This document shows positions 1-64,000 of a stretch of 64,000 nucleotides of DNA, piece by piece. The DNA is from Stenotrophomonas sp. (GTDB lineage: Bacteria > Pseudomonadota > Gammaproteobacteria > Xanthomonadales > Xanthomonadaceae). The translations under genes were made by a program, and so were the position numbers. The notes under the pieces were generated by a model. That model was not told the origin of the DNA. It did not search any database and saw only the letters and a list, made by a program, of their open reading frames with translations. Where the stretch lies: contig DATCVI010000061.1 of assembly GCA_036566925.1 (NCBI GenBank), forward strand, positions 19,338 to 83,337. The letters are read 5' to 3'. Every line of letters begins with the position of its first letter. Position 1 is the first letter of the stretch.

Positions 1-401
1 TGTTTGGCTGGCGGCGCTGGGAAGCATTGCTGTTGTTGCTGGGCGCGGTGTACCTGTTGTCCAGTTGCATGGTGGTGTACACCCTGCGGGCGCGTGTTGC
101 GTTGGGGCTGGATCGACGCGCGTTGTTGTCGCTGGCCGTGGACACCCTCGCGTGTCCACCGTTCGCGCTCAACCTGGTGCGCAAGATCTCGCTGCGGCAC
201 GTTTCGCGCATGGACGGCTTGGCGTTCGCTACGGCGACCCTGGCGCCGGCCGATCTGCGCCGACTGCATCGGCAGCTGCTGCCGCGGCTGCAGGCCCTGT
301 TGCTGCGCGAGCCTGGCGACAGCCCCCGCGCCGAGCAGTTGCGTGCCTGCCAGGCGCAGCTACAGCTGCAGTCTCCGGAACAACAAGATGAAACTGCCTG
401 A
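1..401 (+). CDS. C-terminal fragment of a membrane protein of unknown function (5' end outside the window)
   Basis: The frame is open from the window edge to TGA 399-401 (track ORF 27..401). The first part is hydrophobic and third positions are G/C-rich. It overlaps the next start by 14 nt. Confidence 0.5.
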   Translation, partial: FGWRRWEALLLLLGAVYLLSSCMVVYTLRARVALGLDRRALLSLAVDTLACPPFALNLVRKISLRHVSRMDGLAFATATLAPADLRRLHRQLLPRLQALLLREPGDSPRAEQLRACQAQLQLQSPEQQDETA

Positions 402-726
402 GATCCTGGTGACCGTCGTCGCCTTCGTGGTCGGCTACTGGCTGATCTCGGTATTCCTGCCGCTGTTGGGCAAACGCCGCGGTGGCGCCGGGCCGGACGT
501 CGGCCCACAGCGCGAACCGGCCGTGCCGAGCGAGCCGGCCTGGTACGAGGTGCTGGAGGTCGAGCAGCACGCCAGCGCCGAAGAGATCGCCGCCGCCTAC
601 AAACGCCGTATCAGCCAATACCATCCGGACAAGGTGCAGCACCTGGGACCGGAACTCGTGCGCCTGGCCGAACAGCACGCCAAGCAGATCAACGCAGCCT
701 ACGAAACGGCGATGCGCCAACGCTAG
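388..726 (+). CDS. J-domain (DnaJ-like) protein with an N-terminal transmembrane helix
   Basis: Internal ATG at 388 of track ORF 4..726. The N-terminus MKLPEILVTVVAFVVGYWLISVFLPLL is a TM helix. The C-terminus WYEVLEV...AAYKRRISQYHPDK carries the J-domain HPD motif. Confidence 0.8.
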   Translation: MKLPEILVTVVAFVVGYWLISVFLPLLGKRRGGAGPDVGPQREPAVPSEPAWYEVLEVEQHASAEEIAAAYKRRISQYHPDKVQHLGPELVRLAEQHAKQINAAYETAMRQR

Positions 727-1075
727 CAGCGGTGGCAACGGCGGCAGTGTCAGCACGCCTGGCGTGCAGGGGGTGTGATTCCGGGCGGCGCAAAATCGGA
801 ATTTTCTGACCCTCCAGGCCGTGGTTTTGCGGGGGCTGCGGCGCGGCGATCCATGACAAGGTATGCCTACCGGACGCGGAGCCAACGGCTACTCATCCGC
901 GAGCCCTTGAGTAAGGTCGAGCCGGTACCGAAGCGCTGGAAGTGCTGTTCCCGCCCTCCCCAAATTGCGGGACTCCCCTGGTACTTGGCGCCCCGTCCGG
1001 GCTCGCCGCGACCAGCCTTTCGGATTCATCCCCCGGAATCGCAGTGCGTCGCAAGGTCGACGCCCAGGAGCAGGC

Positions 1076-1291
1076 ATGGACAAGCAGTGCTACGTAGTGG
1101 CGGTGGAGCAGTTCGAAGATGCCTGGCTGGTGTCGCGTCCGCAGTGGAGCCCGCTGCGCTATCTCGCGCAGGACGGCGCGATTCGTAATGCCGAGATGAT
1201 GGCGCGCCTGCATGCCTGGACCACCGGCCAGCCAACCGAAGTCGTGCTGCGTTCGCAAGCCGGCGACCACCTAGTGCGCCGCTTCGGCTGA
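1076..1291 (+). CDS. small hypothetical protein (71 aa)
   Basis: ATG 1076 is preceded by GGAG (1067-1070). Third-position G/C bias is strong. The upstream part of track ORF 965..1291 is Arg/Pro-rich junk. I do not recognise the family with certainty. Confidence 0.55.
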   Translation: MDKQCYVVAVEQFEDAWLVSRPQWSPLRYLAQDGAIRNAEMMARLHAWTTGQPTEVVLRSQAGDHLVRRFG

Positions 1292-1311
1292 GCCTGCGTG
1301 CAACGCGGGCT

Positions 1312-1683
1312 TCAGTGCGCGAGATGGCGAGCGTGCGCCAGGTAGTTCTGCAATACGTGCGCGTGGTTCACCACCGGATCCTCCGCGGCATACAGCAGGG
1401 TGGTGGCGGGGTGCTGGTCGATGATCTCGCGTAGCCGCGCCAGCGCCGCCTGGTGCGCCGGATCGGCAAGCTCGGCGCGATAGCGCTCGGTGAACTCGAC
1501 CATGCGCAAGGGATCGTGGTCCCACCATTGGCGCAGCGCCGGCGACGGCGCCAGTTCCTTGAGCCACTCGTGCAGATGCGCGCGGCTTTTGCTGATCCCG
1601 CGCGGCCACAATCGATCAACCAGTACGCGCGCGCCATCGTGATCGCCGACGGGGTCGTAGATGCGCTTGATCTTCAGGCTCAT
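1312..1683 (-). CDS. DUF488 family protein (YeaO-like)
   Basis: The 123-aa ORF MSLKIKRIYDP...VLVDRLWPRGISK...WLKELAPS..LR.W has the typical DUF488 signature. Confidence 0.85.
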   Translation of the reverse strand: MSLKIKRIYDPVGDHDGARVLVDRLWPRGISKSRAHLHEWLKELAPSPALRQWWDHDPLRMVEFTERYRAELADPAHQAALARLREIIDQHPATTLLYAAEDPVVNHAHVLQNYLAHARHLAH

Positions 1684-1799
1684 GGCGGGCTCCAGCGGTG
1701 GCAGGCACAGCGGGCGAGCGGTGGCGAAAAGGTTGCCATTGCAACCGTGATGGCCGCGTTCTGGCCAATGTGCGTTACCTCTTGACAGCGCTGGGGGCG

Positions 1800-1955
1800 A
1801 TGCCCAATCGTGGTGGCATGAACACCGCGCCGCATTCCGCCTCGCTCATCGTGCCGACTCCCGGTACGCGAGTGCGTGGCTGCGCCGTCACCACCATTAC
1901 CACCACCATTACCACCCGTACCACTCGTCCGGTGCGGCCCGTCGTCTTCGCGTAG
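1800..1955 (+). CDS. thrL: thr operon leader peptide (thrL-like); the start is uncertain (ATG 1800, ATG 1818 or GTG 1872)
   Basis: An in-frame run VTTITTTITTRTT (codons 1887-1925) ends at TAG 1953-1955, just upstream of thrA. It has the same TTITTTIT core as E. coli ThrL. Confidence 0.6.
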   Translation: MPNRGGMNTAPHSASLIVPTPGTRVRGCAVTTITTTITTRTTRPVRPVVFA

Positions 1956-2027
1956 TTTCCGAAAACCACGGCCCCGCACCCGGATCAGGATGCGGGGGGT
2001 AGCTCCCGATCCGATGCGGCCGGGGCC
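1931..2027 (+). promoter_or_regulatory. candidate thr attenuator (alternative GC-rich hairpins)
   Basis: Pairings are mutually exclusive: 1931-1937 with 1974-1980, 1972-1978 with 1991-1997, and 1970-1976 with 2021-2027. No U-tract follows any of them. Confidence 0.4.
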
Positions 2028-2044
2028 TCACCCAGAGGTCTGTC

Positions 2045-4555
2045 ATGTCGTCTGCGCCTGCGTCATTCGTGTCTGCATCACCCAAACCGTTGTCTCCCGC
2101 GCCGCGCGCCGTCGTGCACAAATTCGGCGGCACCTCGGTGGCCGATGCGGCGTGCTACCGGCATGTGGCGCAACTGTTGCTGGCGCGGCCGGAAAGCCGC
2201 CAGGTCACCGTGGTCTCGGCGATGAAGGGCGTGACCGACGCGCTGATCCAGATGGCGGTGGACGCGGGCGGCAACAACGACTGGCGCGAACTGTGGCACG
2301 ACACTCGCGCCCGCCACCGCGGCGCCGCCGTCGCCCTGTTGGGCGAACACGCCGGCCCGCTGCTGGAATGGCTGGATCGGCAATTCGAACAACTGGCCGA
2401 GATCCTCGCCGCGCTGGCGGTGATCGGCGAACTGCCGCGCGAAGTGCTCGACCGCGTGCAGGGCCTGGGCGAGGTGTACTCGGCGCAGCTGCTCGGCGAA
2501 CATCTGCGCGCGCTCGGCCAGCCGTGCGCAGTACTCGACGCGCGCGAGGTGCTGGTGGTCAATCGCGGCGAGCTCGGCGTGGACGTGGACTGGGGCAGCA
2601 GCGCCGAACGCCTGGCGCAATGGCGCCAGTCCAACGCGCAACTGCGGGTGGTCGCGACCGGCTTCATCGCCCGCGACCGTGCCGGCCGTATCACCACGCT
2701 GGGCCGCAACGGCAGCGATTATTCCGGCGCGATCTTCGCCGCGCTGTTCGAGGCCGACGAGTTGCACATCTGGACCGATGTCGACGGCGTGCTCTCGGCC
2801 GACCCGCGGGTTGTGCCCGAAGCAGTACAACTGGAGTCGTTGAGCTATGACGAGGCCTGCGAGCTGGCGTATTTCGGTGCCAAGGTGGTGCACCCGCAGA
2901 CGATGTCGCCGGCAATCGAGCGCGGCTTGCCGATCATCATCCGCAACACCTTCCAGCCCGATCACCCGGGCACGCGCATCAGCGCGCAGAGCACCGCGCG
3001 CGGGCCGATCAAGGGGCTGACGCTGAGCCCCGGGCTGGCGATCCTCAACCTTGAAGGCACCGGCCTGATCGGCGTGCCGGGTACCGCCGAGCGGGTGTTT
3101 GCCTCGCTGCGCAACGCGCGCGTATCGGTGGTGATGATCTCGCAGGGTTCTTCGGAACATTCGATCTGCTGCGTGGTGCGCGAGGAGGAGTCGGCGCGCG
3201 CGCAGGAGGCGCTGCTGCTGTCCTTCACCCACGAACTGGCGGTCGGGCAGGTGCAGCGGGTGCAGCTGACCACCGGGGTGAGCGTGCTGGCGGCGGTCGG
3301 CGACGGCATGGCCGGCCAGCCCGGCGTGGCGGCGCGGTTGTTCGAATCGCTGGGACGTGCGCAGGTGAACATCCTGGCGATCGCGCAGGGCTCGTCCGAG
3401 CGCAACATCTCGGTGGCGGTGGACAGCCTGCATGCCACCCGCGCGCTGCGTGCTGCGCACGCCGGCTTCTGGTTGTCGCCGCAGACCTTCGCCGTGGGCG
3501 TGATTGGCCCGGGCAATGTCGGTGCGGCCCTGCTCGACCAGCTCGGCAGTGCGCAGCCACAACTGCTGGCCAGGGCCAACCTGGACCTGCGCGTGCGCGC
3601 GATCGCTTCGCGCGGCCGCATGTGCCTGGCCGAACGCACGCTCGAAGGCGACTGGCGCCCGGCGTTCAGCGCCGCGCGGGAGGCCACCGACCTGGCACGT
3701 TTCACCGCGCATCTGCTCGACGCCAACCTGCCGCACGCGGTCATCATCGATTGCAGCGGCAGTGCCGAAGTGGCGGACCACTACGTGCAATGGCTGGCCG
3801 CCGGCATCCATGTGGTCACCCCGAACAAGCAGGCCGGTGCCGGGCCGCTGGCGCGCTATCGCGCGATCCGCGAAGCGGCGGCCGGCAGTGGCGCGCGCTT
3901 CCGTTACGAGGCCACAGTGGGCGCCGGCTTGCCGGTGATCACCACCTTGCGCGACCTGGTCGACACCGGCGACCGGGTGACCTCGATCGAGGGCATCTTC
4001 TCCGGCACGCTGGCCTGGTTGTTCAACAAGTTCGACGGCAGCGCGCCGTTCTCCGAGTTGGTGGCCCAGGCCAAGGTGATGGGCTACACCGAGCCGGACC
4101 CGCGCGACGACCTGTCCGGGATCGACGTGGCGCGCAAGCTGGTAATCCTCGCGCGCGAGGCCGGGCGCGAGATCAGCCTGGAGGACGTGCAGGTCGAGAG
4201 CCTGGTGCCCGATGCCCTGCGCGAGGGCGGCATCGACGGTTTCATGGCCGGCCTGCGCGAGGTCGACGCAGCCTTCGCCCAGCGCCTGCAGTCGGCGCGC
4301 GAACGCGGCAATGTGCTGCGCTACGTGGCGCAGCTGCCGCCCGATAGCGCGCCCAGTGTCGGCCTGGTCGAAGTACCGGCCGACCATGCCTTCGCCAACC
4401 TGCACCTCACCGACAACATCGTGCAGTTCACCACCGCGCGCTACTGCGACAACCCGCTGGTGGTGCAGGGCCCGGGCGCTGGCCCGGAAGTGACCGCCGC
4501 CGGCGTGTTCGCCGATCTGTTGCGGGTGGCGGTGGGCGAGGGGACGCGACTGTGA
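2045..4555 (+). CDS. thrA: bifunctional aspartokinase / homoserine dehydrogenase I
   Basis: 836 aa. The N-terminal kinase begins [12 protein letters not shown], followed by ACT regions and a C-terminal homoserine dehydrogenase ([12 protein letters not shown]..., NKQA). It sits first in the thrABC order. Confidence 0.97.
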
Positions 4556-5475
4556 GGATGCAGGCGCGTGCGTTTTCGCCGGCCTCGGTCGGCAATGCGG
4601 CGGTAGGGTTCGACATCCTTGGCCACGCCATTGCCGGCGTTGGCGATAGCGTGAGCGTGCGGCGCATCGAGGCACCGTACGTGCGCATCGCGGCCATTCG
4701 CGGTGCCGCCATAGCCTTGCCGACGCAGGCCGAGGACAACACCGCCGGCGTTGCCTTGATCGCCCTGCGCGAAGCACTGGCATTGCCGTTCGGTTTCGAG
4801 ATCGAGATCGACAAGGGCATCGCGCTGGGCTCGGGCATGGGCGGTTCGGCCGCTTCGTGCGTGGCGGCACTGGTGGCGGCCAACGCCTTGCTCGATGCGC
4901 CATTGTCGCGGCAGGCGCTGTATCCATTCGCCCTCGCTGGCGAGGCCGCCGCCAGCGGCGGTCGCCACGGCGACAACCTCGGCCCGATGTTGCTGGGCGG
5001 TCTGGTGCTGGCCACTGCCGACCGGCTGGTGCAGATCCCGGTGCCTGCCGCGTGGCATAGCTTGCTGGTGCATCCCGATGCGGTATTGGAAACGCGTCGC
5101 GCCCGTGCCGCGCTGCAGGGCGACTATCGCTTGGGCGAGTTCGTCGAGCAGAGCGCCAATCTTGCGCTGGTGCTGGCCGGTTGCCACGCCGGCGATGCCG
5201 AGTTGGTCCGCGCCGGCCTGCGCGATGTGCTGGTCGAACCGCGGCGGGCGCCATTGATCGTCGGTTTCGAGGCGGCCAAGCAGGCGGCGCTGGCGGGCAA
5301 TGCGATGGGCGCCAGTATTTCCGGCGCCGGTCCCAGCGTCTTTGCCTGGTACGAAACCCACGCCGCCGCCGCTGCCGCCGCGCCGGCCGTGCAGGAAGCC
5401 TTCGCACGTGCCGGCTTCGACAGCCAGGCCTGGGTGTCGCCGTTGGCGTGCCCTGGCGCGCATTTGATTGATTGA
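4552..5475 (+). CDS. thrB: homoserine kinase
   Basis: GHMP-kinase motifs are present ([23 protein letters not shown]). The GTG 4552 start overlaps the thrA stop; ATG 4558 is an alternative start. Confidence 0.93.
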
Positions 5476-5496
5476 TCCCCCTTGCCCGGAGTTCCG

Positions 5497-6786
5497 ATGA
5501 ATTTCGTTTCCACCCGCCACGGCGCGCCCGTGGCCTCCTTGAGCCAGGCGCTGGCCGCCGGCCTGGCGCCCGATGGTGGCCTGTACGTACCGCAGGCGGT
5601 CCCGGCGCCGCGTGTACTGGCGGCGCGCAGCGACCTGGCCGCCACCACCGCGCAATTGCTGGCGCCGTTCTTCGCCGGTGATCCGCTGGCCGATGCGCTG
5701 CCGGCCATCTGCGCCGAGGCCTACGCCTTCCCGGCGCCTTTGCGGCCGCTGGCCGGCTCCGGCGATTTCGCGCTGGAGCTGTTCCATGGGCCTACCGCCG
5801 CGTTCAAGGATTTCGGCGCGCGTTTCCTGGCCGCCTGCCTGCAGCGCGTGCCGCGCCAGGACGCGCGCGAGCTGACCATTCTCGTCGCCACCTCTGGCGA
5901 TACCGGCGCCGCCGTGGCGGCGGCGTTCCATCGCCGGCCGGGTGTGCGCGTGGTGGTGCTGTACCCGGATGGCCGCGTATCGCCGCGCCAGGCACACCAG
6001 CTCGGCTGCTTCGGCGACAACATCCACGCCTTGCGCGTGGCCGGGACCTTCGACGACTGCCAGGCGATGGTCAAGCGCGCGCTCAACGACAGCACGCTGC
6101 AAGCGCAAGTGCCGCTGAGCTCGGCCAACAGCATCAGCCTGGGCCGCTGGCTGCCGCAGATGGGCTACTACGCCGACGCCGCGCTGCGCCACCACGCCGC
6201 CAGCGGCCGCGAGCTCAACCTGGTCGTGCCGACCGGCAACCTCGGCAACGCGCTCGCGGCGATCCTCGCTCGCCAGCTCGGCGTGCCGCTCGGGCGCATC
6301 GTGTTGGCGACCAACGCCAACCACGTGCTCCCGGACTTCTTTGCAGGCGGCCCGTACCAGCCGGCGCCGAGCGTGGCGACCCTGGCCAACGCGATGGATG
6401 TCGGTGCGCCGAGTAATTTCGAGCGCCTGCGCTGGCTCTACCGCGACGACGATGCCGCCCTGCGCGAGGCGTTCCAGGCCTATTCGGTGGACGACGCCCA
6501 CATTCGCCAGACCGTGGCGGCGCGCTACCGGCGCCATGGCGAAGTGTTCTGCCCGCACACCGCCACCGCGGTGCACGTGCTCGAGCAATTGCGCGCAGAG
6601 GGCGTGCAGGGCGACTGGGCGGTGGCGGCGACCGCCCACCCGGCCAAGTTCGACAGCGTGGTCGAGCCGTTGATCGGGGCTGCGGTTCCGGTTCCTGAAT
6701 CGCTGGCGGCGCTGCTGAACCGCCCGGCGTCGGCCGAGCCGCTCGCGGCGGAGTATCCTGCCCTGCGAGCCTGGCTGGCCGGCTGA
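5497..6786 (+). CDS. thrC: threonine synthase
   Basis: MNFVSTRH...GLAPDGGLYVP and FHGPTAAFKDFG (the PLP lysine motif). GGAG lies at 5488-5491, before ATG 5497. Confidence 0.95.
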   Translation: MNFVSTRHGAPVASLSQALAAGLAPDGGLYVPQAVPAPRVLAARSDLAATTAQLLAPFFAGDPLADALPAICAEAYAFPAPLRPLAGSGDFALELFHGPTAAFKDFGARFLAACLQRVPRQDARELTILVATSGDTGAAVAAAFHRRPGVRVVVLYPDGRVSPRQAHQLGCFGDNIHALRVAGTFDDCQAMVKRALNDSTLQAQVPLSSANSISLGRWLPQMGYYADAALRHHAASGRELNLVVPTGNLGNALAAILARQLGVPLGRIVLATNANHVLPDFFAGGPYQPAPSVATLANAMDVGAPSNFERLRWLYRDDDAALREAFQAYSVDDAHIRQTVAARYRRHGEVFCPHTATAVHVLEQLRAEGVQGDWAVAATAHPAKFDSVVEPLIGAAVPVPESLAALLNRPASAEPLAAEYPALRAWLAG

Positions 6787-6908
6787 CCGGCGCCATAACC
6801 TACCGCGCCGCGGCGCTTGGCAGGGCCGGGCTCGACCACCATATCGATCGCTTCGGGGAGCTACACGGATCCGGTTCTCCTGCCACTCATCTGACAGGTC
6901 TTTCGTGT

Positions 6909-7694
6909 ATGCGCGCGTCTCTGAAAATCGCCGCCGTGGCTGCCTTGTGCGGCCTTGCCGCCACCGCCCCGGCCAAGCGCTCGCCGCCGGCCCAGGCGCC
7001 GCTGGCTGCGGCTGCTCCGGTACCGCAGCCCACGCTGGCAACCGCCACGCCCGGCATCGGTCTGGTCGATGCCCTGGCACGCCAGGCACCGACGCTGGAC
7101 CGCCAGGTCCTCAGCCTGGCCACCGAAGCATTGCAGTGCGCGCGCCACCGCCAGCAGGTCGGTGCCGATGCCGTGCTCAGCGTGATCGACTATTCGCGCC
7201 CCTCCACCGAGCGCCGTCTATGGGTGTTCGACCTGGCGCGCCAGCGCCTGTTGTTCCAGGAGTGGGTGGCGCACGGCCGCAACAGCGGCGACAACCTGAC
7301 CGCGCATTTTTCCAATGCCGATGGCAGTTACATGTCCAGCCTGGGTGCCTTCACCGCGCAGGAAACCTACACCGGCCACAACGGCTACTCCCTGCGCCTG
7401 CAAGGCCTGGAGCCGGGGTTCAACGACAATGCGCGCGGCCGCGCCATCGTCATTCATGGCGCGCCCTACGTGAGCGAGGCGCTGATCCATGCACAAGGCC
7501 GGCTCGGCCGCAGCCTCGGTTGTCCGGCCGTGCGCCCGGCCATCGCGCGCCAGCTGATCGACACCCTGCGGGGCGGTTCGTTCGTGTTCGCCTATTACCC
7601 GGACACCCAGTGGCTGAAGCGCTCGCGCCTGTTGGCGGCCGATTGCGGCGGCAGCCAGCTCGCGCAGGTCGGCAGCAGCGCCGCCTCGCACTGA
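6909..7694 (+). CDS. L,D-transpeptidase catalytic-domain family protein (secreted)
   Basis: Signal peptide MRASLKIAAVAALCGLAA. The conserved core reads RLWVFDL...WVAHGRNSG...IVIHGAPYV...GRSLGCPAV (catalytic Cys context). Confidence 0.85.
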   Translation: MRASLKIAAVAALCGLAATAPAKRSPPAQAPLAAAAPVPQPTLATATPGIGLVDALARQAPTLDRQVLSLATEALQCARHRQQVGADAVLSVIDYSRPSTERRLWVFDLARQRLLFQEWVAHGRNSGDNLTAHFSNADGSYMSSLGAFTAQETYTGHNGYSLRLQGLEPGFNDNARGRAIVIHGAPYVSEALIHAQGRLGRSLGCPAVRPAIARQLIDTLRGGSFVFAYYPDTQWLKRSRLLAADCGGSQLAQVGSSAASH

Positions 7695-7710
7695 CCGATT
7701 AGCCCAGCCT

Positions 7711-8475
7711 TTAGTCGATATCCCCGGCCAGCCGTTGCAGGCCGGACAAATCCAGGATCTGCACCGTGTGCAGCTGGGGCAGGGCGATCAGCTGTTGCTG
7801 GCGCAACTTGGTGAAGGTACGGCTTACCGTTTCCATGGTCAGGCCGAGGTGGTCGGCGATATCGCCGCGCCCCATCGGCAGCTGCACCACGTCGGCCGGC
7901 TGGCCGGACAGCGCGCCGCGTGCGCCCAGGCGCAGCAGGAAGTGGGCCAGGCGTTCGCTGGGTTGCAGGCGCGCCAACAGCAAACCGGCATCCTGCGCGG
8001 CGGCCAGCTCCATGCTGGTGCGCTGCATCAGCTTGCGTTCCAGCTGCGGGAAGCGCTCGCGCAACTTGCGCATGTCCGTGAGCGAGGTGCGGCAGGCGCG
8101 GCTGCTGCCGATCGCCTCGATATCGTGGCGGTGGCGTGGGGTTTCGGTCAGGCCGACGTAGTCGCCCGGCAGTACGAACCCGGTGATCTGGCGGCGACCG
8201 TCGGCCAGGGTGCGCACCAGTCGCAGCGCGCCTTCGGTCAGGGTATAGACGTATTGGCGCGGATCGCCGGCGCGCACCAGGGTAGCTCCCGCGGCCAGCT
8301 GCAGCGACTGCGTAGCCTGGTCCAGGGCGCCCATTTCTTCTTCCGACAGCGCAGCGCAGATTGCGCGCCCTCGCACACCGCAATGGCTGCATTCCAGCGT
8401 CGCGGCTGCAGCGTCGCCCGCAGTAGGCGCGGCGCAGGGCGGCAGGCTGGCGAGGGCGGGCCGATACATGGGCAC
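7711..8475 (-). CDS. Crp/Fnr family transcriptional regulator, FnrN/FixK-like with a Cys cluster
   Basis: N-terminal C-x2-C-x7-C ([13 protein letters not shown]) plus a central Cys (SSRACRT). It has a cNMP-binding fold and a C-terminal HTH ([19 protein letters not shown]). ATG 8469 is an alternative start. Confidence 0.88.
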
Positions 8476-8590
8476 CGGGAGGCGGGCGAGGGGGGCTCAG
8501 ATGATACGCCATGCGGTCGACGCGGCCGGCTGCCGTAGAATTGACCGCCGTTGCACCCCCCAATTCGATTCCCCGCAGGAGTTTCCGCTC

Positions 8591-9988
8591 GTGATCAAGC
8601 CCCGTACGCCGCCCGGCATCATGGAATTGCTGCCGCGCGAGCAGATCGCGTTCCAGCGCATGCTGGACGTCATCCGCCGCAATTACGAGCGCTTCGGGTT
8701 TTTGCCGGTGGAGACGCCGGTGTTCGAGTTGTCCGACGTGCTGCTGACCAAGTCCGGCGGCGAGACCGAGCGCCAGGTGTATTTCGTCCAGTCCACCGGT
8801 GCGCTGGCCAATGCCGCGGCCAGTGGCGAAGAAGGATTGCCCGAACTGGCGCTGCGCTTCGACCTCACGGTGCCGCTGGCGCGCTATGTGGCCGAGCACG
8901 AGCACGAACTGGCGTTCCCGTTCCGGCGTTACCAGATGCAGCGCGTCTACCGTGGCGAGCGCGCCCAGCGTGGCCGCTTCCGCGAGTTCTACCAGTGCGA
9001 CATCGACGTCATCGGCAAGGACGTGTTGAGCATTCGCTACGACGCCGAAGTGCTGGCGGTGATCCATGCCGTGTTCTCGGAACTGGAGATCGGGCAATTC
9101 GCCATCCAGCTCAACAACCGCAAGTTGATGCGCGGCTTCTTTGAAACCCTGGGCGTGGCCGAGGGCGAGCGCCAGCTGGCGGTGCTGCGCGAAGTCGACA
9201 AGCTCGACAAGCGTGGCCCGGACTATGTGCGCGAGACCCTGACCGGCGCGGAATTCGGCATCGCCGCGGCCGAGGTCGAGAAGATCCTGGCCTTCGTTTC
9301 CTACCGGTCCAGCAGCCATGCCGATGCCTGGGCCAAGCTCGACGAACTGGCCGCCCTGGCGCCGGTGGGTGAATCGGCCCTGTTGCAGGGCGTGTTCGAG
9401 CTGCGTGACGTGCTGGCGCTGGTCAAGGCGCTGGGCGTGCCCGAAAGCGCGTACTGCCTGAATTTCTCCATTGCCCGTGGCCTGGATTACTACACCGGCA
9501 CCGTCTACGAAACCTTGCTCAAGGACCACCCGCAGATCGGCTCGATCTGCTCGGGCGGGCGCTACGACAACCTGGCCAGCCACTACACCAAGTCGCGGCT
9601 GCCCGGCGTCGGCATCTCGATCGGCCTGACCCGGCTATTCTGGCAGCTGCGCGAGGCCGGGCTGCTCGCCAGCATCGAGACCAGCAGCGTGCAGGCGATG
9701 GTCGCGCTGATGGACGAGCAGCAGCTCGACGACTCGCTGGACATCGCCCGGCGCCTGCGCGCGGCCGGGATCAATACCGAAGTGCAGATGGAGCCGAAGA
9801 AGATCGGCAAGCAGTTCCAGTACGCCTCCAAGGCCGGTATCCGTTTCGTGGTCCTGGCCGGCGACGACGAGCGCGCGCGCGGCGTGGTGGCGGTCAAGGA
9901 CCTGGTGCGAGAGCAGCAGTTCGACGTGGCCCGCGAGGAGTTGGGCGATACGCTGCGGGTTGAGTTGGAGCAGGCCAAGGTCATGTAG
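8591..9988 (+). CDS. hisS: histidine--tRNA ligase
   Basis: GTG 8591 lies 9 nt after AGGAG (8577-8581). Class II motifs are present ([40 protein letters not shown]). The track's upstream extension is not protein-like. Confidence 0.95.
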
Positions 9989-10010
9989 TCCGGCGCCGAG
10001 CGCCCACCCC

Positions 10011-10063
10011 ACGGCCCCGTCGCTCCCTGCTCTGGCAGGGCAGCGGCGGGGCCGTTTGTTTTT
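10011..10063 (+). terminator. Rho-independent terminator after hisS
   Basis: A roughly 20-bp GC-rich stem (ACGGCCCCGTCGCTCCCTGC / GCAGGGCAGCGGCGGGGCCGT) with loop TCTG is followed by TTGTTTTT. Confidence 0.85.
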
Positions 10064-10098
10064 CGGTGAACGGGGCAGTACGGGCGCCGGGACCGCGC

Positions 10099-10150
10099 TT
10101 GACCCGAGGCTCAAGATTGCATTAATGTACTAACACGCTATTACATTAAC
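10099..10150 (+). promoter_or_regulatory. candidate his-operon promoter with an overlapping inverted repeat (possible operator)
   Basis: TTGACC (10099-10104), then 18 nt, then TAATGT (10123-10128). The inverted repeat ATTAATGTA (10121-10129) / TACATTAAC (10142-10150) spans the -10 and start region, 4 nt before the yerC-like ATG. Confidence 0.4.
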
Positions 10151-10153
10151 GCG

Positions 10154-10480
10154 ATGAAACAACGAGCCCAAACTACGACTGACCCCGAAGCCAAGGCCTC
10201 CCCGGAAGCCCTGGCCTACGCCTTGTCGCGCCTGGCCGAACCGGCCGAAGTGCTGGCCTTCCTGCGCGACCTGTGCACCCCCGCCGAGCTGGAGGCCATG
10301 GCCGACCGCTGGCGGGTGGTGCCGTTGTTGGTGAAGGGCATTCCCTACCGCGAGATCCATGACCTGACCCAGGTCAGTGTCACCACCATCGGCCGCGTTG
10401 CGCGGACGCTGGAATACGGCTCGGGCGGCTATGCCGCCGCGCTGCGGGCGCAGCGCGCCGATATCACCGAATCCCACTGA
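10154..10480 (+). CDS. YerC/YecD family TrpR-related protein (first gene of the his operon)
   Basis: 108 aa. The motifs [17 protein letters not shown] and GIPYREI...[11 protein letters not shown] are typical of Trp-repressor-like YerC proteins. The stop lies 10 nt before hisG. Confidence 0.85.
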
Positions 10481-10490
10481 GAATTCCGCA

Positions 10491-11408
10491 ATGAGTGCTT
10501 CCCAGGCGAGCCCGGCACGTGACCGGCTGCGAATCGCCATCCAAAAAAGCGGCCGCCTGGCCGAACCGGCGCGCAGCCTGCTGGCGGCCTGCGGGCTGAG
10601 CTGGCGGCAGAGCCGCGACAAGCTGTTCTGCTACGGCGAGTCGCTGCCGGTGGACCTGCTGCTGGTGCGCGACGACGACATCCCCGGGCTGATCGCCGAT
10701 GGCGTGTGCGATCTCGGCATCGTTGGCCGCAACGAACTCGACGAGCAGGCCGCCGAACGCCGCCGCAATGGTCTGCCCGATGCTTACCAGGCCCTGCGTG
10801 GCCTCGGCTTTGGCCAGTGCCGGCTGATGCTGGCGGTGCCGGAGGAATGGGAGTGGCAAGGCGTTGACCAGCTCGAAGGCCTGCGCATCGCCACCAGCTA
10901 CCCGGCGATCCTGGCCGGCTGGTTGGCGAGCCAGGGCGTGAACGCACAGGTGGTCGAACTGTCCGGCTCGGTCGAGATCGCCCCGCGCCTGGGCACCGCC
11001 GACCTGATCTGCGACCTGGTCTCCAGCGGCGCGACGCTTGCTGCCAACCAGCTCAAGCCGGTGGAGACCTTGCTCGAAAGCGAGGCCGTGCTGGCCGGCA
11101 ACACGCGCGAGCCCAACGATTTGCGCGCCGGCCTGCTGGCGATGCTGCTCAAGCGCATGGACGGCGTGCTGCACCAGCGCGACAGCAAGCTGCTGATGTT
11201 CCGCGCCGCCGGCGAGCAGCAGGTGGATGCGCTGCGCCGGTTGCTGCCCGATGCCGACCCGCTCGAACGCCTGCCCGACGACGGCAGCGGCGCATGGCGC
11301 CTGCAGACCATGTGCCACGGCGCGGTGACCTGGCAGCGCCTGGAAGAACTCGAACGGGCCGGCGCGCAGGGCCTCACCGTATTGACCGTGGAGCGCTCGC
11401 TGGCATGA
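10491..11408 (+). CDS. hisG: ATP phosphoribosyltransferase (long form)
   Basis: [12 protein letters not shown]...[11 protein letters not shown]...DLGIVG...DLVSSGATL. Internal ATG 10491 of track ORF 10377..11408. Confidence 0.95.
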
Positions 11409-12724
11409 ACGACAACACTGCCATTGCCGGCCCGGTGCTGACCTGGTCGAAACTCGACGCCGAGGCACAGGCGCAGGCGCTCACGCGCCCGGTGCAAACC
11501 ATTGCCGCGCAGACCCGCAGCGCGGTCGCCGCGCTGATCGATGAAGTCCGCGCGCGCGGTGACCAGGCGCTGCGCGAGATCACCGCACGCTTCGATAACG
11601 TCGCCTTGGACGCGCTCGAAGTCGATGCGGCCGAATTCGCCGCCGCCGAAGCCGCCATCGAGCCGGCCTTGCGCCAGGCGATGGTCGAGGCCGCGCAACG
11701 TATCGAGCTGTTCCACCGCGCCGGCATGAGCGGCGACTACGCCGTCGAAACCGCGCCGGGCGTGGTCTGCGAAAAAGTGGTGCGGCCCATCGGCCGGGTG
11801 GGCCTGTACGTGCCGGCCGGCTCGGCGCCGTTGCCTTCGACCGCGCTGATGCTCGGCGTGCCTTCACGCCTGGCCGGCTGCCGCGAGGTCGTGCTGTGCA
11901 CGCCCCCGCGCCCCGACGGCAGCGCCGATCCGGCGGTCCTGGTGGCCGCGCGCCTGACCGGTGTGCGTCGGGTGTTCAAGCTCGGCGGCGCCCAGGCGAT
12001 CGCGGCGATGGCGTTCGGCAGCGAAAGCGTGCCGAGCTGCGACAAGCTGTTCGGACCGGGGAACAGTTTTGTTACCGAGGCCAAGCAGCAAGTGGCGCAA
12101 TCCGGTGCGGCGGCCATCGACATGCCGGCCGGCCCGTCCGAAGTGCTGGTGATCGCCGATGCCGGCGCCAACGCCGCGTTCGTCGCCGCCGATCTGTTGT
12201 CGCAGGCCGAGCATGGCCCCGATTCGCAGGTGCTGTTGCTGTCCGATAGCGCGGCGTTGATTGAGGCCGTGCAAGCGGAGCTGGCGCGCCAGCTGCCACA
12301 GTTGTCGCGTGCCGCCATCGCCACCCAGGCACTGGCGCAATCGCGCCTGGTCCTGGTCGATGCGTTGGCCGATGCGTTCGCGATCAGCAACCGCTACGCG
12401 CCAGAACACCTGATCCTGGCGCTACGCCAACCGCGCGACTGGCTGGAACAGGTCGAAGCCGCCGGCTCGGTGTTCCTCGGCGACTACACGCCCGAGGCGT
12501 TGGGCGACTACTGCAGCGGTACCAACCACGTGCTGCCGACCAGTGGCGCGGCGCGCGCTTACAGCGGGGTGAGCGTGGCCAGCTTCCAGAATTTCGTCAG
12601 CGTGCAGAGCGCCAGCCGCGCCGGCATCGCCGCGATCGGCGACTGCGCGCTGCGCCTGGCCCGCGCCGAAGGCCTGGACGCGCACGCCAACGCGGTGGCC
12701 TTGCGCATGGAGCAGGCGGCATGA
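11405..12724 (+). CDS. hisD: histidinol dehydrogenase
   Basis: ATGA overlap with the hisG stop. Motifs GLYVPGGSAPLPS-like ([14 protein letters not shown]), [10 protein letters not shown] and [10 protein letters not shown]. Confidence 0.95.
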
Positions 12725-13809
12725 GCGCTTCGGTTCTCGATCTGGTCCGCCCGGACCTGCGTGGCTTCGCCGGCTATTCGTCGGCCCGCAGCGCCAAGGT
12801 GCAAGGGGAGGTGTGGCTCAACGCCAACGAGTCGCCCTGGGCCAACCCGGCCGACCCGCAGGCAAGTTGCCGTCGCTATCCGTCGCCGCAACCGCAGCCC
12901 CTGCGCGAAGCGCTGGCGGCGCTGTATGGCTGCACGCCCGAACAATTGTTGATCGGGCGCGGCAGCGACGAGGCCATCGACCTGCTGGTGCGCGCGCTCT
13001 GCCGCCCGCGCCAGGATGCCGTGTTGGTGACGCCGCCGGTGTTCGGCATGTACGCGGTCAGCGCGCGTTTGCAGGAGGCGCCGCTGCGCGAGGTGCCCCT
13101 GCGCGACGGCGGCGATGGCCTGCTTGCCGATATCGGGGCGATCATCGCCACGGCCCAGTCGACGCAGGCGCGCATCGTGTTCCTGTGTTCACCGTCCAAT
13201 CCCGCCGGCTCGACGATCGCATTGGAGGACATCGAGCGCGTTGCCCGCGCCTTGCAAGGGCAGGCCCTGGTAGTGGTGGACGAGGCCTATGCCGAGTTTT
13301 CCGAGCAACCGTCGGCGGTGGGCCTGTTGCGTCGCTACGACAATCTCGCGGTGCTGCGCACATTGTCCAAGGCGCACGCGCTGGCGGCGGCGCGGATCGG
13401 CTGCGTCATCGCCGCGCCGGAATTGATCGCGGTGCTGCGCACGCTGCAGGCGCCGTATCCGGTGCCGCAGCCGTGCGCCGACCTGGCGCTGCAGGCGCTG
13501 GCGCCGGCTGCATTGGCCCGCACCAGCGAGCGCGTGACCGAGGTCCGGCGCGAGCGCAGCCGCCTGCAGGCAGCGCTGGCCACGGTACCCGGCGTGCGCC
13601 GCGTCTATCCTTCGCAAGGCAACTTCGTGCTGGTGCGTTTTGCCGATGCCGAAGCGGCCTGGCAGGCGCTGCTCGAAGCCGGCGTGGTGGTGCGCGACCA
13701 GCGCGGCGCGCCGCAGCTCGATGACGCGCTGCGCATCAGTATTGGAACGGCCGAGCAGAACGACCGCGTCCTGGTCGCACTCGGCGCGCGCCGGGAGCAG
13801 GCCGCATGA
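12721..13809 (+). CDS. hisC: histidinol-phosphate aminotransferase
   Basis: ATGA overlap with hisD. Class II aminotransferase with [15 protein letters not shown] and the PLP-lysine region [14 protein letters not shown]. Confidence 0.95.
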
Positions 13810-14879
13810 AGCCGATCCTGTTCATCGACCGCGACGGCACCTTGATCGAAGAGCCGGCCGATTTCCAGATCGACGCCTACGACAAGCTGCGATTCGTACG
13901 CGGCTGCATTCCCGCGCTGCTGAAGCTGCGCGACGCGGGCTATGAGTTCGTCATCGTCAGCAACCAGGACGGCCTGGGCAGCGAGGCCTATCCGCAGGCC
14001 GCCTTCGACGGGCCGAACAACCTGATGCTGCAGATCTTCGAAAGCCAGGGAATTGTTTTCCGGGAAGTGCTGGTCGACTGCAGCTGGCCGGCCGACAACG
14101 CGCCCACGCGCAAGCCGGGTATCGGCCTGATGCTGGGCTACCTGCAGGACCGCAATATCGACTGGGCGCGCTCGGCGATGGTGGGCGACCGCCAGACTGA
14201 TATCCAGTTCGCCGACAACTTGCGCATCCGCGGCTTCCAGCTGCGTACCGAGCAATTCGGCGGCGAGTGGGACTGGGCCGGGATTGCGCATGAATTGGCC
14301 GACGCGCCGCGCCGCGCCATCGTCCAGCGCAATACCAAGGAGACGCGGATCCGGGTCGAGCTCGACCTCGACCGCGTCGCCGAGCCGCACACCGCCACCG
14401 GCCTGCCGTTCTTCGACCACATGCTCGAACAGATCGGCAAGCACGGCGGCTTCGCCCTGGATATCCGCGCCGAGGGCGATCTCCACATCGACGAGCACCA
14501 CACCATCGAAGACACCGGCCTGGCACTGGGCCAGGCGCTACGCGAAGCGCTGGGCGACAAACGCGGGATCGGCCGCTACGGCTTTACCTTGCCGATGGAC
14601 GAAGTCCTGGCCAGCGCGGCGCTGGATTTCAGCGGCCGCCCGTACTTCGTCTTCGAAGGAGACTTCCGCCGCGAGCGCGTTGGCGACATGCCCACCGAGC
14701 TGGTGCCGCACTTCTTCCGCTCGCTGTGCGATGCCGCCGGCTTGAACCTGCACCTGACGGTGCGAGGCGACAACGATCACCACAAGGTCGAAGGCTGCTT
14801 CAAGGCGCTGGCGCGCGCGCTGCGCCAGGCGATCCGTCGCGAAGGTACCGCGCTGCCTTCGACCAAGGGGGCGCTGTGA
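13806..14879 (+). CDS. hisB: bifunctional histidinol-phosphatase / imidazoleglycerol-phosphate dehydratase
   Basis: N-terminal HAD motif [10 protein letters not shown]-terminal IGPD motifs ([20 protein letters not shown]). ATGA overlap with hisC. Confidence 0.95.
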
Positions 14880-15475
14880 GCGAGGTCGCACTGATCGATG
14901 CCGGCGGCGCCAACCTCGGCTCGGTGCGCTACGCGCTGGAGCGGCTCGGCGTGCAGGCCACGCTGGTGCGCGATGCCGCCGCGCTGGCGGGTGCGCGCCG
15001 GGTGATCCTGCCGGGCGTGGGTGCCGCACCGGAAGCGATGCGGCGGCTGCATGCGCAAGGCTTGGTTGAACCGCTGCGGCAATTGCAGGTGCCGCTGATC
15101 GGCATCTGCCTGGGCATGCAGTTGCTGTACGAGCGCTCGGAAGAGGGCGATGTCGAGTGCCTCGGCCTGCTGCCTGGGGTGGTCCGGCGCCTGCATCCGG
15201 CATTGGGTATCCGGGTGCCGCACATGGGCTGGAATCGCCTGTTGCCGATGCGCGAATCGCCGTTGCTGGCCGACCTGCCCGAGCGTGCCCATGCGTACTT
15301 CGTCCACAGCTACGCCGCGCCAGTGACCGCCGACACCGTGGCCGCCTGCGACCACGGCGGGCTGTTCACCGCGGTGGTGGCGCACGGTCAATACGCGGGC
15401 GCGCAATTCCATCCGGAGCGTTCGGCCGAGACCGGCGCGCGCATCCTGCGCAATTTTCTTGAGATGCCTGCATGA
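14876..15475 (+). CDS. hisH: imidazole glycerol phosphate synthase, glutaminase subunit
   Basis: GTG 14876 overlaps the hisB stop (GTGA). The GATase1 motif GICLGMQLL and FHPERS are present. Confidence 0.93.
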
Positions 15476-16203
15476 GTTTTACTGTCTATCCCGCATTGGA
15501 TATCCGCGACGGCCGCGTGGTGCGGTTGCTACAGGGCGACTACGCGCGCCAGACCACTTACGGCGACGATCCGCTGCCGCGCGCGCAGGAGTTCCTGGCG
15601 GCGGGCGCGCGGTGGATGCACCTGGTCGACCTGGATGCCGCGCGCGCCGGCGGCTACACCCTGGCGCCGCTGTTGCGTGCGATCGCCGACACCGGGCTGC
15701 AAGTACAGACCGGCGGTGGCGTGCGGGCGCGCGATGACGTGCTGCGTTTGTTCGACGCCGGCGCCGCACGCGTGGTGGTCGGTTCGCTGGCGGTGCGCGA
15801 GAGCGCGGCGGTGATCGGCTGGCTGCATGAGTTCGGCCCCGAACGCATCACCGTCGCCCTGGACACGCGCCAGGACGAGCAGGGCAACTGGCGCCTGCCG
15901 GTGCAGGGCTGGACCGATACCGCAGGCGAGGAGCTGGATGTGCTGGCGCGGCGCTACGCCGATGCCGGTCTGCGCCACCTGCTGTGCACCGACATCGCCC
16001 GCGACGGCATGCTCTCCGGCCCCAACATGGACCTCTACGCGCAGCTGCGGCAGTGGGTGCCGGCGTTGCAGGTGCAGGTCTCCGGCGGCGTGCGCGACCT
16101 CGGCGATGTCGCCGCCGCGCGCGCGGCCGGTTGCGCCGGCGTGGTGCTGGGCAAGGCGCTGCTCGAAGGCCGCCTGGTTCTGGACGAGGCCCTGGCATGT
16201 TGA
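15472..16203 (+). CDS. hisA: 1-(5-phosphoribosyl)-5-[(5-phosphoribosylamino)methylideneamino]imidazole-4-carboxamide isomerase
   Basis: [18 protein letters not shown] and [15 protein letters not shown] overlap with hisH. Confidence 0.95.
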
Positions 16204-16973
16204 GCCGCCGCATCATTCCCTGCCTGGACGTGCGCGATGGCCGCGTGGTCAAGGGCGTGCGCTTCCGCGATCACGTCGACATGGGCGATATCGTCGAGCT
16301 TGCGCTGCGCTATCGCGACCAGGGCGCCGATGAGCTGGTGTTCTACGACATTGGCGCCAGTCCGCAGGGCCGCTCGGTGGACTACCACTGGGTCGAGCGG
16401 GTGGCACGCCTGATCGATATTCCGTTCTGCGTGGCCGGCGGTATCGGCGATGTGGAGACGGCGCGCGCGGTGCTGCATGCCGGTGCCGACAAGATTTCGA
16501 TCAACTCGCCGGCGCTCGGCCGGCCGCAGCTGATCAGCGAGTTGGCCGAGGCGTTCGGCGAGCAATGCGTGGTGATCGGCATCGACTCGGTGCGCGAAGT
16601 CGATGGGCAGTGGCGCGTGCGCCGCTTCACCGGCGACCCCGACAAGACCCAGGCGCTGCCGATTCGCACCCTGGACTGGATCGACGAAGTGCAGCGCCTG
16701 GGAGCCGGCGAGATCGTGCTCAACTGCATGGACAACGACGGCGTTCGGCGGGGCTACGACCTGGTGCAGTTGACGCAGGCGCGGGCGCGTTGTCGTGTGC
16801 CGCTGGTCGCCTCGGGTGGCGCCGGCGAGATGGCGCACTTCGCCGACGCCTTCGAACAAGCCGATGTCGATGGCGCGTTGGCGGCGAGCGTTTTCCACGG
16901 CGGCGCGATCGCCATTCCCGAACTCAAGCGCTATCTGCGCGAACGCCAGATCGAGGTGCGTGATGGCCAGTGA
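16197..16973 (+). CDS. hisF: imidazole glycerol phosphate synthase, cyclase subunit
   Basis: [22 protein letters not shown] and SGGAG. The start overlaps the hisA 3' end. Confidence 0.95.
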
Positions 16974-17565
16974 AGCAACCGATGCGCTCGACTGGGGCAA
17001 GGGAGATGGCCTGCTGCCGGTGATCGTGCAGGACGCGGACAACTTGCGCGTGCTCATGCTGGGCTACATGAATTCCGAAGCCCTGGCCGCGACTCGCGCC
17101 AGCGGCCAGGTCACGTTCTACAGCCGCAGCAAGCAGCGCCTGTGGACCAAGGGTGAAAGCTCGGGCCACTTCCTGGAGGTCGTCAGCATCGACGCCGACT
17201 GCGACGCCGATACGCTGCTGATCCTGGCCCATCCGCGCGGCCCCACGTGCCATCTCGGTCGCGACAGCTGCTTTGAGCAGGCGCCGGCGAACTTCCTCGG
17301 TAGTCTCGACGCCCTGGTCGCCACGCGCGAACGCGAACGGCCGGTGGGCAGCTACACCACCACGCTGTTCGACAAAGGCACCCGACGCATCGCGCAGAAG
17401 GTGGGCGAGGAGGGCGTGGAGACGGCGTTGGCCGCCGTGGCCCAAGGCGACGAAGAGCTGCTGGGCGAATCGGCCGATCTGCTTTATCACTTGCTGGTGC
17501 TGCTGCGCGCGCGCGGACTGGGTTTGCGCGATGTGCTCGGCGTGCTGGAAGCGCGGCATCGCTGA
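16963..17565 (+). CDS. hisIE: bifunctional phosphoribosyl-AMP cyclohydrolase / phosphoribosyl-ATP diphosphatase
   Basis: [22 protein letters not shown]...[18 protein letters not shown], then the PRA-PH part ([17 protein letters not shown]). It overlaps hisF by 11 nt. Confidence 0.93.
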
Positions 17566-17632
17566 AGCCTGGGCCGCGGGACTGTCATTGGCCAGGCGCT
17601 ACAATCGCCGCCTGTCTTGGGCGGGGACGCAA

Positions 17633-19210
17633 ATGAAACCAGGTTGGACCTTGGCGTGGCTGGCGGCGCTGTTGTGCGTCGGCAGTGCGCAGGCCGCACA
17701 GAGCGTGGCCACCGGCACCGTGTACGAGATGCGAGAGGGCCGCAGCGCCGGGCGCGGCCTGGCCGGGGTGCAGGTCTCCAACGGCGAGGCGATCGTGGCC
17801 ACCGACGCGCAAGGGCGTTACCGCCTGCCCGTGCGCGATGGCCAGGTCGTGTTCGTGATCAAGCCGGACGGCTACCAGTTCACGCCGGGGGCCGATGGCC
17901 TGCCGGCGTTCTGGCGCCTGTATGCGCCGCAGGGCGGCCCTCGCCTGAAATACGCCACCGCACGCCCCAGCGGCGCCGACGCAAGCACCTGGGATTTCAG
18001 CCTGCGCCGCGAAGCACCGGTGGAGAATGACGATTTTCAGATGCTGGTGTTCTCCGACTCGCAAACTGCGAGCCCTGCCGACGTCGGCTATTACGCCAAG
18101 GACATCGTCGCGCCGTTGCGCGGCAAGACCCGGGCGCGCCTGGGCACGACCTTGGGCGACCTGGTCTCCGACGACCTGAGCCTGTATCCAGCACTGAACC
18201 AGGTCACCACCCAATTGCAGGTGCCGTGGTTCCACGTGCCCGGCAACCACGACCTCAACGCAGATGCCCCCGACGATGCGGCCTCGCTCAGCAGCTGGCG
18301 CGCGGTCTACGGCCCGGACACCTACGCGGTGAACGAGCACGGCGCCAGCTTCGTGTTCCTGGACGACGTGGTATTCCAGCCCGGCACCAAACCCGGCTAC
18401 ATCGGTGGCCTGCGCGAAGACCAGTTCGCTTTCCTGCAGGCTTACCTGGGCACGCTGCGCAAGGACCGGCTGTTGGTGCTGGGCATGCATATTCCGTTGT
18501 TCGACGCCGCGCCCGGCCGCGAAACTTTTCGTCATGCCGACCGGACACGCTTGTTCGCGCTGTTGCGCGAGTTCCCGCACGTGCTGGTGCTCAGCGGTCA
18601 CAGCCACACCCAGCAGCACTACTACCACGGCGCCGACGAAGGCTGGACTGGTGCGGCGCCGTTGCATGAATACAACGTCGGCGCGGCCTGCGGTGCGTTC
18701 TGGTCGGGGGTCAAGGATGCCGCCGGGATTCCCGATGCCACGATGTCCGACGGCACGCCCAACGGATATGCCGTGCTCAGCGTGCGCAAGGGCGGGGCGT
18801 ACGCACTGGATTACCACGCCGCTCGCGACCCGGACGACGCCCAGCTCTCCCTGCATGCGCCGAAAGTGCTGCGCCAGGGGGCGTATCCCGCCTGGGGGGT
18901 GTTCGCCAACGTCTTCATGGGCGAGGACGACAGCGTGGTGGAGTACCGCGTCGATGGCGGCGAATGGAAGCCGATGAAGCGCGTCGTGCAGCCCGATCCA
19001 CGGGTGCAACTGGAAAATGGGCGCGACGACCTCGCCGAACAGCTGCGCGGTTTCGATCGTTCCCCCGAAGCCACCCCGTCAACGCATTTGTGGCGCGGCG
19101 CGTTGCCGACCGATCTTGCGGTGGGCGAGCACGAGGTGGAAGTGCGGGCGCGGTTGCCGAACCGGGAAGCGACGGCGAAGACGCGGTATCGGTTGGCTGC
19201 GGCGGAGTGA
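17633..19210 (+). CDS. secreted calcineurin-like metallophosphoesterase (N-terminal beta-sandwich, MPP and C-terminal domains)
   Basis: Signal peptide MKPGWTLAWLAALLCVGSAQA. Metallophosphatase motifs are present (VFSDSQ, GDLVSDD, GNHD, GMHIP, LSGHSH). Confidence 0.88.
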   Translation: MKPGWTLAWLAALLCVGSAQAAQSVATGTVYEMREGRSAGRGLAGVQVSNGEAIVATDAQGRYRLPVRDGQVVFVIKPDGYQFTPGADGLPAFWRLYAPQGGPRLKYATARPSGADASTWDFSLRREAPVENDDFQMLVFSDSQTASPADVGYYAKDIVAPLRGKTRARLGTTLGDLVSDDLSLYPALNQVTTQLQVPWFHVPGNHDLNADAPDDAASLSSWRAVYGPDTYAVNEHGASFVFLDDVVFQPGTKPGYIGGLREDQFAFLQAYLGTLRKDRLLVLGMHIPLFDAAPGRETFRHADRTRLFALLREFPHVLVLSGHSHTQQHYYHGADEGWTGAAPLHEYNVGAACGAFWSGVKDAAGIPDATMSDGTPNGYAVLSVRKGGAYALDYHAARDPDDAQLSLHAPKVLRQGAYPAWGVFANVFMGEDDSVVEYRVDGGEWKPMKRVVQPDPRVQLENGRDDLAEQLRGFDRSPEATPSTHLWRGALPTDLAVGEHEVEVRARLPNREATAKTRYRLAAAE

Positions 19211-19217
19211 GCACAGC

Positions 19218-19244
19218 AAAACGCCTCCGCGAGGGAGGCGTTTT
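19218..19244. terminator. bidirectional Rho-independent terminator between convergent genes
   Basis: AAAACGCCTCC-GCGA-GGGAGGCGTTTT: a perfect GC stem flanked by an A-run and a T-run. Confidence 0.85.
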
Positions 19245-19366
19245 GCGAATGATCTGGCGGGCGCGCGATGGCTGGCGGGCTGGATCGGTACCGCGGCTGG
19301 CGATGGCTGGCGCGGTAGGGCGATTCTAGGGACTCGCCCGGCGCCATGGCGGAATGCGAATTCCTC

Positions 19367-20314
19367 TCATCGAGACGGCTGCACGCTGGCGGCGCGGTCT
19401 TCGTTCGACGCCACCGACGGATACGGATAAGGCACCGCCGGGCCGACCTGCAGCCCTGCGCGCCAACGCGCCAGGGTCGCGCCGATGCGCTTGCCCTGCG
19501 AGAGCTGCGGCAACGAAGGCAGCTCGCCTTCGCTACGCTCGCGCGTGGTGATCGCAGCGGCCGCCAAGCGGTAGGCGGCGACGAAATCGTCGGTCTGGTT
19601 CATCGCTTCCACCAGCCAGGCTTGGCCGAAGTAGGTGGCGTTGGCGGTATTGCCGCAGCCGAACGAGGGCCGGTCGGCGCGCGCGGCGGTGATGACCAGT
19701 GTGTCGGCGGAGCGCAGGCGGGGAATAAAGCCGCCGGAGTAGCACGCCGACAGCACGATGACCCGATGCACGATGCCGGCGTCGTCCAGGGCCTGGCGCA
19801 GGTCTTCGGGGGTGATGTAGTCATAGCCATCGGGCCCGGCGTCCACGTACAGCGTGTGGTCTTCGGTGCCGTGGGTAGAGGCGAACAGCAGCAGGATGTC
19901 CTCGTCGCGGTCCATCAGCGCGCCGATCCGCGCCAGGCTGTCATAGAGGTTGTCGTAGGTCGCCATCGGCGCATAGCGGTGCGCGTCGAGGTTGTCCGGC
20001 GCGTTGACCAGCGCCACCGCGTGGCCCGGGGTGTCGAAGCGACGGCTGAACATCTGCCGCAGGTACAGCACTTCGTTGCGGAATACCGGGTCGCTGGCAT
20101 CGCCGGCAAAACCGAGCACGTACAGGTCGCTGATGCCGGGGCGCTGCGGGCGCAAGGCCGACAAGGCCTGGGCGAGCTGGGCTTGGTCCAGCGGATCGGG
20201 CGCAACCGTCTCTTCCGCAGTGGCGCTCGCCGCGGGCGGCGAAGCCGCGCCGGTCAGCGCGAAGGCCGGCAACAGCGCGAGCAGCGCAAACAGAAGGCGG
20301 GGCAGCGGACGCAT
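19367..20314 (-). CDS. peptidase C13 (legumain-like) family protein, secreted
   Basis: Signal peptide MRPLPRLLFALLALLPAFA. The catalytic His-Gly (FASTHG) and Cys (VLSACYSGGF) contexts are typical of clan CD C13 peptidases. Confidence 0.8.
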   Translation of the reverse strand: MRPLPRLLFALLALLPAFALTGAASPPAASATAEETVAPDPLDQAQLAQALSALRPQRPGISDLYVLGFAGDASDPVFRNEVLYLRQMFSRRFDTPGHAVALVNAPDNLDAHRYAPMATYDNLYDSLARIGALMDRDEDILLLFASTHGTEDHTLYVDAGPDGYDYITPEDLRQALDDAGIVHRVIVLSACYSGGFIPRLRSADTLVITAARADRPSFGCGNTANATYFGQAWLVEAMNQTDDFVAAYRLAAAAITTRERSEGELPSLPQLSQGKRIGATLARWRAGLQVGPAVPYPYPSVASNEDRAASVQPSR

Positions 20315-20367
20315 GGGGGTGCGCAGGAGCAGGCGCCGGTGCCGACGATGGGCACCGACGCGGTGGC

Positions 20368-21069
20368 TCAGCCGAAAACGATCTGGTCGAACGCTTCCAC
20401 GCGCTGGTGCTTGCCCACTTCCAGGCCGCTGCGCGGGGTCGGGTAGTCGGACAGTCGGTCCAGCAGCGCGGTGTGCATGCCGGCGCGGCCGGCGGCGTCC
20501 AGTTCCTCGACCACGTCGGACAGGAACAGGATCTGCGGCGCCGGCAAGCCGATGCTCTCTGCGATCTTGCGATAGCTGTTGCTCTCGCGCTTGCCGCCGA
20601 TCTGGGTATCGAACCAGCCGGAGATCAAACCGGTGAGGTCACCGGCATCGCTATGGGCGAAGAACAGCTTCTGCGCCGGCACCGAGCCGGAGGAATACAC
20701 GTACAGCGGGATGCCCGCTTCGTGCCAGGCGCGCAGGCGCTGCGCCGCATCGGGATAGATATGGGCGGTGAAGTCGGCATCGCGGTAGCCGGCCTCCCAG
20801 ATCATGCCTTCCAGCGCTTTCAGCGCGGTGGTCTTGCGGTCTTCGTCGATCCAGCGCTGCAGGGTCAGCACCAGGGTGTCGTCGTCGGCTTCCTCGCCGA
20901 TTTCATCGGCCACCTGGTTGAGCCAGTGTCGCACCTGCGGGTGGCCGCCATGCTCGCGCACGAACTTGGGCAGTTCGCGCCGCGCATAAGGAAACAATAC
21001 GTCCTTGACGAACGAGATGCTGCTGGTGGTGCCTTCGATATCGGTCAGGATCGCCTGCGGTTGGGTCAT
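20368..21069 (-). CDS. mtnC: acireductone synthase (enolase-phosphatase E1)
   Basis: [24 protein letters not shown] is the HAD motif of MtnC. It sits downstream of mtnD and mtnB. Confidence 0.93.
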
Positions 21070-21071
21070 CG

Positions 21072-21632
21072 TCAGCTCGCCTTTCTCTCGGGTTGGTAGC
21101 GGGGGAACTGTCGTGCGATTTCAGTGCCGGTGAAGTGTCCGACCCAGCCATCGGGCTCGGTGAAGAAGCGGATCGCCACGAAGTACGGCTCGGCGCCCAT
21201 GTCGAACCAGTGCTTGGTGCCGTCGGGCACGGCGATCAGGTCGTCCTTCACGCACTCGATCTCGTAGACCTTGTCGTCCACGTGCAGGGTGAACATCCCC
21301 GAGCCGGCGACGAAGAAGCGCACCTCGTCTTCCTTATGGAAGTGCTCGTCGAGGAACTTGGCGCGCATTTCCTCGCGCTTGGGGTTGTCCGGGGCGATGG
21401 AGACCACGTCCACGGTCTTGAAGCCGTGCTGGGCCACCAGACGGTCGATGTCGGCGCGATAGGCGGCCATCACCTGCTCGGGCGTAGCGCCCGGCGCGAT
21501 CGGTTGGTTGGCCTGCCAACGCTCGAAGGACACGCCGATCTTGTTCAGTTCGGCGGCGATGGCGTCGCCGTCCTGGCTATCGAAGACCGGGGTGTCGGGG
21601 GCGGTGTCGGCGTAGATGCGGAGTCTGCTCAT
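21072..21632 (-). CDS. mtnD: acireductone dioxygenase (cupin)
   Basis: [26 protein letters not shown]...[12 protein letters not shown] is the ARD cupin signature. Confidence 0.93.
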
Positions 21633-21667
21633 GGCGGCGGCGTTTGAGAGGGGGGATAGCGTGGGAG

Positions 21668-22321
21668 TCAGCGCGGACCGCGCAGCTTGCGCAGCTCCAG
21701 CTCGCAGTGGAACAGGAACTCGAAGGCCTCGAGGTGGCGGCGCGCCTCGGCCATGTTACGGCCCCAGGCATACAGCCCATGTCCATCGATGAGATACCCC
21801 CACATGCACTGTTTGTCCAGCAGGGCATCCACCTGGGCGGCGAGCACGTCCATGTCCTGGGTGTTGGCGAACACCGGCACGTCGATGGCCATCTCGTGGG
21901 TGCGGTTGCCCTCGAAGGCCTTCAATAGCTCGTAGCCCTCCAGGCGGATATGGCCCTGGTCGGCGTACAGGCGCGAAGCCACCGTCTGCACCGGCGAGTG
22001 GGTGTGCAGCACGCAGCCGATTTCCGGGTAGCGCCGGTACAACTGCGTGTGCAGCAGGGTTTCGGCCGACGGCCGCAACTGGCGGCCGACCGGGCGGCCA
22101 TCGAAGTCCACCACCATGATGTCGTCTTCGACCAGCCGGCCCTTGTCGCGGCCGGAGACGGTGATGGCCGCGTGCTGGTCGTCCAGGCGGTGCGAGAAGT
22201 TGCTGCTGGTGGCCGGGGTCCAGCCCGATTGGGCCAGCTCGCGGATATTGCCGATCAGCAGCTGCGCCAGCTCGTGCAGGCGCGTGGTGCTGTAGGGGAC
22301 GGAAGTCTGGTTCATGGCCAT
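21668..22321 (-). CDS. mtnB: methylthioribulose-1-phosphate dehydratase (class II aldolase fold)
   Basis: [11 protein letters not shown]...ITVSGRDKG...CVLHTHS. It is the first gene of the mtnBDC string. Confidence 0.92.
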
Positions 22322-22383
22322 ATTCTATGGCTTTCACCGCGACGGCGGAGTCAGCGCCACCGTCGCGGGCCGCACACCGCGGC

Positions 22384-23808
22384 CTATCCCTTCAAGCGGC
22401 TGTGGCGGAAGCCGTAGGCGAAGTAGATACCGAAGCCGCCCAGGGTCCAGAACGCCATCAGCATCCAGTTGTGCGCGGTCATCCGCGACAACAGCACCAG
22501 GCAGCTGATCACGCCGAGGCTGCAGATCAGCCACGCCGCCGGCATCCGGAACGGACGCGGCAGGTCAGGCTGGGTGCGGCGCAGGATCAGCACGCCGGCA
22601 CACACGGCGGCGAACGCGATCAGCGTGCCCATCGAGGTCAGTTCGCCGAGCACGTCGAGCGGGAACAGCGCCGCCAGCAGGGCGATGCCGACGCCGGTGA
22701 TGACGGTATTGATGTGCGGGGTCCGGTACTTGGGGTGGATGCGGGTGAACACTTCCGGCAGCAGGCCGTCGCGCGCCATGATCATGAAGATGCGCGGCTG
22801 GCCGATGATCATCACCAGCACCACCGACGAGAGACCGATCAGCGCGCCGATTTCCACCACCATGCGCAGCCAGCCCAGTTCCGGATGCGCGGCTACGGCG
22901 GTGACCACCGGCTCGTCGGTGCCGAGCAAGGTGTAGGGCACCAGGCCGGTCATCACCGCGGCCATGGCGATGTACAGCACCGTGCAGATCACCAGCGACA
23001 GCAGCATGCCGATCGGCATGTCGCGCTGCGGCCGGTGCGATTCCTGCGCCGCCACCGAGACTGCCTCGAAGCCGATGTAGGCGAAGAACACCATCGAGGC
23101 GCCGCGCAGCACGCCGTCCCAGCCGAACCGGCCCGGGCCTTCGTTGGCCGGGATGAACGGATGCCAGTTGGCCGGGTCCACGTATTTCCAGCCGACCACG
23201 ATGACCAGCACGATCAAGCCGCTCTTGAGCAGCACCATCGCCATGTTCATCGCCGAGGACTTGCGGATGCCGACGTAGCACAGCCAGGTCAGCAGCAAGG
23301 TAATGCCGGCTGCCGGCAGGTTGGCAATCGCGCCGGTGGGGCGCAGTTGTGCGTCCAGCGGCGAGTTGGTCAGCGCCGCCGGCAGGGTGATGCCGAAGTG
23401 TTGCAGCAGGCTGAGGAAATACCCGGTCCAGCTCACCGCCACGGCCGAGGCAGAGACGCCGTATTCCAGCACCAGCATCCAGCCGATGAACCAGGCTGCC
23501 AGTTCGCCGAAGGTGGCGTAGGTATAGGTATAGGCGCTGCCGGAAACCGGCACCATCGCCGCGAACTCGGCATAGGCCATGGCGCAGAAGGCGCAGCAGA
23601 TGGCCGCCAGCAGGAACGACAGCATGATCGCCGGACCGGCATGGTTGGCCGCGGCGGTACCGGTGATGACGAAGATCCCGCCGCCGATGACCGCGCCGAT
23701 GCCCAGCGCGGTCAGGCCCCAGGGGCCGAGGGCGCGGGTCAGGCCGAGGCCGCCGGCATCGGCGTGGCTGGCATGGGGATGCTTGGTGGCCCAGAGTTGC
23801 TTGAGCAT
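22384..23808 (-). CDS. APC-superfamily amino acid permease (cationic amino-acid transporter-like)
   Basis: 474 aa with about 12 or more hydrophobic segments. Motifs GIGAVIGGGIFVITG and FAYIGFEAVS. Confidence 0.92.
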   Translation of the reverse strand: MLKQLWATKHPHASHADAGGLGLTRALGPWGLTALGIGAVIGGGIFVITGTAAANHAGPAIMLSFLLAAICCAFCAMAYAEFAAMVPVSGSAYTYTYATFGELAAWFIGWMLVLEYGVSASAVAVSWTGYFLSLLQHFGITLPAALTNSPLDAQLRPTGAIANLPAAGITLLLTWLCYVGIRKSSAMNMAMVLLKSGLIVLVIVVGWKYVDPANWHPFIPANEGPGRFGWDGVLRGASMVFFAYIGFEAVSVAAQESHRPQRDMPIGMLLSLVICTVLYIAMAAVMTGLVPYTLLGTDEPVVTAVAAHPELGWLRMVVEIGALIGLSSVVLVMIIGQPRIFMIMARDGLLPEVFTRIHPKYRTPHINTVITGVGIALLAALFPLDVLGELTSMGTLIAFAAVCAGVLILRRTQPDLPRPFRMPAAWLICSLGVISCLVLLSRMTAHNWMLMAFWTLGGFGIYFAYGFRHSRLKG

Positions 23809-23837
23809 GTAGACGCGTTTCCGATGGGGAACAGCTA

Positions 23838-23867
23838 AAGGCGAAGCCGGCGCGGGCGCCGGCTTCG
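23838..23867 (-). terminator. hairpin/terminator after the upstream permease paralogue
   Basis: A perfect 11-bp stem CGAAGCCGGCG / CGCCGGCTTCG (23842-23852 / 23857-23867) is followed on the minus strand by CCTTTAG. It lies 9 nt after the stop of 23876..25348. Confidence 0.55.
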
Positions 23868-23875
23868 TATGGGGG

Positions 23876-25348
23876 TCAGGCCTTCTGGGCCAGGCGGCTG
23901 TTGCGGATGCCGTAGAAGAAATAGATGCACAGGCCGATCAGGGTCCAGCCTACGAAGACCTTCCAGTGTTCGCGGAACGCCTGCAGGAACAGGAACAGGC
24001 AGAACAGCGCGCCGAGCGGGCACACCAGCCATGCCAGCGGCACGCGGAACGGTCGTTCCAGTTCCGGCCGCGTGTAGCGCAGCACCAGTACGCCGACGCA
24101 GACCGTGGCGAAGGCCAGCAGCGTGCCCATCGACACCAGCTCGCCCAGTACGTTCAGCGGCACCAGCCCCGCCAGCAGCGCGGCGACCACGCCGACCAGG
24201 ATCGTGCCGAAATAAGGCGTATGGAACTTCGGGTGGACGCGACCGAAGATCTTCGGCAGCAGGCCGTCGCGCGACATGGTGTAGAAGATGCGCGGCTGCG
24301 CCATCAGCATCACCAGCACCACCGAGGACAGGCCGGCGATGGCACCGATCTCGACGAACGTCTTCAACCAGGCCAGCTGCGGATAGTGCTCCAGCGCGGT
24401 GGCCACCGGCTTGGCCGTGCCCAGTTCGGTATAGGGCAGCAGGCCGGTCAGCACTGCACAGACGATGATGTAGATGATGGTGCAGACGGCCAGCGAGCCG
24501 AGGATGCCGATCGGCATGTTCTTCTGCGGGTCCTTGGTCTCGCCGGCCGAGGTGGAGACCGCATCGAAGCCGATATAGGCGAAGAACACGATCGAGGCGG
24601 CACGGAAGATGCCGCTCCAACCGAACACGCCCGGCGCGGTGTTCTCCGGGATGAACGGATGCCAGTTCTCAGGGTTGATATAAGAGATACCGAAGCCGAC
24701 GAACAGGCAGATGACGATGATCTTGATCGCCACCACGATCGAATTGACGAACGCCGACTGGGTGATGCCGACGTAGCACAGCCCGCTGACTGCCGCCACG
24801 ACCAGCACCGCCGGCAGGTTGACGATCGCGCCCGAGGCTTCGAAGGCGTGGCCCGTCCAGGCCAACGGCGCGTTGGCCAGTTCGGCCGGGAAGGGCAGGC
24901 CGAGCGTGGTGGTGAGGAAGCTGATCAGGTACGCCGACCAGCCAACCGCCACGCTGGACCCGGCGAACAGGTACTCCAGCACCAGGCACCAGCCGATGAA
25001 CCAGGCCATGCCTTCGCCGAGGGTGGCGTACGAATACGAGTAGGCACTGCCGGAGACCGGCATCATCGCCGCGAACTCGGCATAGCACAGGCCGGCGAAA
25101 GCGCAGGCCAGGCCGGCGAAGACGAAGGACAGGATGACTGCCGGGCCGGCGTGGCCCGCCGCCGCCTGGCCGGTCATCACGAAGATGCCGGCGCCGATCA
25201 CCGCGCCGATCCCGAGCATGACCAGGTGCTTGGCGGTGAGGGTGCGCTTGAGGGTGGCCTCGCCCTCCAGGCTGCCCTCGAAGGGCTCCCCGGCATCGAC
25301 ATGGCCGGCGGGTTGGACCGGTTTGACCCTCAACAATGACTTCAGCAT
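23876..25348 (-). CDS. APC-superfamily amino acid permease (paralogue of 22384..23808)
   Basis: Starts at MLKSLLRV (internal ATG of track ORF 23876..25465). Same motifs as its neighbour (GIGAVIGAGIFVMTG, FAYIGFDAVS). Confidence 0.92.
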   Translation of the reverse strand: MLKSLLRVKPVQPAGHVDAGEPFEGSLEGEATLKRTLTAKHLVMLGIGAVIGAGIFVMTGQAAAGHAGPAVILSFVFAGLACAFAGLCYAEFAAMMPVSGSAYSYSYATLGEGMAWFIGWCLVLEYLFAGSSVAVGWSAYLISFLTTTLGLPFPAELANAPLAWTGHAFEASGAIVNLPAVLVVAAVSGLCYVGITQSAFVNSIVVAIKIIVICLFVGFGISYINPENWHPFIPENTAPGVFGWSGIFRAASIVFFAYIGFDAVSTSAGETKDPQKNMPIGILGSLAVCTIIYIIVCAVLTGLLPYTELGTAKPVATALEHYPQLAWLKTFVEIGAIAGLSSVVLVMLMAQPRIFYTMSRDGLLPKIFGRVHPKFHTPYFGTILVGVVAALLAGLVPLNVLGELVSMGTLLAFATVCVGVLVLRYTRPELERPFRVPLAWLVCPLGALFCLFLFLQAFREHWKVFVGWTLIGLCIYFFYGIRNSRLAQKA

Positions 25349-25361
25349 TCGCTCGCTTCCA

Positions 25362-25442
25362 GAAAAGGCGTACGGGGCGCGGCCGGCGGCCGTGCCCGTG
25401 TGGGCGTGGAGGTCCGGTGAAGACCGGAGTGGCCCGTACCTT
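25362..25442 (-). promoter_or_regulatory. structured GC-rich 5' leader with a terminator-like hairpin + TTTT just before the permease start
   Basis: The minus strand reads GGTACGGGCC..TCCGGTcttcACCGGA..GGGCACGGCCGcCGGCCGCGCCCCGTACGCCTTTTCT, ending about 13 nt before ATG 25348. Confidence 0.3.
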
Positions 25443-25493
25443 AGCCAAAGCTGAAGCCAGACCACAAGCGCGCTGCAACATCGGCTGGCGATA

Positions 25494-26093
25494 ATGCCGA
25501 ATCTTTTTGGCTCGAATTCCTACATGACAACCAGCGTTTCCCCCAATCTGCGCCTGCAACTGACGAAATATGCCCAACGTTGGCCGGACGAGGCCGGCGT
25601 GGCGGCTGAATTCCTCAGCCTGCTCGAGGACCCCGCCGACCCCTTCTTGCGCGAACGCCTCGCCGGGCACTTCACCGCATCGGCCTGGCTGGTCAGCGCC
25701 GATGGTCAGCGCGTGCTGCTGACCCACCACCGCAAGCTGGAGCGCTGGCTGCAGCTCGGCGGCCATGCCGACGGCGACGCCGACCTGGCCCAGGTGGCGT
25801 TGAAGGAGGCAGAGGAGGAGTCAGGATTGAGCGGGCTGGTGGTCGAAGCCGATGCCATCTTCGACCTGGACCGGCATTGGATTCCCGAGCGCGGCGGGGT
25901 TCCCGGCCATTGGCACTACGACGCCCGCTACATCGTGCGTGCGGGCGCCAGCGAGGATTTCGTGGTCAGCGAAGAATCGCTGGCGTTGGCCTGGCGCGAG
26001 ATCGCCGCGCTGAGGAGCGACCCGCAATCGGATGAATCGATGCGGCGCATGGCCGGCAAATGGCTGGCGCGGAAGCCCGTAGGAGGGGCTTGA
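25494..26093 (+). CDS. NUDIX hydrolase
   Basis: Nudix box GGHADGDADLAQVALKEAEEESGL. ATG 25524 is an alternative start. The last codons run into a REP-like element. Confidence 0.85.
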   Translation: MPNLFGSNSYMTTSVSPNLRLQLTKYAQRWPDEAGVAAEFLSLLEDPADPFLRERLAGHFTASAWLVSADGQRVLLTHHRKLERWLQLGGHADGDADLAQVALKEAEEESGLSGLVVEADAIFDLDRHWIPERGGVPGHWHYDARYIVRAGASEDFVVSEESLALAWREIAALRSDPQSDESMRRMAGKWLARKPVGGA

Positions 26094-26103
26094 GCCCGAC
26101 GAA
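26079..26103. repeat. REP-like element GTAGGAGGGGCTTGAGCCC (copy 1)
   Basis: GTAGGAG + GGGCT-TG-AGCCC hairpin. It forms an inverted pair with 26157-26173. Confidence 0.7.
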
Positions 26104-26156
26104 CGGCGTAGCGAGCTGTCAGTTACCGGTCGCGGCTGATGGCCCAAGGCCACCTA

Positions 26157-26173
26157 GAGCCGCTCCTACAAAG
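26157..26173. repeat. REP-like element, inverted partial copy (GAGCCGCTCCTACAAAG)
   Basis: Its reverse complement CTTTGTAGGAGCGGCTC matches the GTAGGAG(C/G)GGCT core of 26079 and 40226. It lies between convergent genes. Confidence 0.6.
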
Positions 26174-26180
26174 TGCGAGG

Positions 26181-27422
26181 TCAATACAAAATCCGCGTCC
26201 GCAGCGTCCCCGGGATCCGCGCCAGCTCGTCCTTGATCACCGCCGCCTGCGCTTCATCGGCGCTGATGTCGATCACGACGTAGCCCACCTTGGAATCTGT
26301 GCGCAGGAACTGGCCATCGATGTTGACGTTGTGGCGCGAGAACAACTCGTTGATCTGCGACAGCACGCCGGGCACATTGCGATGGATATGTAGCAGGCGC
26401 AGGCTTTCGGCGTGCTCGGGCAGCGTGGCTTCGGGGAAGTTGACCGCCGACAGGGTGCTGCCGTTGTCGCTGTAGCGCACCAGCTTGGCGGCCACTTCGA
26501 TGCCGATGTTGTCCTGCGCCTCCAGCGTGCTGCCGCCCACGTGCGGGGTCAGGATGACATTGTCGTGCGCGGTCAGCGGCGAGACGAACGCCTCGCCGTT
26601 GCCCTTGGGCTCGACCGGGAACACGTCCACCGCCGCGCCGCCGAGGCGACCTTCGCGCAGTGCCGCATCCAGCGCGTCGATGTCGATCACGGTGCCGCGC
26701 GAGGCGTTGATCAGGTGCGCGCCCGGCTTCATCTGCGCGATCTGCGCGGCGCCGAACATATTCTTGGTCGCCGGTGTCTCCGGCACGTGCAGGGTGACCA
26801 CGTCCGATTGCTTGAGCAACTCGTCCAGGTCGGTGGCCGCGCGTGCGTTGCCCAGCGACAGCTTGGCCTCGATGTCATGGAACAGCACCTGCATGCCGAA
26901 GGCTTCGGCGAGCACGCCGACCTGGGTGCCGATGTGGCCGTAACCGACGATGCCCAGCGTCTTGCCGCGGGTTTCGTGGCTTCCGGCCGCCGACTTCGAC
27001 CAGCCGCCGCGATGGCACTCGGCGTTCTTTTGCGGGATGCCGCGCAACAGCAGGATGGCTTCGGCGATCACCAGCTCGGCAACGCTGCGGGTGTTGGAGT
27101 AGGGCGCATTGAACACCGGGATGCCGGCCAGCTCTGCCGCTTCCAGGTCGACCTGGTTGGTACCGATGCAGAAGCAGCCGATCGCGATCAGGCGCTTGGC
27201 CTCGGCCAGCACTTCGGCGCTGAGGTGGGTGCGCGAACGGATGCCGACGATATGGGCCTCGGCGATTCGCGCCTTCAATTCGTCTTCCGGCAGCGACTTG
27301 GCATGCGCCTCGATTTGCGAATAACCCGCCGCGCGGAAGGTATCCACCGCGGTCTGGCTGAGGCCTTCGAGCAACAGCACGCGGATATCCTGCTTCGGAA
27401 ACGAGGTCTTCTTCGGCGACAT
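26181..27422 (-). CDS. serA: D-3-phosphoglycerate dehydrogenase (with C-terminal ACT domain)
   Basis: Starts at MSPKKTSFPKQDIRVLLLEG (internal ATG of track ORF 26181..27806). NAD motif GIVGYGHIGTQVG, catalytic HVGGST, and an ACT tail. Confidence 0.95.
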   Translation of the reverse strand: MSPKKTSFPKQDIRVLLLEGLSQTAVDTFRAAGYSQIEAHAKSLPEDELKARIAEAHIVGIRSRTHLSAEVLAEAKRLIAIGCFCIGTNQVDLEAAELAGIPVFNAPYSNTRSVAELVIAEAILLLRGIPQKNAECHRGGWSKSAAGSHETRGKTLGIVGYGHIGTQVGVLAEAFGMQVLFHDIEAKLSLGNARAATDLDELLKQSDVVTLHVPETPATKNMFGAAQIAQMKPGAHLINASRGTVIDIDALDAALREGRLGGAAVDVFPVEPKGNGEAFVSPLTAHDNVILTPHVGGSTLEAQDNIGIEVAAKLVRYSDNGSTLSAVNFPEATLPEHAESLRLLHIHRNVPGVLSQINELFSRHNVNIDGQFLRTDSKVGYVVIDISADEAQAAVIKDELARIPGTLRTRILY

Positions 27423-27610
27423 GGCAAGCGAGACTGGGGAGGGAGATGGGCGGTCACTATGCCAGAGCGGGCCCGCGATTGGTGCGCCGCGGCAACGCGC
27501 AAGTCGTTGCCGCGCAATGGTTTCAGCTGAATCGTATGGCGCTGCGATGCGCGGCTGGACGAGTTCGCGCCGCGCTGGCACGCTGTCATGCTTTCTCCGC
27601 GCGCACGCCC

Positions 27611-28999
27611 ATGACCGACCCCCGCATCGCCTCGCTGCAACGCGCCGTCCACGGCTTGCGCCTGAAGACCGAGCCGGCCGACCTGGAGCACTACGGCCGC
27701 GACTGGACCCGACGCTGGACCCCGGCACCGTTGGCCATCGCGCTGCCGGCCTCGGTCGAGGAGGTGCAGGCGACCGTGCGCTGGGCCAACCAGGAAGGCG
27801 TGGCACTGGTGCCCTCCGGCGGACGCACCGGCTTGTCCGGCGGCGCGGTGGCGGCCAATGGCGAACTGGTCGTCAGCCTGGAACGGATGAACCAGGCGCT
27901 GGCCTTCGATGCCGTCGATCGCACCCTGACCGTGCAGGCCGGCATGGCGCTGGAAGCCGTGCACAACGCCGCGCGCGAGCAGGGGTTGGTCTATCCGGTC
28001 GACTTCGCCGCGCGTGGTTCCTGCAGCATCGGCGGCAACATCGCCACCAATGCCGGCGGCATCCGCGTGATCCGCTATGGCAACACGCGCGAATGGATCG
28101 CCGGGCTCAAAGTGGTGACCGGTAGCGGCGAGTTGCTCGAGTTCAACCGCGGGCTGATCAAGAATTCCAGCGGCTATGACTTCCGCCAGCTGCTGATCGC
28201 CTCTGAAGGCACGCTTGGCATCGTAGTCGAGGCGACCCTGCGCCTGACCGACCCGCCGCCGCCAGCCAACGTGATGTTGCTGGCGTTGCCTTCGTTCGAA
28301 GTGCTGATGCAGGTGTTTGCCGCGTTCCGGCAGCGCCTGCGCCTGGAAGCCTTTGAATTTTTCACCGACCGCGCGCTGGCCCATGTGCTTGCACATGGCG
28401 CGCAGGCCCCGTTCGAGCAGGTCCATCCGTTCTACGTGGTCACCGAATACGCCGCCGGCGACGAGGCCCAGGAGGCCGCCGCGCTGGCCGCGTTCGAAGA
28501 CTGCATGGCGCAGGGCTGGGTGCTGGACGGGGTGATCAGCCAGAGCGAAGCCCAGGCCCAGCAGCTGTGGCGCCTGCGCGAGGGCATCACCGAGGCCGTG
28601 GCGCGCTACAAGCCGTACAAGAACGACGTCTCGGTGCGGATCTCGGCGATGCCGGCGTTCCTGGCACGGACCCAGGCGCTGCTGGGCGAGGCCTACCCGG
28701 ATTTCGAGGTGGTGTGGTTCGGCCATATCGGCGACGGCAACCTGCATATCAACGTGCTCAAGCCCGACGGTTACGGCGATGCCGAGTTCATCGCCGCCTG
28801 CGAGCAGGTCACCCAGGTGCTGGCGCAGGTATTGGCGGAATTCGGCGGCAGTATTTCCGCCGAACACGGTATCGGCCTGGTCAAGAAGCCTTACCTGGAC
28901 GGAACTCGCAGCGCCGAAGAGATCGCGCTGATGCGCGGCGTCAAGCGCGTGTTCGACCCCAACGGATTGCTCAATCCCGGCAAGCTGTTCGACGCCTGA
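27611..28999 (+). CDS. FAD-linked oxidase, D-2-hydroxyglutarate dehydrogenase-like
   Basis: FAD_binding_4 motifs (ALVPSGGRTGLSGGAV, GGNIATNAGG) and a C-terminal FAD-oxidase domain (SAEHGIG). It is divergent from serA. Confidence 0.85.
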   Translation: MTDPRIASLQRAVHGLRLKTEPADLEHYGRDWTRRWTPAPLAIALPASVEEVQATVRWANQEGVALVPSGGRTGLSGGAVAANGELVVSLERMNQALAFDAVDRTLTVQAGMALEAVHNAAREQGLVYPVDFAARGSCSIGGNIATNAGGIRVIRYGNTREWIAGLKVVTGSGELLEFNRGLIKNSSGYDFRQLLIASEGTLGIVVEATLRLTDPPPPANVMLLALPSFEVLMQVFAAFRQRLRLEAFEFFTDRALAHVLAHGAQAPFEQVHPFYVVTEYAAGDEAQEAAALAAFEDCMAQGWVLDGVISQSEAQAQQLWRLREGITEAVARYKPYKNDVSVRISAMPAFLARTQALLGEAYPDFEVVWFGHIGDGNLHINVLKPDGYGDAEFIAACEQVTQVLAQVLAEFGGSISAEHGIGLVKKPYLDGTRSAEEIALMRGVKRVFDPNGLLNPGKLFDA

Positions 29000-29060
29000 G
29001 CGTGGCCCGGGTAATCTTGGCTTCCCGTTGCACCGCAACCGCCTGTTGTTTACTCGCACC

Positions 29061-29360
29061 ATGATCCGACCGCTCCTGCTTTGCGCCGTGTTCCTCCTGC
29101 CCGCCACCGCGCTGGCCAGCAGCTTCGCCGGTACCTCGGCGGGGGCCTCGTCGGCCGGTTCATCGGCCTCGTCCGGCAGCACTTCGGGCGACGACAAGGT
29201 CTTGCTGGCTGCGCGCGACGATGCCGCCGCCTTCGTCGCCAGCGATGGCCAACTGCGCAGTGCGCGCCTGCAGGCGGCATTGCGCCAGCTGCGCACCAGC
29301 AATGGCGCCTTGGCGCAGGCCGACGACCTGGCCTTGGCGCGGCGTATCCTCGCGCTGTGA
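29061..29360 (+). CDS. DUF2388 family small secreted protein
   Basis: Signal peptide MIRPLLLCAVFLLPATALA, a Ser/Gly/Ala-rich linker, and a conserved core AARDDAAAFVASDGQLRSARLQAALRQLR. Confidence 0.75.
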   Translation: MIRPLLLCAVFLLPATALASSFAGTSAGASSAGSSASSGSTSGDDKVLLAARDDAAAFVASDGQLRSARLQAALRQLRTSNGALAQADDLALARRILAL

Positions 29361-31186
29361 CCCGCTCGGGCAGCGCGCCGCGCCTGCGCGGCCGTGCCTG
29401 CCTGTGGTTGGCGGGGATCTGCGCCGCGGCGCTGGGTCTGCCCTGGCCAGCAACGGCGGCGACGCCCACCGGCCTCGATCCGACGGCAACCGCTGCCGAA
29501 CAGCGCCTGCTGGACAGCGCCTATGCGCGCTTGCCAAGCGGCTGGCGTGCCGCTCTGCCGGCGATGCCGACGATCGACTGGCGCGACGACTTGCCGGCAC
29601 ACGTGGCCGGCCGCGCGTTCGGCGCGCAACTGCGCATGGACCGCACCCTGCTGGCCGCCTGGAAAGACCCGCAAGCCGACCCCGAGCATGACCCGGCCGC
29701 CCGGCTCGCGTTGGCGACCTTGCTGCACGAGCTCGCACATGTGCTCGATCGCGGCCCCCAGGGCGGACTCTCTCGCGACGCGCGCCTGCGCGACCTCGCT
29801 GGTTGGCCACGACATCGCTTGTGGCCGGGCCGCGGCGGCAACGCCCTGACCGACCGCAGTCCGGATCGCTACGAACTGCAGGACCCGCGCGAATTCGTCG
29901 CGGTCAACCTCGAACACTACGTCCTCGACCCCGACTATGCCTGCCGGCGCCCGGCCTTGGCGGCGTGGTTCCAGGCCCGGCTCGGCCCGGCGCCCGCAGC
30001 GCGTGGCGAATGCAGCGCGAGCATGCCGCTTCTGCAAGGCGAAGGTGCAGACGGCCAGGTCGGCTGGCTCGATCTCGACCCGTCGCGCGTTTACGCCATC
30101 GACTACCTGTTCGCCGAAGGCAACGACGCGCCGATGAGCCGTTGGGGCCACGCCATGTTGCGGCTGGTCATCTGCGCTCCGGGCCGTGCGCCCGGCCCGG
30201 ACTGTCGTCTCGACCTGGCCTACCACCGCGTGCTGTCCTTCCGCGCCTTCGTCGACGACGTGCAGATTTCCACGTGGCGCGGCCTCACCGGGGGTTATCC
30301 GTCGCGGCTATTCGTATTGCCGCTGGAACAGGTGATCGACGACTACACCCAGGTCCAATTGCGCGCGTTGTCCTCCCTGCCGCTCGCGCTCGACCGGCAG
30401 GGGATTGACGCAGTCCTCGAACGCGCCGCCCGCCTGCACTGGAGTTACGACGGCCGCTACGCCTTCATCAGCAACAACTGCGCGGTGGAGACCTGGAAGC
30501 TGCTGCGCGACGCCGACCCGCGGATCGAAGCGCGCACGCATTGGCGCGGGATCGCCCCCAACCGCCTGCTGGCCGCGCTCGAACGCAGCGGCATGGCCGA
30601 TGCCAGCGTCCTGCAAGACTCGGCGGCCGCGCAGGCGCAGGGCTACTACTTCGCCTCGGCCGCGGCACGCTACGAGCAGATGTTCAAGGTCGCACGCCAG
30701 CATTTGCCGTTGCCGGCAGACAGCGCGCACGCCTGGCTCGACCTGCCCGCGGCCGCGCGCGCGCCCTGGATCGACCGCGGAGATCTGCGCGCCACCGCCG
30801 CGCTGCTGTTGCTGGAACAGGCAGCGCAGCGACGGCAGGAGATGCTGGCGCGCGATTGGCTCAAGCGGCGATTGTCGCGGCGTGATGGCCAGGCGGGGGA
30901 GGCGCGGGAACAGGTGCGCGTGCTGTTGGCCGATGCGGGGGTGTTGGCGCGGCCGGCGGCGTTGCTGGACGGTGTGCCGGGTTACGGGTTGCCGCAGGCG
31001 GGTGAGCGCGAGGTGGTGATGCGGCGGTTGGTTGCGCGCAATGGGCGGTTGGCGGAGGGGTGGCCGGTGTTGCGGTTGGCTGCTCGGTCGGCTTTGCCTT
31101 TGCGGCAGCGGTTGGAGCGGGAGGAGGTTGATCGGAATTTGGTGGTTATTCGGGGGCGGTTGAGAGAGTTGGCTGCTGGGTCGTAG
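29357..31186 (+). CDS. exported protein with an N-terminal HExxH metallopeptidase-like domain and a C-terminal DUF4105 (Lnb-like periplasmic) domain
   Basis: GTG 29357 overlaps the DUF2388 stop (GTGA). The signal-like N-terminus is CLWLAGICAAALGLPWPATA. HELAH lies at 29726-29740, with REFVAVNLEHYVLDP downstream. The DUF4105 signature is SRWGHAMLRL...SNNCAVE. Confidence 0.75.
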   Translation: MTRSGSAPRLRGRACLWLAGICAAALGLPWPATAATPTGLDPTATAAEQRLLDSAYARLPSGWRAALPAMPTIDWRDDLPAHVAGRAFGAQLRMDRTLLAAWKDPQADPEHDPAARLALATLLHELAHVLDRGPQGGLSRDARLRDLAGWPRHRLWPGRGGNALTDRSPDRYELQDPREFVAVNLEHYVLDPDYACRRPALAAWFQARLGPAPAARGECSASMPLLQGEGADGQVGWLDLDPSRVYAIDYLFAEGNDAPMSRWGHAMLRLVICAPGRAPGPDCRLDLAYHRVLSFRAFVDDVQISTWRGLTGGYPSRLFVLPLEQVIDDYTQVQLRALSSLPLALDRQGIDAVLERAARLHWSYDGRYAFISNNCAVETWKLLRDADPRIEARTHWRGIAPNRLLAALERSGMADASVLQDSAAAQAQGYYFASAAARYEQMFKVARQHLPLPADSAHAWLDLPAAARAPWIDRGDLRATAALLLLEQAAQRRQEMLARDWLKRRLSRRDGQAGEAREQVRVLLADAGVLARPAALLDGVPGYGLPQAGEREVVMRRLVARNGRLAEGWPVLRLAARSALPLRQRLEREEVDRNLVVIRGRLRELAAGS

Positions 31187-31212
31187 GGCGGACCCTTACT
31201 TGTTCCGTGCGG

Positions 31213-31326
31213 CGTTCGGAGCCGGTCCCTTGCCCCGGGGGACGCCAAGTACCGCATCCATGCGGGGCTCGTTGGGCGACGTCCATGTCGCCCAACGCCC
31301 CCGGGACAAGGGCCCGGCCCCGAACG
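31213..31326. repeat. nested palindromic (REP/MITE-like) element A
   Basis: The 29-nt outer arms (31213-31241 / 31298-31326) are 26/29 complementary. They enclose the hairpins CCGCATCCATGCGG and GTTGGGCGAC-GTCCAT-GTCGCCCAAC (31271-31296). Confidence 0.8.
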
Positions 31327-31357
31327 CCCGATAGGAGGTCGCGTTTGTGTGGGGAGT

Positions 31358-31460
31358 GCCCTCATCCGTCGCTGTCGCGAGACCTTCTCCCAGGGGGAGA
31401 AGGACGGCATGCATTTCTGCGGCTGCAATCAATCGCCAACAGCAGGGCCGGATGAGGGTG
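31358..31460. repeat. nested palindromic element B
   Basis: Outer arms GCCCTCATCCG / CGGATGAGGGT. Inner hairpin CCTTCTCCC-AGG-GGGAGAAGG (31383-31403). Confidence 0.65.
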
Positions 31461-31507
31461 CTGTTTTTCTCTTCCTCCCAAACCGCGATGATCTATCGGG
31501 CGGTTGG

Positions 31508-31599
31508 GGGTAGTCCCGTTTCGGGACAATTGGCGACATGGATGTCGCCAATTAGCCTACATGGACGTATTCACGGCGTGTCCCGAAACGGGACTGCCC
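31508..31599. repeat. nested palindromic element C (GTAG-type end)
   Basis: The 21-nt arms GGGTAGTCCCGTTTCGGGACA / TGTCCCGAAACGGGACTGCCC are 20/21 complementary. They enclose AATTGGCGAC-ATGGAT-GTCGCCAATT (31528-31553). Confidence 0.8.
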
Positions 31600-31627
31600 C
31601 CGACCGCCGCACGCAAAAACAAAGCAA

Positions 31628-32194
31628 TCAATCAGCGCGACCACCAAACTCACCCGTAGTGGTATTCACCAGAATCCGCTCTCCGTTGGTGATGTACTCC
31701 GGCACCATGATCTCGATCCCGGTGCTGAGCTTGGCCGGTTTCGGCCGCTTGGTCGCCGTCCCGCCCTTCAACTCCGGCGGCGTCTCCACCACTTCCAGCG
31801 TCACATGCTGCGGCAATTGCAGCGCTACCGGCTGCTCGTCGATCACCTGCACGTAGAGCCCGGTCAGGCCTTCGGTGATATAGCCGGCGTCGTCGCCAAT
31901 CACGTCCGCATCCAGCGTATACGGCGTGTAGTCCTCGTCATCGAGGAACACGAAGGCGTCGCCGTCCTTGTAGGAGAAGGTCGACAGGCGGCGCAGCAAT
32001 TCGACTTCGGGCAGGTTGTCGTCGGCATCGAAGCTGGCGTCGAGCTTGGCGCCGCCCGGGACGCTGTACATGATGAAACGGAAGCGCACGTTGCCGCCGC
32101 GGCCCTGTGGCGAGCTGCGTTCGATGTCGCGGATCTGGTAGACGCCGTTGTTGTATTCGACGACGTTGCCCTTCTTGATGTCGTTGGCTTTCAT
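31628..32194 (-). CDS. yeiP: elongation factor P-like protein
   Basis: [40 protein letters not shown] is the typical YeiP/EfpL N-terminus. 188 aa. Confidence 0.92.
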
Positions 32195-32226
32195 GGAGGC
32201 TGGTTATTGAGGGGATCGGGAAGGGT

Positions 32227-32997
32227 TTATTTCGGCGCCAGGCGCACTGCGCCATCCAGGCGGATGGTCTCGCCGTTGAGGTAGCGGTTGCGCAGGATGA
32301 AGGCCACGGTGTCGGCGAATTCGTCCGGCTGGCCCAGGCGCGATGGGAAGGGGATCGAGGCCGACAAGGATTGCTGCACCGCTTCGCTCATGCCATCGAC
32401 CATCGGCGTCCAGAAGATGCCGGGCGCAATGGTCATCACGCGGATGCCAAAGCGCGACAGTTCGCGCGCCATCGGCAGGGTCATGCCGACTACGCCGCCC
32501 TTGGACGCGGAATAGGCGGCCTGGCCGATCTGGCCCTCGAAGGCGGCGACGGAGGCGGTGTTGACGATGACGCCGCGCTCGCCGTCGTCGCCGGCCGGGT
32601 TGTGCTGCATCAGGTCGGCGGCGGCCTTGGCGACGTTGAAGCTGCCCACCAGGTTGACCATCACCGTGCCGCGGAAGGTCGCCAGCGGCATCGCCGCTTC
32701 CTTGCCGAGCACGCGCCCGGCGCCGAGGATGCCGGCGCAGTTCACCAGTACGTTGAGGCCGCCGAGGAAGCTGGCGGCGTCGGCGACGTTCGCCGCGACC
32801 TGCGCTTCGTCGGTGACATCGGTGCGGAAGTAGCGGGCATTGGGCGCACCCAGCGCTTCGATCGCCGCGGCTGCCTTGTCGTCGTTGACGTCGAACAGGG
32901 CCACGCGGCCGCCGTCGGCGACCAGGCGCTGGGCGACCGACAAGCCCAGGCCGGAGACGCCGCCGGTGACGATGGCGCGTACGGATTCGGAGTGCAT
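32227..32997 (-). CDS. SDR family oxidoreductase, 3-hydroxyacyl-CoA dehydrogenase type-2-like
   Basis: TGGVSGLG cofactor motif, NCAGI, and the YSASKGGV catalytic motif. ATG 32997 (MHSESVRAIVTGG) is preferred over 33018. Confidence 0.88.
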   Translation of the reverse strand: MHSESVRAIVTGGVSGLGLSVAQRLVADGGRVALFDVNDDKAAAAIEALGAPNARYFRTDVTDEAQVAANVADAASFLGGLNVLVNCAGILGAGRVLGKEAAMPLATFRGTVMVNLVGSFNVAKAAADLMQHNPAGDDGERGVIVNTASVAAFEGQIGQAAYSASKGGVVGMTLPMARELSRFGIRVMTIAPGIFWTPMVDGMSEAVQQSLSASIPFPSRLGQPDEFADTVAFILRNRYLNGETIRLDGAVRLAPK

Positions 32998-33067
32998 GGA
33001 CGATTTTCCGGGAAGCAAGAACGCGGAATTCTAGCCGAAAGGCCCGCCGCGGCCGTGTTGCGCAGCG

Positions 33068-35623
33068 TCAGGAGGTGAGCTGTGGCAGCTGCAGCTCTTC
33101 CAGGCGTCGGGCGAATTCGTCCGGCGGCAGGCCCGGCGCGAACAGGAAGCCCTGGCCCACCGGTACGCCGAGCTTGAGCAGGAACTGCCGCTGCGCCTCC
33201 GATTCCACCCCTTCGGCCACCAGGCCCAGGCCCAGGCTGCGGGCAATACCGCAGACCGCCTCGCACACGGCCACGTCCGAGCGGTTGCCGGGCACGCCTT
33301 CGACGAACAGCTGGCTCAACTTGAGGCCATGGATCGGCAGCCGCCGCAGGTAGTTCAAGGCGCTGTAGCCTTCGCCGAAATCGTCGATGGTCAGCACCAC
33401 GCCCATGTCGCGCAGGTTGGCGAAGGTCTGCAGGGTCGAGGGTGCGTCTTCGATCAGCACGCGCTCGGTGAATTCCAACTCCAGCGCCGAGCCGGGCAGT
33501 TCGAACTCGGCCAGGGCTTCGCGCACCTGTTCGGCCAGGTCCTCGCCGACGAACTGGCGGTAGGAGACGTTGATCGCGACCCGCACAACGCCCAGGCCCT
33601 GGTCCAGCCACTCGCGCACCTGGCGGCAGGCTTCGCGCATCACCCAGCGGCCGATTCGCACGATGTCGCCGGTGCTCTCGGCATGGCCGATGAACAGGTC
33701 CGGGCGCAGTTCGCCGAGTTGGTGGTTTTGCCAGCGGATCAGGGCTTCGGCGGCTACCACGCGGCCGTGCCGCAGGTCGACCTGGGGTTGGTAGACCAGG
33801 CGGAATTCCTCCTGGTCGGCGGCCTTGCGCAGTTGAGTTTCGATCTGCAGGCGGTCTTGCTGGGCGCGCGCCAGGTCCGGGCTGAACACCTGCCAGCCGT
33901 TGCGGGTGCGGCGCTTGCAGTCATACATGGCCATGTCCGCGTTCTGGATCAGCTGCTGCGGACGGGTGCCGTCCTGCGGCGCGCGCGCGATGCCGATGCT
34001 GGCGGTGACGGAGAATTCGTCCTTGCCGAAGCGGAAGGCCGGGGCGAATTGCTGGGTGATCGCCTGCGCCAGCCGTTCGGGCTGGTCGGGCACGTCGCGG
34101 GTATCGCAGACCACCAGGAATTCGTCGCCGCCGAAGCGTGCGATCAGGCCCTCGGTGCCGACCGCGCGCGAAATCCGCTGGGTGGCCTCGATCAACAACT
34201 CGTCGCCGGCGTTGTGGCCGAGCACGTCGTTGATGGTCTTGAAGCGGTCCAGGTCGATGTACAGCACCGCCACCTTCGAGTGGGTGGGGTTGGACAGGCG
34301 CGCGCCGAGGTCGCTGAGCGCGGCGTCGCGGTTCATGATGCCGGTGAGGGGGTCGGTGCGCGCCTGGATCCGCAGCGTCTCCTCGGTCTGCTTGCGCTCG
34401 GTGATGTCCTGCAAGGTGCCGGCGATGCGGGTGGAGGCGAGGTCGCCGCTTTCGACCTCGCCGATCATGCGGATCCAGAACGAATGGCCGTCGCCGCGCT
34501 GGCCTTGCAGTTCCAGCTCGAAGCCGGACTGACGCGCGACCGCGTCGATCAGCGCCGACTCCAGCCGTGCCTGGTCTTCGCCGCGCAGGCAGGCCAGCAA
34601 CTGGGTCATGGTCTGCGGCGGTTCGGCCTGGCCGACAATGCGCACCGACTCTTCGGTGAGATACAGGCGCTGCTGGCTGCGGTTCCATTCCCAGCCACCA
34701 ATGTGCGCCAGCGATTGCGCGCGGTCGAAGATGGCGTTGTCGCGCTTGAGCTCGGTGATGTCCGAGAACAACGCAAAGGCGTGGTCGGGCTGGTCGCGGC
34801 CGCTGGAGAACACCGGCACCGAGGTCACCGAGATCCAGATCATGCGTCCGCGCGGGCGGTGATACAGGCCCATGGTGGTGCTGGCGATGATCTGGCCTTC
34901 GGCGAAGGCGCGGGTCATCGGCCATTGCTCGCGCGGCAGGTGGCGGCCGTGCTGGTCGACGATGACCCAGTCGTCAGGCTGCAGCAGGTCTCCGAGCGCC
35001 TCGTTGCCGGCGATGCCGAGGATCCGGTGGGCGGCCGGGTTGGCCGAGACCACGCGGCGGTCGTGGTCGAACAGCACCACGCCCTTGTCGATGGATTCCA
35101 TCAGCAGGCGGTAGCGCGATTCGGCCTGCCAGCGACCGCTGAGGTCGCGCGCGACCGCCACGATGCAGGGCTTGCCGTCGAACTGGAAGCCGGCCGAATG
35201 CACTTCCACCGGGAAGCGGCTGCCATCGCCGCGCATGTTGGTGACTTCGATGACGTAGGTTTCGCCGCGCTTGAGGGTTTCCCACACCGGGTCGAGGTGG
35301 TCTCGCGGCAGGTCCGGGTTGAGGGTCTCGATCGGCTGGCCGACGATCGCTTCGCGCGGCCGTTGGTAGGCGCTGACCCCGGCCTTGTTGAGGTCGAGCA
35401 CGATGCCGCTCTCGCTGAGGATGCTGACCGGGTCGGGGACCGCGTCGAACAGGGCGACGTAGCGCATGTGCGAGGAGTGCAGCGCCTGTGCGCACTCGTT
35501 TAGTAGTGGCGCGGCGGGATCGTCCGGGTGCGCGGCGAGGAAGCGCTCGATCTGCGCCAGCGTGTGTTCCGGCGTGCTGGCCGCGCCGGGCGTGCTGGCG
35601 GCCGGATCGGCGCCGGCAGTCAT
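33068..35623 (-). CDS. PAS/PAC-GGDEF-EAL signalling protein (c-di-GMP turnover)
   Basis: Several PAS repeats, an intact GGDEF (ARFGGDEFLV), EAL (AAEALIRW) and DDFGEGYS. Its ATG overlaps the upstream gene's stop (ATGA at 35620-35623). Confidence 0.93.
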   Translation of the reverse strand: MTAGADPAASTPGAASTPEHTLAQIERFLAAHPDDPAAPLLNECAQALHSSHMRYVALFDAVPDPVSILSESGIVLDLNKAGVSAYQRPREAIVGQPIETLNPDLPRDHLDPVWETLKRGETYVIEVTNMRGDGSRFPVEVHSAGFQFDGKPCIVAVARDLSGRWQAESRYRLLMESIDKGVVLFDHDRRVVSANPAAHRILGIAGNEALGDLLQPDDWVIVDQHGRHLPREQWPMTRAFAEGQIIASTTMGLYHRPRGRMIWISVTSVPVFSSGRDQPDHAFALFSDITELKRDNAIFDRAQSLAHIGGWEWNRSQQRLYLTEESVRIVGQAEPPQTMTQLLACLRGEDQARLESALIDAVARQSGFELELQGQRGDGHSFWIRMIGEVESGDLASTRIAGTLQDITERKQTEETLRIQARTDPLTGIMNRDAALSDLGARLSNPTHSKVAVLYIDLDRFKTINDVLGHNAGDELLIEATQRISRAVGTEGLIARFGGDEFLVVCDTRDVPDQPERLAQAITQQFAPAFRFGKDEFSVTASIGIARAPQDGTRPQQLIQNADMAMYDCKRRTRNGWQVFSPDLARAQQDRLQIETQLRKAADQEEFRLVYQPQVDLRHGRVVAAEALIRWQNHQLGELRPDLFIGHAESTGDIVRIGRWVMREACRQVREWLDQGLGVVRVAINVSYRQFVGEDLAEQVREALAEFELPGSALELEFTERVLIEDAPSTLQTFANLRDMGVVLTIDDFGEGYSALNYLRRLPIHGLKLSQLFVEGVPGNRSDVAVCEAVCGIARSLGLGLVAEGVESEAQRQFLLKLGVPVGQGFLFAPGLPPDEFARRLEELQLPQLTS

Positions 35624-36513
35624 GAGGCCGCCAGTGCGCGGCCGGCCTTGCTGCCGGTCTCGCGGCCGAGCAGGCCGGCCAGCCAGCGGCCGGTGGCCGC
35701 CAGTGCCTGCAGGTCGATGCCGGTGTCGATGCCCATGCCGTGGAGCATATACACCACATCCTCGCTGGCGACATTGCCGCTGGCGCCGCGCGCATAGGGA
35801 CAGCCGCCGGCACCGGAGACGGCACTGTCGACCACCCGCACGCCTTGCTCCAGGCAGGCGGCGATATTGGCCAGGGCCTGGCCGTAGGTGTCGTGGAAGT
35901 GCACGGCCAGCGCGGCCATCGGTACCTCGCCGGCAACCGCGGCCAGCATCCGCCGCGCCTGGCTCGGGGTGCCGACGCCGATGGTGTCGCCGAGCGAGAT
36001 TTCGTAGCAGCCCAGCGTGTGCAGCCGGCGCGCCACGTCCACCACCGCCGCCACCGGCACCTGGCCCTGGTAGGGACAGCCGAGCACGGTGGACACGTAG
36101 CCGCGCACCTTGATGCCCTCCTGCGCGGCGCGCGCCAGAATCGGCCGGAAGCGCTCGATCGATTCATCGATGCCGGCATTGGTATTGGCGCGGTTGAAGG
36201 CTTCCGATGCGGCCGTGAACACCGCCACCTCGCTTACCCCGGCGGCCAATGCGCGCTCGTAGCCTTGTTCGTTGGGCACCAGCACCGGATAGGCGACGCC
36301 GGGGCGGCGCTGGATGCCGGCAAAGACCTCGGCCGCGTCGGCCAGCTGCGGCACCCAGCGCGGGCTGACGAAACTGGTGGCCTCGATGGTGCGCAGGCCG
36401 GTCGCCGACAGCCGGTCGACCAGCGCGATCTTGTCGGCGGTGGCGACCTGGGTCTTCTCGTTCTGCAGGCCATCGCGCGGCCCGACTTCGACCACGCGCA
36501 CGAAATCGCTCAT
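35620..36513 (-). CDS. hydroxymethylglutaryl-CoA lyase
   Basis: VEVGPRDGLQNEK...IEATSFVSPRWVPQ...GCPYA is the HMGL signature. Confidence 0.93.
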   Translation of the reverse strand: MSDFVRVVEVGPRDGLQNEKTQVATADKIALVDRLSATGLRTIEATSFVSPRWVPQLADAAEVFAGIQRRPGVAYPVLVPNEQGYERALAAGVSEVAVFTAASEAFNRANTNAGIDESIERFRPILARAAQEGIKVRGYVSTVLGCPYQGQVPVAAVVDVARRLHTLGCYEISLGDTIGVGTPSQARRMLAAVAGEVPMAALAVHFHDTYGQALANIAACLEQGVRVVDSAVSGAGGCPYARGASGNVASEDVVYMLHGMGIDTGIDLQALAATGRWLAGLLGRETGSKAGRALAAS

Positions 36514-36566
36514 TGCCTGTGTCCTTTTCGCGCGGCCGCGCCGCGGTTCCGTTCTGCGCCTTGCAG

Positions 36567-36947
36567 CTAGGGATGATGGCAGACCGCTTCGACGTTGTTG
36601 CCATCCGGGTCGAGCACGAACGCCCCATAGTAATGCGGGTGGTAATGCGGGCGCGGGCCGGGAGCGCCATTGTCGCGCCCGCCGGCGGCCAGGGCGGCGC
36701 GGTGGAACGCGTCCACCTGGGCACGGTCACTGGCGGCGAAAGCAACGTGGCAGGCGGCGCCGGCCTGTGGTTGCGAACCGATCCAGAAGAACGGGCGGTC
36801 CTTGCCGAAGCCGGCGTGATCGCCCGCGCCGCTCTGTTCGTGGCTGACCTCCATCACTACGTCCAGGCCCAGGGGCGCCAGGGCGGCGCGATAGAAGGCC
36901 AGGCTGGCGGCGAAATCGCCGCAGCGCACACCGACATGGTCGAGCAT
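36567..36947 (-). CDS. VOC (glyoxalase/bleomycin-resistance/dioxygenase) family protein
   Basis: MLDHVGVRCGDFAASLAFY...HVAF...YGAFVLDPDGNNVEAV. The start abuts the stop of the upstream hydratase gene. Confidence 0.85.
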   Translation of the reverse strand: MLDHVGVRCGDFAASLAFYRAALAPLGLDVVMEVSHEQSGAGDHAGFGKDRPFFWIGSQPQAGAACHVAFAASDRAQVDAFHRAALAAGGRDNGAPGPRPHYHPHYYGAFVLDPDGNNVEAVCHHP

Positions 36948-37745
36948 TCAATTCTCCTTGGCAGGCACCCAGGACGCAGTGCGTTTTTCCAGGAATGCCG
37001 ACAAGCCCTCCTGGCCCTCGGCCGAGACTCGCAGGCGGGCGATCAAGGCGGCGTTGTCGCGGTCCAGGCGGTCGCGGTCGTGGATGGCGGCGACATCGCG
37101 TACCAGTATCTTGGCGGCGGCGGCCGCCCGCGGGCCGGCGGCGAGCAGCAGGCCGACCTGGCGCTCGACCGCCGCGTCCAGCGCGTCGGCCGCCACTACT
37201 TCGTGCAGCAGGCCGATGGCGTGGGCGGTGGCCGCGTCGAAGGTTTCGGCGCTGGCGAACCAGCGCCGCGCCTGGCGCGCGCCGATGGCTGCGATGACAT
37301 ACGGCGAGATCACTGCCGGCAAAAGCCCGAGGCGGCTTTCGGTCAGGCCGAAGCGCGCCTGCTCGCTGCCGATGGCGATATCGCAGCAGGCGACCAGGCC
37401 GACGCCGCCGCCGTAGGCCGCGCCGTGGACGCGGGCCAGGGTGGGGCGCGGTAATTCGTCCAGCGTGCGCATCAGGCGGGCGAGGGCTTCGGCATCGCGG
37501 CGGTTGTCGGCCTCGCTGGCCGCGGCCATGCCGCGCATCCAGTGCAGGTCGGCGCCAGCGGAAAAGGAAGCGCCGGCGCCGGCCAGGACCACTACGCGCA
37601 CCGCCGGATCGCGCCCGGCCTGTTCGAGCGCCTCGGTCAGCTCGGCGATCAGGTGCGCATCGAAAGCATTGTGCAAGGCCGGGCGCTGCAGCTGCAGCGT
37701 GCGCACGCCGGCGCGGTCCTCGATCGACAGTACCGCCATGTCCAT
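36948..37745 (-). CDS. enoyl-CoA hydratase/isomerase family protein (methylglutaconyl-CoA hydratase-like)
   Basis: Crotonase motifs are present (VVVLAGAGASFSAGADL, GAAYGGGVGL). The start is uncertain (37763, 37745 or 37739). Confidence 0.88.
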   Translation of the reverse strand: MDMAVLSIEDRAGVRTLQLQRPALHNAFDAHLIAELTEALEQAGRDPAVRVVVLAGAGASFSAGADLHWMRGMAAASEADNRRDAEALARLMRTLDELPRPTLARVHGAAYGGGVGLVACCDIAIGSEQARFGLTESRLGLLPAVISPYVIAAIGARQARRWFASAETFDAATAHAIGLLHEVVAADALDAAVERQVGLLLAAGPRAAAAAKILVRDVAAIHDRDRLDRDNAALIARLRVSAEGQEGLSAFLEKRTASWVPAKEN

Positions 37746-37802
37746 AAACCCGCGCACCCGCAAATCGTTGTCGGCATCATAACTAGCCGAGCGCGCCAGG
37801 CC

Positions 37803-37845
37803 TTGACGCAGCGCGGCGCGTGTTACAATTGAGAACCATTCCTAT
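37803..37845 (+). promoter_or_regulatory. candidate feoA promoter with a weak Fur-box-like sequence
   Basis: TTGACG (37803-37808) and TACAAT (37824-37829) are separated by only 15 nt. ACAATTGAGAACCATTCCT (37825-37843) matches the 19-bp Fur consensus GATAATGATAATCATTATC at about 10/19. Confidence 0.3.
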
Positions 37846-37861
37846 CCTGCCAGGGCGTTCT

Positions 37862-38106
37862 GTGACGCTGTCCGATATGCCGCTGCATCAGCCCGCCATC
37901 GTCGAGTCCGTGCAAGATCGCCATGACAACGACACCATCTCGCGGCGCCTGCGCGAGCTCGGCTTTGTCGCCGGCGAGGAAGTGACGGTGGTGGCGACCG
38001 GGCCGTTCGGGCGCGAACCGCTGCTGGTGCAGGTCGGCTACACCCGCTTTGCGCTGCGCCGCACCGAAGCGGCACGGGTGCAGGTGCGGGCGCTGGAGCA
38101 GGCCGC

Positions 38107-38110
<4 letters not shown>
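37862..38110 (+). CDS. feoA: ferrous iron transport protein A
   Basis: VTLSDMPLHQPAIVESV...LRELGFVAGEEVTVV is a FeoA SH3-like domain. The GTG 37862 start is preferred over ATG 37820, which would lie inside the putative promoter. Confidence 0.85.
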
Positions 38111-39966
<1,856 letters not shown>

Positions 39967-39969
39967 GCC

Positions 39970-40215
39970 ATGGCGCTTTGGTTGCAATATTTCATCGTCG
40001 CGCTGGCGGTGCTGGTGAGCGCCGGGGTGGTGTGGAAGAAACAATTCCCGACCAGTTGGCGGCGCAGCTTGAGCGCCTTGGCGCTGGCGTTGCTGCGGCG
40101 GCGTTCGCTGACCGCGCAGCGCCTGGGGCGCCGGCTGGCGCCGAGCGGCAGCGCCGCCAGCGCCGCCTGTGGCGGCTGCGACAACTGCGGTCCGACGCCC
40201 ACCAAGCGGCGTTGA
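39970..40215 (+). CDS. small membrane protein with a C-terminal Cys cluster (FeoB-associated Cys-rich / DUF6587-like)
   Basis: Starts 4 nt after the feoB stop. N-terminal TM LQYFIVALAVLVSAGVVW. C-terminal CGGCDNCG. Confidence 0.6.
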   Translation: MALWLQYFIVALAVLVSAGVVWKKQFPTSWRRSLSALALALLRRRSLTAQRLGRRLAPSGSAASAACGGCDNCGPTPTKRR

Positions 40216-40225
40216 CCAGCGCTCC

Positions 40226-40250
40226 CTGTAGGAGGGGCTTCAGCCCCGAG
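40226..40250. repeat. REP-like element CTGTAGGAGGGGCTTCAGCCCCGAG (copy 3)
   Basis: Same GTAGGAGGGGCTT-AGCCC core as 26079-26103. It lies between convergent genes. Confidence 0.7.
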
Positions 40251-40265
40251 CTTTAGCAACCGCGT

Positions 40266-41027
40266 TCAATCCCGCACCAGCCCCCCATCCACCACCAGGT
40301 TCTGCCCGGTGACCGCGCGCGACCACGGCGAGGCGAAGAACAGCACCGCATCGGCGAACTCCGCCGGCGTGGTCACGCTGCGCAGCGGCGTGGCGGCGGC
40401 GATGTAGTCGAACACCGCTTCGGGCGTGGCGGCGCTGGCATCGGTGGTTCGCAGCAGTCCGCCGGAGACCATGTTCACGGTAATGCCGTCCGGCCCCAGG
40501 TCGCCCGCCAGCGTGCGCGTCAGCGACAGCAGCGCGGCTTTGGCGGCGGTGTAGTCGTGGTAGGGCACCACCGGGTTCTGGAACAGGTTGGTGCCGATGT
40601 TGACCACGCGGCCGAAGCGCTGCGCGCGCATCCCTGGCAATGCTGCTTGCACGGTATTGAGCGCGCCACGCACGCTGCCTTCGAACTGCGCGGCGAAATC
40701 GGCCCAGCCGATGGTGTCCGGACGCGCGCGGGCATCGCCGTTGAAGGAGAAATCGGCCAGCGCGTTGTTGATCACGGTGGTTACGGTGCGGCCGAAATGC
40801 GCCTGGGCCTGGGCGAGCAGAGAAGCGGTGGCGGTCGGGTCGGTCACGTCGGCCTGCACGGCAAGGACGCGCGGGCCGAGTTCGGCGGCCAGCGCTTCGG
40901 CGGCCTCACGGCTGCGGCGGTAATTGATCACGACCTGCGCGCCCTCGCGCGCGAAAGCACGCACCAGCGACTGGCCCAGGCCGCGGCCGCCGCCGCTGAC
41001 GAGCACGAGTTGTTCGGAAATCTGCAT
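40266..41027 (-). CDS. SDR family oxidoreductase (3-oxoacyl-ACP reductase-like)
   Basis: SGGGRGLG, NNAL and YTAAKAAL motifs. ATG 41027 (MQISEQLVLVSGG) is the preferred start. Confidence 0.88.
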   Translation of the reverse strand: MQISEQLVLVSGGGRGLGQSLVRAFAREGAQVVINYRRSREAAEALAAELGPRVLAVQADVTDPTATASLLAQAQAHFGRTVTTVINNALADFSFNGDARARPDTIGWADFAAQFEGSVRGALNTVQAALPGMRAQRFGRVVNIGTNLFQNPVVPYHDYTAAKAALLSLTRTLAGDLGPDGITVNMVSGGLLRTTDASAATPEAVFDYIAAATPLRSVTTPAEFADAVLFFASPWSRAVTGQNLVVDGGLVRD

Positions 41028-41143
41028 GGAGCCTCCAGGAGTGGCCATAGCATAGAAGCTTCGATCGCGGTCGTGGCAAAGGCCAGTCCGCCCCGCCTAA
41101 GATGGCGGCAGGCCGCAGGAGGCGGCATGACAGGGGCGGAAGC

Positions 41144-41644
41144 ATGCGATTGCTGTGGATAGTGGCGTTCTTCGGCGTTATCGCCGGCGTCTACCAGTGG
41201 GGCGGCAACACGCTCGACGAGGACCAGGTCCGGGCGTTCTACGAACAGGCCGAACAAGCCCTGGCCGAACAGGACGACAAGACGCTGTGCGCGATGCTGG
41301 CGCCGGAGTTCGAGCAGGTCACCCTGTATCGCGCCGACAACGACCAGGCGCGCAAGGTGATCGATCGCGAGAAGTACTGCCATGACTTGCAGCAGACGAT
41401 GGCGCAGATGCGGCGCATCCGCGAAATGACCGGTGGCGAGGTGCCGATCGAGCACGAGCAGACCATTACCCGGATCACGATCGCCGACGACAAGCACTCG
41501 GCCGAGGTGGAAACGCGCTCGACCGTCGCCGCCCCCGGCATGCGCATGACCGCGCGCACGCGCGACACGGTGGTGCGCGAACGCTGGCGCATGTCGGTCC
41601 GGCGCAGCGAAGGCACCACCTTCATCGGGCCGGCGCCACGCTAG
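41144..41644 (+). CDS. hypothetical membrane-anchored protein
   Basis: MRLLWIVAFFGVIAGVY is a TM anchor, followed by a soluble domain with coding-type G/C third positions. I do not recognise a family (possibly NTF2-like). Confidence 0.6.
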   Translation: MRLLWIVAFFGVIAGVYQWGGNTLDEDQVRAFYEQAEQALAEQDDKTLCAMLAPEFEQVTLYRADNDQARKVIDREKYCHDLQQTMAQMRRIREMTGGEVPIEHEQTITRITIADDKHSAEVETRSTVAAPGMRMTARTRDTVVRERWRMSVRRSEGTTFIGPAPR

Positions 41645-41696
41645 CCGCGCTGCAGCGCACAGTGGCGTGCGCGCCGGGAGCGGCTATGCTGGTTTG

Positions 41697-42899
41697 ATGG
41701 ACAAACCCTTCGCCATTTCCCGCCGCGCCCAGGCGCTGACCAGCTCGGCCATCCGCGAGATCCTCAAGGTCACCGAACGACCGGAGGTCATTTCTTTTGC
41801 AGGCGGGCTCCCGTCGCCGGCCACCTTTCCGGTCGAACGCATACGCCAGGCCAGCGAGCGCGTGTTGCAGGAGTCACCGCAGGCGGCGCTGCAATACGGG
41901 CCAACCGAGGGCTACCTGCCGTTGCGCGAGTGGGTGGCGGCGCACGTGAGCCGCCCGGGCGCACGCATCGATCCGGCGCAAGTACTGATCACCACCGGCT
42001 CGCAGCAGGCACTGGACCTGGTGGCCAAGGTGTTCATCGACGAGGGCAGCAAGGTGCTGGTGGAGACGCCGAGCTACCTTGGCGCCTTGCAGGCCTTCTC
42101 GTTGTTCGCGCCGGCGTTCTCGCCGCTGCCTTCTGACGAGGCCGGGATTGCGGTCGAGATGCTGGACCCGGCGCAGCTGCACGGCGCGCGCTTCCTCTAT
42201 TGCCTGCCGAACTTCCAGAACCCGACCGGGCGGCGGCTGCCGCTGGCGCGCCGGCAGGCGCTGGTGGCGATGGCAGCGGCCGCCGGGGTGCCGATCGTCG
42301 AGGACGATCCCTACGGCGAGCTCGGCTATGCCGGTGAGCCGTTGCCGAGCCTGCTGTCGATGAATCCGGCAGGTGTGGTGTACCTGGGCTCGTTTTCCAA
42401 GGTGCTCTCGCCCGGGTTGCGGCTCGGTTACGTGGTCGCACCGGTGGCGCTGCACGCCAAGCTGGTGCAGGCCAAGCAGGCCGCGGACCTGCACACGCCT
42501 TCGTTCAACCAGCGCATCGTCCACGAAGTGCTGCGCGATGGTTTCCTCGCCGAGCACGTACCGCTGATTCGCGAACGCTATGCCAGGCAGTGCGCGCTCA
42601 TGCTTGACGCCATGGCGCGTCACTTCCCGAGCCAGGTGCGCTGGAACCAGCCCGAAGGCGGGATGTTCCTGTGGGTGACCCTGCCCACGGGTATCGATAG
42701 CCAGGCCCTGCTGCAGGCGGCCATCGCCCGCAACGTGGCGTTCGTGCCCGGGGCCCCGTTCTTCGCCGCCGAACCACAGCACAACACGCTGCGGCTTTCT
42801 TTCGTGACAGTCTCGCCCGAGCAGATCGAACGCGGCATCGGCGTGCTCGGGCAATTGCTGCACGAATCGGTGCGATCCCTCGCCGGGCAGGCCGCATAA
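41697..42899 (+). CDS. PLP-dependent aminotransferase (class I/II fold, 2-aminoadipate/aromatic type)
   Basis: LTSSAIREILKV...ISFAGGLP, NFQNPTG, and SFSKVLSPGLRLGY (PLP lysine). Confidence 0.9.
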   Translation: MDKPFAISRRAQALTSSAIREILKVTERPEVISFAGGLPSPATFPVERIRQASERVLQESPQAALQYGPTEGYLPLREWVAAHVSRPGARIDPAQVLITTGSQQALDLVAKVFIDEGSKVLVETPSYLGALQAFSLFAPAFSPLPSDEAGIAVEMLDPAQLHGARFLYCLPNFQNPTGRRLPLARRQALVAMAAAAGVPIVEDDPYGELGYAGEPLPSLLSMNPAGVVYLGSFSKVLSPGLRLGYVVAPVALHAKLVQAKQAADLHTPSFNQRIVHEVLRDGFLAEHVPLIRERYARQCALMLDAMARHFPSQVRWNQPEGGMFLWVTLPTGIDSQALLQAAIARNVAFVPGAPFFAAEPQHNTLRLSFVTVSPEQIERGIGVLGQLLHESVRSLAGQAA

Positions 42900-42930
42900 T
42901 CGGCGCCAGGACGTCGTGGCGGGGTAGCGC

Positions 42931-43614
42931 ATGCAGGTACGGATCGAACAGGTGCGGATGGGCAAGGCGGTGGACTACACCCGGCTGGGCAGCCGCAGCG
43001 CCATCGACAAGCGCCTGCATTACGGCCCGGTGGAAGTCGGCGAACTAGGGTTGGTCGGAGACGAGCAGGGCGACCACCGCGTGCACGGCGGGCCGGACAA
43101 GGCGGTGCACCACTATCCGCACGACCATTACCCCGCCTGGGCGCAGGATCTGGGTGCGCATCCGTTGCTGGAAGCCGGCGGCGCGTTCGGCGAGAACCTG
43201 TCCAGTACCGGCATGACCGAAGCCGATGTCTGCCTGGGCGACCGTTTCAGCCTGGGCACGGCGGTTGTCGAGGTCTCGCAGCTGCGGCAACCGTGCTGGA
43301 AGCTCTCCGATCGCTTCGGCGTGGCCGACATGGCCCGGCGCGTGCAGGAAAGCGGCCGTACCGGTTGGTACTACCGCGTGCTGGTGCCGGGGCGGCTGAC
43401 CGCCGGCGATCTGCTCACCCTGCAGGAGCGACCGCACCCGCAATGGCCGTTGTCGCGGCTGGCAGAGCTGCTGTACCGGCGCGGGGTCGAACCGGCGCTG
43501 CTGGCGGAAGTGCTGCGGCTGCCGCTGGTGCCGTCGTGGCGCACGCTGTTCGAACGGCGCCTGGCGCATGGCCAGGTCGAGAACTGGGACAAGCGGCTGC
43601 ACGGCGCGAGTTGA
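42931..43614 (+). CDS. MOSC domain-containing protein (YiiM-like)
   Basis: GLVGDEQGDHRVHGGPDKAVHHYP...GENL...QLRQPCWKL is the typical MOSC core. Confidence 0.88.
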   Translation: MQVRIEQVRMGKAVDYTRLGSRSAIDKRLHYGPVEVGELGLVGDEQGDHRVHGGPDKAVHHYPHDHYPAWAQDLGAHPLLEAGGAFGENLSSTGMTEADVCLGDRFSLGTAVVEVSQLRQPCWKLSDRFGVADMARRVQESGRTGWYYRVLVPGRLTAGDLLTLQERPHPQWPLSRLAELLYRRGVEPALLAEVLRLPLVPSWRTLFERRLAHGQVENWDKRLHGAS

Positions 43615-43666
43615 TCGCCGGCACAAAGTCCTTTTCAGCGTCTGCCGCAGCCGCTAGCCTGCGCCC

Positions 43667-44389
43667 ATGAATACGCCGACCGCTCCGTTGAAACTGTTGA
43701 TCCATGGCGCCTCTGGAAGGATGGGCCAGGCCTTGCTGCGCCTGGCCGGCGAAGACCCGGCGCTGCAGGTGGTCGCCGCCGTGGTCGGCCGCTCGCCTTC
43801 GCAGCGAGTGGTGGAGGGCGTGCCGCACTTTGCCGCCAGCGAATTGGCCGGCGTGCCGGTCTTCGATGTGGCGATCGACTTCAGCCTGCCGCAGGGCTTC
43901 TCGCCGTTGCTGGCATTGTGCGAGCAGCGCGGCGCGGCGCTGGTCTCGGGCACCACCGGCCTGGCGCCCGAACAGAAGGCGGCGCTGGCGCAGGCGGCGA
44001 CCCGCATTGCCCTGGTGTGGGCGTCCAATTTCAGTCTCGGCGTCGCGGTGTTGGCCGACCTGGTCGAGCGCGCCGCCGGCACCTTGCCGGGTTGGGATTG
44101 CGACATCGTCGAGTCGCACCACATCCACAAGCAGGACGCACCCTCGGGGACGGCATTGACGCTGGGCGAGGCGGCCACCGGCAGTGGCGCGCAGCCGCGC
44201 TTTGCCAGCCTGCGCGCCGGCGACATCGTCGGCGAGCACCTGGTGCAGTTCACCGGGCTGGGCGAGCGCATCGAGCTGGTGCATCGCGCCACCAACCGCG
44301 ACATCTTTGCTCGCGGCGCCCTGCACGCCGCCAAGCGCATGCTCGGGCGCACGCCTGGCCTGTATCGCGTGCGCGACCTGCTGGGCTGA
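43667..44389 (+). CDS. dapB: 4-hydroxy-tetrahydrodipicolinate reductase
   Basis: LLIHGASGRMGQAL, SNFSLGV and ESHHIHKQDAPSGTAL. Confidence 0.95.
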   Translation: MNTPTAPLKLLIHGASGRMGQALLRLAGEDPALQVVAAVVGRSPSQRVVEGVPHFAASELAGVPVFDVAIDFSLPQGFSPLLALCEQRGAALVSGTTGLAPEQKAALAQAATRIALVWASNFSLGVAVLADLVERAAGTLPGWDCDIVESHHIHKQDAPSGTALTLGEAATGSGAQPRFASLRAGDIVGEHLVQFTGLGERIELVHRATNRDIFARGALHAAKRMLGRTPGLYRVRDLLG

Positions 44390-44606
44390 ACAAAGGCCGC
44401 GTCCGTGTTCAGCCAGCGCGCATGCGCAGTAGTAATGGCATAGCGGCATTCCGTATTCACACTGGCAGGGCGGGGCGCATGTCGCTACAATTCCCGCTTG
44501 CCCGAACCTAGCGTCGGACCGGTCCCCAGCACCGCGTCCGCGCTTTGCTGCAACCGGATTTTGGCCGGTGCATGTCGGAGTCCCCCGCAGCCATAGCGAG
44601 ATTCCC

Positions 44607-45734
44607 GTGACCCAACCCGCAATCCTTGTCCTCGAAGACGGCACCGTGTTCGAGGGGCAATCCGTAGGCGCCCCCGGGCTATCGGTCGGCGAGGTGGTGT
44701 TCAACACCGCCATGACCGGCTACCAGGAAGTGGTGACCGATCCTTCCTACGCCCGCCAGCTGGTCACGCTGACCTACCCGCATATCGGCAACACCGGTTG
44801 CACCGACCAGGACGACGAGGCCAAGAAGGTCTGGTCGGCCGGCTTGATCGTGCGCGATGTGCCGCGCCGCCCCAGCAGCTGGCGCAGCCAGGTGTCGTTG
44901 CCGGAATGGCTGCAGGCGCGCAGCGTGGTCGCCATCGCCGGGATCGACACCCGCAAGCTGACCCGCATCCTGCGTGAGAAGGGCGCCCAGAACGGTGCGC
45001 TGATGGCCGGTGAAGTCAACGTCGAGCAGGCGCTGGAAGCGGCGCGCAAGTTCCCCGGCCTGAAGGGCATGGACCTGGCCAAGGTCGTCAGCACCGACAA
45101 GTCCTACGCCTGGCGCGAAGGCCAGCTCGACCTGGACAGCAACCAGTTCGTCAGCGCCGCGCCCAAGTACAAGGTCGTCGCCTACGACTACGGCGTGAAG
45201 CTCAACATCCTGCGCATGCTCGCCGAGCGCGGCTGCGAGGTGACGGTGGTGCCGGCACAGACGCCGGCCGCCGAAGTGCTCGCAATGAGGCCCGATGGCG
45301 TGTTCCTGAGCAACGGCCCGGGCGATCCGGAACCGTGCGACTACGCCATCGCCGCGATCCAGGAATTCGTCGCCCGCAAGATCCCCACCTTCGGCATCTG
45401 CCTCGGCCACCAGCTGCTGGCGCTGGCCGCCGGCGCGAGGACCGTGAAGATGGCGCTCGGCCACCATGGCGCGAACCATCCGGTGCAGGACCTGGACGAT
45501 GGCCGGGTGATGATCACCTCGCAAAACCACGGCTTCGCGGTCGATGAGACCACGCTGCCGTCCAACGTGCGCGTGACCCACCGCTCGCTGTTCGACGGCA
45601 CCAACCAGGGCATTGCCCTGACCGACGCGCCGGCCTTCAGCTTCCAGGGACATCCGGAAGCCTCGCCGGGACCGCGCGACGTGGCGCCGCTGTTTGATCG
45701 CTTCACCGCGCTGATGGCGGGGCAGAAGGCGTGA
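44607..45734 (+). CDS. carA: carbamoyl-phosphate synthase small (glutaminase) subunit
   Basis: GTG 44607 gives [26 protein letters not shown] and HGANHPV are present. Confidence 0.95.
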
Positions 45735-45857
45735 TCCCGGGCCGGCACGCGCACCGCGCCTGCCGCCCGCGATCCGCCCAGCACTGTCCGCTGCTCCCCA
45801 CCGATCCATCCTGACAGGCGGCCGCCGCCCCGCGACCGCCCAGATCTCGAGAAGAAA

Positions 45858-49096
<3,239 letters not shown>

Positions 49097-49100
<4 letters not shown>

Positions 49101-49573
49101 GGGCCCCCATCACCGCCAAGGGCGCGCAGCGCCTGCGTGAAGAGCTGGACCACCTGAAGAGCGTGAAGCGGCCGAAGGTGATCACCGCCATCGCCGAAGC
49201 CCGCGAACACGGCGATCTCAAGGAGAACGCCGAGTACCACGCCGCGCGCGAGGAGCAGGGCTTCATCGAAGGCCGCATCAAGCAGCTGGAGAGCGAGCTG
49301 TCGCATGCCGAAGTCATCGACATCACCAAGCTCGCCGCCGGCAACAAGATCGTCTTCGGTGCCACGGTGACGCTGGCCGATGTCGAGACCGACGAGGAGA
49401 AGCGCTACCAGATCGTCGGCGACCTCGAGGCGGACATCAAGCAAGGCCTGATCGCGATTTCCTCGCCACTGGCGCGAGCGTTGATCGGCAAGCTGGAAGG
49501 CGACAGCGTCACCATCGATGCACCCGCCGGCCAGCGCGAGTACGAAGTGGTCAGCGTCGCCTACGTCGGCTGA
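49097..49573 (+). CDS. greA: transcription elongation factor GreA
   Basis: ATGA overlap with the carB stop. [21 protein letters not shown]...[20 protein letters not shown]. Confidence 0.95.
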
Positions 49574-49577
49574 GCCA

Positions 49578-50498
49578 GTGGCCACGGCGACTTTGTTGTT
49601 GCCGGCGCGCGCGCGCCTGCCGGGCGCGTTGCCGGCCGATGCGGTCGCCCATGCCCTGACCCGTGCCGACCGCGCCCAAGGCGCCGCCGGAGAGCGGGCC
49701 CAGTTGCAACGCCATTTCACCCTGGACGCCGAGCCCTGGCCGGTCGCCGCGCTCACCCGCCAACTCGATGCCGGCGACGCCGCCGGTGCCAGCTGGGTGC
49801 GCGCCGATCCGGCCTTCGTGGTGCCGGACATGCATGGCGCGCGGATGATGGCCTACGGCGAAGCGCTTGCGCTGGAGGCCGACGACCTGGCCGCGCTGCT
49901 GCCCGACCTGCGCCCGTTGTTTGCCGATGCCGGCTTCGTGCTCGATGCACCGGATCCGTCGCGTTGGTATGTGCGGCTTTCGCCAGAGGCACAGCTGCCT
50001 GAATTCGCCGAGCCGGAGTCCGCGCTCGGCGATGACTTGTTCGCGCACCTGCCGCCCGGCGAGGCCGGCCGCCGCTGGCGCGCCTTGTTGACCGAATCGC
50101 AGGTGCTGTTGCACCAGCATCCGTGGAACCGCCAGCGTGCCGCGCGCGGCAAGGCGCCGGTCAACTCGTTGTGGTTCTGGGGCGGTGGCCGCCTGGATAG
50201 CACGGTGGTTTCGCCACACGCCCAGGTGCGCAGCCGCGATGCGTTGTTGCGGGCCCTGGCCAAGGCCGCCGGCGTATCGGCCGACGTGGGCGCCAAGGTA
50301 GACGCGCTGGTCGACCTGCGCCACCTGCGCTCGTTGCAGCAATTCGGCGAGGATGCGGTGCAGCCGCTGCTGCTGGCGATGGCGCGCGGGGAGCTCGACC
50401 GATTGATTCTCGACTTCCAGGACGGCGAGATCCTGACGCTGGCGCACGCGCAGCGCTGGCGCTTCTGGCGGCGTCCCGCGGCGACTTTGGAAGGATGA
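49578..50498 (+). CDS. conserved hypothetical protein in the greA-recJ interval (the position occupied by rpfE in Xanthomonas, from memory)
   Basis: GTG 49578 lies 5 nt after the greA stop, and the stop overlaps the recJ ATG (ATGA). The sequence is coding-like. The identity is inferred only from synteny I recall. Confidence 0.6.
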   Translation: MATATLLLPARARLPGALPADAVAHALTRADRAQGAAGERAQLQRHFTLDAEPWPVAALTRQLDAGDAAGASWVRADPAFVVPDMHGARMMAYGEALALEADDLAALLPDLRPLFADAGFVLDAPDPSRWYVRLSPEAQLPEFAEPESALGDDLFAHLPPGEAGRRWRALLTESQVLLHQHPWNRQRAARGKAPVNSLWFWGGGRLDSTVVSPHAQVRSRDALLRALAKAAGVSADVGAKVDALVDLRHLRSLQQFGEDAVQPLLLAMARGELDRLILDFQDGEILTLAHAQRWRFWRRPAATLEG

Positions 50499-52225
50499 AG
50501 TCCGCCGCGCGAATCGTGCGCCGCGAGCCAGGGGCCGGTGGTGAATGGCCGGCAGATGTTCTGCCGCTATTGCAGCGGCTATATGCCGCCCGCGGCGCCC
50601 GCGATAGTGCCGCGGCCCAGCCCCGGCTGGCGGGTCTGCTGCCGCCGTCTGAACTGTCCAATATCGACACGGCGGCGCGGATGCTGGCCGACGCGATCGC
50701 CGCGCGGCAACGCATCCTGGTCGTCGGCGATTTCGACTGCGATGGCGCCACCGCCTGCGCGGTGGGCGTGCGCGGCCTGCGCATGCTCGGCGCCCGCGAT
50801 GTGCTGCATGCGGTGCCCAATCGCATGGTCCACGGCTATGGGCTATCGCCGGCGCTGGTCGCCGAGCTGGTGCCGCTGCGTCCGGACATCCTGGTCACCG
50901 TCGACCATGGCATCGCTTGCCACGCCGGCGTGGCAGCGGCGCGGGCGCAGGGTTGGACAGTGCTGGTCACCGATCATCATCTGCCCGGCGAGCGCTTGCC
51001 GCCGGCCGATGCCATCGTCAATCCGAACCTGCCGGGCGATGGATTTGCCAGCAAGACCCTGGCCGGCGTCGGCGTGATTTTCTACGTGCTGCTGGCGGTG
51101 CGCGCCGAATTGCGCGCCCGCGGGATGCTCGCCGAAGGCGGACCGGATCTATCTGTCTTGCTCGACCTGGTCGCGGTGGGCACCGTGGCCGACCTGGTGC
51201 CGTTGGACGTCAACAATCGCGCGTTGGTCTCTGCCGGTTTGCGCCGTTTGCGCCAGGGCCGCGGCTGCATTGGCTTGCAGGCGTTGATCGAGGTCAGCGG
51301 CCGCGATGCCGCGAGCCTGACCGCCAGCGATATCGGCTACGCGCTGGCGCCGCGGCTGAACGCCGCCGGCCGGCTGGAGGACATGGCACTGGGAATCGAG
51401 TTGCTGTTGTGCGAACAGCCGCAGCGCGCCGGCGAGATTGCGCAATCGCTCGAGTCGATCAATGCCGAGCGGCGCGCCGTGCAGCAAGTCATGACCGAGG
51501 AGGCGGAGGCCGCCGTGGCGCGTGCATTGCTGCTTGCTGACAGTCAGGCACCGCTGGCGCGCTGCCTGTTCGACCCGCAATGGCATCCGGGCGTCATCGG
51601 CCTGGTGGCTTCGCGGATGAAGGATCGCCTGCATCGGCCAGTAGTCGCATTCGCACCGGCCGAGCCGGACGCGACGGTGCTGCGCGGCTCGGCCCGCTCG
51701 ATCGCCGGGCTGCATATTCGCGACGTGCTGGCTGCGGTCGATGCGCGCCATCCGGAATTGATCGAGCGCTTCGGCGGCCATGCCATGGCGGCGGGGCTGA
51801 CCCTCGAACGCGCCGCGCTGCCCGCGTTCGAGCAGGCGTTGCTGGAGGAGGTTGCGCGCCAAGTCGATCCGACGCTTTTGCAGGCCGAACTTCTGAGCGA
51901 TGGCGAGCTGGCGCCGCATGAATTCGACTTTCGCCATGCCCAGGCCCTGAGGATGGCCGGCCCGTGGGGGCAGGGTTTCCCCGAACCCTTGTTCGATGGC
52001 GAGTTCGAAGTCCTGCAATGGCGTCCGCTGAAAGAGCGCCACCTGCGCTACAGCCTGCGTGCGCCCGGCCTGCCGGTGGCGCTCAATGCGATCCATTTCG
52101 ATGGCTGGCGCGGCGAGCCGCCGGCAAACCGCGTGCGCCTGGCGTATCGCCTTGTCTGCGATGACTACCGCGGCGGTGACGCGATCCAGTTGATCGTCGA
52201 GCATTGCGAGTCAGCCACGCGCTGA
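50495..52225 (+). CDS. recJ: single-stranded-DNA-specific exonuclease RecJ
   Basis: DHH motifs are present (VVGDFDCDGAT, VTVDHG, LVTDHH) together with the DHHA1 region (GGHAMAAG). Confidence 0.96.
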   Translation: MKSAARIVRREPGAGGEWPADVLPLLQRLYAARGARDSAAAQPRLAGLLPPSELSNIDTAARMLADAIAARQRILVVGDFDCDGATACAVGVRGLRMLGARDVLHAVPNRMVHGYGLSPALVAELVPLRPDILVTVDHGIACHAGVAAARAQGWTVLVTDHHLPGERLPPADAIVNPNLPGDGFASKTLAGVGVIFYVLLAVRAELRARGMLAEGGPDLSVLLDLVAVGTVADLVPLDVNNRALVSAGLRRLRQGRGCIGLQALIEVSGRDAASLTASDIGYALAPRLNAAGRLEDMALGIELLLCEQPQRAGEIAQSLESINAERRAVQQVMTEEAEAAVARALLLADSQAPLARCLFDPQWHPGVIGLVASRMKDRLHRPVVAFAPAEPDATVLRGSARSIAGLHIRDVLAAVDARHPELIERFGGHAMAAGLTLERAALPAFEQALLEEVARQVDPTLLQAELLSDGELAPHEFDFRHAQALRMAGPWGQGFPEPLFDGEFEVLQWRPLKERHLRYSLRAPGLPVALNAIHFDGWRGEPPANRVRLAYRLVCDDYRGGDAIQLIVEHCESATR

Positions 52226-52240
52226 GTCGCCATCGGTAGC

Positions 52241-52256
52241 ATGCGATGAATCGCAT
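52241..52256. promoter_or_regulatory. 7-2-7' palindrome ATGCGAT-GA-ATCGCAT (site 1), candidate response-regulator operator
   Basis: A perfect inverted heptad pair lying 22 nt upstream of a -10-like TAGATT (52279-52284) and 60 nt upstream of the DUF481 ATG. It is the exact reverse complement of site 3. Confidence 0.5.
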
Positions 52257-52315
52257 ATCGCGGGGTCCTGGCCCTCACTAGATTGCCCGTTCCTCATTTT
52301 CATACGGGTAATCTG

Positions 52316-53092
52316 ATGCATCGCAAACCTGCTGGCACCGTATTAGGGGCCGCCCTGGGCCTGGCCCTGGCTTTCCCGACGCTGGCCCAAACAGCGCCTG
52401 CCCCTACGCCGGAATGGACCGGCAGCGGCGAGTTCGGACTGACCAGCGCCAGCGGCAACACGCGCTCGCAGAACCTCAATGCGCAGCTCAAGGCTGGCTT
52501 GAATGACGGCAACTGGCATCACAACGCGACCGTGTTCTGGCTGCGCAACCGGGGCGAGACCAAGCCGGGCAATGGCGTTACGCCGGGCAACCAGGAAATG
52601 CGCGACACCGCAAACCGCTACGGCCTCGGCCTGTCGTCGGCCTACGACCTGAGCGCGCGCAGCTACCTCGTCGGCGGCGTACGCTACGACCACGACAACT
52701 TCGCTACTTATCTTTGGCGCGGTGTGGCCTCGGTCGGTTACGGCTATCGCTGGTTCGACGATGCACGGATGCGCCTGCTGACCGAGATTGGGCCGGGCTT
52801 CCGCCGCAGCCACGACAAGAAGACCGGCAAGGTCGAGAATGAGGCCATCGGTCGTGGATTCGCCGATTTCAGCTATCGGCTCACCGACAACACCAAGTTG
52901 CTGGATAGCGTCCTGGTTGAATCCGGTCGACTGGGCACCTTCGTGCAAAACGATCTGGGCGTGCAGGTGGCCATGAGTCAGCGCCTGGCGCTGAAGCTTG
53001 GCTACCAGGTGCGCTACAACAGCAAGGTGGACCCGGGTTTCAAGAAGACCGACACCGTCACGATGTTGAATCTCGTGTACGCGGTCGAGTAA
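52316..53092 (+). CDS. DUF481 family outer-membrane beta-barrel protein (YdiY-like)
   Basis: Signal peptide MHRKPAGTVLGAALGLALAFPTLAQT. WTGSGEFGLTSASGNTRSQNLNA, with alternating beta-strand patterns through to the C-terminal LNLVYAVE. Confidence 0.85.
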   Translation: MHRKPAGTVLGAALGLALAFPTLAQTAPAPTPEWTGSGEFGLTSASGNTRSQNLNAQLKAGLNDGNWHHNATVFWLRNRGETKPGNGVTPGNQEMRDTANRYGLGLSSAYDLSARSYLVGGVRYDHDNFATYLWRGVASVGYGYRWFDDARMRLLTEIGPGFRRSHDKKTGKVENEAIGRGFADFSYRLTDNTKLLDSVLVESGRLGTFVQNDLGVQVAMSQRLALKLGYQVRYNSKVDPGFKKTDTVTMLNLVYAVE

Positions 53093-53098
53093 AGACGA

Positions 53099-53128
53099 CG
53101 CCTGCCATCCCGCTCGGGGTGGCAGGCG
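53099..53128. terminator. hairpin between convergent genes (possible bidirectional terminator)
   Basis: CGCCTGCCA (53099-53107) pairs with TGGCAGGCG (53120-53128) around a 12-nt loop. There is no clear U-tract. Confidence 0.4.
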
Positions 53129-53129
53129 C

Positions 53130-53888
53130 TCAGTACCAGGATGTGCTTGCGCTGGCCTGGGGCTCGGCCTCGTTGCCCTCCATCTCATCCAGCCAGCGGG
53201 TCATGACGGCATGGCAGGCGTGACGAAGGCGTTGCATCGACTCGCTGGCCTGCATACGCAACAGCATCGGGTCCACCCACGCGCTGGACGGGGATTGCGT
53301 CAGGTGCTGTAGGCGCGCATTGAGGTAGTCCATGTCCGCTTCAAGGTGGAACTGGAGGCCCAGGATCTGCGGGCCGCGGCGAAAGGCCTGGACCCGGTCG
53401 GCGGCAGTGGACGCCAAACGCTGCATCGTGTGGGGTAGCACGATTTCATCGCGATGCCAGTGCAACACGGGCGTGCTGTGCCTCAAAGGGGCCAGGCAAG
53501 AGCGCCTGCCTGCATCGGAGAGTTCGACGGCAGCGAAGGTGATCTCGGGCCGGGTCATCGGTTGAACACTGCCGCCGAGTGCACAGGCGATGAGTTGCGC
53601 ACCCAAGCCAATGCCCAGCATCGGCAGGCCGAAGTGCGAACGCGCACGCACGAGGTCCAGGATCTCCTGTGAAAAATTCGCCACGGGCGCTTCGTTGGCC
53701 AGGGACATATTGCCAAGCAGCAGCAGGATGTCGACTTCCAGTGGGTCGATCGAGCGGATGCGCTCGGGCACGGCGGCGCAGTAGCGTGTCCGGTAGCCGC
53801 GGCTCTCCAGGATGGGCCGCAGCGTCCCCATGCTGTCGTGCGGGCCGCAGCGAAGCGCCACGGCTGATCTGGGGGGGGGGGACATCAC
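53130..53888 (-). CDS. class I glutamine amidotransferase-like protein lacking the nucleophilic Cys (probable pseudo-enzyme)
   Basis: It aligns along its length with COG0518-type GATases. The nucleophile elbow reads LGIGLGAQL instead of LGICLGAQL (Gly codon GGC at 53607-53609), while GLQFHLE (His/Glu) is retained. Confidence 0.8.
   Translation of the reverse strand: MMSPPPRSAVALRCGPHDSMGTLRPILESRGYRTRYCAAVPERIRSIDPLEVDILLLLGNMSLANEAPVANFSQEILDLVRARSHFGLPMLGIGLGAQLIACALGGSVQPMTRPEITFAAVELSDAGRRSCLAPLRHSTPVLHWHRDEIVLPHTMQRLASTAADRVQAFRRGPQILGLQFHLEADMDYLNARLQHLTQSPSSAWVDPMLLRMQASESMQRLRHACHAVMTRWLDEMEGNEAEPQASASTSWY
53871..53881. repeat. homopolymeric G11 (C11 on the coding strand) tract
   Basis: 11 consecutive G at 53871-53881, encoding S-P-P-P (codons 3-6) of the GATase-like ORF. 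Confidence 0.95.
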
Positions 53889-53979
53889 GACAGACGTCCT
53901 GCGGCGGCGAGTCCATGGCGGTGCACGCAGGCCCTGCGTCGGTTTGCGGGATGCGGGTCAAGCTTTACGCAAATCGCGC

Positions 53980-54564
53980 TCATTTCATCGGCCGGCGGTC
54001 AGACTGCGCGCGGCGATGGGCGTGCGTGCGCGGGGAAAGTCGCAGCGGCAACGGCGGGGCGATCGCCGCAGGCGGGGCCTCGGCGGCGACGGAAAGCGGA
54101 TCGTCCTGGTGCATTTGCAAGCGGAGATAGCCGGCGCGCACCGCCTGGCGTGCCTCGTGCCATTCGACCCGCGAGTGCCGGCGCAAACGCGCGTAACGCG
54201 GCGCCAGCCGCTGCTCGTCCAGTGCCTCCAACAGATAGTCGTGGCACTGCAGGAACAAGCTGATGCCCAGGGTGAATGCCGGTACGTATTCGTCGAACGG
54301 CAGTATGTCGCGATGCCATGTCGCGGTGCGTTGGTAGTGCGCCCGCCAGAAGGCAAGCTCGCCGTCCACGTCCACCACGCTGGGTGACAGCGGCGAGGTG
54401 CCGACAGCCGCCACGGAGTACAGCACCAACTCTGCACACAGCCAATGCGGGCGCCCAGGGTCTGCATCCAGGATGCCGCTGCTCCCTCGATGGTCGCTCG
54501 CTCCCACGCTGCCGGGTCTGGTCGGTGGGGCAGGGCCCAGGGTCATCGGGTATTTGGGAAGCAT
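53980..54564 (-). CDS. hypothetical protein with an aromatic-rich helical C-terminal domain
   Basis: The frame of track ORF 53980..54606 has strong third-position G/C bias and a protein-like core (ELAFWRAHYQRT..PFDEYVPAFTLGISLF...VEWHEARQAVRAGYLRL). The start is uncertain (54564 or 54546). Two other overlapping frames were rejected. Confidence 0.5.
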   Translation of the reverse strand: MLPKYPMTLGPAPPTRPGSVGASDHRGSSGILDADPGRPHWLCAELVLYSVAAVGTSPLSPSVVDVDGELAFWRAHYQRTATWHRDILPFDEYVPAFTLGISLFLQCHDYLLEALDEQRLAPRYARLRRHSRVEWHEARQAVRAGYLRLQMHQDDPLSVAAEAPPAAIAPPLPLRLSPRTHAHRRAQSDRRPMK

Positions 54565-54697
54565 GGCGTGTGTATCGGTCTGACGAAGTGCGTCGATGCA
54601 CGCCAAACTAACTAACAGCTGCTTCCGGTGATATATGATTTTTCGAATGCCGCTGGGCGCAGTCTCCCAGTAGCAGCTGCGGGCCGCGTGGCTATCG

Positions 54698-57600
54698 TCA
54701 GGGCCCTGGCGTTTCGGTTTCCTGGAGTCCTGCCAGTTCGACGCACACGGCCCGGAGCGCTTGCATGAAGTCCTCGCAAGCCCGCCTGTGCAGACTCAAT
54801 GAGTCCAGCTCCAGCGCGCTGCTCAGGTCGCGCCCGGTCATTGCCAGCTGGTTATAGCCGAAGTATCCAAGTGCACCCGAAACGCGGTGGAGGCGGCGGG
54901 CGACTTCCAGCACATCGTCGCGCGAGAGTGCGCTTTCGATCTTCGTCATGTCATCGGCGGTGCTGTCCAGGAAAGTTCGCAGCAGCGGTTGCAGGTGATC
55001 GCCCAGGCGTTGACGCAGTTCATGCACGTGGCCGGCTGGGGCCCGTTGGACGGGATCGGCTATCCATTTCGCCAGGACGCGCGCGAGCTGGGCGAGGTTG
55101 ACGGGTTTGTGGATCTGTGCGTCCAGGTTGCCGGCGCCAGTGGTCAGGTGCACTTGGTCGAGCACGTTGGCGGTCATGGCAATGACCGGTATGCGACCTC
55201 CGCTGGACGCTTCGCGCTCGCGAATATGATTGGCCAGGGCATGCCCGTCCATCTTCGGCATGCTGATGTCAGTAAGGACCAGTGAAGGAGACATCTGGTC
55301 GAGGACAGCTAATGCGGCTTCGCCATTGTCGGCGATGACGTAGGGATATCCCAGTTCCTTCAATTGCAGTCCAATCAGTAGCTGGTTGGTCGGATGGTCT
55401 TCCACCACCAGGATCGGCGGCACGTTACGAGTCTGCGTTGCGCGCGAGACTTCGGAAGGGTGGGCCTGTCGAGTCGCAGGTTGCTCGAACAATGCGTGCA
55501 GCGTGCGCTGGAGTAGGTTGGGCACCAGCGGATCGATGGCGACATGATGCAGCGGCGCGGGGACGGTGGCATTGTGCGGTTGCAGGACAATCGCACGCAG
55601 TGTGCGGGGATCGCTGGAGGGCCCGGCGGGAATGCGATCGCCAATCCACACGTCCGGCAGCGTCAGGTCCGAATGGTTGACATCCATTCCCCAAGTGTCG
55701 AGCAGGCTGCGGACCGCTTCAGCCAGGGCCGGATCGGCGAGCTCCAGGTGCACCGTGCGGTTGACCAGGAAAGGGTCGGGCTGGGCATGGGGTCGCTTGA
55801 CTGGCAACTCGATGGTGACCGTCAAGCGGGTGCCGCGTCCTTCTTCGCTCTGGAGCGACAACTCGCCGGCCATGAGTTCGACCAGTTGCTTGCAGATCGA
55901 AAGGCCCAGGCCGGTGCCGCCGTAACGACGCGTCGGGGTGGCATCGGATTGGACGAACGGACGGAACAGCGATTCTTGCTGGCTGGCTGGAATGCCTACA
56001 CCGGTGTCGCTCACCGTAATCCGAATGCGCTGCAGTGTGTTGGCCGGCGGGGGCGAGGGCTGGTCCACTTCGACCTCGACCACCACTTGGCCCTCGTGGG
56101 TGAACTTGACGGCATTGCCCACCAGGTTGAGCAGCACCTGGCGCAGGCGGAAAGGGTCGCCGACATGCACCGCGGCCAGCCCCGGCGCCAGCGACATGCG
56201 CAATGACAGGCCCTTCTTCCGTGCCTGGGGCGCGAAGATTTCCAGGGCGGCGCCGACGATGTGCTGAATGTCGAGTTCAATTCTCTCCAGCCTGATCTCG
56301 CCGGCCTCGGCCTTGGAGAAGTCCAGGACATCATCGAGAATCTGCCGCAATGCGGCGGCGGAATCGGCACTGGTTGTCAGTAGTTGTCTTTGCGCCGGAT
56401 CCAGCGACGTGCGGCCGAGCAGTTCCAACAGACCGGACAATCCCGCCATCGGGGTTCGGATTTCGTGGCTCATGACGGCCAGGAAGTTGGCTTTGGCGGT
56501 GGCGGCGGCCACCGCAGCGGCACGGGCTTGTTCAAGCGCTTCGTTCTGCTCGTGCAGCCAGGTCGAATCGACCCAATAGCCGGACCAGTGAATCGCGCCG
56601 TCTTCGAGTTGGCGCGGCACGCCATTGAGCGAGATCCAGCGCAGCCCTTCGGCACCATTGGCGTGGAAGTCGTACAAAAGCGGGCTTAAGGCCTCGGCCG
56701 AAACCTTGAGCGCGGCCAGCAGGCCCGGCCGGTCGGCCTCCACCACGCGGCGGAGCAGGGCGCGGGCGTCATCGAGGATTTGCGCGCTCTCCAGGCCAAA
56801 CAGCGGCCTGGGGTTGCCGGCAACGTAGGTAAAGGCATACTCGCCGGCCCGCGAGCGACGCAGCTTGAACACGACCGCGGGCAGGTTGCGCGAGATTTCC
56901 CGCAACCGGATGTCGACCTCGCGACGACGCGCAATCTCGGCTCGCAGGCGCAAGTATGCCGCGACCAGCAGAGCGATGACGATCAGTGCCGCGGCGCTGC
57001 TCCACAGCACTACCGGCCGGGCGATGCCGTATTCGTAATCGACCTTGAGCCAGCGCTTGCGGATGTGCTGGCGGGTATCGTCGTCCATGCCCTCGACGAC
57101 ACGGTTGAGCAGCGGCACCAGCTTGGCATACGGCTCCCGCACTGCCAGCCCGACGCGATCGGCCAGTCCGGCCGGCGCGGCCACCTGCAGGCCATCGTAG
57201 CGGTGGTCGCGCAAGCTGTTGTCCACCGACGCCAGATTGCCCACATAGGCATCGGCGTCGCGTTGCATGACCTGGCGTAGGGCGTTGCTCTCGCTGGTTA
57301 CCGTAACGTGGGTTGGCTCGGGCAAACGGCGCGCCAGGCGCTCGGCCAGCCCAGGGTCGGAGACCAGGACTCGTTTGCCGGACAGATCGTCCAGGTCGGC
57401 GACAATATCGGTGTCGTAGCGTTTGACGATCACGCTGGGAAAGGTCACCAGCGGGCGCGTGAGATGCCACTGCGGCCCGTAGTCGGCATCGCTCACGGCT
57501 GGCGCGATGTCGGCTTTGCCGGCCATCACCAGTTCGCGCGCCTGGATCCAGTTGTGCGCGGGAACCACGACCACCCGCAGGCCCAGCTCGTCTTCCATGC

Positions 57601-58621
57601 GTTGCAGGTAGTCGCCGAGGATGCCGGACATGCGGCCGTCCTCGCCACGCACCGTCAGTGGCGCCCAGGTGGGATCGAAGGCGATCCTCAGCTCCGGCAA
57701 TGAAGCGACCCAACGTCGTTCCGCTTCGCTGAACAGCGGCGAGCTACCGGCCCACTGCATGCTCGGCTCGAACCAATGAGCCCGCATTCGCTTTCTTGCC
57801 TGTGGCGCGATGTCGGCCAGGGCGTGGTCCAGCGCGGCCGCCAGTTCTCCGCGGTCATTGGGCGTGGCGAAGTGCAAGGTGTTGGGGGGAAGGCGTGCAG
57901 GGCCCATCAGGGCGAGCCCCGGCTGCGGTTCGGCGCGCATATGTCGCGCCACCACATGGGGATCGCCGATATAAGCATCGGCGCGGCCGCTGGCGACTGC
58001 GGCCAGCGCGCTGCGCACGTCCGGCACCGTCAGGACCTGCCAGGTGGGGTGGATGTCGGTGAGCGTCTTGCTCAGGAAGTGCCCATCCTCGATCGCCACG
58101 CGCAGGTTGGGTGGGGGCGGCTGAAGGCGATCGGCCTCCTCCCGGCGTCCCACCATGGCGGGGTGCACGGTCTCGTAGGCGTGGGTGTAGGCCAGGCAGC
58201 GCGTGCGCTGAGCGGTGATCGATACGCTCATCAGCACGTCCACCTCGCCCCTGCAAGCCGCCTCCAGCAGAGTGGGCCAGTCGGCATAGATGCGGGGTCG
58301 CAAGCCAATGCCCAGGCGCGTAGCTATCGCCTTCAAGTAGTCGTAGGACAAGCCGTCGAGCCGTCCCTTGGACTGGATTTCGTAGGGCGGCCAACCGGCC
58401 GTCGTGCTGCCGACCGTGATGATGGGATGCTTGTTCAGCCATTTTCGCTCGCGCGAACTTAATTCAAACGAGGCCATGGCCTCGGCGCGAGATGTTGTGG
58501 CCTCCGCTTGGGCTGGAGATGGCGCGGCACGCCGCGCAGCGAGGGCAGCAGTGCCGCCCGCCCATGCAAGCACCAGCAGCAGGCCCGCTACTATTTTGAC
58601 CGCGTGCGCCGAGCGGCCCAT
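54698..58621 (-). CDS. BvgS/EvgS-like hybrid sensor histidine kinase (2 periplasmic SBP_bac_3 domains-TM-PAS-HisKA-HATPase-REC-HPt)
   Basis: 1307 aa with a signal/TM N-terminus and two solute-binding (Venus-flytrap) domains. TM IVIALLVAAYL, PAS, H-box SHEIRTPMAG, G-box GTGLGLSICK, receiver ILVVEDHPTNQ...LVLTDISMPKMDG, and C-terminal HPt (RRLHRVSGALGYFG). Confidence 0.92.
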   Translation of the reverse strand: MGRSAHAVKIVAGLLLVLAWAGGTAALAARRAAPSPAQAEATTSRAEAMASFELSSRERKWLNKHPIITVGSTTAGWPPYEIQSKGRLDGLSYDYLKAIATRLGIGLRPRIYADWPTLLEAACRGEVDVLMSVSITAQRTRCLAYTHAYETVHPAMVGRREEADRLQPPPPNLRVAIEDGHFLSKTLTDIHPTWQVLTVPDVRSALAAVASGRADAYIGDPHVVARHMRAEPQPGLALMGPARLPPNTLHFATPNDRGELAAALDHALADIAPQARKRMRAHWFEPSMQWAGSSPLFSEAERRWVASLPELRIAFDPTWAPLTVRGEDGRMSGILGDYLQRMEDELGLRVVVVPAHNWIQARELVMAGKADIAPAVSDADYGPQWHLTRPLVTFPSVIVKRYDTDIVADLDDLSGKRVLVSDPGLAERLARRLPEPTHVTVTSESNALRQVMQRDADAYVGNLASVDNSLRDHRYDGLQVAAPAGLADRVGLAVREPYAKLVPLLNRVVEGMDDDTRQHIRKRWLKVDYEYGIARPVVLWSSAAALIVIALLVAAYLRLRAEIARRREVDIRLREISRNLPAVVFKLRRSRAGEYAFTYVAGNPRPLFGLESAQILDDARALLRRVVEADRPGLLAALKVSAEALSPLLYDFHANGAEGLRWISLNGVPRQLEDGAIHWSGYWVDSTWLHEQNEALEQARAAAVAAATAKANFLAVMSHEIRTPMAGLSGLLELLGRTSLDPAQRQLLTTSADSAAALRQILDDVLDFSKAEAGEIRLERIELDIQHIVGAALEIFAPQARKKGLSLRMSLAPGLAAVHVGDPFRLRQVLLNLVGNAVKFTHEGQVVVEVEVDQPSPPPANTLQRIRITVSDTGVGIPASQQESLFRPFVQSDATPTRRYGGTGLGLSICKQLVELMAGELSLQSEEGRGTRLTVTIELPVKRPHAQPDPFLVNRTVHLELADPALAEAVRSLLDTWGMDVNHSDLTLPDVWIGDRIPAGPSSDPRTLRAIVLQPHNATVPAPLHHVAIDPLVPNLLQRTLHALFEQPATRQAHPSEVSRATQTRNVPPILVVEDHPTNQLLIGLQLKELGYPYVIADNGEAALAVLDQMSPSLVLTDISMPKMDGHALANHIREREASSGGRIPVIAMTANVLDQVHLTTGAGNLDAQIHKPVNLAQLARVLAKWIADPVQRAPAGHVHELRQRLGDHLQPLLRTFLDSTADDMTKIESALSRDDVLEVARRLHRVSGALGYFGYNQLAMTGRDLSSALELDSLSLHRRACEDFMQALRAVCVELAGLQETETPGP

Positions 58622-58627
58622 GTCGGC

Positions 58628-59281
58628 TCAGCCCAGCCAACCCTGCGCGCGCACGTATTCGAACAACGCCGCGTCTGTGGATAGGCCCAACTTGCGCATC
58701 GCGTCCTTCTTCTGTTTGCTCACCGTCTTGGTACCGCTGCCCAGTCTTTCCGCCACTTCGCTCGGGGTGGCGCCCAGCGCAAGCATGCGCACCACCTCGG
58801 TTTCGCGCGGGGACAGGCGCGGCGGCGGGACCGCTTCGCTGCCGGGCTGGTGCAGCAGCGCCAGCTTGCTGCGGAAGCTGGCGCTGACGAAGCGGCGTCG
58901 CCGCGACGCAGACAGGATCGCGGTCGGCAGTTCGTCCATCGAAGAACTCTTGTCGACCACGGCAAGAACGCCGTGCGCGAGCAATATCTGGATCATGCCG
59001 GGGTTGGCCATCATCGTTAGCACCACGATGGGCATCAGCGGGTAGCGGCGCCGGACCTCGGAGATCAGTGCCAGTCCATCGGCACCACCGGCGTCGGGCA
59101 TGGAATAGTCGGTGACCAGAACATCACAAACCGTATCGGCGAGTCGGTCGTACGCTTCGTTGACCGAGCTGGCCTCGGCGGCCACCTGCAGTTGTGGAAC
59201 GGATTTGAGAACAGCACGCACGCCGGCGAGCACGACGGGATGGTCGTCGGCGACGATGACGTTGAGGGCCTGCGTTTCCAT
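58628..59281 (-). CDS. NarL/FixJ (LuxR)-family response regulator, BvgA/EvgA-like
   Basis: METQALNVIVADDHPVV..., phospho-acceptor context VLVTDYSMPD, VVLT and VVDKS. C-terminal LuxR HTH (LSPRETEVVRMLALGATPSEVAERLGSGTKTVSKQK). SD AAGGTG precedes ATG 59281. The stop lies 6 nt before the kinase start. Confidence 0.92.
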   Translation of the reverse strand: METQALNVIVADDHPVVLAGVRAVLKSVPQLQVAAEASSVNEAYDRLADTVCDVLVTDYSMPDAGGADGLALISEVRRRYPLMPIVVLTMMANPGMIQILLAHGVLAVVDKSSSMDELPTAILSASRRRRFVSASFRSKLALLHQPGSEAVPPPRLSPRETEVVRMLALGATPSEVAERLGSGTKTVSKQKKDAMRKLGLSTDAALFEYVRAQGWLG

Positions 59282-59447
59282 TGAGTCACCTTGAATCGAC
59301 ATGGCCGGGAACCCGGCACATTGAGAGGTGGCCACCACCCACCGCGCTCAACGAAGCAGCAAACGCTAGGTAATGGTGGCTGCCATAGCCGGACTGCAGG
59401 ATCATGAATAGCCCAAGCTGAAAACTCAGTCTCTGCTTCGAGATTAC

Positions 59448-59463
59448 ATGCGATATATCGCAT
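59448..59463. promoter_or_regulatory. 7-2-7' palindrome ATGCGAT-AT-ATCGCAT (site 2)
   Basis: A perfect 16-bp palindrome in the response-regulator/aqpZ divergent intergenic region. It is immediately followed on the plus strand by the extended -10-like TGTAATAAT (59464-59472). Confidence 0.5.
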
Positions 59464-59564
59464 TGTAATAATGCAGTTTCTGATTGCGTGAATGCCGAAA
59501 GCGGGTTGCGGCGACCGGCATTGCGGGTGCGTGTGAACACGCCCGTGAAAAGGGTGCGCCGAGC

Positions 59565-59580
59565 ATGCGATTCATCGCAT
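59565..59580. promoter_or_regulatory. 7-2-7' palindrome ATGCGAT-TC-ATCGCAT (site 3)
   Basis: It lies 22 nt upstream of a -10-like TTCAAT (59603-59608) and 99 nt upstream of the aqpZ ATG. The spacing to the -10 is the same as at site 1. Confidence 0.5.
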
Positions 59581-59678
59581 GGAGCTCAGCGTGGTCGCTT
59601 CGTTCAATACCGGTTCCCGTCGCGGACCGCCAGCTTTGCTTGCGCGGTTGCCGAGCGACGCTATCGAGAACGAAGTCC

Positions 59679-60422
59679 ATGCAAAGTTTGACGAGCAAGT
59701 GTGCGGCCGAGTGCCTGGGAACTTTCTGGCTGGTACTTGGCGGATGCGGCAGTGCCGTTTTCGCCGCACACGCCGGCGGTGATTTCAATCCAATGGGATT
59801 GGGCTACCTGGGCGTCTCGCTGGCGTTCGGCCTGGCGGTCGCAACCGCGGCGTTCGCCTTCGGCGCCGTATCCGGCGGCCACTTCAATCCGGCAGTGAGC
59901 TTCGGCCTGTGGATCGGCGGGCGGTTCTGCGGCCGGCACTTGCCCGCCTATGTGGCCAGCCAGGTCGCAGGTGGCCTGCTGGCAGGTTCGCTGCTGTGCG
60001 TGATTGCCAGTGCCAGCCCGGACTACATGCCGCCTGACGGCGCCGGTGCATTCGCCACCAATGGCTTCGGCGCGTTTTCACCCGGCGGCTATCCGATGGA
60101 AGCGGCCTTCCTCGCCGAATCGGTGCTGACGGCGGTATTCGTCTACGTGATCCTCGCAGTGACCCGTCCGGGGGCACCGGTGGGTTGGGCGCCGTTGGCG
60201 ATCGGCGCGACCCTTGCGCTGATCCACATGATTTCCATCCCGATCACCAATACTTCGGTCAACCCGGCTCGTTCCAGCGCTGTGGCCGCTTTCGTCGGCG
60301 CCAGCGCAGGGCATGCGCCATTGCACCAGCTCTGGCTCTTCTGGGTGGCGCCATGCCTCGGTGCGTTGGCCGGCGCGGTGGTGTACCGCGCCATCAATGT
60401 CGAGCGGATGGAGCGGCCGTGA
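59679..60422 (+). CDS. aqpZ: aquaporin Z
   Basis: MQSLTSKCAAECLGTFWLVLGGCGSAVF, with two NPA boxes (HFNPAVS, SVNPARS). Internal ATG of track ORF 59484..60422. Confidence 0.95.
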   Translation: MQSLTSKCAAECLGTFWLVLGGCGSAVFAAHAGGDFNPMGLGYLGVSLAFGLAVATAAFAFGAVSGGHFNPAVSFGLWIGGRFCGRHLPAYVASQVAGGLLAGSLLCVIASASPDYMPPDGAGAFATNGFGAFSPGGYPMEAAFLAESVLTAVFVYVILAVTRPGAPVGWAPLAIGATLALIHMISIPITNTSVNPARSSAVAAFVGASAGHAPLHQLWLFWVAPCLGALAGAVVYRAINVERMERP

Positions 60423-60583
60423 CCTCGCCACGCTTGAGCACATTCGTGGTCGCACTGCTGCTGGGCCTTGCGGGTCTGGCGGCGCGGATCGGCTACCTGA
60501 GCTGGCTGGAACCGGTGTCATTCGGCTTGCTGGCGGTGGGCTATCTGCTCCTCACGCTGGGCGTACTCGTGCCTCGCCTGTAG
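60419..60583 (+). CDS. putative small two-TM membrane protein (54 aa)
   Basis: GTG 60419 overlaps the aqpZ stop (GTGA). VTSPRLSTFVVALLLGLAGLAARIGYLSWLEPVSFGLLAVGYLLLTLGVLVPRL contains two hydrophobic helices. Confidence 0.4.
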   Translation: MTSPRLSTFVVALLLGLAGLAARIGYLSWLEPVSFGLLAVGYLLLTLGVLVPRL

Positions 60584-60604
60584 CCGCTTCGTAGGAAGTT
60601 ACAT

Positions 60605-61360
60605 ATGCGTATCCTTGTCATCGAATCGCGTCGGGACGTTTCCGTTCCATTGGTCAATCATCTCGAGAGTGTTCGACATTGCGTGGATTTCGCGGCCGAC
60701 GAATTGCTGGCCGCCCACCTGCTGTGTACCAACCGCTTCGACGCCATCGTCCTGGCCGAGCGCCTGCTGGACCAATGTGGCCTGAGAGCGCTGGAGCGGC
60801 TGCGGCAATTGATGCGCAAGCAGCTGCCGGTGCTCATGCTCGGGGCCCAGGGTTCCTCGGTGCCTCGCCTGGGCGATGGCGTCGGGCCGGACGACTACCT
60901 GGTGCCGCCTTATTCGCTCGATGCGATCACCGGCCGGCTGGGGATCCTGCGGCGACGGCGAGGCAAGAGCAGGGCCCAGTTGCGGATCGGCGACCTGATC
61001 TTTGACCTCACGGTTCAGCAGGTCACCCGGCAAGGGCAGGCCTTGCGGATCGATCCGACGCTGCTGTCGATGTTGCAGGCGCTGATGGAGGCGTCGCCCA
61101 AGCGGGTGTCGTTCCGAGAGTTGGGCAGTTGCCTTTCCGACGAGCCGACGCCGGTGGCGGAGGCCAGGGTGCGCGTGCGCATGCGCGCCTTGCGCGATTT
61201 GCTCGATCGGCCTTTCGATTTGCCGATGATCCGCAATCGCCGCGACGGCTTTTGCATCCTGCCGCCGGACGGCAAGGTGGTGTCCGCGGCGCAGACTGCT
61301 GGGTCGAGCAGGGACCACGCCGCATCGCGGCGTAGCGGTACGGCGCTCCACGTTTCCTGA
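60605..61360 (+). CDS. orphan OmpR/PhoB-family winged-helix regulator with a degenerate (pseudo-)receiver domain
   Basis: MRILVIESRR (DD->ES), AIVLAERLL (phospho-Asp->Ala), PVLMLGAQG (Thr->Gly), GPDDYLVPPY (Lys->Pro). The C-terminal trans_reg_C-like domain reads LRIGDLIFDLTVQQVTRQGQALRIDPTLLSMLQALME..., RNRRDGFCIL. Confidence 0.8.
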   Translation: MRILVIESRRDVSVPLVNHLESVRHCVDFAADELLAAHLLCTNRFDAIVLAERLLDQCGLRALERLRQLMRKQLPVLMLGAQGSSVPRLGDGVGPDDYLVPPYSLDAITGRLGILRRRRGKSRAQLRIGDLIFDLTVQQVTRQGQALRIDPTLLSMLQALMEASPKRVSFRELGSCLSDEPTPVAEARVRVRMRALRDLLDRPFDLPMIRNRRDGFCILPPDGKVVSAAQTAGSSRDHAASRRSGTALHVS

Positions 61361-61500
61361 AGCGTCGCCGATGGCTGGGGTCGTCGGCGGCCCCAGTGCG
61401 GAAATTTCCAATGGCGGTGCCGAGGGGCGCTCGCCGATGATGGAATTGGCTTTGGAATGGCCGTCGGGGCTCGCCCCGATCTGGCAAGGGAGTGTCGCTC

Positions 61501-61535
61501 GGCGCCTGTCGGTTCACGTTCCGCCGACAGGCGCC
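61501..61535 (+). terminator. perfect 12-bp hairpin (possible terminator of the OmpR-like gene)
   Basis: GGCGCCTGTCGG (61501-61512) pairs with CCGACAGGCGCC (61524-61535) and is followed by GATTTGG. The U-tract is weak. Confidence 0.4.
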
Positions 61536-61587
61536 GATTTGGCCGGGCCGTTTCCAGGGCCGACCGCCGTCGCGGCAAAGCCGGATT

Positions 61588-61596
61588 TGTTAGAAT
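61588..61596 (+). promoter_or_regulatory. extended -10-like element TGtTAGAAT upstream of prfB
   Basis: TG at 61588-61589 and TAGAAT at 61591-61596, about 32 nt before the prfB ATG. Confidence 0.35.
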
Positions 61597-61627
61597 CGCG
61601 GTTTCCTTGATCGAATCTGCCACGGAC

Positions 61628-62753
61628 ATGATGGAACTCAATCCCGTCCGCCAGCGCATCGCCGACCTGAAGGGTCGGCTGGATGCGCTCAGGGGGTACC
61701 TTTGACTACGACAGCAAGGTCGAACGTCTCGAAGAAGTAAACCGGGAGCTGGAAAGCCCCGACATCTGGAACAACGCCGAACGCGCCCAGGCGCTGGGCC
61801 GTGAGCGTTCCTCGCTGGAAAAGGTCGTCATCGGCATCCGCACCCTGACCGATGGGCTCACCGGTGGCGAGGAGCTGCTGGAATTGGCCGAGATGGAAGG
61901 CGACCAGTCGACCGTCGATGCGGTCATCGCCGACGTCGAGCGCCATGCCCGCGATGTGGAGAAGCTGGAGTTCCAGCGCATGTTCTCCGGGCAGATGGAT
62001 AGCGCCAATGCGTTTGTCGACATCCAGGCCGGTGCCGGTGGTACCGAGGCCCAGGACTGGGCCGAAATCCTGCTGCGCATGTACCTGCGCTGGGCCGAAT
62101 CGCGCGGCTGGAAGACCGAATTGCTGGAAGTGTCCGGCGGTGAAGTGGCCGGCATCAAGTCGGCGACCTTCCGCGTGGAAGGCGACTTCGCTTATGGCTG
62201 GCTGAAGACCGAGACCGGCGTGCACCGGCTGGTGCGCAAGTCGCCGTTCGACTCGGACAACCGCCGCCACACCAGTTTCACCTCGCTGTTCGTGTCGCCG
62301 GAAGTCGACGACAAGATCGATATCCAGATCAATCCGGCTGACCTGCGCACCGACGTCTACCGTTCTTCGGGCGCCGGCGGCCAGCACGTCAACAAGACCG
62401 AATCGGCGGTGCGCATCACCCACGTGCCCACCAACATCGTCGTCGCCTGCCAGACCGAGCGCAGCCAGCACGCCAACCGCGACCGCGCCATGAAGATGCT
62501 CGCGGCCAAGTTGTACGAGCTGGAGATTTCAAAGCGCAACGCCGAGAAGGACGCAGTGGAAGCCACCAAGTCAGATATCGGCTGGGGCAGCCAGATTCGC
62601 AACTACGTGCTCGACCAGAGCCGGATCAAGGATCTGCGTACCGGCATCGAGCGCAGCGATACCCAGAAAGTGCTGGATGGCGATCTCGATGAATTCATCG
62701 AGGCCAGCCTCAAGTCCGGCCTGGAAGTCGGCGCCAAACGCATCGACGCCTGA
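61628..62753 (+). CDS. prfB: peptide chain release factor 2 (two frames joined by a programmed +1 frameshift: 61628..61702 + 61704..62753)
   Basis: ORF0 [25 protein letters not shown] ends at the in-frame TGA 61703-61705. The +1 frame continues [11 protein letters not shown]... and carries SPF (KSPFDS) and GGQ ([10 protein letters not shown]). Confidence 0.96.
61691..61706 (+). promoter_or_regulatory. prfB programmed +1 frameshift site
   Basis: SD-like AGGGGG (61691-61696), then TAC, then the slippery/stop motif CTT TGA C (61700-61706), as in E. coli prfB. Confidence 0.93.
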
Positions 62754-62855
62754 CCCCGCGGGCGCATCGCGCGCCCGCCTGGCCGGTGGCTGTTCCGCTA
62801 CCGGCCCGCTACTCTCGCTACGTCCCCCTACGACTCTTTCCCAAGCCAATCCGCC

Positions 62856-64000
62856 ATGACCGAGCAGACCCCCGCGCCGCAGCCTCCCGTCGACGAGAAC
62901 AGCCTCATCGCCGAGCGCCGCGCCAAACTGGGCGTGCTGCGCGAGAAGGGCGTGGCCTATCCGAACGATTTCCGTCGCGAGCACTATGCCGGCGACCTGC
63001 AGGACGAGTTCGCCGACGCAGAACGTTGGACCGCCGAGGCATTGGAGGCCGAGGGCCGCGTCGTGCGCCTGGCCGGCCGGCTGATGGCCAAGCGCGTGAT
63101 GGGCAAGGCCAGCTTCGGCCAGATCCAGGACGAATCCGGGCGCATCCAGCTGTTCCTGCAGGCCAATACCCTGGGCGAGTCGTATGACGCGTTCAAGGGT
63201 TGGGACGTGGGCGACATCATCGCGGTCGAAGGCGGCCTGACCCGGACCCGCACCGGCGAGCTGTCGGTGAAGGCCACCGGCCTGCGCCTGCTGACCAAGT
63301 CGCTGCGGCCGCTGCCTGACAAGTGGCACGGGTTGTCGGATGTCGAACAGCGCTACCGCCAGCGCTATGTCGACCTGATCGTCACCCCCGAAGCGCGCGA
63401 GGTCTTCATCAAGCGCTCGAAGATCATTCGCGCGATGCGCTCGTGGCTCGATGCCAGGCGCTTCCTGGAAGTGGAAACGCCGATGATGCATTACATCCCC
63501 GGCGGCGCCACGGCCAAGCCCTTCACCACCCACCACAATGCGCTGGACCTGCAGCTGTACCTGCGCGTGGCGCCGGAGCTGTACCTCAAGCGACTGGTGG
63601 TCGGCGGGCTGGAGCGGGTGTACGAGATCAACCGCAATTTCCGCAACGAGGGCGTCTCGACCCGCCACAATCCCGAATTCACCATGCTCGAACTGTACGA
63701 GGCCTACGCCACGTACCACGAGGTGATGGACCTGACCGAGAACGTCATCCGCGATACCGCGGTCTCGGTCCTGGGGACCACCGAGGTTGAATGGGACGGC
63801 GTGCAGATCGACCTGGGGCCGGCTTTCCGGCGCTGGCGCATGGACGAGGCGGTTCGTCACCACAATCCGGAAATCAGCGTCGCCGACTGCACCGACCGCG
63901 CCGCCCTGCTGCGCCACTGCGAGCGCCTGAAGATCAAGGTCAAGCCGTCCTACGGCTGGGGCAAGCTGCTGCTGGAGATCTTCGAGGCCACCGTCGAGCA
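62856..64000 (+). CDS. lysS: lysine--tRNA ligase (class II), 3' end outside the window
   Basis: My own translation from ATG 62856: [49 protein letters not shown]... and later [30 protein letters not shown]. The frame is open to the window end, so it is absent from the ORF track. Confidence 0.93.

Follow-up and report, generated by a model that had tools for sequence, protein, structure and literature searches.

Inserted between recJ and prfB in a 64-kb window (the whole stretch of Stenotrophomonas DNA analysed here) is an accessory block of ∼9.4 kb that encodes a two-component system and contains four short sites proposed to be bound by its response regulator. The regulator, encoded at positions 58628–59281 on the minus strand, possesses the N-terminal receiver and C-terminal GerE-type helix-turn-helix of the NarL/FixJ family (Pfam Response_reg at 67.8 bits, cutoff 30.2; GerE at 34.3 bits, cutoff 23.5). 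Its closest characterized relative is RcsB (PDB 5vxn/5o8y; E 1e-36, 206 residues aligned), which shares this architecture and whose residues D10/D11/D56/T87/K109 align with the phospho-acceptor residues D12/D13/D58/T89/K111 of the island protein; NarL (E 1e-11) and EvgA (E 4e-11) are far more distant. Although RcsB-like, it is not an RcsB orthologue, reaching 144.3 bits on the NCBIfam model NF008098, whose cutoff is 235. Assignment as a BvgA/EvgA orthologue was likewise rejected, since the NCBIfam EvgA score is 52 bits (cutoff 251) and RcsB is far closer. The recognition helix, GTKT(V/I)SKQKKDAMRKLG, is the same across all orthologues and aligns as T-K-T-V-S-K with I-K-T-I-S-S of RcsB, such that K180, T181, and S183 are conserved while I179 and S184 are replaced by T and K, respectively. 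In paralogues of 45% identity the K180 position is occupied by T, S or N, and the motif described below is absent from these.

Adjoining the regulator gene is that of a BvgS/EvgS-type hybrid sensor kinase (54698–58621, minus strand), the product of which carries two periplasmic solute-binding-type domains followed by HisKA, HATPase, receiver, and Hpt domains (Pfam SBP_bac_3 in two stretches, Phosphonate-bd, HisKA, HATPase_c, Response_reg, and Hpt). Two Venus-flytrap domains ahead of these modules are the hallmark of BvgAS/EvgAS-type kinases, and both the kinase layout and its location beside a NarL/FixJ-family regulator gene resemble BvgAS of Bordetella and EvgAS of E. coli. The kinase nonetheless fails to reach the threshold of any NCBIfam equivalog, its EvgS score being 250 bits where 1995 are required; an RcsC/RcsD-type partner was also considered and rejected, as the scores on those models are far under their cutoffs. 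The original prediction described the regulator as BvgA/EvgA-like and of BvgA/NarL type, but it is RcsB-like (E 1e-36 versus ∼1e-11), and only the kinase is of the BvgS/EvgS kind.

The other genes of the block are its candidate targets. The first is a DUF481 outer-membrane-barrel-type gene (52316–53092, plus strand; Pfam PF04338, E 2.4e-48), which is absent from two of the related loci (L007 and L075), where the rest of the island is kept. The second target comprises orf194 (53980–54564, minus strand), whose true start is a conserved ATG at 54564 (invariant CATG in the alignment), and, downstream of it, a class-I glutamine amidotransferase gene (53130–53888, minus strand; Pfam GATase), the product of which is PRK07053-like at 183 bits, below the NCBIfam cutoff of 250. 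No Pfam or NCBIfam family was found for orf194, but a core of ∼90 aa is common to 83 unannotated representative proteins. The third is aqpZ (59679–60422, plus strand), encoding aquaporin Z (NCBIfam, 289 bits; cutoff 256), an island-specific allele with homologues at 71–93% identity. Its stop codon is overlapped (GTGA) by the start of a gene (60419–60583, plus strand) whose translation is a small membrane protein of 54 aa containing two hydrophobic stretches, and which is probably co-transcribed with aqpZ; in L072–L075 a gene of 54–56 aa is called at the same place. Further downstream is an OmpR-family regulator gene (60605–61360, plus strand) with weak Pfam Response_reg and Trans_reg_C matches and a degenerate receiver, in which, by alignment with BasR, D51 is replaced by A, K101 by P, and EDD by ESR. 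It is a possible further member of the regulon and also a possible alternative binder of the sites.

Palindromic sites and their promoters

The sequence ATGCGATNNATCGCAT is present in three exact copies in the window (sites 1–3) and no more, as the original prediction held, against a chance expectation of 0.01 from 100 dinucleotide shuffles, none of which gave three. Allowing up to three mismatches added only two matches, both at chance level. Sites 1 and 3 are indeed exact reverse complements of one another, and all three copies are intergenic, one between the recJ stop codon and the DUF481 gene and two in the divergent spacer between the regulator gene and aqpZ. A fourth, degenerate site (54633–54648; plus strand ATATGATTTTTCGAAT) was overlooked by that first reading. 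It was found with a scoring matrix trained on sites 1–3 only and scores 17.5 bits, a quality of match expected 0.044 times per 64 kb; no other match of at least 11 bits was detected in the 64 kb. The three sites first listed for the regulon are real, but the list lacked the promoter of orf194 and the amidotransferase gene.

Site 1 (ATGCGATGAATCGCAT; 52241–52256) is a perfect palindrome 5′ of the DUF481 gene, and is kept in eight other genomes as GTGCGAwGnrTCsAAT within diverged flanks. Located 22 nt past it is the −10-like hexamer TAGATT (52279–52284, plus strand), which varies little among orthologues (pairwise identity 0.96; one genome has TACATT), is followed by a conserved GCCCGyTC, and predicts a start at ∼52291 with the site centred at ∼−42. 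Site 3 (ATGCGATTCATCGCAT; 59565–59580) is 98 nt 5′ of the aqpZ start codon, and its counterpart in each of the 10 other genomes reads CTkbGAwTCGTCGCAT with GGAGCT directly after it. Here the hexamer TTCAAT (59603–59608, plus strand) is again 22 nt past the site; every orthologue has TTCAAT or TCCAAT and then A, at a pairwise identity of 0.93. The original prediction had drawn attention to both of these hexamers, which are present as described and are retained in the orthologous loci. Site 4, a matrix match reading ATTCGAAAAATCATAT on the minus strand, lies where a 91-bp gap separates the kinase gene from orf194 and occupies the same place in 10 of 10 other genomes. The hexamer 22 nt past it is TAGTTT (54605–54610, minus strand), and each orthologue carries TAGTTT, TAGCTT or TAGCGT at that distance, with a pairwise identity of 0.85. 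The three promoters at sites 1, 3, and 4 hence share a 22-nt spacer to TAGATT, TyCAAT or TAGyTT, with hexamer identity of 0.85–0.96.

Site 2 (ATGCGATATATCGCAT; 59448–59463), an exact match 167 nt 5′ of the regulator start codon, is conserved in 10 other genomes, being degenerate in L072 (8.1 bits). At its 22-nt position pairwise identity is only 0.60 and there is no convincing −10; on the regulator side, 23–24 nt from the site, is a conserved CTGAAA (59418–59423; TTTCAG on the minus strand) that is a poor −10 match. The extended −10 proposed earlier for this site, TGTAATAAT, is present in the window but is not kept in relatives. Site 2 probably mediates autoregulation of the regulator, a likely point of resemblance to BvgAS and EvgAS. 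A possible weak fifth site (ATCTGATGCATCGCAA; 52311–52326) overlaps the DUF481 start codon and retains the GA-N4-TC core. The matrix gives it 10.6–11.9 bits in the window, rising to 15 bits in L003, but its conservation cannot be separated from that of the start codon and the coding sequence, and it was therefore not counted.

A sigma-70 −35/−10 pair was searched for at sites 1 and 3 and none was detected. The −35 position at 17-bp spacing holds TATCGC and TGGAGC, neither an acceptable −35 hexamer, and the −10-like hexamers of the site-bearing promoters are weak to moderate. Because a conserved hexamer lies exactly 22 nt away and no good −35 is present, an activator acting from near −42 is suggested, and the hexamer positions, through the starts they predict, put the site centres at ∼−42 to −43, a class-II-type placement. 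Such a location recalls class II activation by LuxR and TraR, in which a GerE-type dimer binds a palindrome overlapping a missing or poor −35, the lux box being centred at ∼−42.5. LuxR and TraR differ, however, in being ligand-binding quorum-sensing receptors with a box of 18–20 bp, whereas the island protein is a response regulator of the phosphorylated type.

Since the sites overlap the −35 position, the regulator could conceivably bind there and repress by occlusion, such that the genes would be on only when the system is off; BvgS-type kinases are active by default. RcsB boxes that overlap core promoter elements can indeed repress, as at gadA (PMC2887963). Repression is nevertheless unlikely at the island promoters, where the −35 position offers no acceptable hexamer and the weak to moderate −10-like hexamers form a pattern that would be typical of activator-dependent promoters. 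Class-II-type activation by a regulator dimer is the favored reading because a usable −35 is absent.

Conservation of the motif and its probable binder

The footprint set comprises 42 sites from 11 genomes, namely the window and 10 related Stenotrophomonas with RecJ proteins 74–99% identical. While the spacers have otherwise diverged, each site stands as a conserved island, with a pairwise identity of 0.71–0.81 for the motif against 0.29–0.39 in the 25 nt upstream, and sites are still at the expected places in L072–L075, which were outside matrix training. G5, A6, T11, C12, and A15 (the core GA-N4-TC plus A15) are invariant in 42/42 sites and T2 is found in 39. Perfect palindromy is confined to this lineage, so that the 7-2-7′ form first described is exact in the window but gives way to a pseudo-palindromic consensus, nTkbGAw-NN-nTCsmAT, across the clade.

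This pattern bears upon a structural role for the palindromes, as an RNA or DNA hairpin, a recJ terminator or a REP/MITE-type repeat, which the perfect 7-bp arms in the window and the position of site 1 only 16 nt past the recJ stop codon might invite. Just 3–6 of 7 arm pairs are complementary in relatives, where the half-sites change independently and without compensation, and this refutes a hairpin for practical purposes; its loop would in any case be just 2 nt. No T-run or terminator-like site was found when searched for, there was no Rfam match, similarity among the copies ends at 16 bp, and no copies lie beyond the island, either in the 64 kb or in ∼1.2 Mb of other loci, leaving a structural or dispersed-repeat origin scarcely credible.

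The sequence constraint instead resembles that of the RcsB box, TN(G/A)GA-N4-TC(T/C)NA, which is read mainly by K180 (PMC7913699). The island sites form the same 5-4-5 pseudo-palindrome, with the positions of T..GA-N4-TC..A kept in 39–42 of 42, and certain half-sites of the relatives (TTGGA, TCCAA) match the box exactly. They depart from it at positions 4 and 13, where a purine and a pyrimidine, respectively, are not the rule: position 4 is C in 28 sites and G or A in 11, and position 13 is G in 29 and C or T in 12. Because the third base of the half-site is mostly C, whereas RcsB prefers G/A, the specificity must differ from that of RcsB. Geometry matching the box of its closest characterized relative supports the regulator as the proposed binder. 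GerE-type dimers are expected on inverted repeats, and the 7-2-7′ sites of NarL, which are bound by such a dimer, also consist of two inverted heptads with a 2-bp gap, although the NarL heptad, TACYYMT, is unrelated in sequence to that of the island. The motif is not known to resemble the BvgA or EvgA sites.

The same features weigh on a second protein of the island, the OmpR-family regulator, which has a winged-helix Trans_reg_C domain, is encoded downstream of the site-3 promoter, is retained in all orthologous loci at 72–90% identity, and, given its degenerate receiver, might bind the sites independently of phosphorylation. Proteins of the OmpR/PhoB family typically bind tandem direct repeats ∼10–11 bp apart, whereas the sites are inverted repeats with a GA-N4-TC core and RcsB-box geometry; in addition, its Pfam scores are under the cutoffs and its conservation falls short of the 83–97% identity of the RcsB-like regulator, making it a very unlikely binder.

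A protein encoded outside the island, such as one of the CRP/FNR family, has also to be considered in view of the TGCGA...TCGCA appearance of the palindrome. CRP and FNR recognize TGTGA-N6-TCACA and TTGAT-N4-ATCAA, respectively, both with GA and TC six bases apart, yet the spacing is four bases in 42 of 42 sites. The predicted centre of ∼−42 does equal the class-II CRP/FNR position of −41.5 (PMC3950696). Distribution of the motif argues against any such core-genome regulator: the proposed search of orthologous loci recovered footprints in the 10 other genomes only within the regulator-encoding island, and three recJ loci without the island contain no match of at least 12 bits. Similarly, ∼1.1 Mb of paralogue loci gave only ∼4 matches of at least 17 bits, none upstream of the paralogues, and the closest aqpZ genes from outside the island lack a site. 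The homologues themselves show an identity gap, from at least 84% to at most 50% for the regulator and from at least 71% to at most 64% for AqpZ. Since a motif confined to an accessory island, and absent from relatives lacking it, is hard to reconcile with a core-genome regulator, a binder encoded elsewhere is highly improbable, although further sites may exist beyond the 64 kb and ∼1.2 Mb of other loci scanned.

The operator set is thus real and well supported, and the palindromes, with their nTkbGAw-NN-nTCsmAT consensus and invariant GA-N4-TC core, probably represent operators of the RcsB-like regulator. The core of the original prediction, operators forming a putative local regulon of the adjacent NarL/FixJ-type regulator with class-II-like placement, passed every computational test run.

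A proposed phosphorelay and its implications

From sequence we infer binding by the regulator, the start positions, activation in preference to repression, the signal, and the physiology of the system. A periplasmic ligand would be sensed by the two solute-binding-type domains of the BvgS-type kinase, initiating a His-Asp-His(Hpt) phosphate relay to Asp58 of the regulator, which upon phosphorylation would dimerize and occupy the four 16-bp pseudo-palindromes. At ∼−42 the dimer would act as a class-II-type activator, standing in for the −35 contact, at three promoters, those of the DUF481 gene, of orf194 and the amidotransferase gene, and of aqpZ with the small membrane ORF and perhaps the OmpR-like gene too; the fourth site, ahead of the regulator-kinase operon, would serve autoregulation. 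Such a relay would differ from the Rcs phosphorelay in its partner, a BvgS-type kinase with solute-binding-type domains rather than RcsC/RcsD/RcsF, and in its reach, as Rcs controls a global regulon whereas here four promoters lie in one island.

It may tentatively be suggested, with considerably less confidence than attaches to the operators, that the block is a self-contained, horizontally acquired sense-and-respond cassette, a previously undescribed two-component programme for water/solute flux and the envelope. RcsB-like half-site specificity would have been re-tuned to CGA instead of RGA, and the aquaporin placed under direct phosphorelay control, the output comprising the water channel, its small membrane partner, the DUF481 barrel, the amidotransferase pair, and a phosphorylation-blind OmpR-type second-tier regulator.

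The principle, that of a two-component system controlling its own expression and a local regulon, is textbook, so the general impact is modest, and the system is restricted to a small environmental Stenotrophomonas clade. If confirmed, it would nonetheless constitute a compact and tractable model, with sensor, regulator, four operators, and approximately seven target genes in 9.4 kb, in which an RcsB-type DNA-binding domain is paired with a BvgS-type sensor and changes beside Lys180 (I179T, S184K) would be shown to shift half-site preference. It would also provide a rare aquaporin gene under direct two-component control, and the first regulatory context for DUF481 and the unannotated orf194 protein family.

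Conserved sites and promoter architecture

There are exactly three copies of the palindrome ATGCGATNNATCGCAT in the 64-kb window, at 52241-52256 (site 1), 59448-59463 (site 2) and 59565-59580 (site 3), against a chance expectation of 0.01, and none of 100 dinucleotide-preserving shuffles of the window reached three copies. With up to three mismatches allowed, the additional matches in the window were at chance level only. The original prediction that the copies far exceed chance, that site 3 is the reverse complement of site 1 and that these two sites are followed, 22 nt downstream, by the -10-like hexamers TAGATT and TTCAAT, respectively, is borne out by the sequence.

The organism places in the S. 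panacihumi neighbourhood of Stenotrophomonas. The response regulator encoded beside sites 2 and 3 was used as a protein query against 185,579 species genomes, which yielded seven orthologous loci (83–97% identity), all from Stenotrophomonas, with the next relatives at no more than 47%; this gap was repeated in a collection of 5.8 billion proteins (at least 84%, then at most 50%). The prfB-to-recJ synteny is retained in all seven loci, of which one (L007) lacks the DUF481 gene. Four loci (L072–L075) were added from RecJ homologues, L073 being a duplicate of L006. The search of orthologous loci with few mismatches that accompanied the original prediction, run here with the exact palindrome and with two mismatches over 68 loci encoding relatives of the regulator, gave matches in L001–L003 only. 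The first impression of poor conservation gained from mismatch searches was ruled out by alignments of the three intergenic regions and by site-anchored alignments, in which the sites are degenerate but conserved.

Each site forms a conservation island, with a pairwise identity of 0.71–0.81 over the 14 specified positions vs. 0.29–0.39 in the 25 nt upstream. Across 42 sites from 11 genomes, G5, A6, T11, C12 and A15 are invariant, while T16 is kept in 41 and T2 in 39. All seven arm pairs are complementary in the three sites of the window, once in L001 and once in L003, and at every other site only three to six pairs are. Because perfect arm pairing is rarely kept across genomes, the aligned sites are best described by a pseudo-palindromic clade consensus, nTkbGAw-NN-nTCsmAT, the perfect 7-2-7′ form originally proposed being lineage-specific. 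A hairpin function of the sites is excluded by the non-conserved arm complementarity. An Rfam scan of 51.5–61 kb returned a single sub-threshold, chance-level match, located inside the regulator gene.

A weight matrix made from the orthologous copies of sites 1–3 detected one further strong match in the 64 kb, ATTCGAAAAATCATAT on the minus strand at 54633-54648 (site 4), which scores 17.5 bits (0.044 such matches expected per 64 kb). Site 4 lies in the 91 bp that separate the kinase gene from orf194, and a site is present there in each of the 10 other genomes, with a weaker one in L007 and L075. Exactly 22 nt after site 4, on the minus strand, is TAGTTT, TAGCTT or TAGCGT, the same geometry that relates site 1 to TAGATT (pairwise identity 0.96) and site 3 to TTCAAT or TCCAAT; hexamer pairwise identity at these three promoters is 0.85–0.96. 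A consensus promoter scan gave no -35/-10 pair for either site 1 or site 3, the 17-bp position there being occupied by TATCGC and TGGAGC; a terminator scan found no terminator. If transcription starts ∼7 nt past the hexamers, the centres of the sites would lie at about -42 to -43.

Site 2, which is degenerate in L072, is followed on the regulator side by a conserved TTTCAG at 23–24 nt, a poor -10. The extended -10 originally noted beside this site is present in the window, where TGTAATAAT adjoins it, but is not conserved in relatives. The sole sigma-70-like match of the promoter scan, ATTACA-18-AATAAT with an upstream TG (59443-59472, plus strand), holds site 2 within its spacer; in the alignment this pair is lineage-specific, not being conserved past the closest relative, and is probably fortuitous.

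Two further features were seen near the DUF481 gene. Its leader (52285-52309) contains a conserved stem, GCCCGU...ACGGGU, directly past the -10-like hexamer, with GCCCGyTC near-invariant among orthologues, and its RNA fold was no better than that of shuffled sequences (z = -0.75). A weak motif-like sequence, ATCTGATGCATCGCAA (52311-52326), overlaps the start codon; it has a GA-N4-TC core and scores 10.6–11.9 bits, up to 15 bits in L003, and could represent a low-affinity downstream site or merely coding or start-codon conservation.

The accessory island between recJ and prfB

Pfam and NCBIfam scans identified, downstream of recJ (50495-52225, plus), a DUF481 barrel-type gene (52316-53092, plus), a class-I glutamine amidotransferase gene (53130-53888, minus), orf194, an ORF without family whose start was corrected from the alignment (53980-54564, minus), a hybrid kinase of 1307 aa that combines two solute-binding-type domains in the periplasm with HisKA, HATPase, receiver and Hpt domains (54698-58621, minus), the receiver and GerE response regulator (58628-59281, minus), aqpZ (59679-60422, plus), a 54-aa membrane ORF (60419-60583, plus), an OmpR-family gene (60605-61360, plus) and, from ∼61.63 kb in plus-strand order, prfB. 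At 61700-61706, the point at which the main prfB frame joins a short frame upstream of it (ORF 61457-61705), lies CTTTGAC, the well-known site of +1 programmed frameshifting in the gene for release factor 2 (prfB).

The recJ–prfB junction (52226-52315 and 61361-61682 in the window; also L069–L071, three recJ loci without the island) is a variable insertion spot in the bacterial family. In [Pseudomonas] boreopolis it is empty, recJ being followed directly by prfB-lysS-rpfG-rpfC; in S. acidaminiphila it holds unrelated EAL and PPC-domain genes, and in S. maltophilia unrelated DUF1176 plus VgrG/Rhs genes. Since the junction is empty or otherwise filled in these relatives, the ∼9.4-kb block from DUF481 to the OmpR-like gene is an insertion in this variable spot.

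The distribution of the motif follows that of the block. No matrix match of at least 12 bits was found in the three island-free recJ loci, and none of at least 11 bits in the window outside the island. Approximately 1.1 Mb of paralogue loci gave only about four matches of at least 17 bits, none of them upstream of paralogous regulators, and a search upstream of the paralogues (45% identity) of the S. maltophilia group, Pseudoxanthomonas and Cupriavidus did not find the motif. Island AqpZ proteins form a group of their own (71–93% identity, then at most 64%); the nearest non-island aqpZ genes have pirin-gene neighbours and no two-component system, and no site was found upstream of them. Because matches are missing from island-free loci, the remainder of the window, paralogue upstream regions and non-island aqpZ genes, the motif, as judged from the window and the loci scanned, travels with the island and not with aqpZ or recJ. 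A core-genome factor fits less well as the binder of the sites, as it would leave this island-specific distribution unexplained.

Several of the island genes have features of their own. The 54-aa ORF has two hydrophobic stretches, and its GTG start codon shares bases with the stop codon of aqpZ (GTGA). In L072–L075 a gene of 54–56 aa is called at this position. The ORF may encode a small membrane protein that partners the aquaporin. Alignment of the OmpR-family protein to BasR revealed a degenerate receiver (phospho-acceptor D51 to Ala, K101 to Pro and acidic pocket EDD to ESR); the protein is kept at 72–90% identity in all orthologous loci and is probably a phosphorylation-independent second-tier regulator. 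The orf194 product has Pro/Ala/Arg-rich ends and a ∼90-aa core (residues ∼60–150). Pfam, NCBIfam and an exhaustive representative search matched it to no annotated family; the last of these detected the core in 83 representative proteins of ∼100–150 aa, none with a Pfam family. Its family is thus unannotated, and in the island the gene is paired with one for a glutamine amidotransferase. In L073, from the organism of L006 (a metagenome-assembled lineage), the hybrid kinase (14242-18107) is called as two ORFs, of 1063 aa and of 235 aa with receiver and Hpt, suggesting that it is frameshifted or split; all four motif sites are intact there despite the two-ORF kinase.

The candidate binding protein

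Of the two DNA-binding proteins in the island, the receiver/GerE regulator and the OmpR-like protein, the latter fits less well as the binder, since its family binds direct repeats and the sites are inverted repeats. The receiver/GerE regulator, which has the full set of phospho-acceptor residues, had been assigned to the BvgA/EvgA type, an assignment that gave way to an RcsB-like one. Among proteins of solved structure, RcsB is its closest relative (E 1e-36, 206 residues aligned), DevR, VraR, NarL and EvgA being far more distant (1e-14 to 1e-11); RcsB also takes the top NCBIfam rank, below cutoff (144 vs. 235 bits), and homologues of 45–50% identity have been named RcsB by JGI annotators. The island regulator is neither BvgA nor EvgA.

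The structurally defined RcsB box, TN(G/A)GA-N4-TC(T/C)NA, is read mainly by K180, with I179, T181, S183 and S184 also contacting bases (PMC7913699). The island motif has the identical T..GA-N4-TC..A frame but differs at the third half-site base, which is mostly C; in 10 of the 42 sites it is G, which yields the half-sites TTGGA and TCCAA, both exact fits to the RcsB box. In the alignment with RcsB, K180, T181 and S183 are kept, while I179 is replaced by T and S184 by K, changes that would be compatible with a shifted half-site preference. All orthologues share one and the same recognition helix. In the paralogues of 45% identity, the position of K180 is occupied by T, S or N, and no such motif was found upstream of their genes. 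A CRP/FNR-type protein, in whose consensus sites GA and TC stand six bases apart, fits less well than the RcsB-like regulator, the spacing in the island motif being four.

At two Herbaspirillum loci, L050 and L052, the encoded regulator is 32% identical and its recognition helix (SLKTISTQKKSAM) is RcsB-like. Approximately 600 bp upstream of the regulator gene (L050 6039-6054; L052 495-510) is ATAGGAATAATCCTAT or ATAAGAATAATCTTAT, each a perfect fit to the RcsB box, which hints that RcsB-type boxes are widespread in the regulator's subfamily.

Proposed regulation and its place among known systems

In the mechanism proposed here, the periplasmic domains of the kinase would sense a ligand and phosphate would pass along a His-Asp-His relay to D58 of the regulator, a dimer of which is predicted to occupy the four operators. 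Three -35-less promoters would be activated from about -42 of their predicted starts, namely that of DUF481, that shared by orf194 and the amidotransferase gene, and that of aqpZ, which would also serve the small ORF and perhaps the OmpR-like gene; in addition, the regulator would feed back on its own operon. We regard this scheme, taken as a whole, as likely. RcsB boxes of activated Escherichia coli promoters abut the -35. The main mechanistic alternative, repression by occlusion of the -35, has a precedent in RcsB boxes that overlap core promoter elements and can repress (PMC2887963), although for the island sites it seems improbable.

Under the activation scheme, the system would work like an RcsB-type regulator acting on RcsB-type boxes and fed by a BvgS/EvgS-type sensor, as far as predicted binding goes. 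It differs from RcsB proper in a regulator that falls below the equivalog cutoff, in having different partners and in the third half-site base. The original view of the sites as a regulon of the adjacent regulator holds at the level of predicted binding, with the amendments that the regulator is RcsB-like, that a fourth promoter is included, that the consensus is pseudo-palindromic and that the -10 at site 2 is not conserved. Full-text literature searches found no description of the system, and nothing relevant on DUF481 or aquaporin Z with two-component systems in Stenotrophomonas. The combination of an aquaporin, a small membrane protein and an outer-membrane barrel points, speculatively, to a role in water or solute flux and in the envelope.
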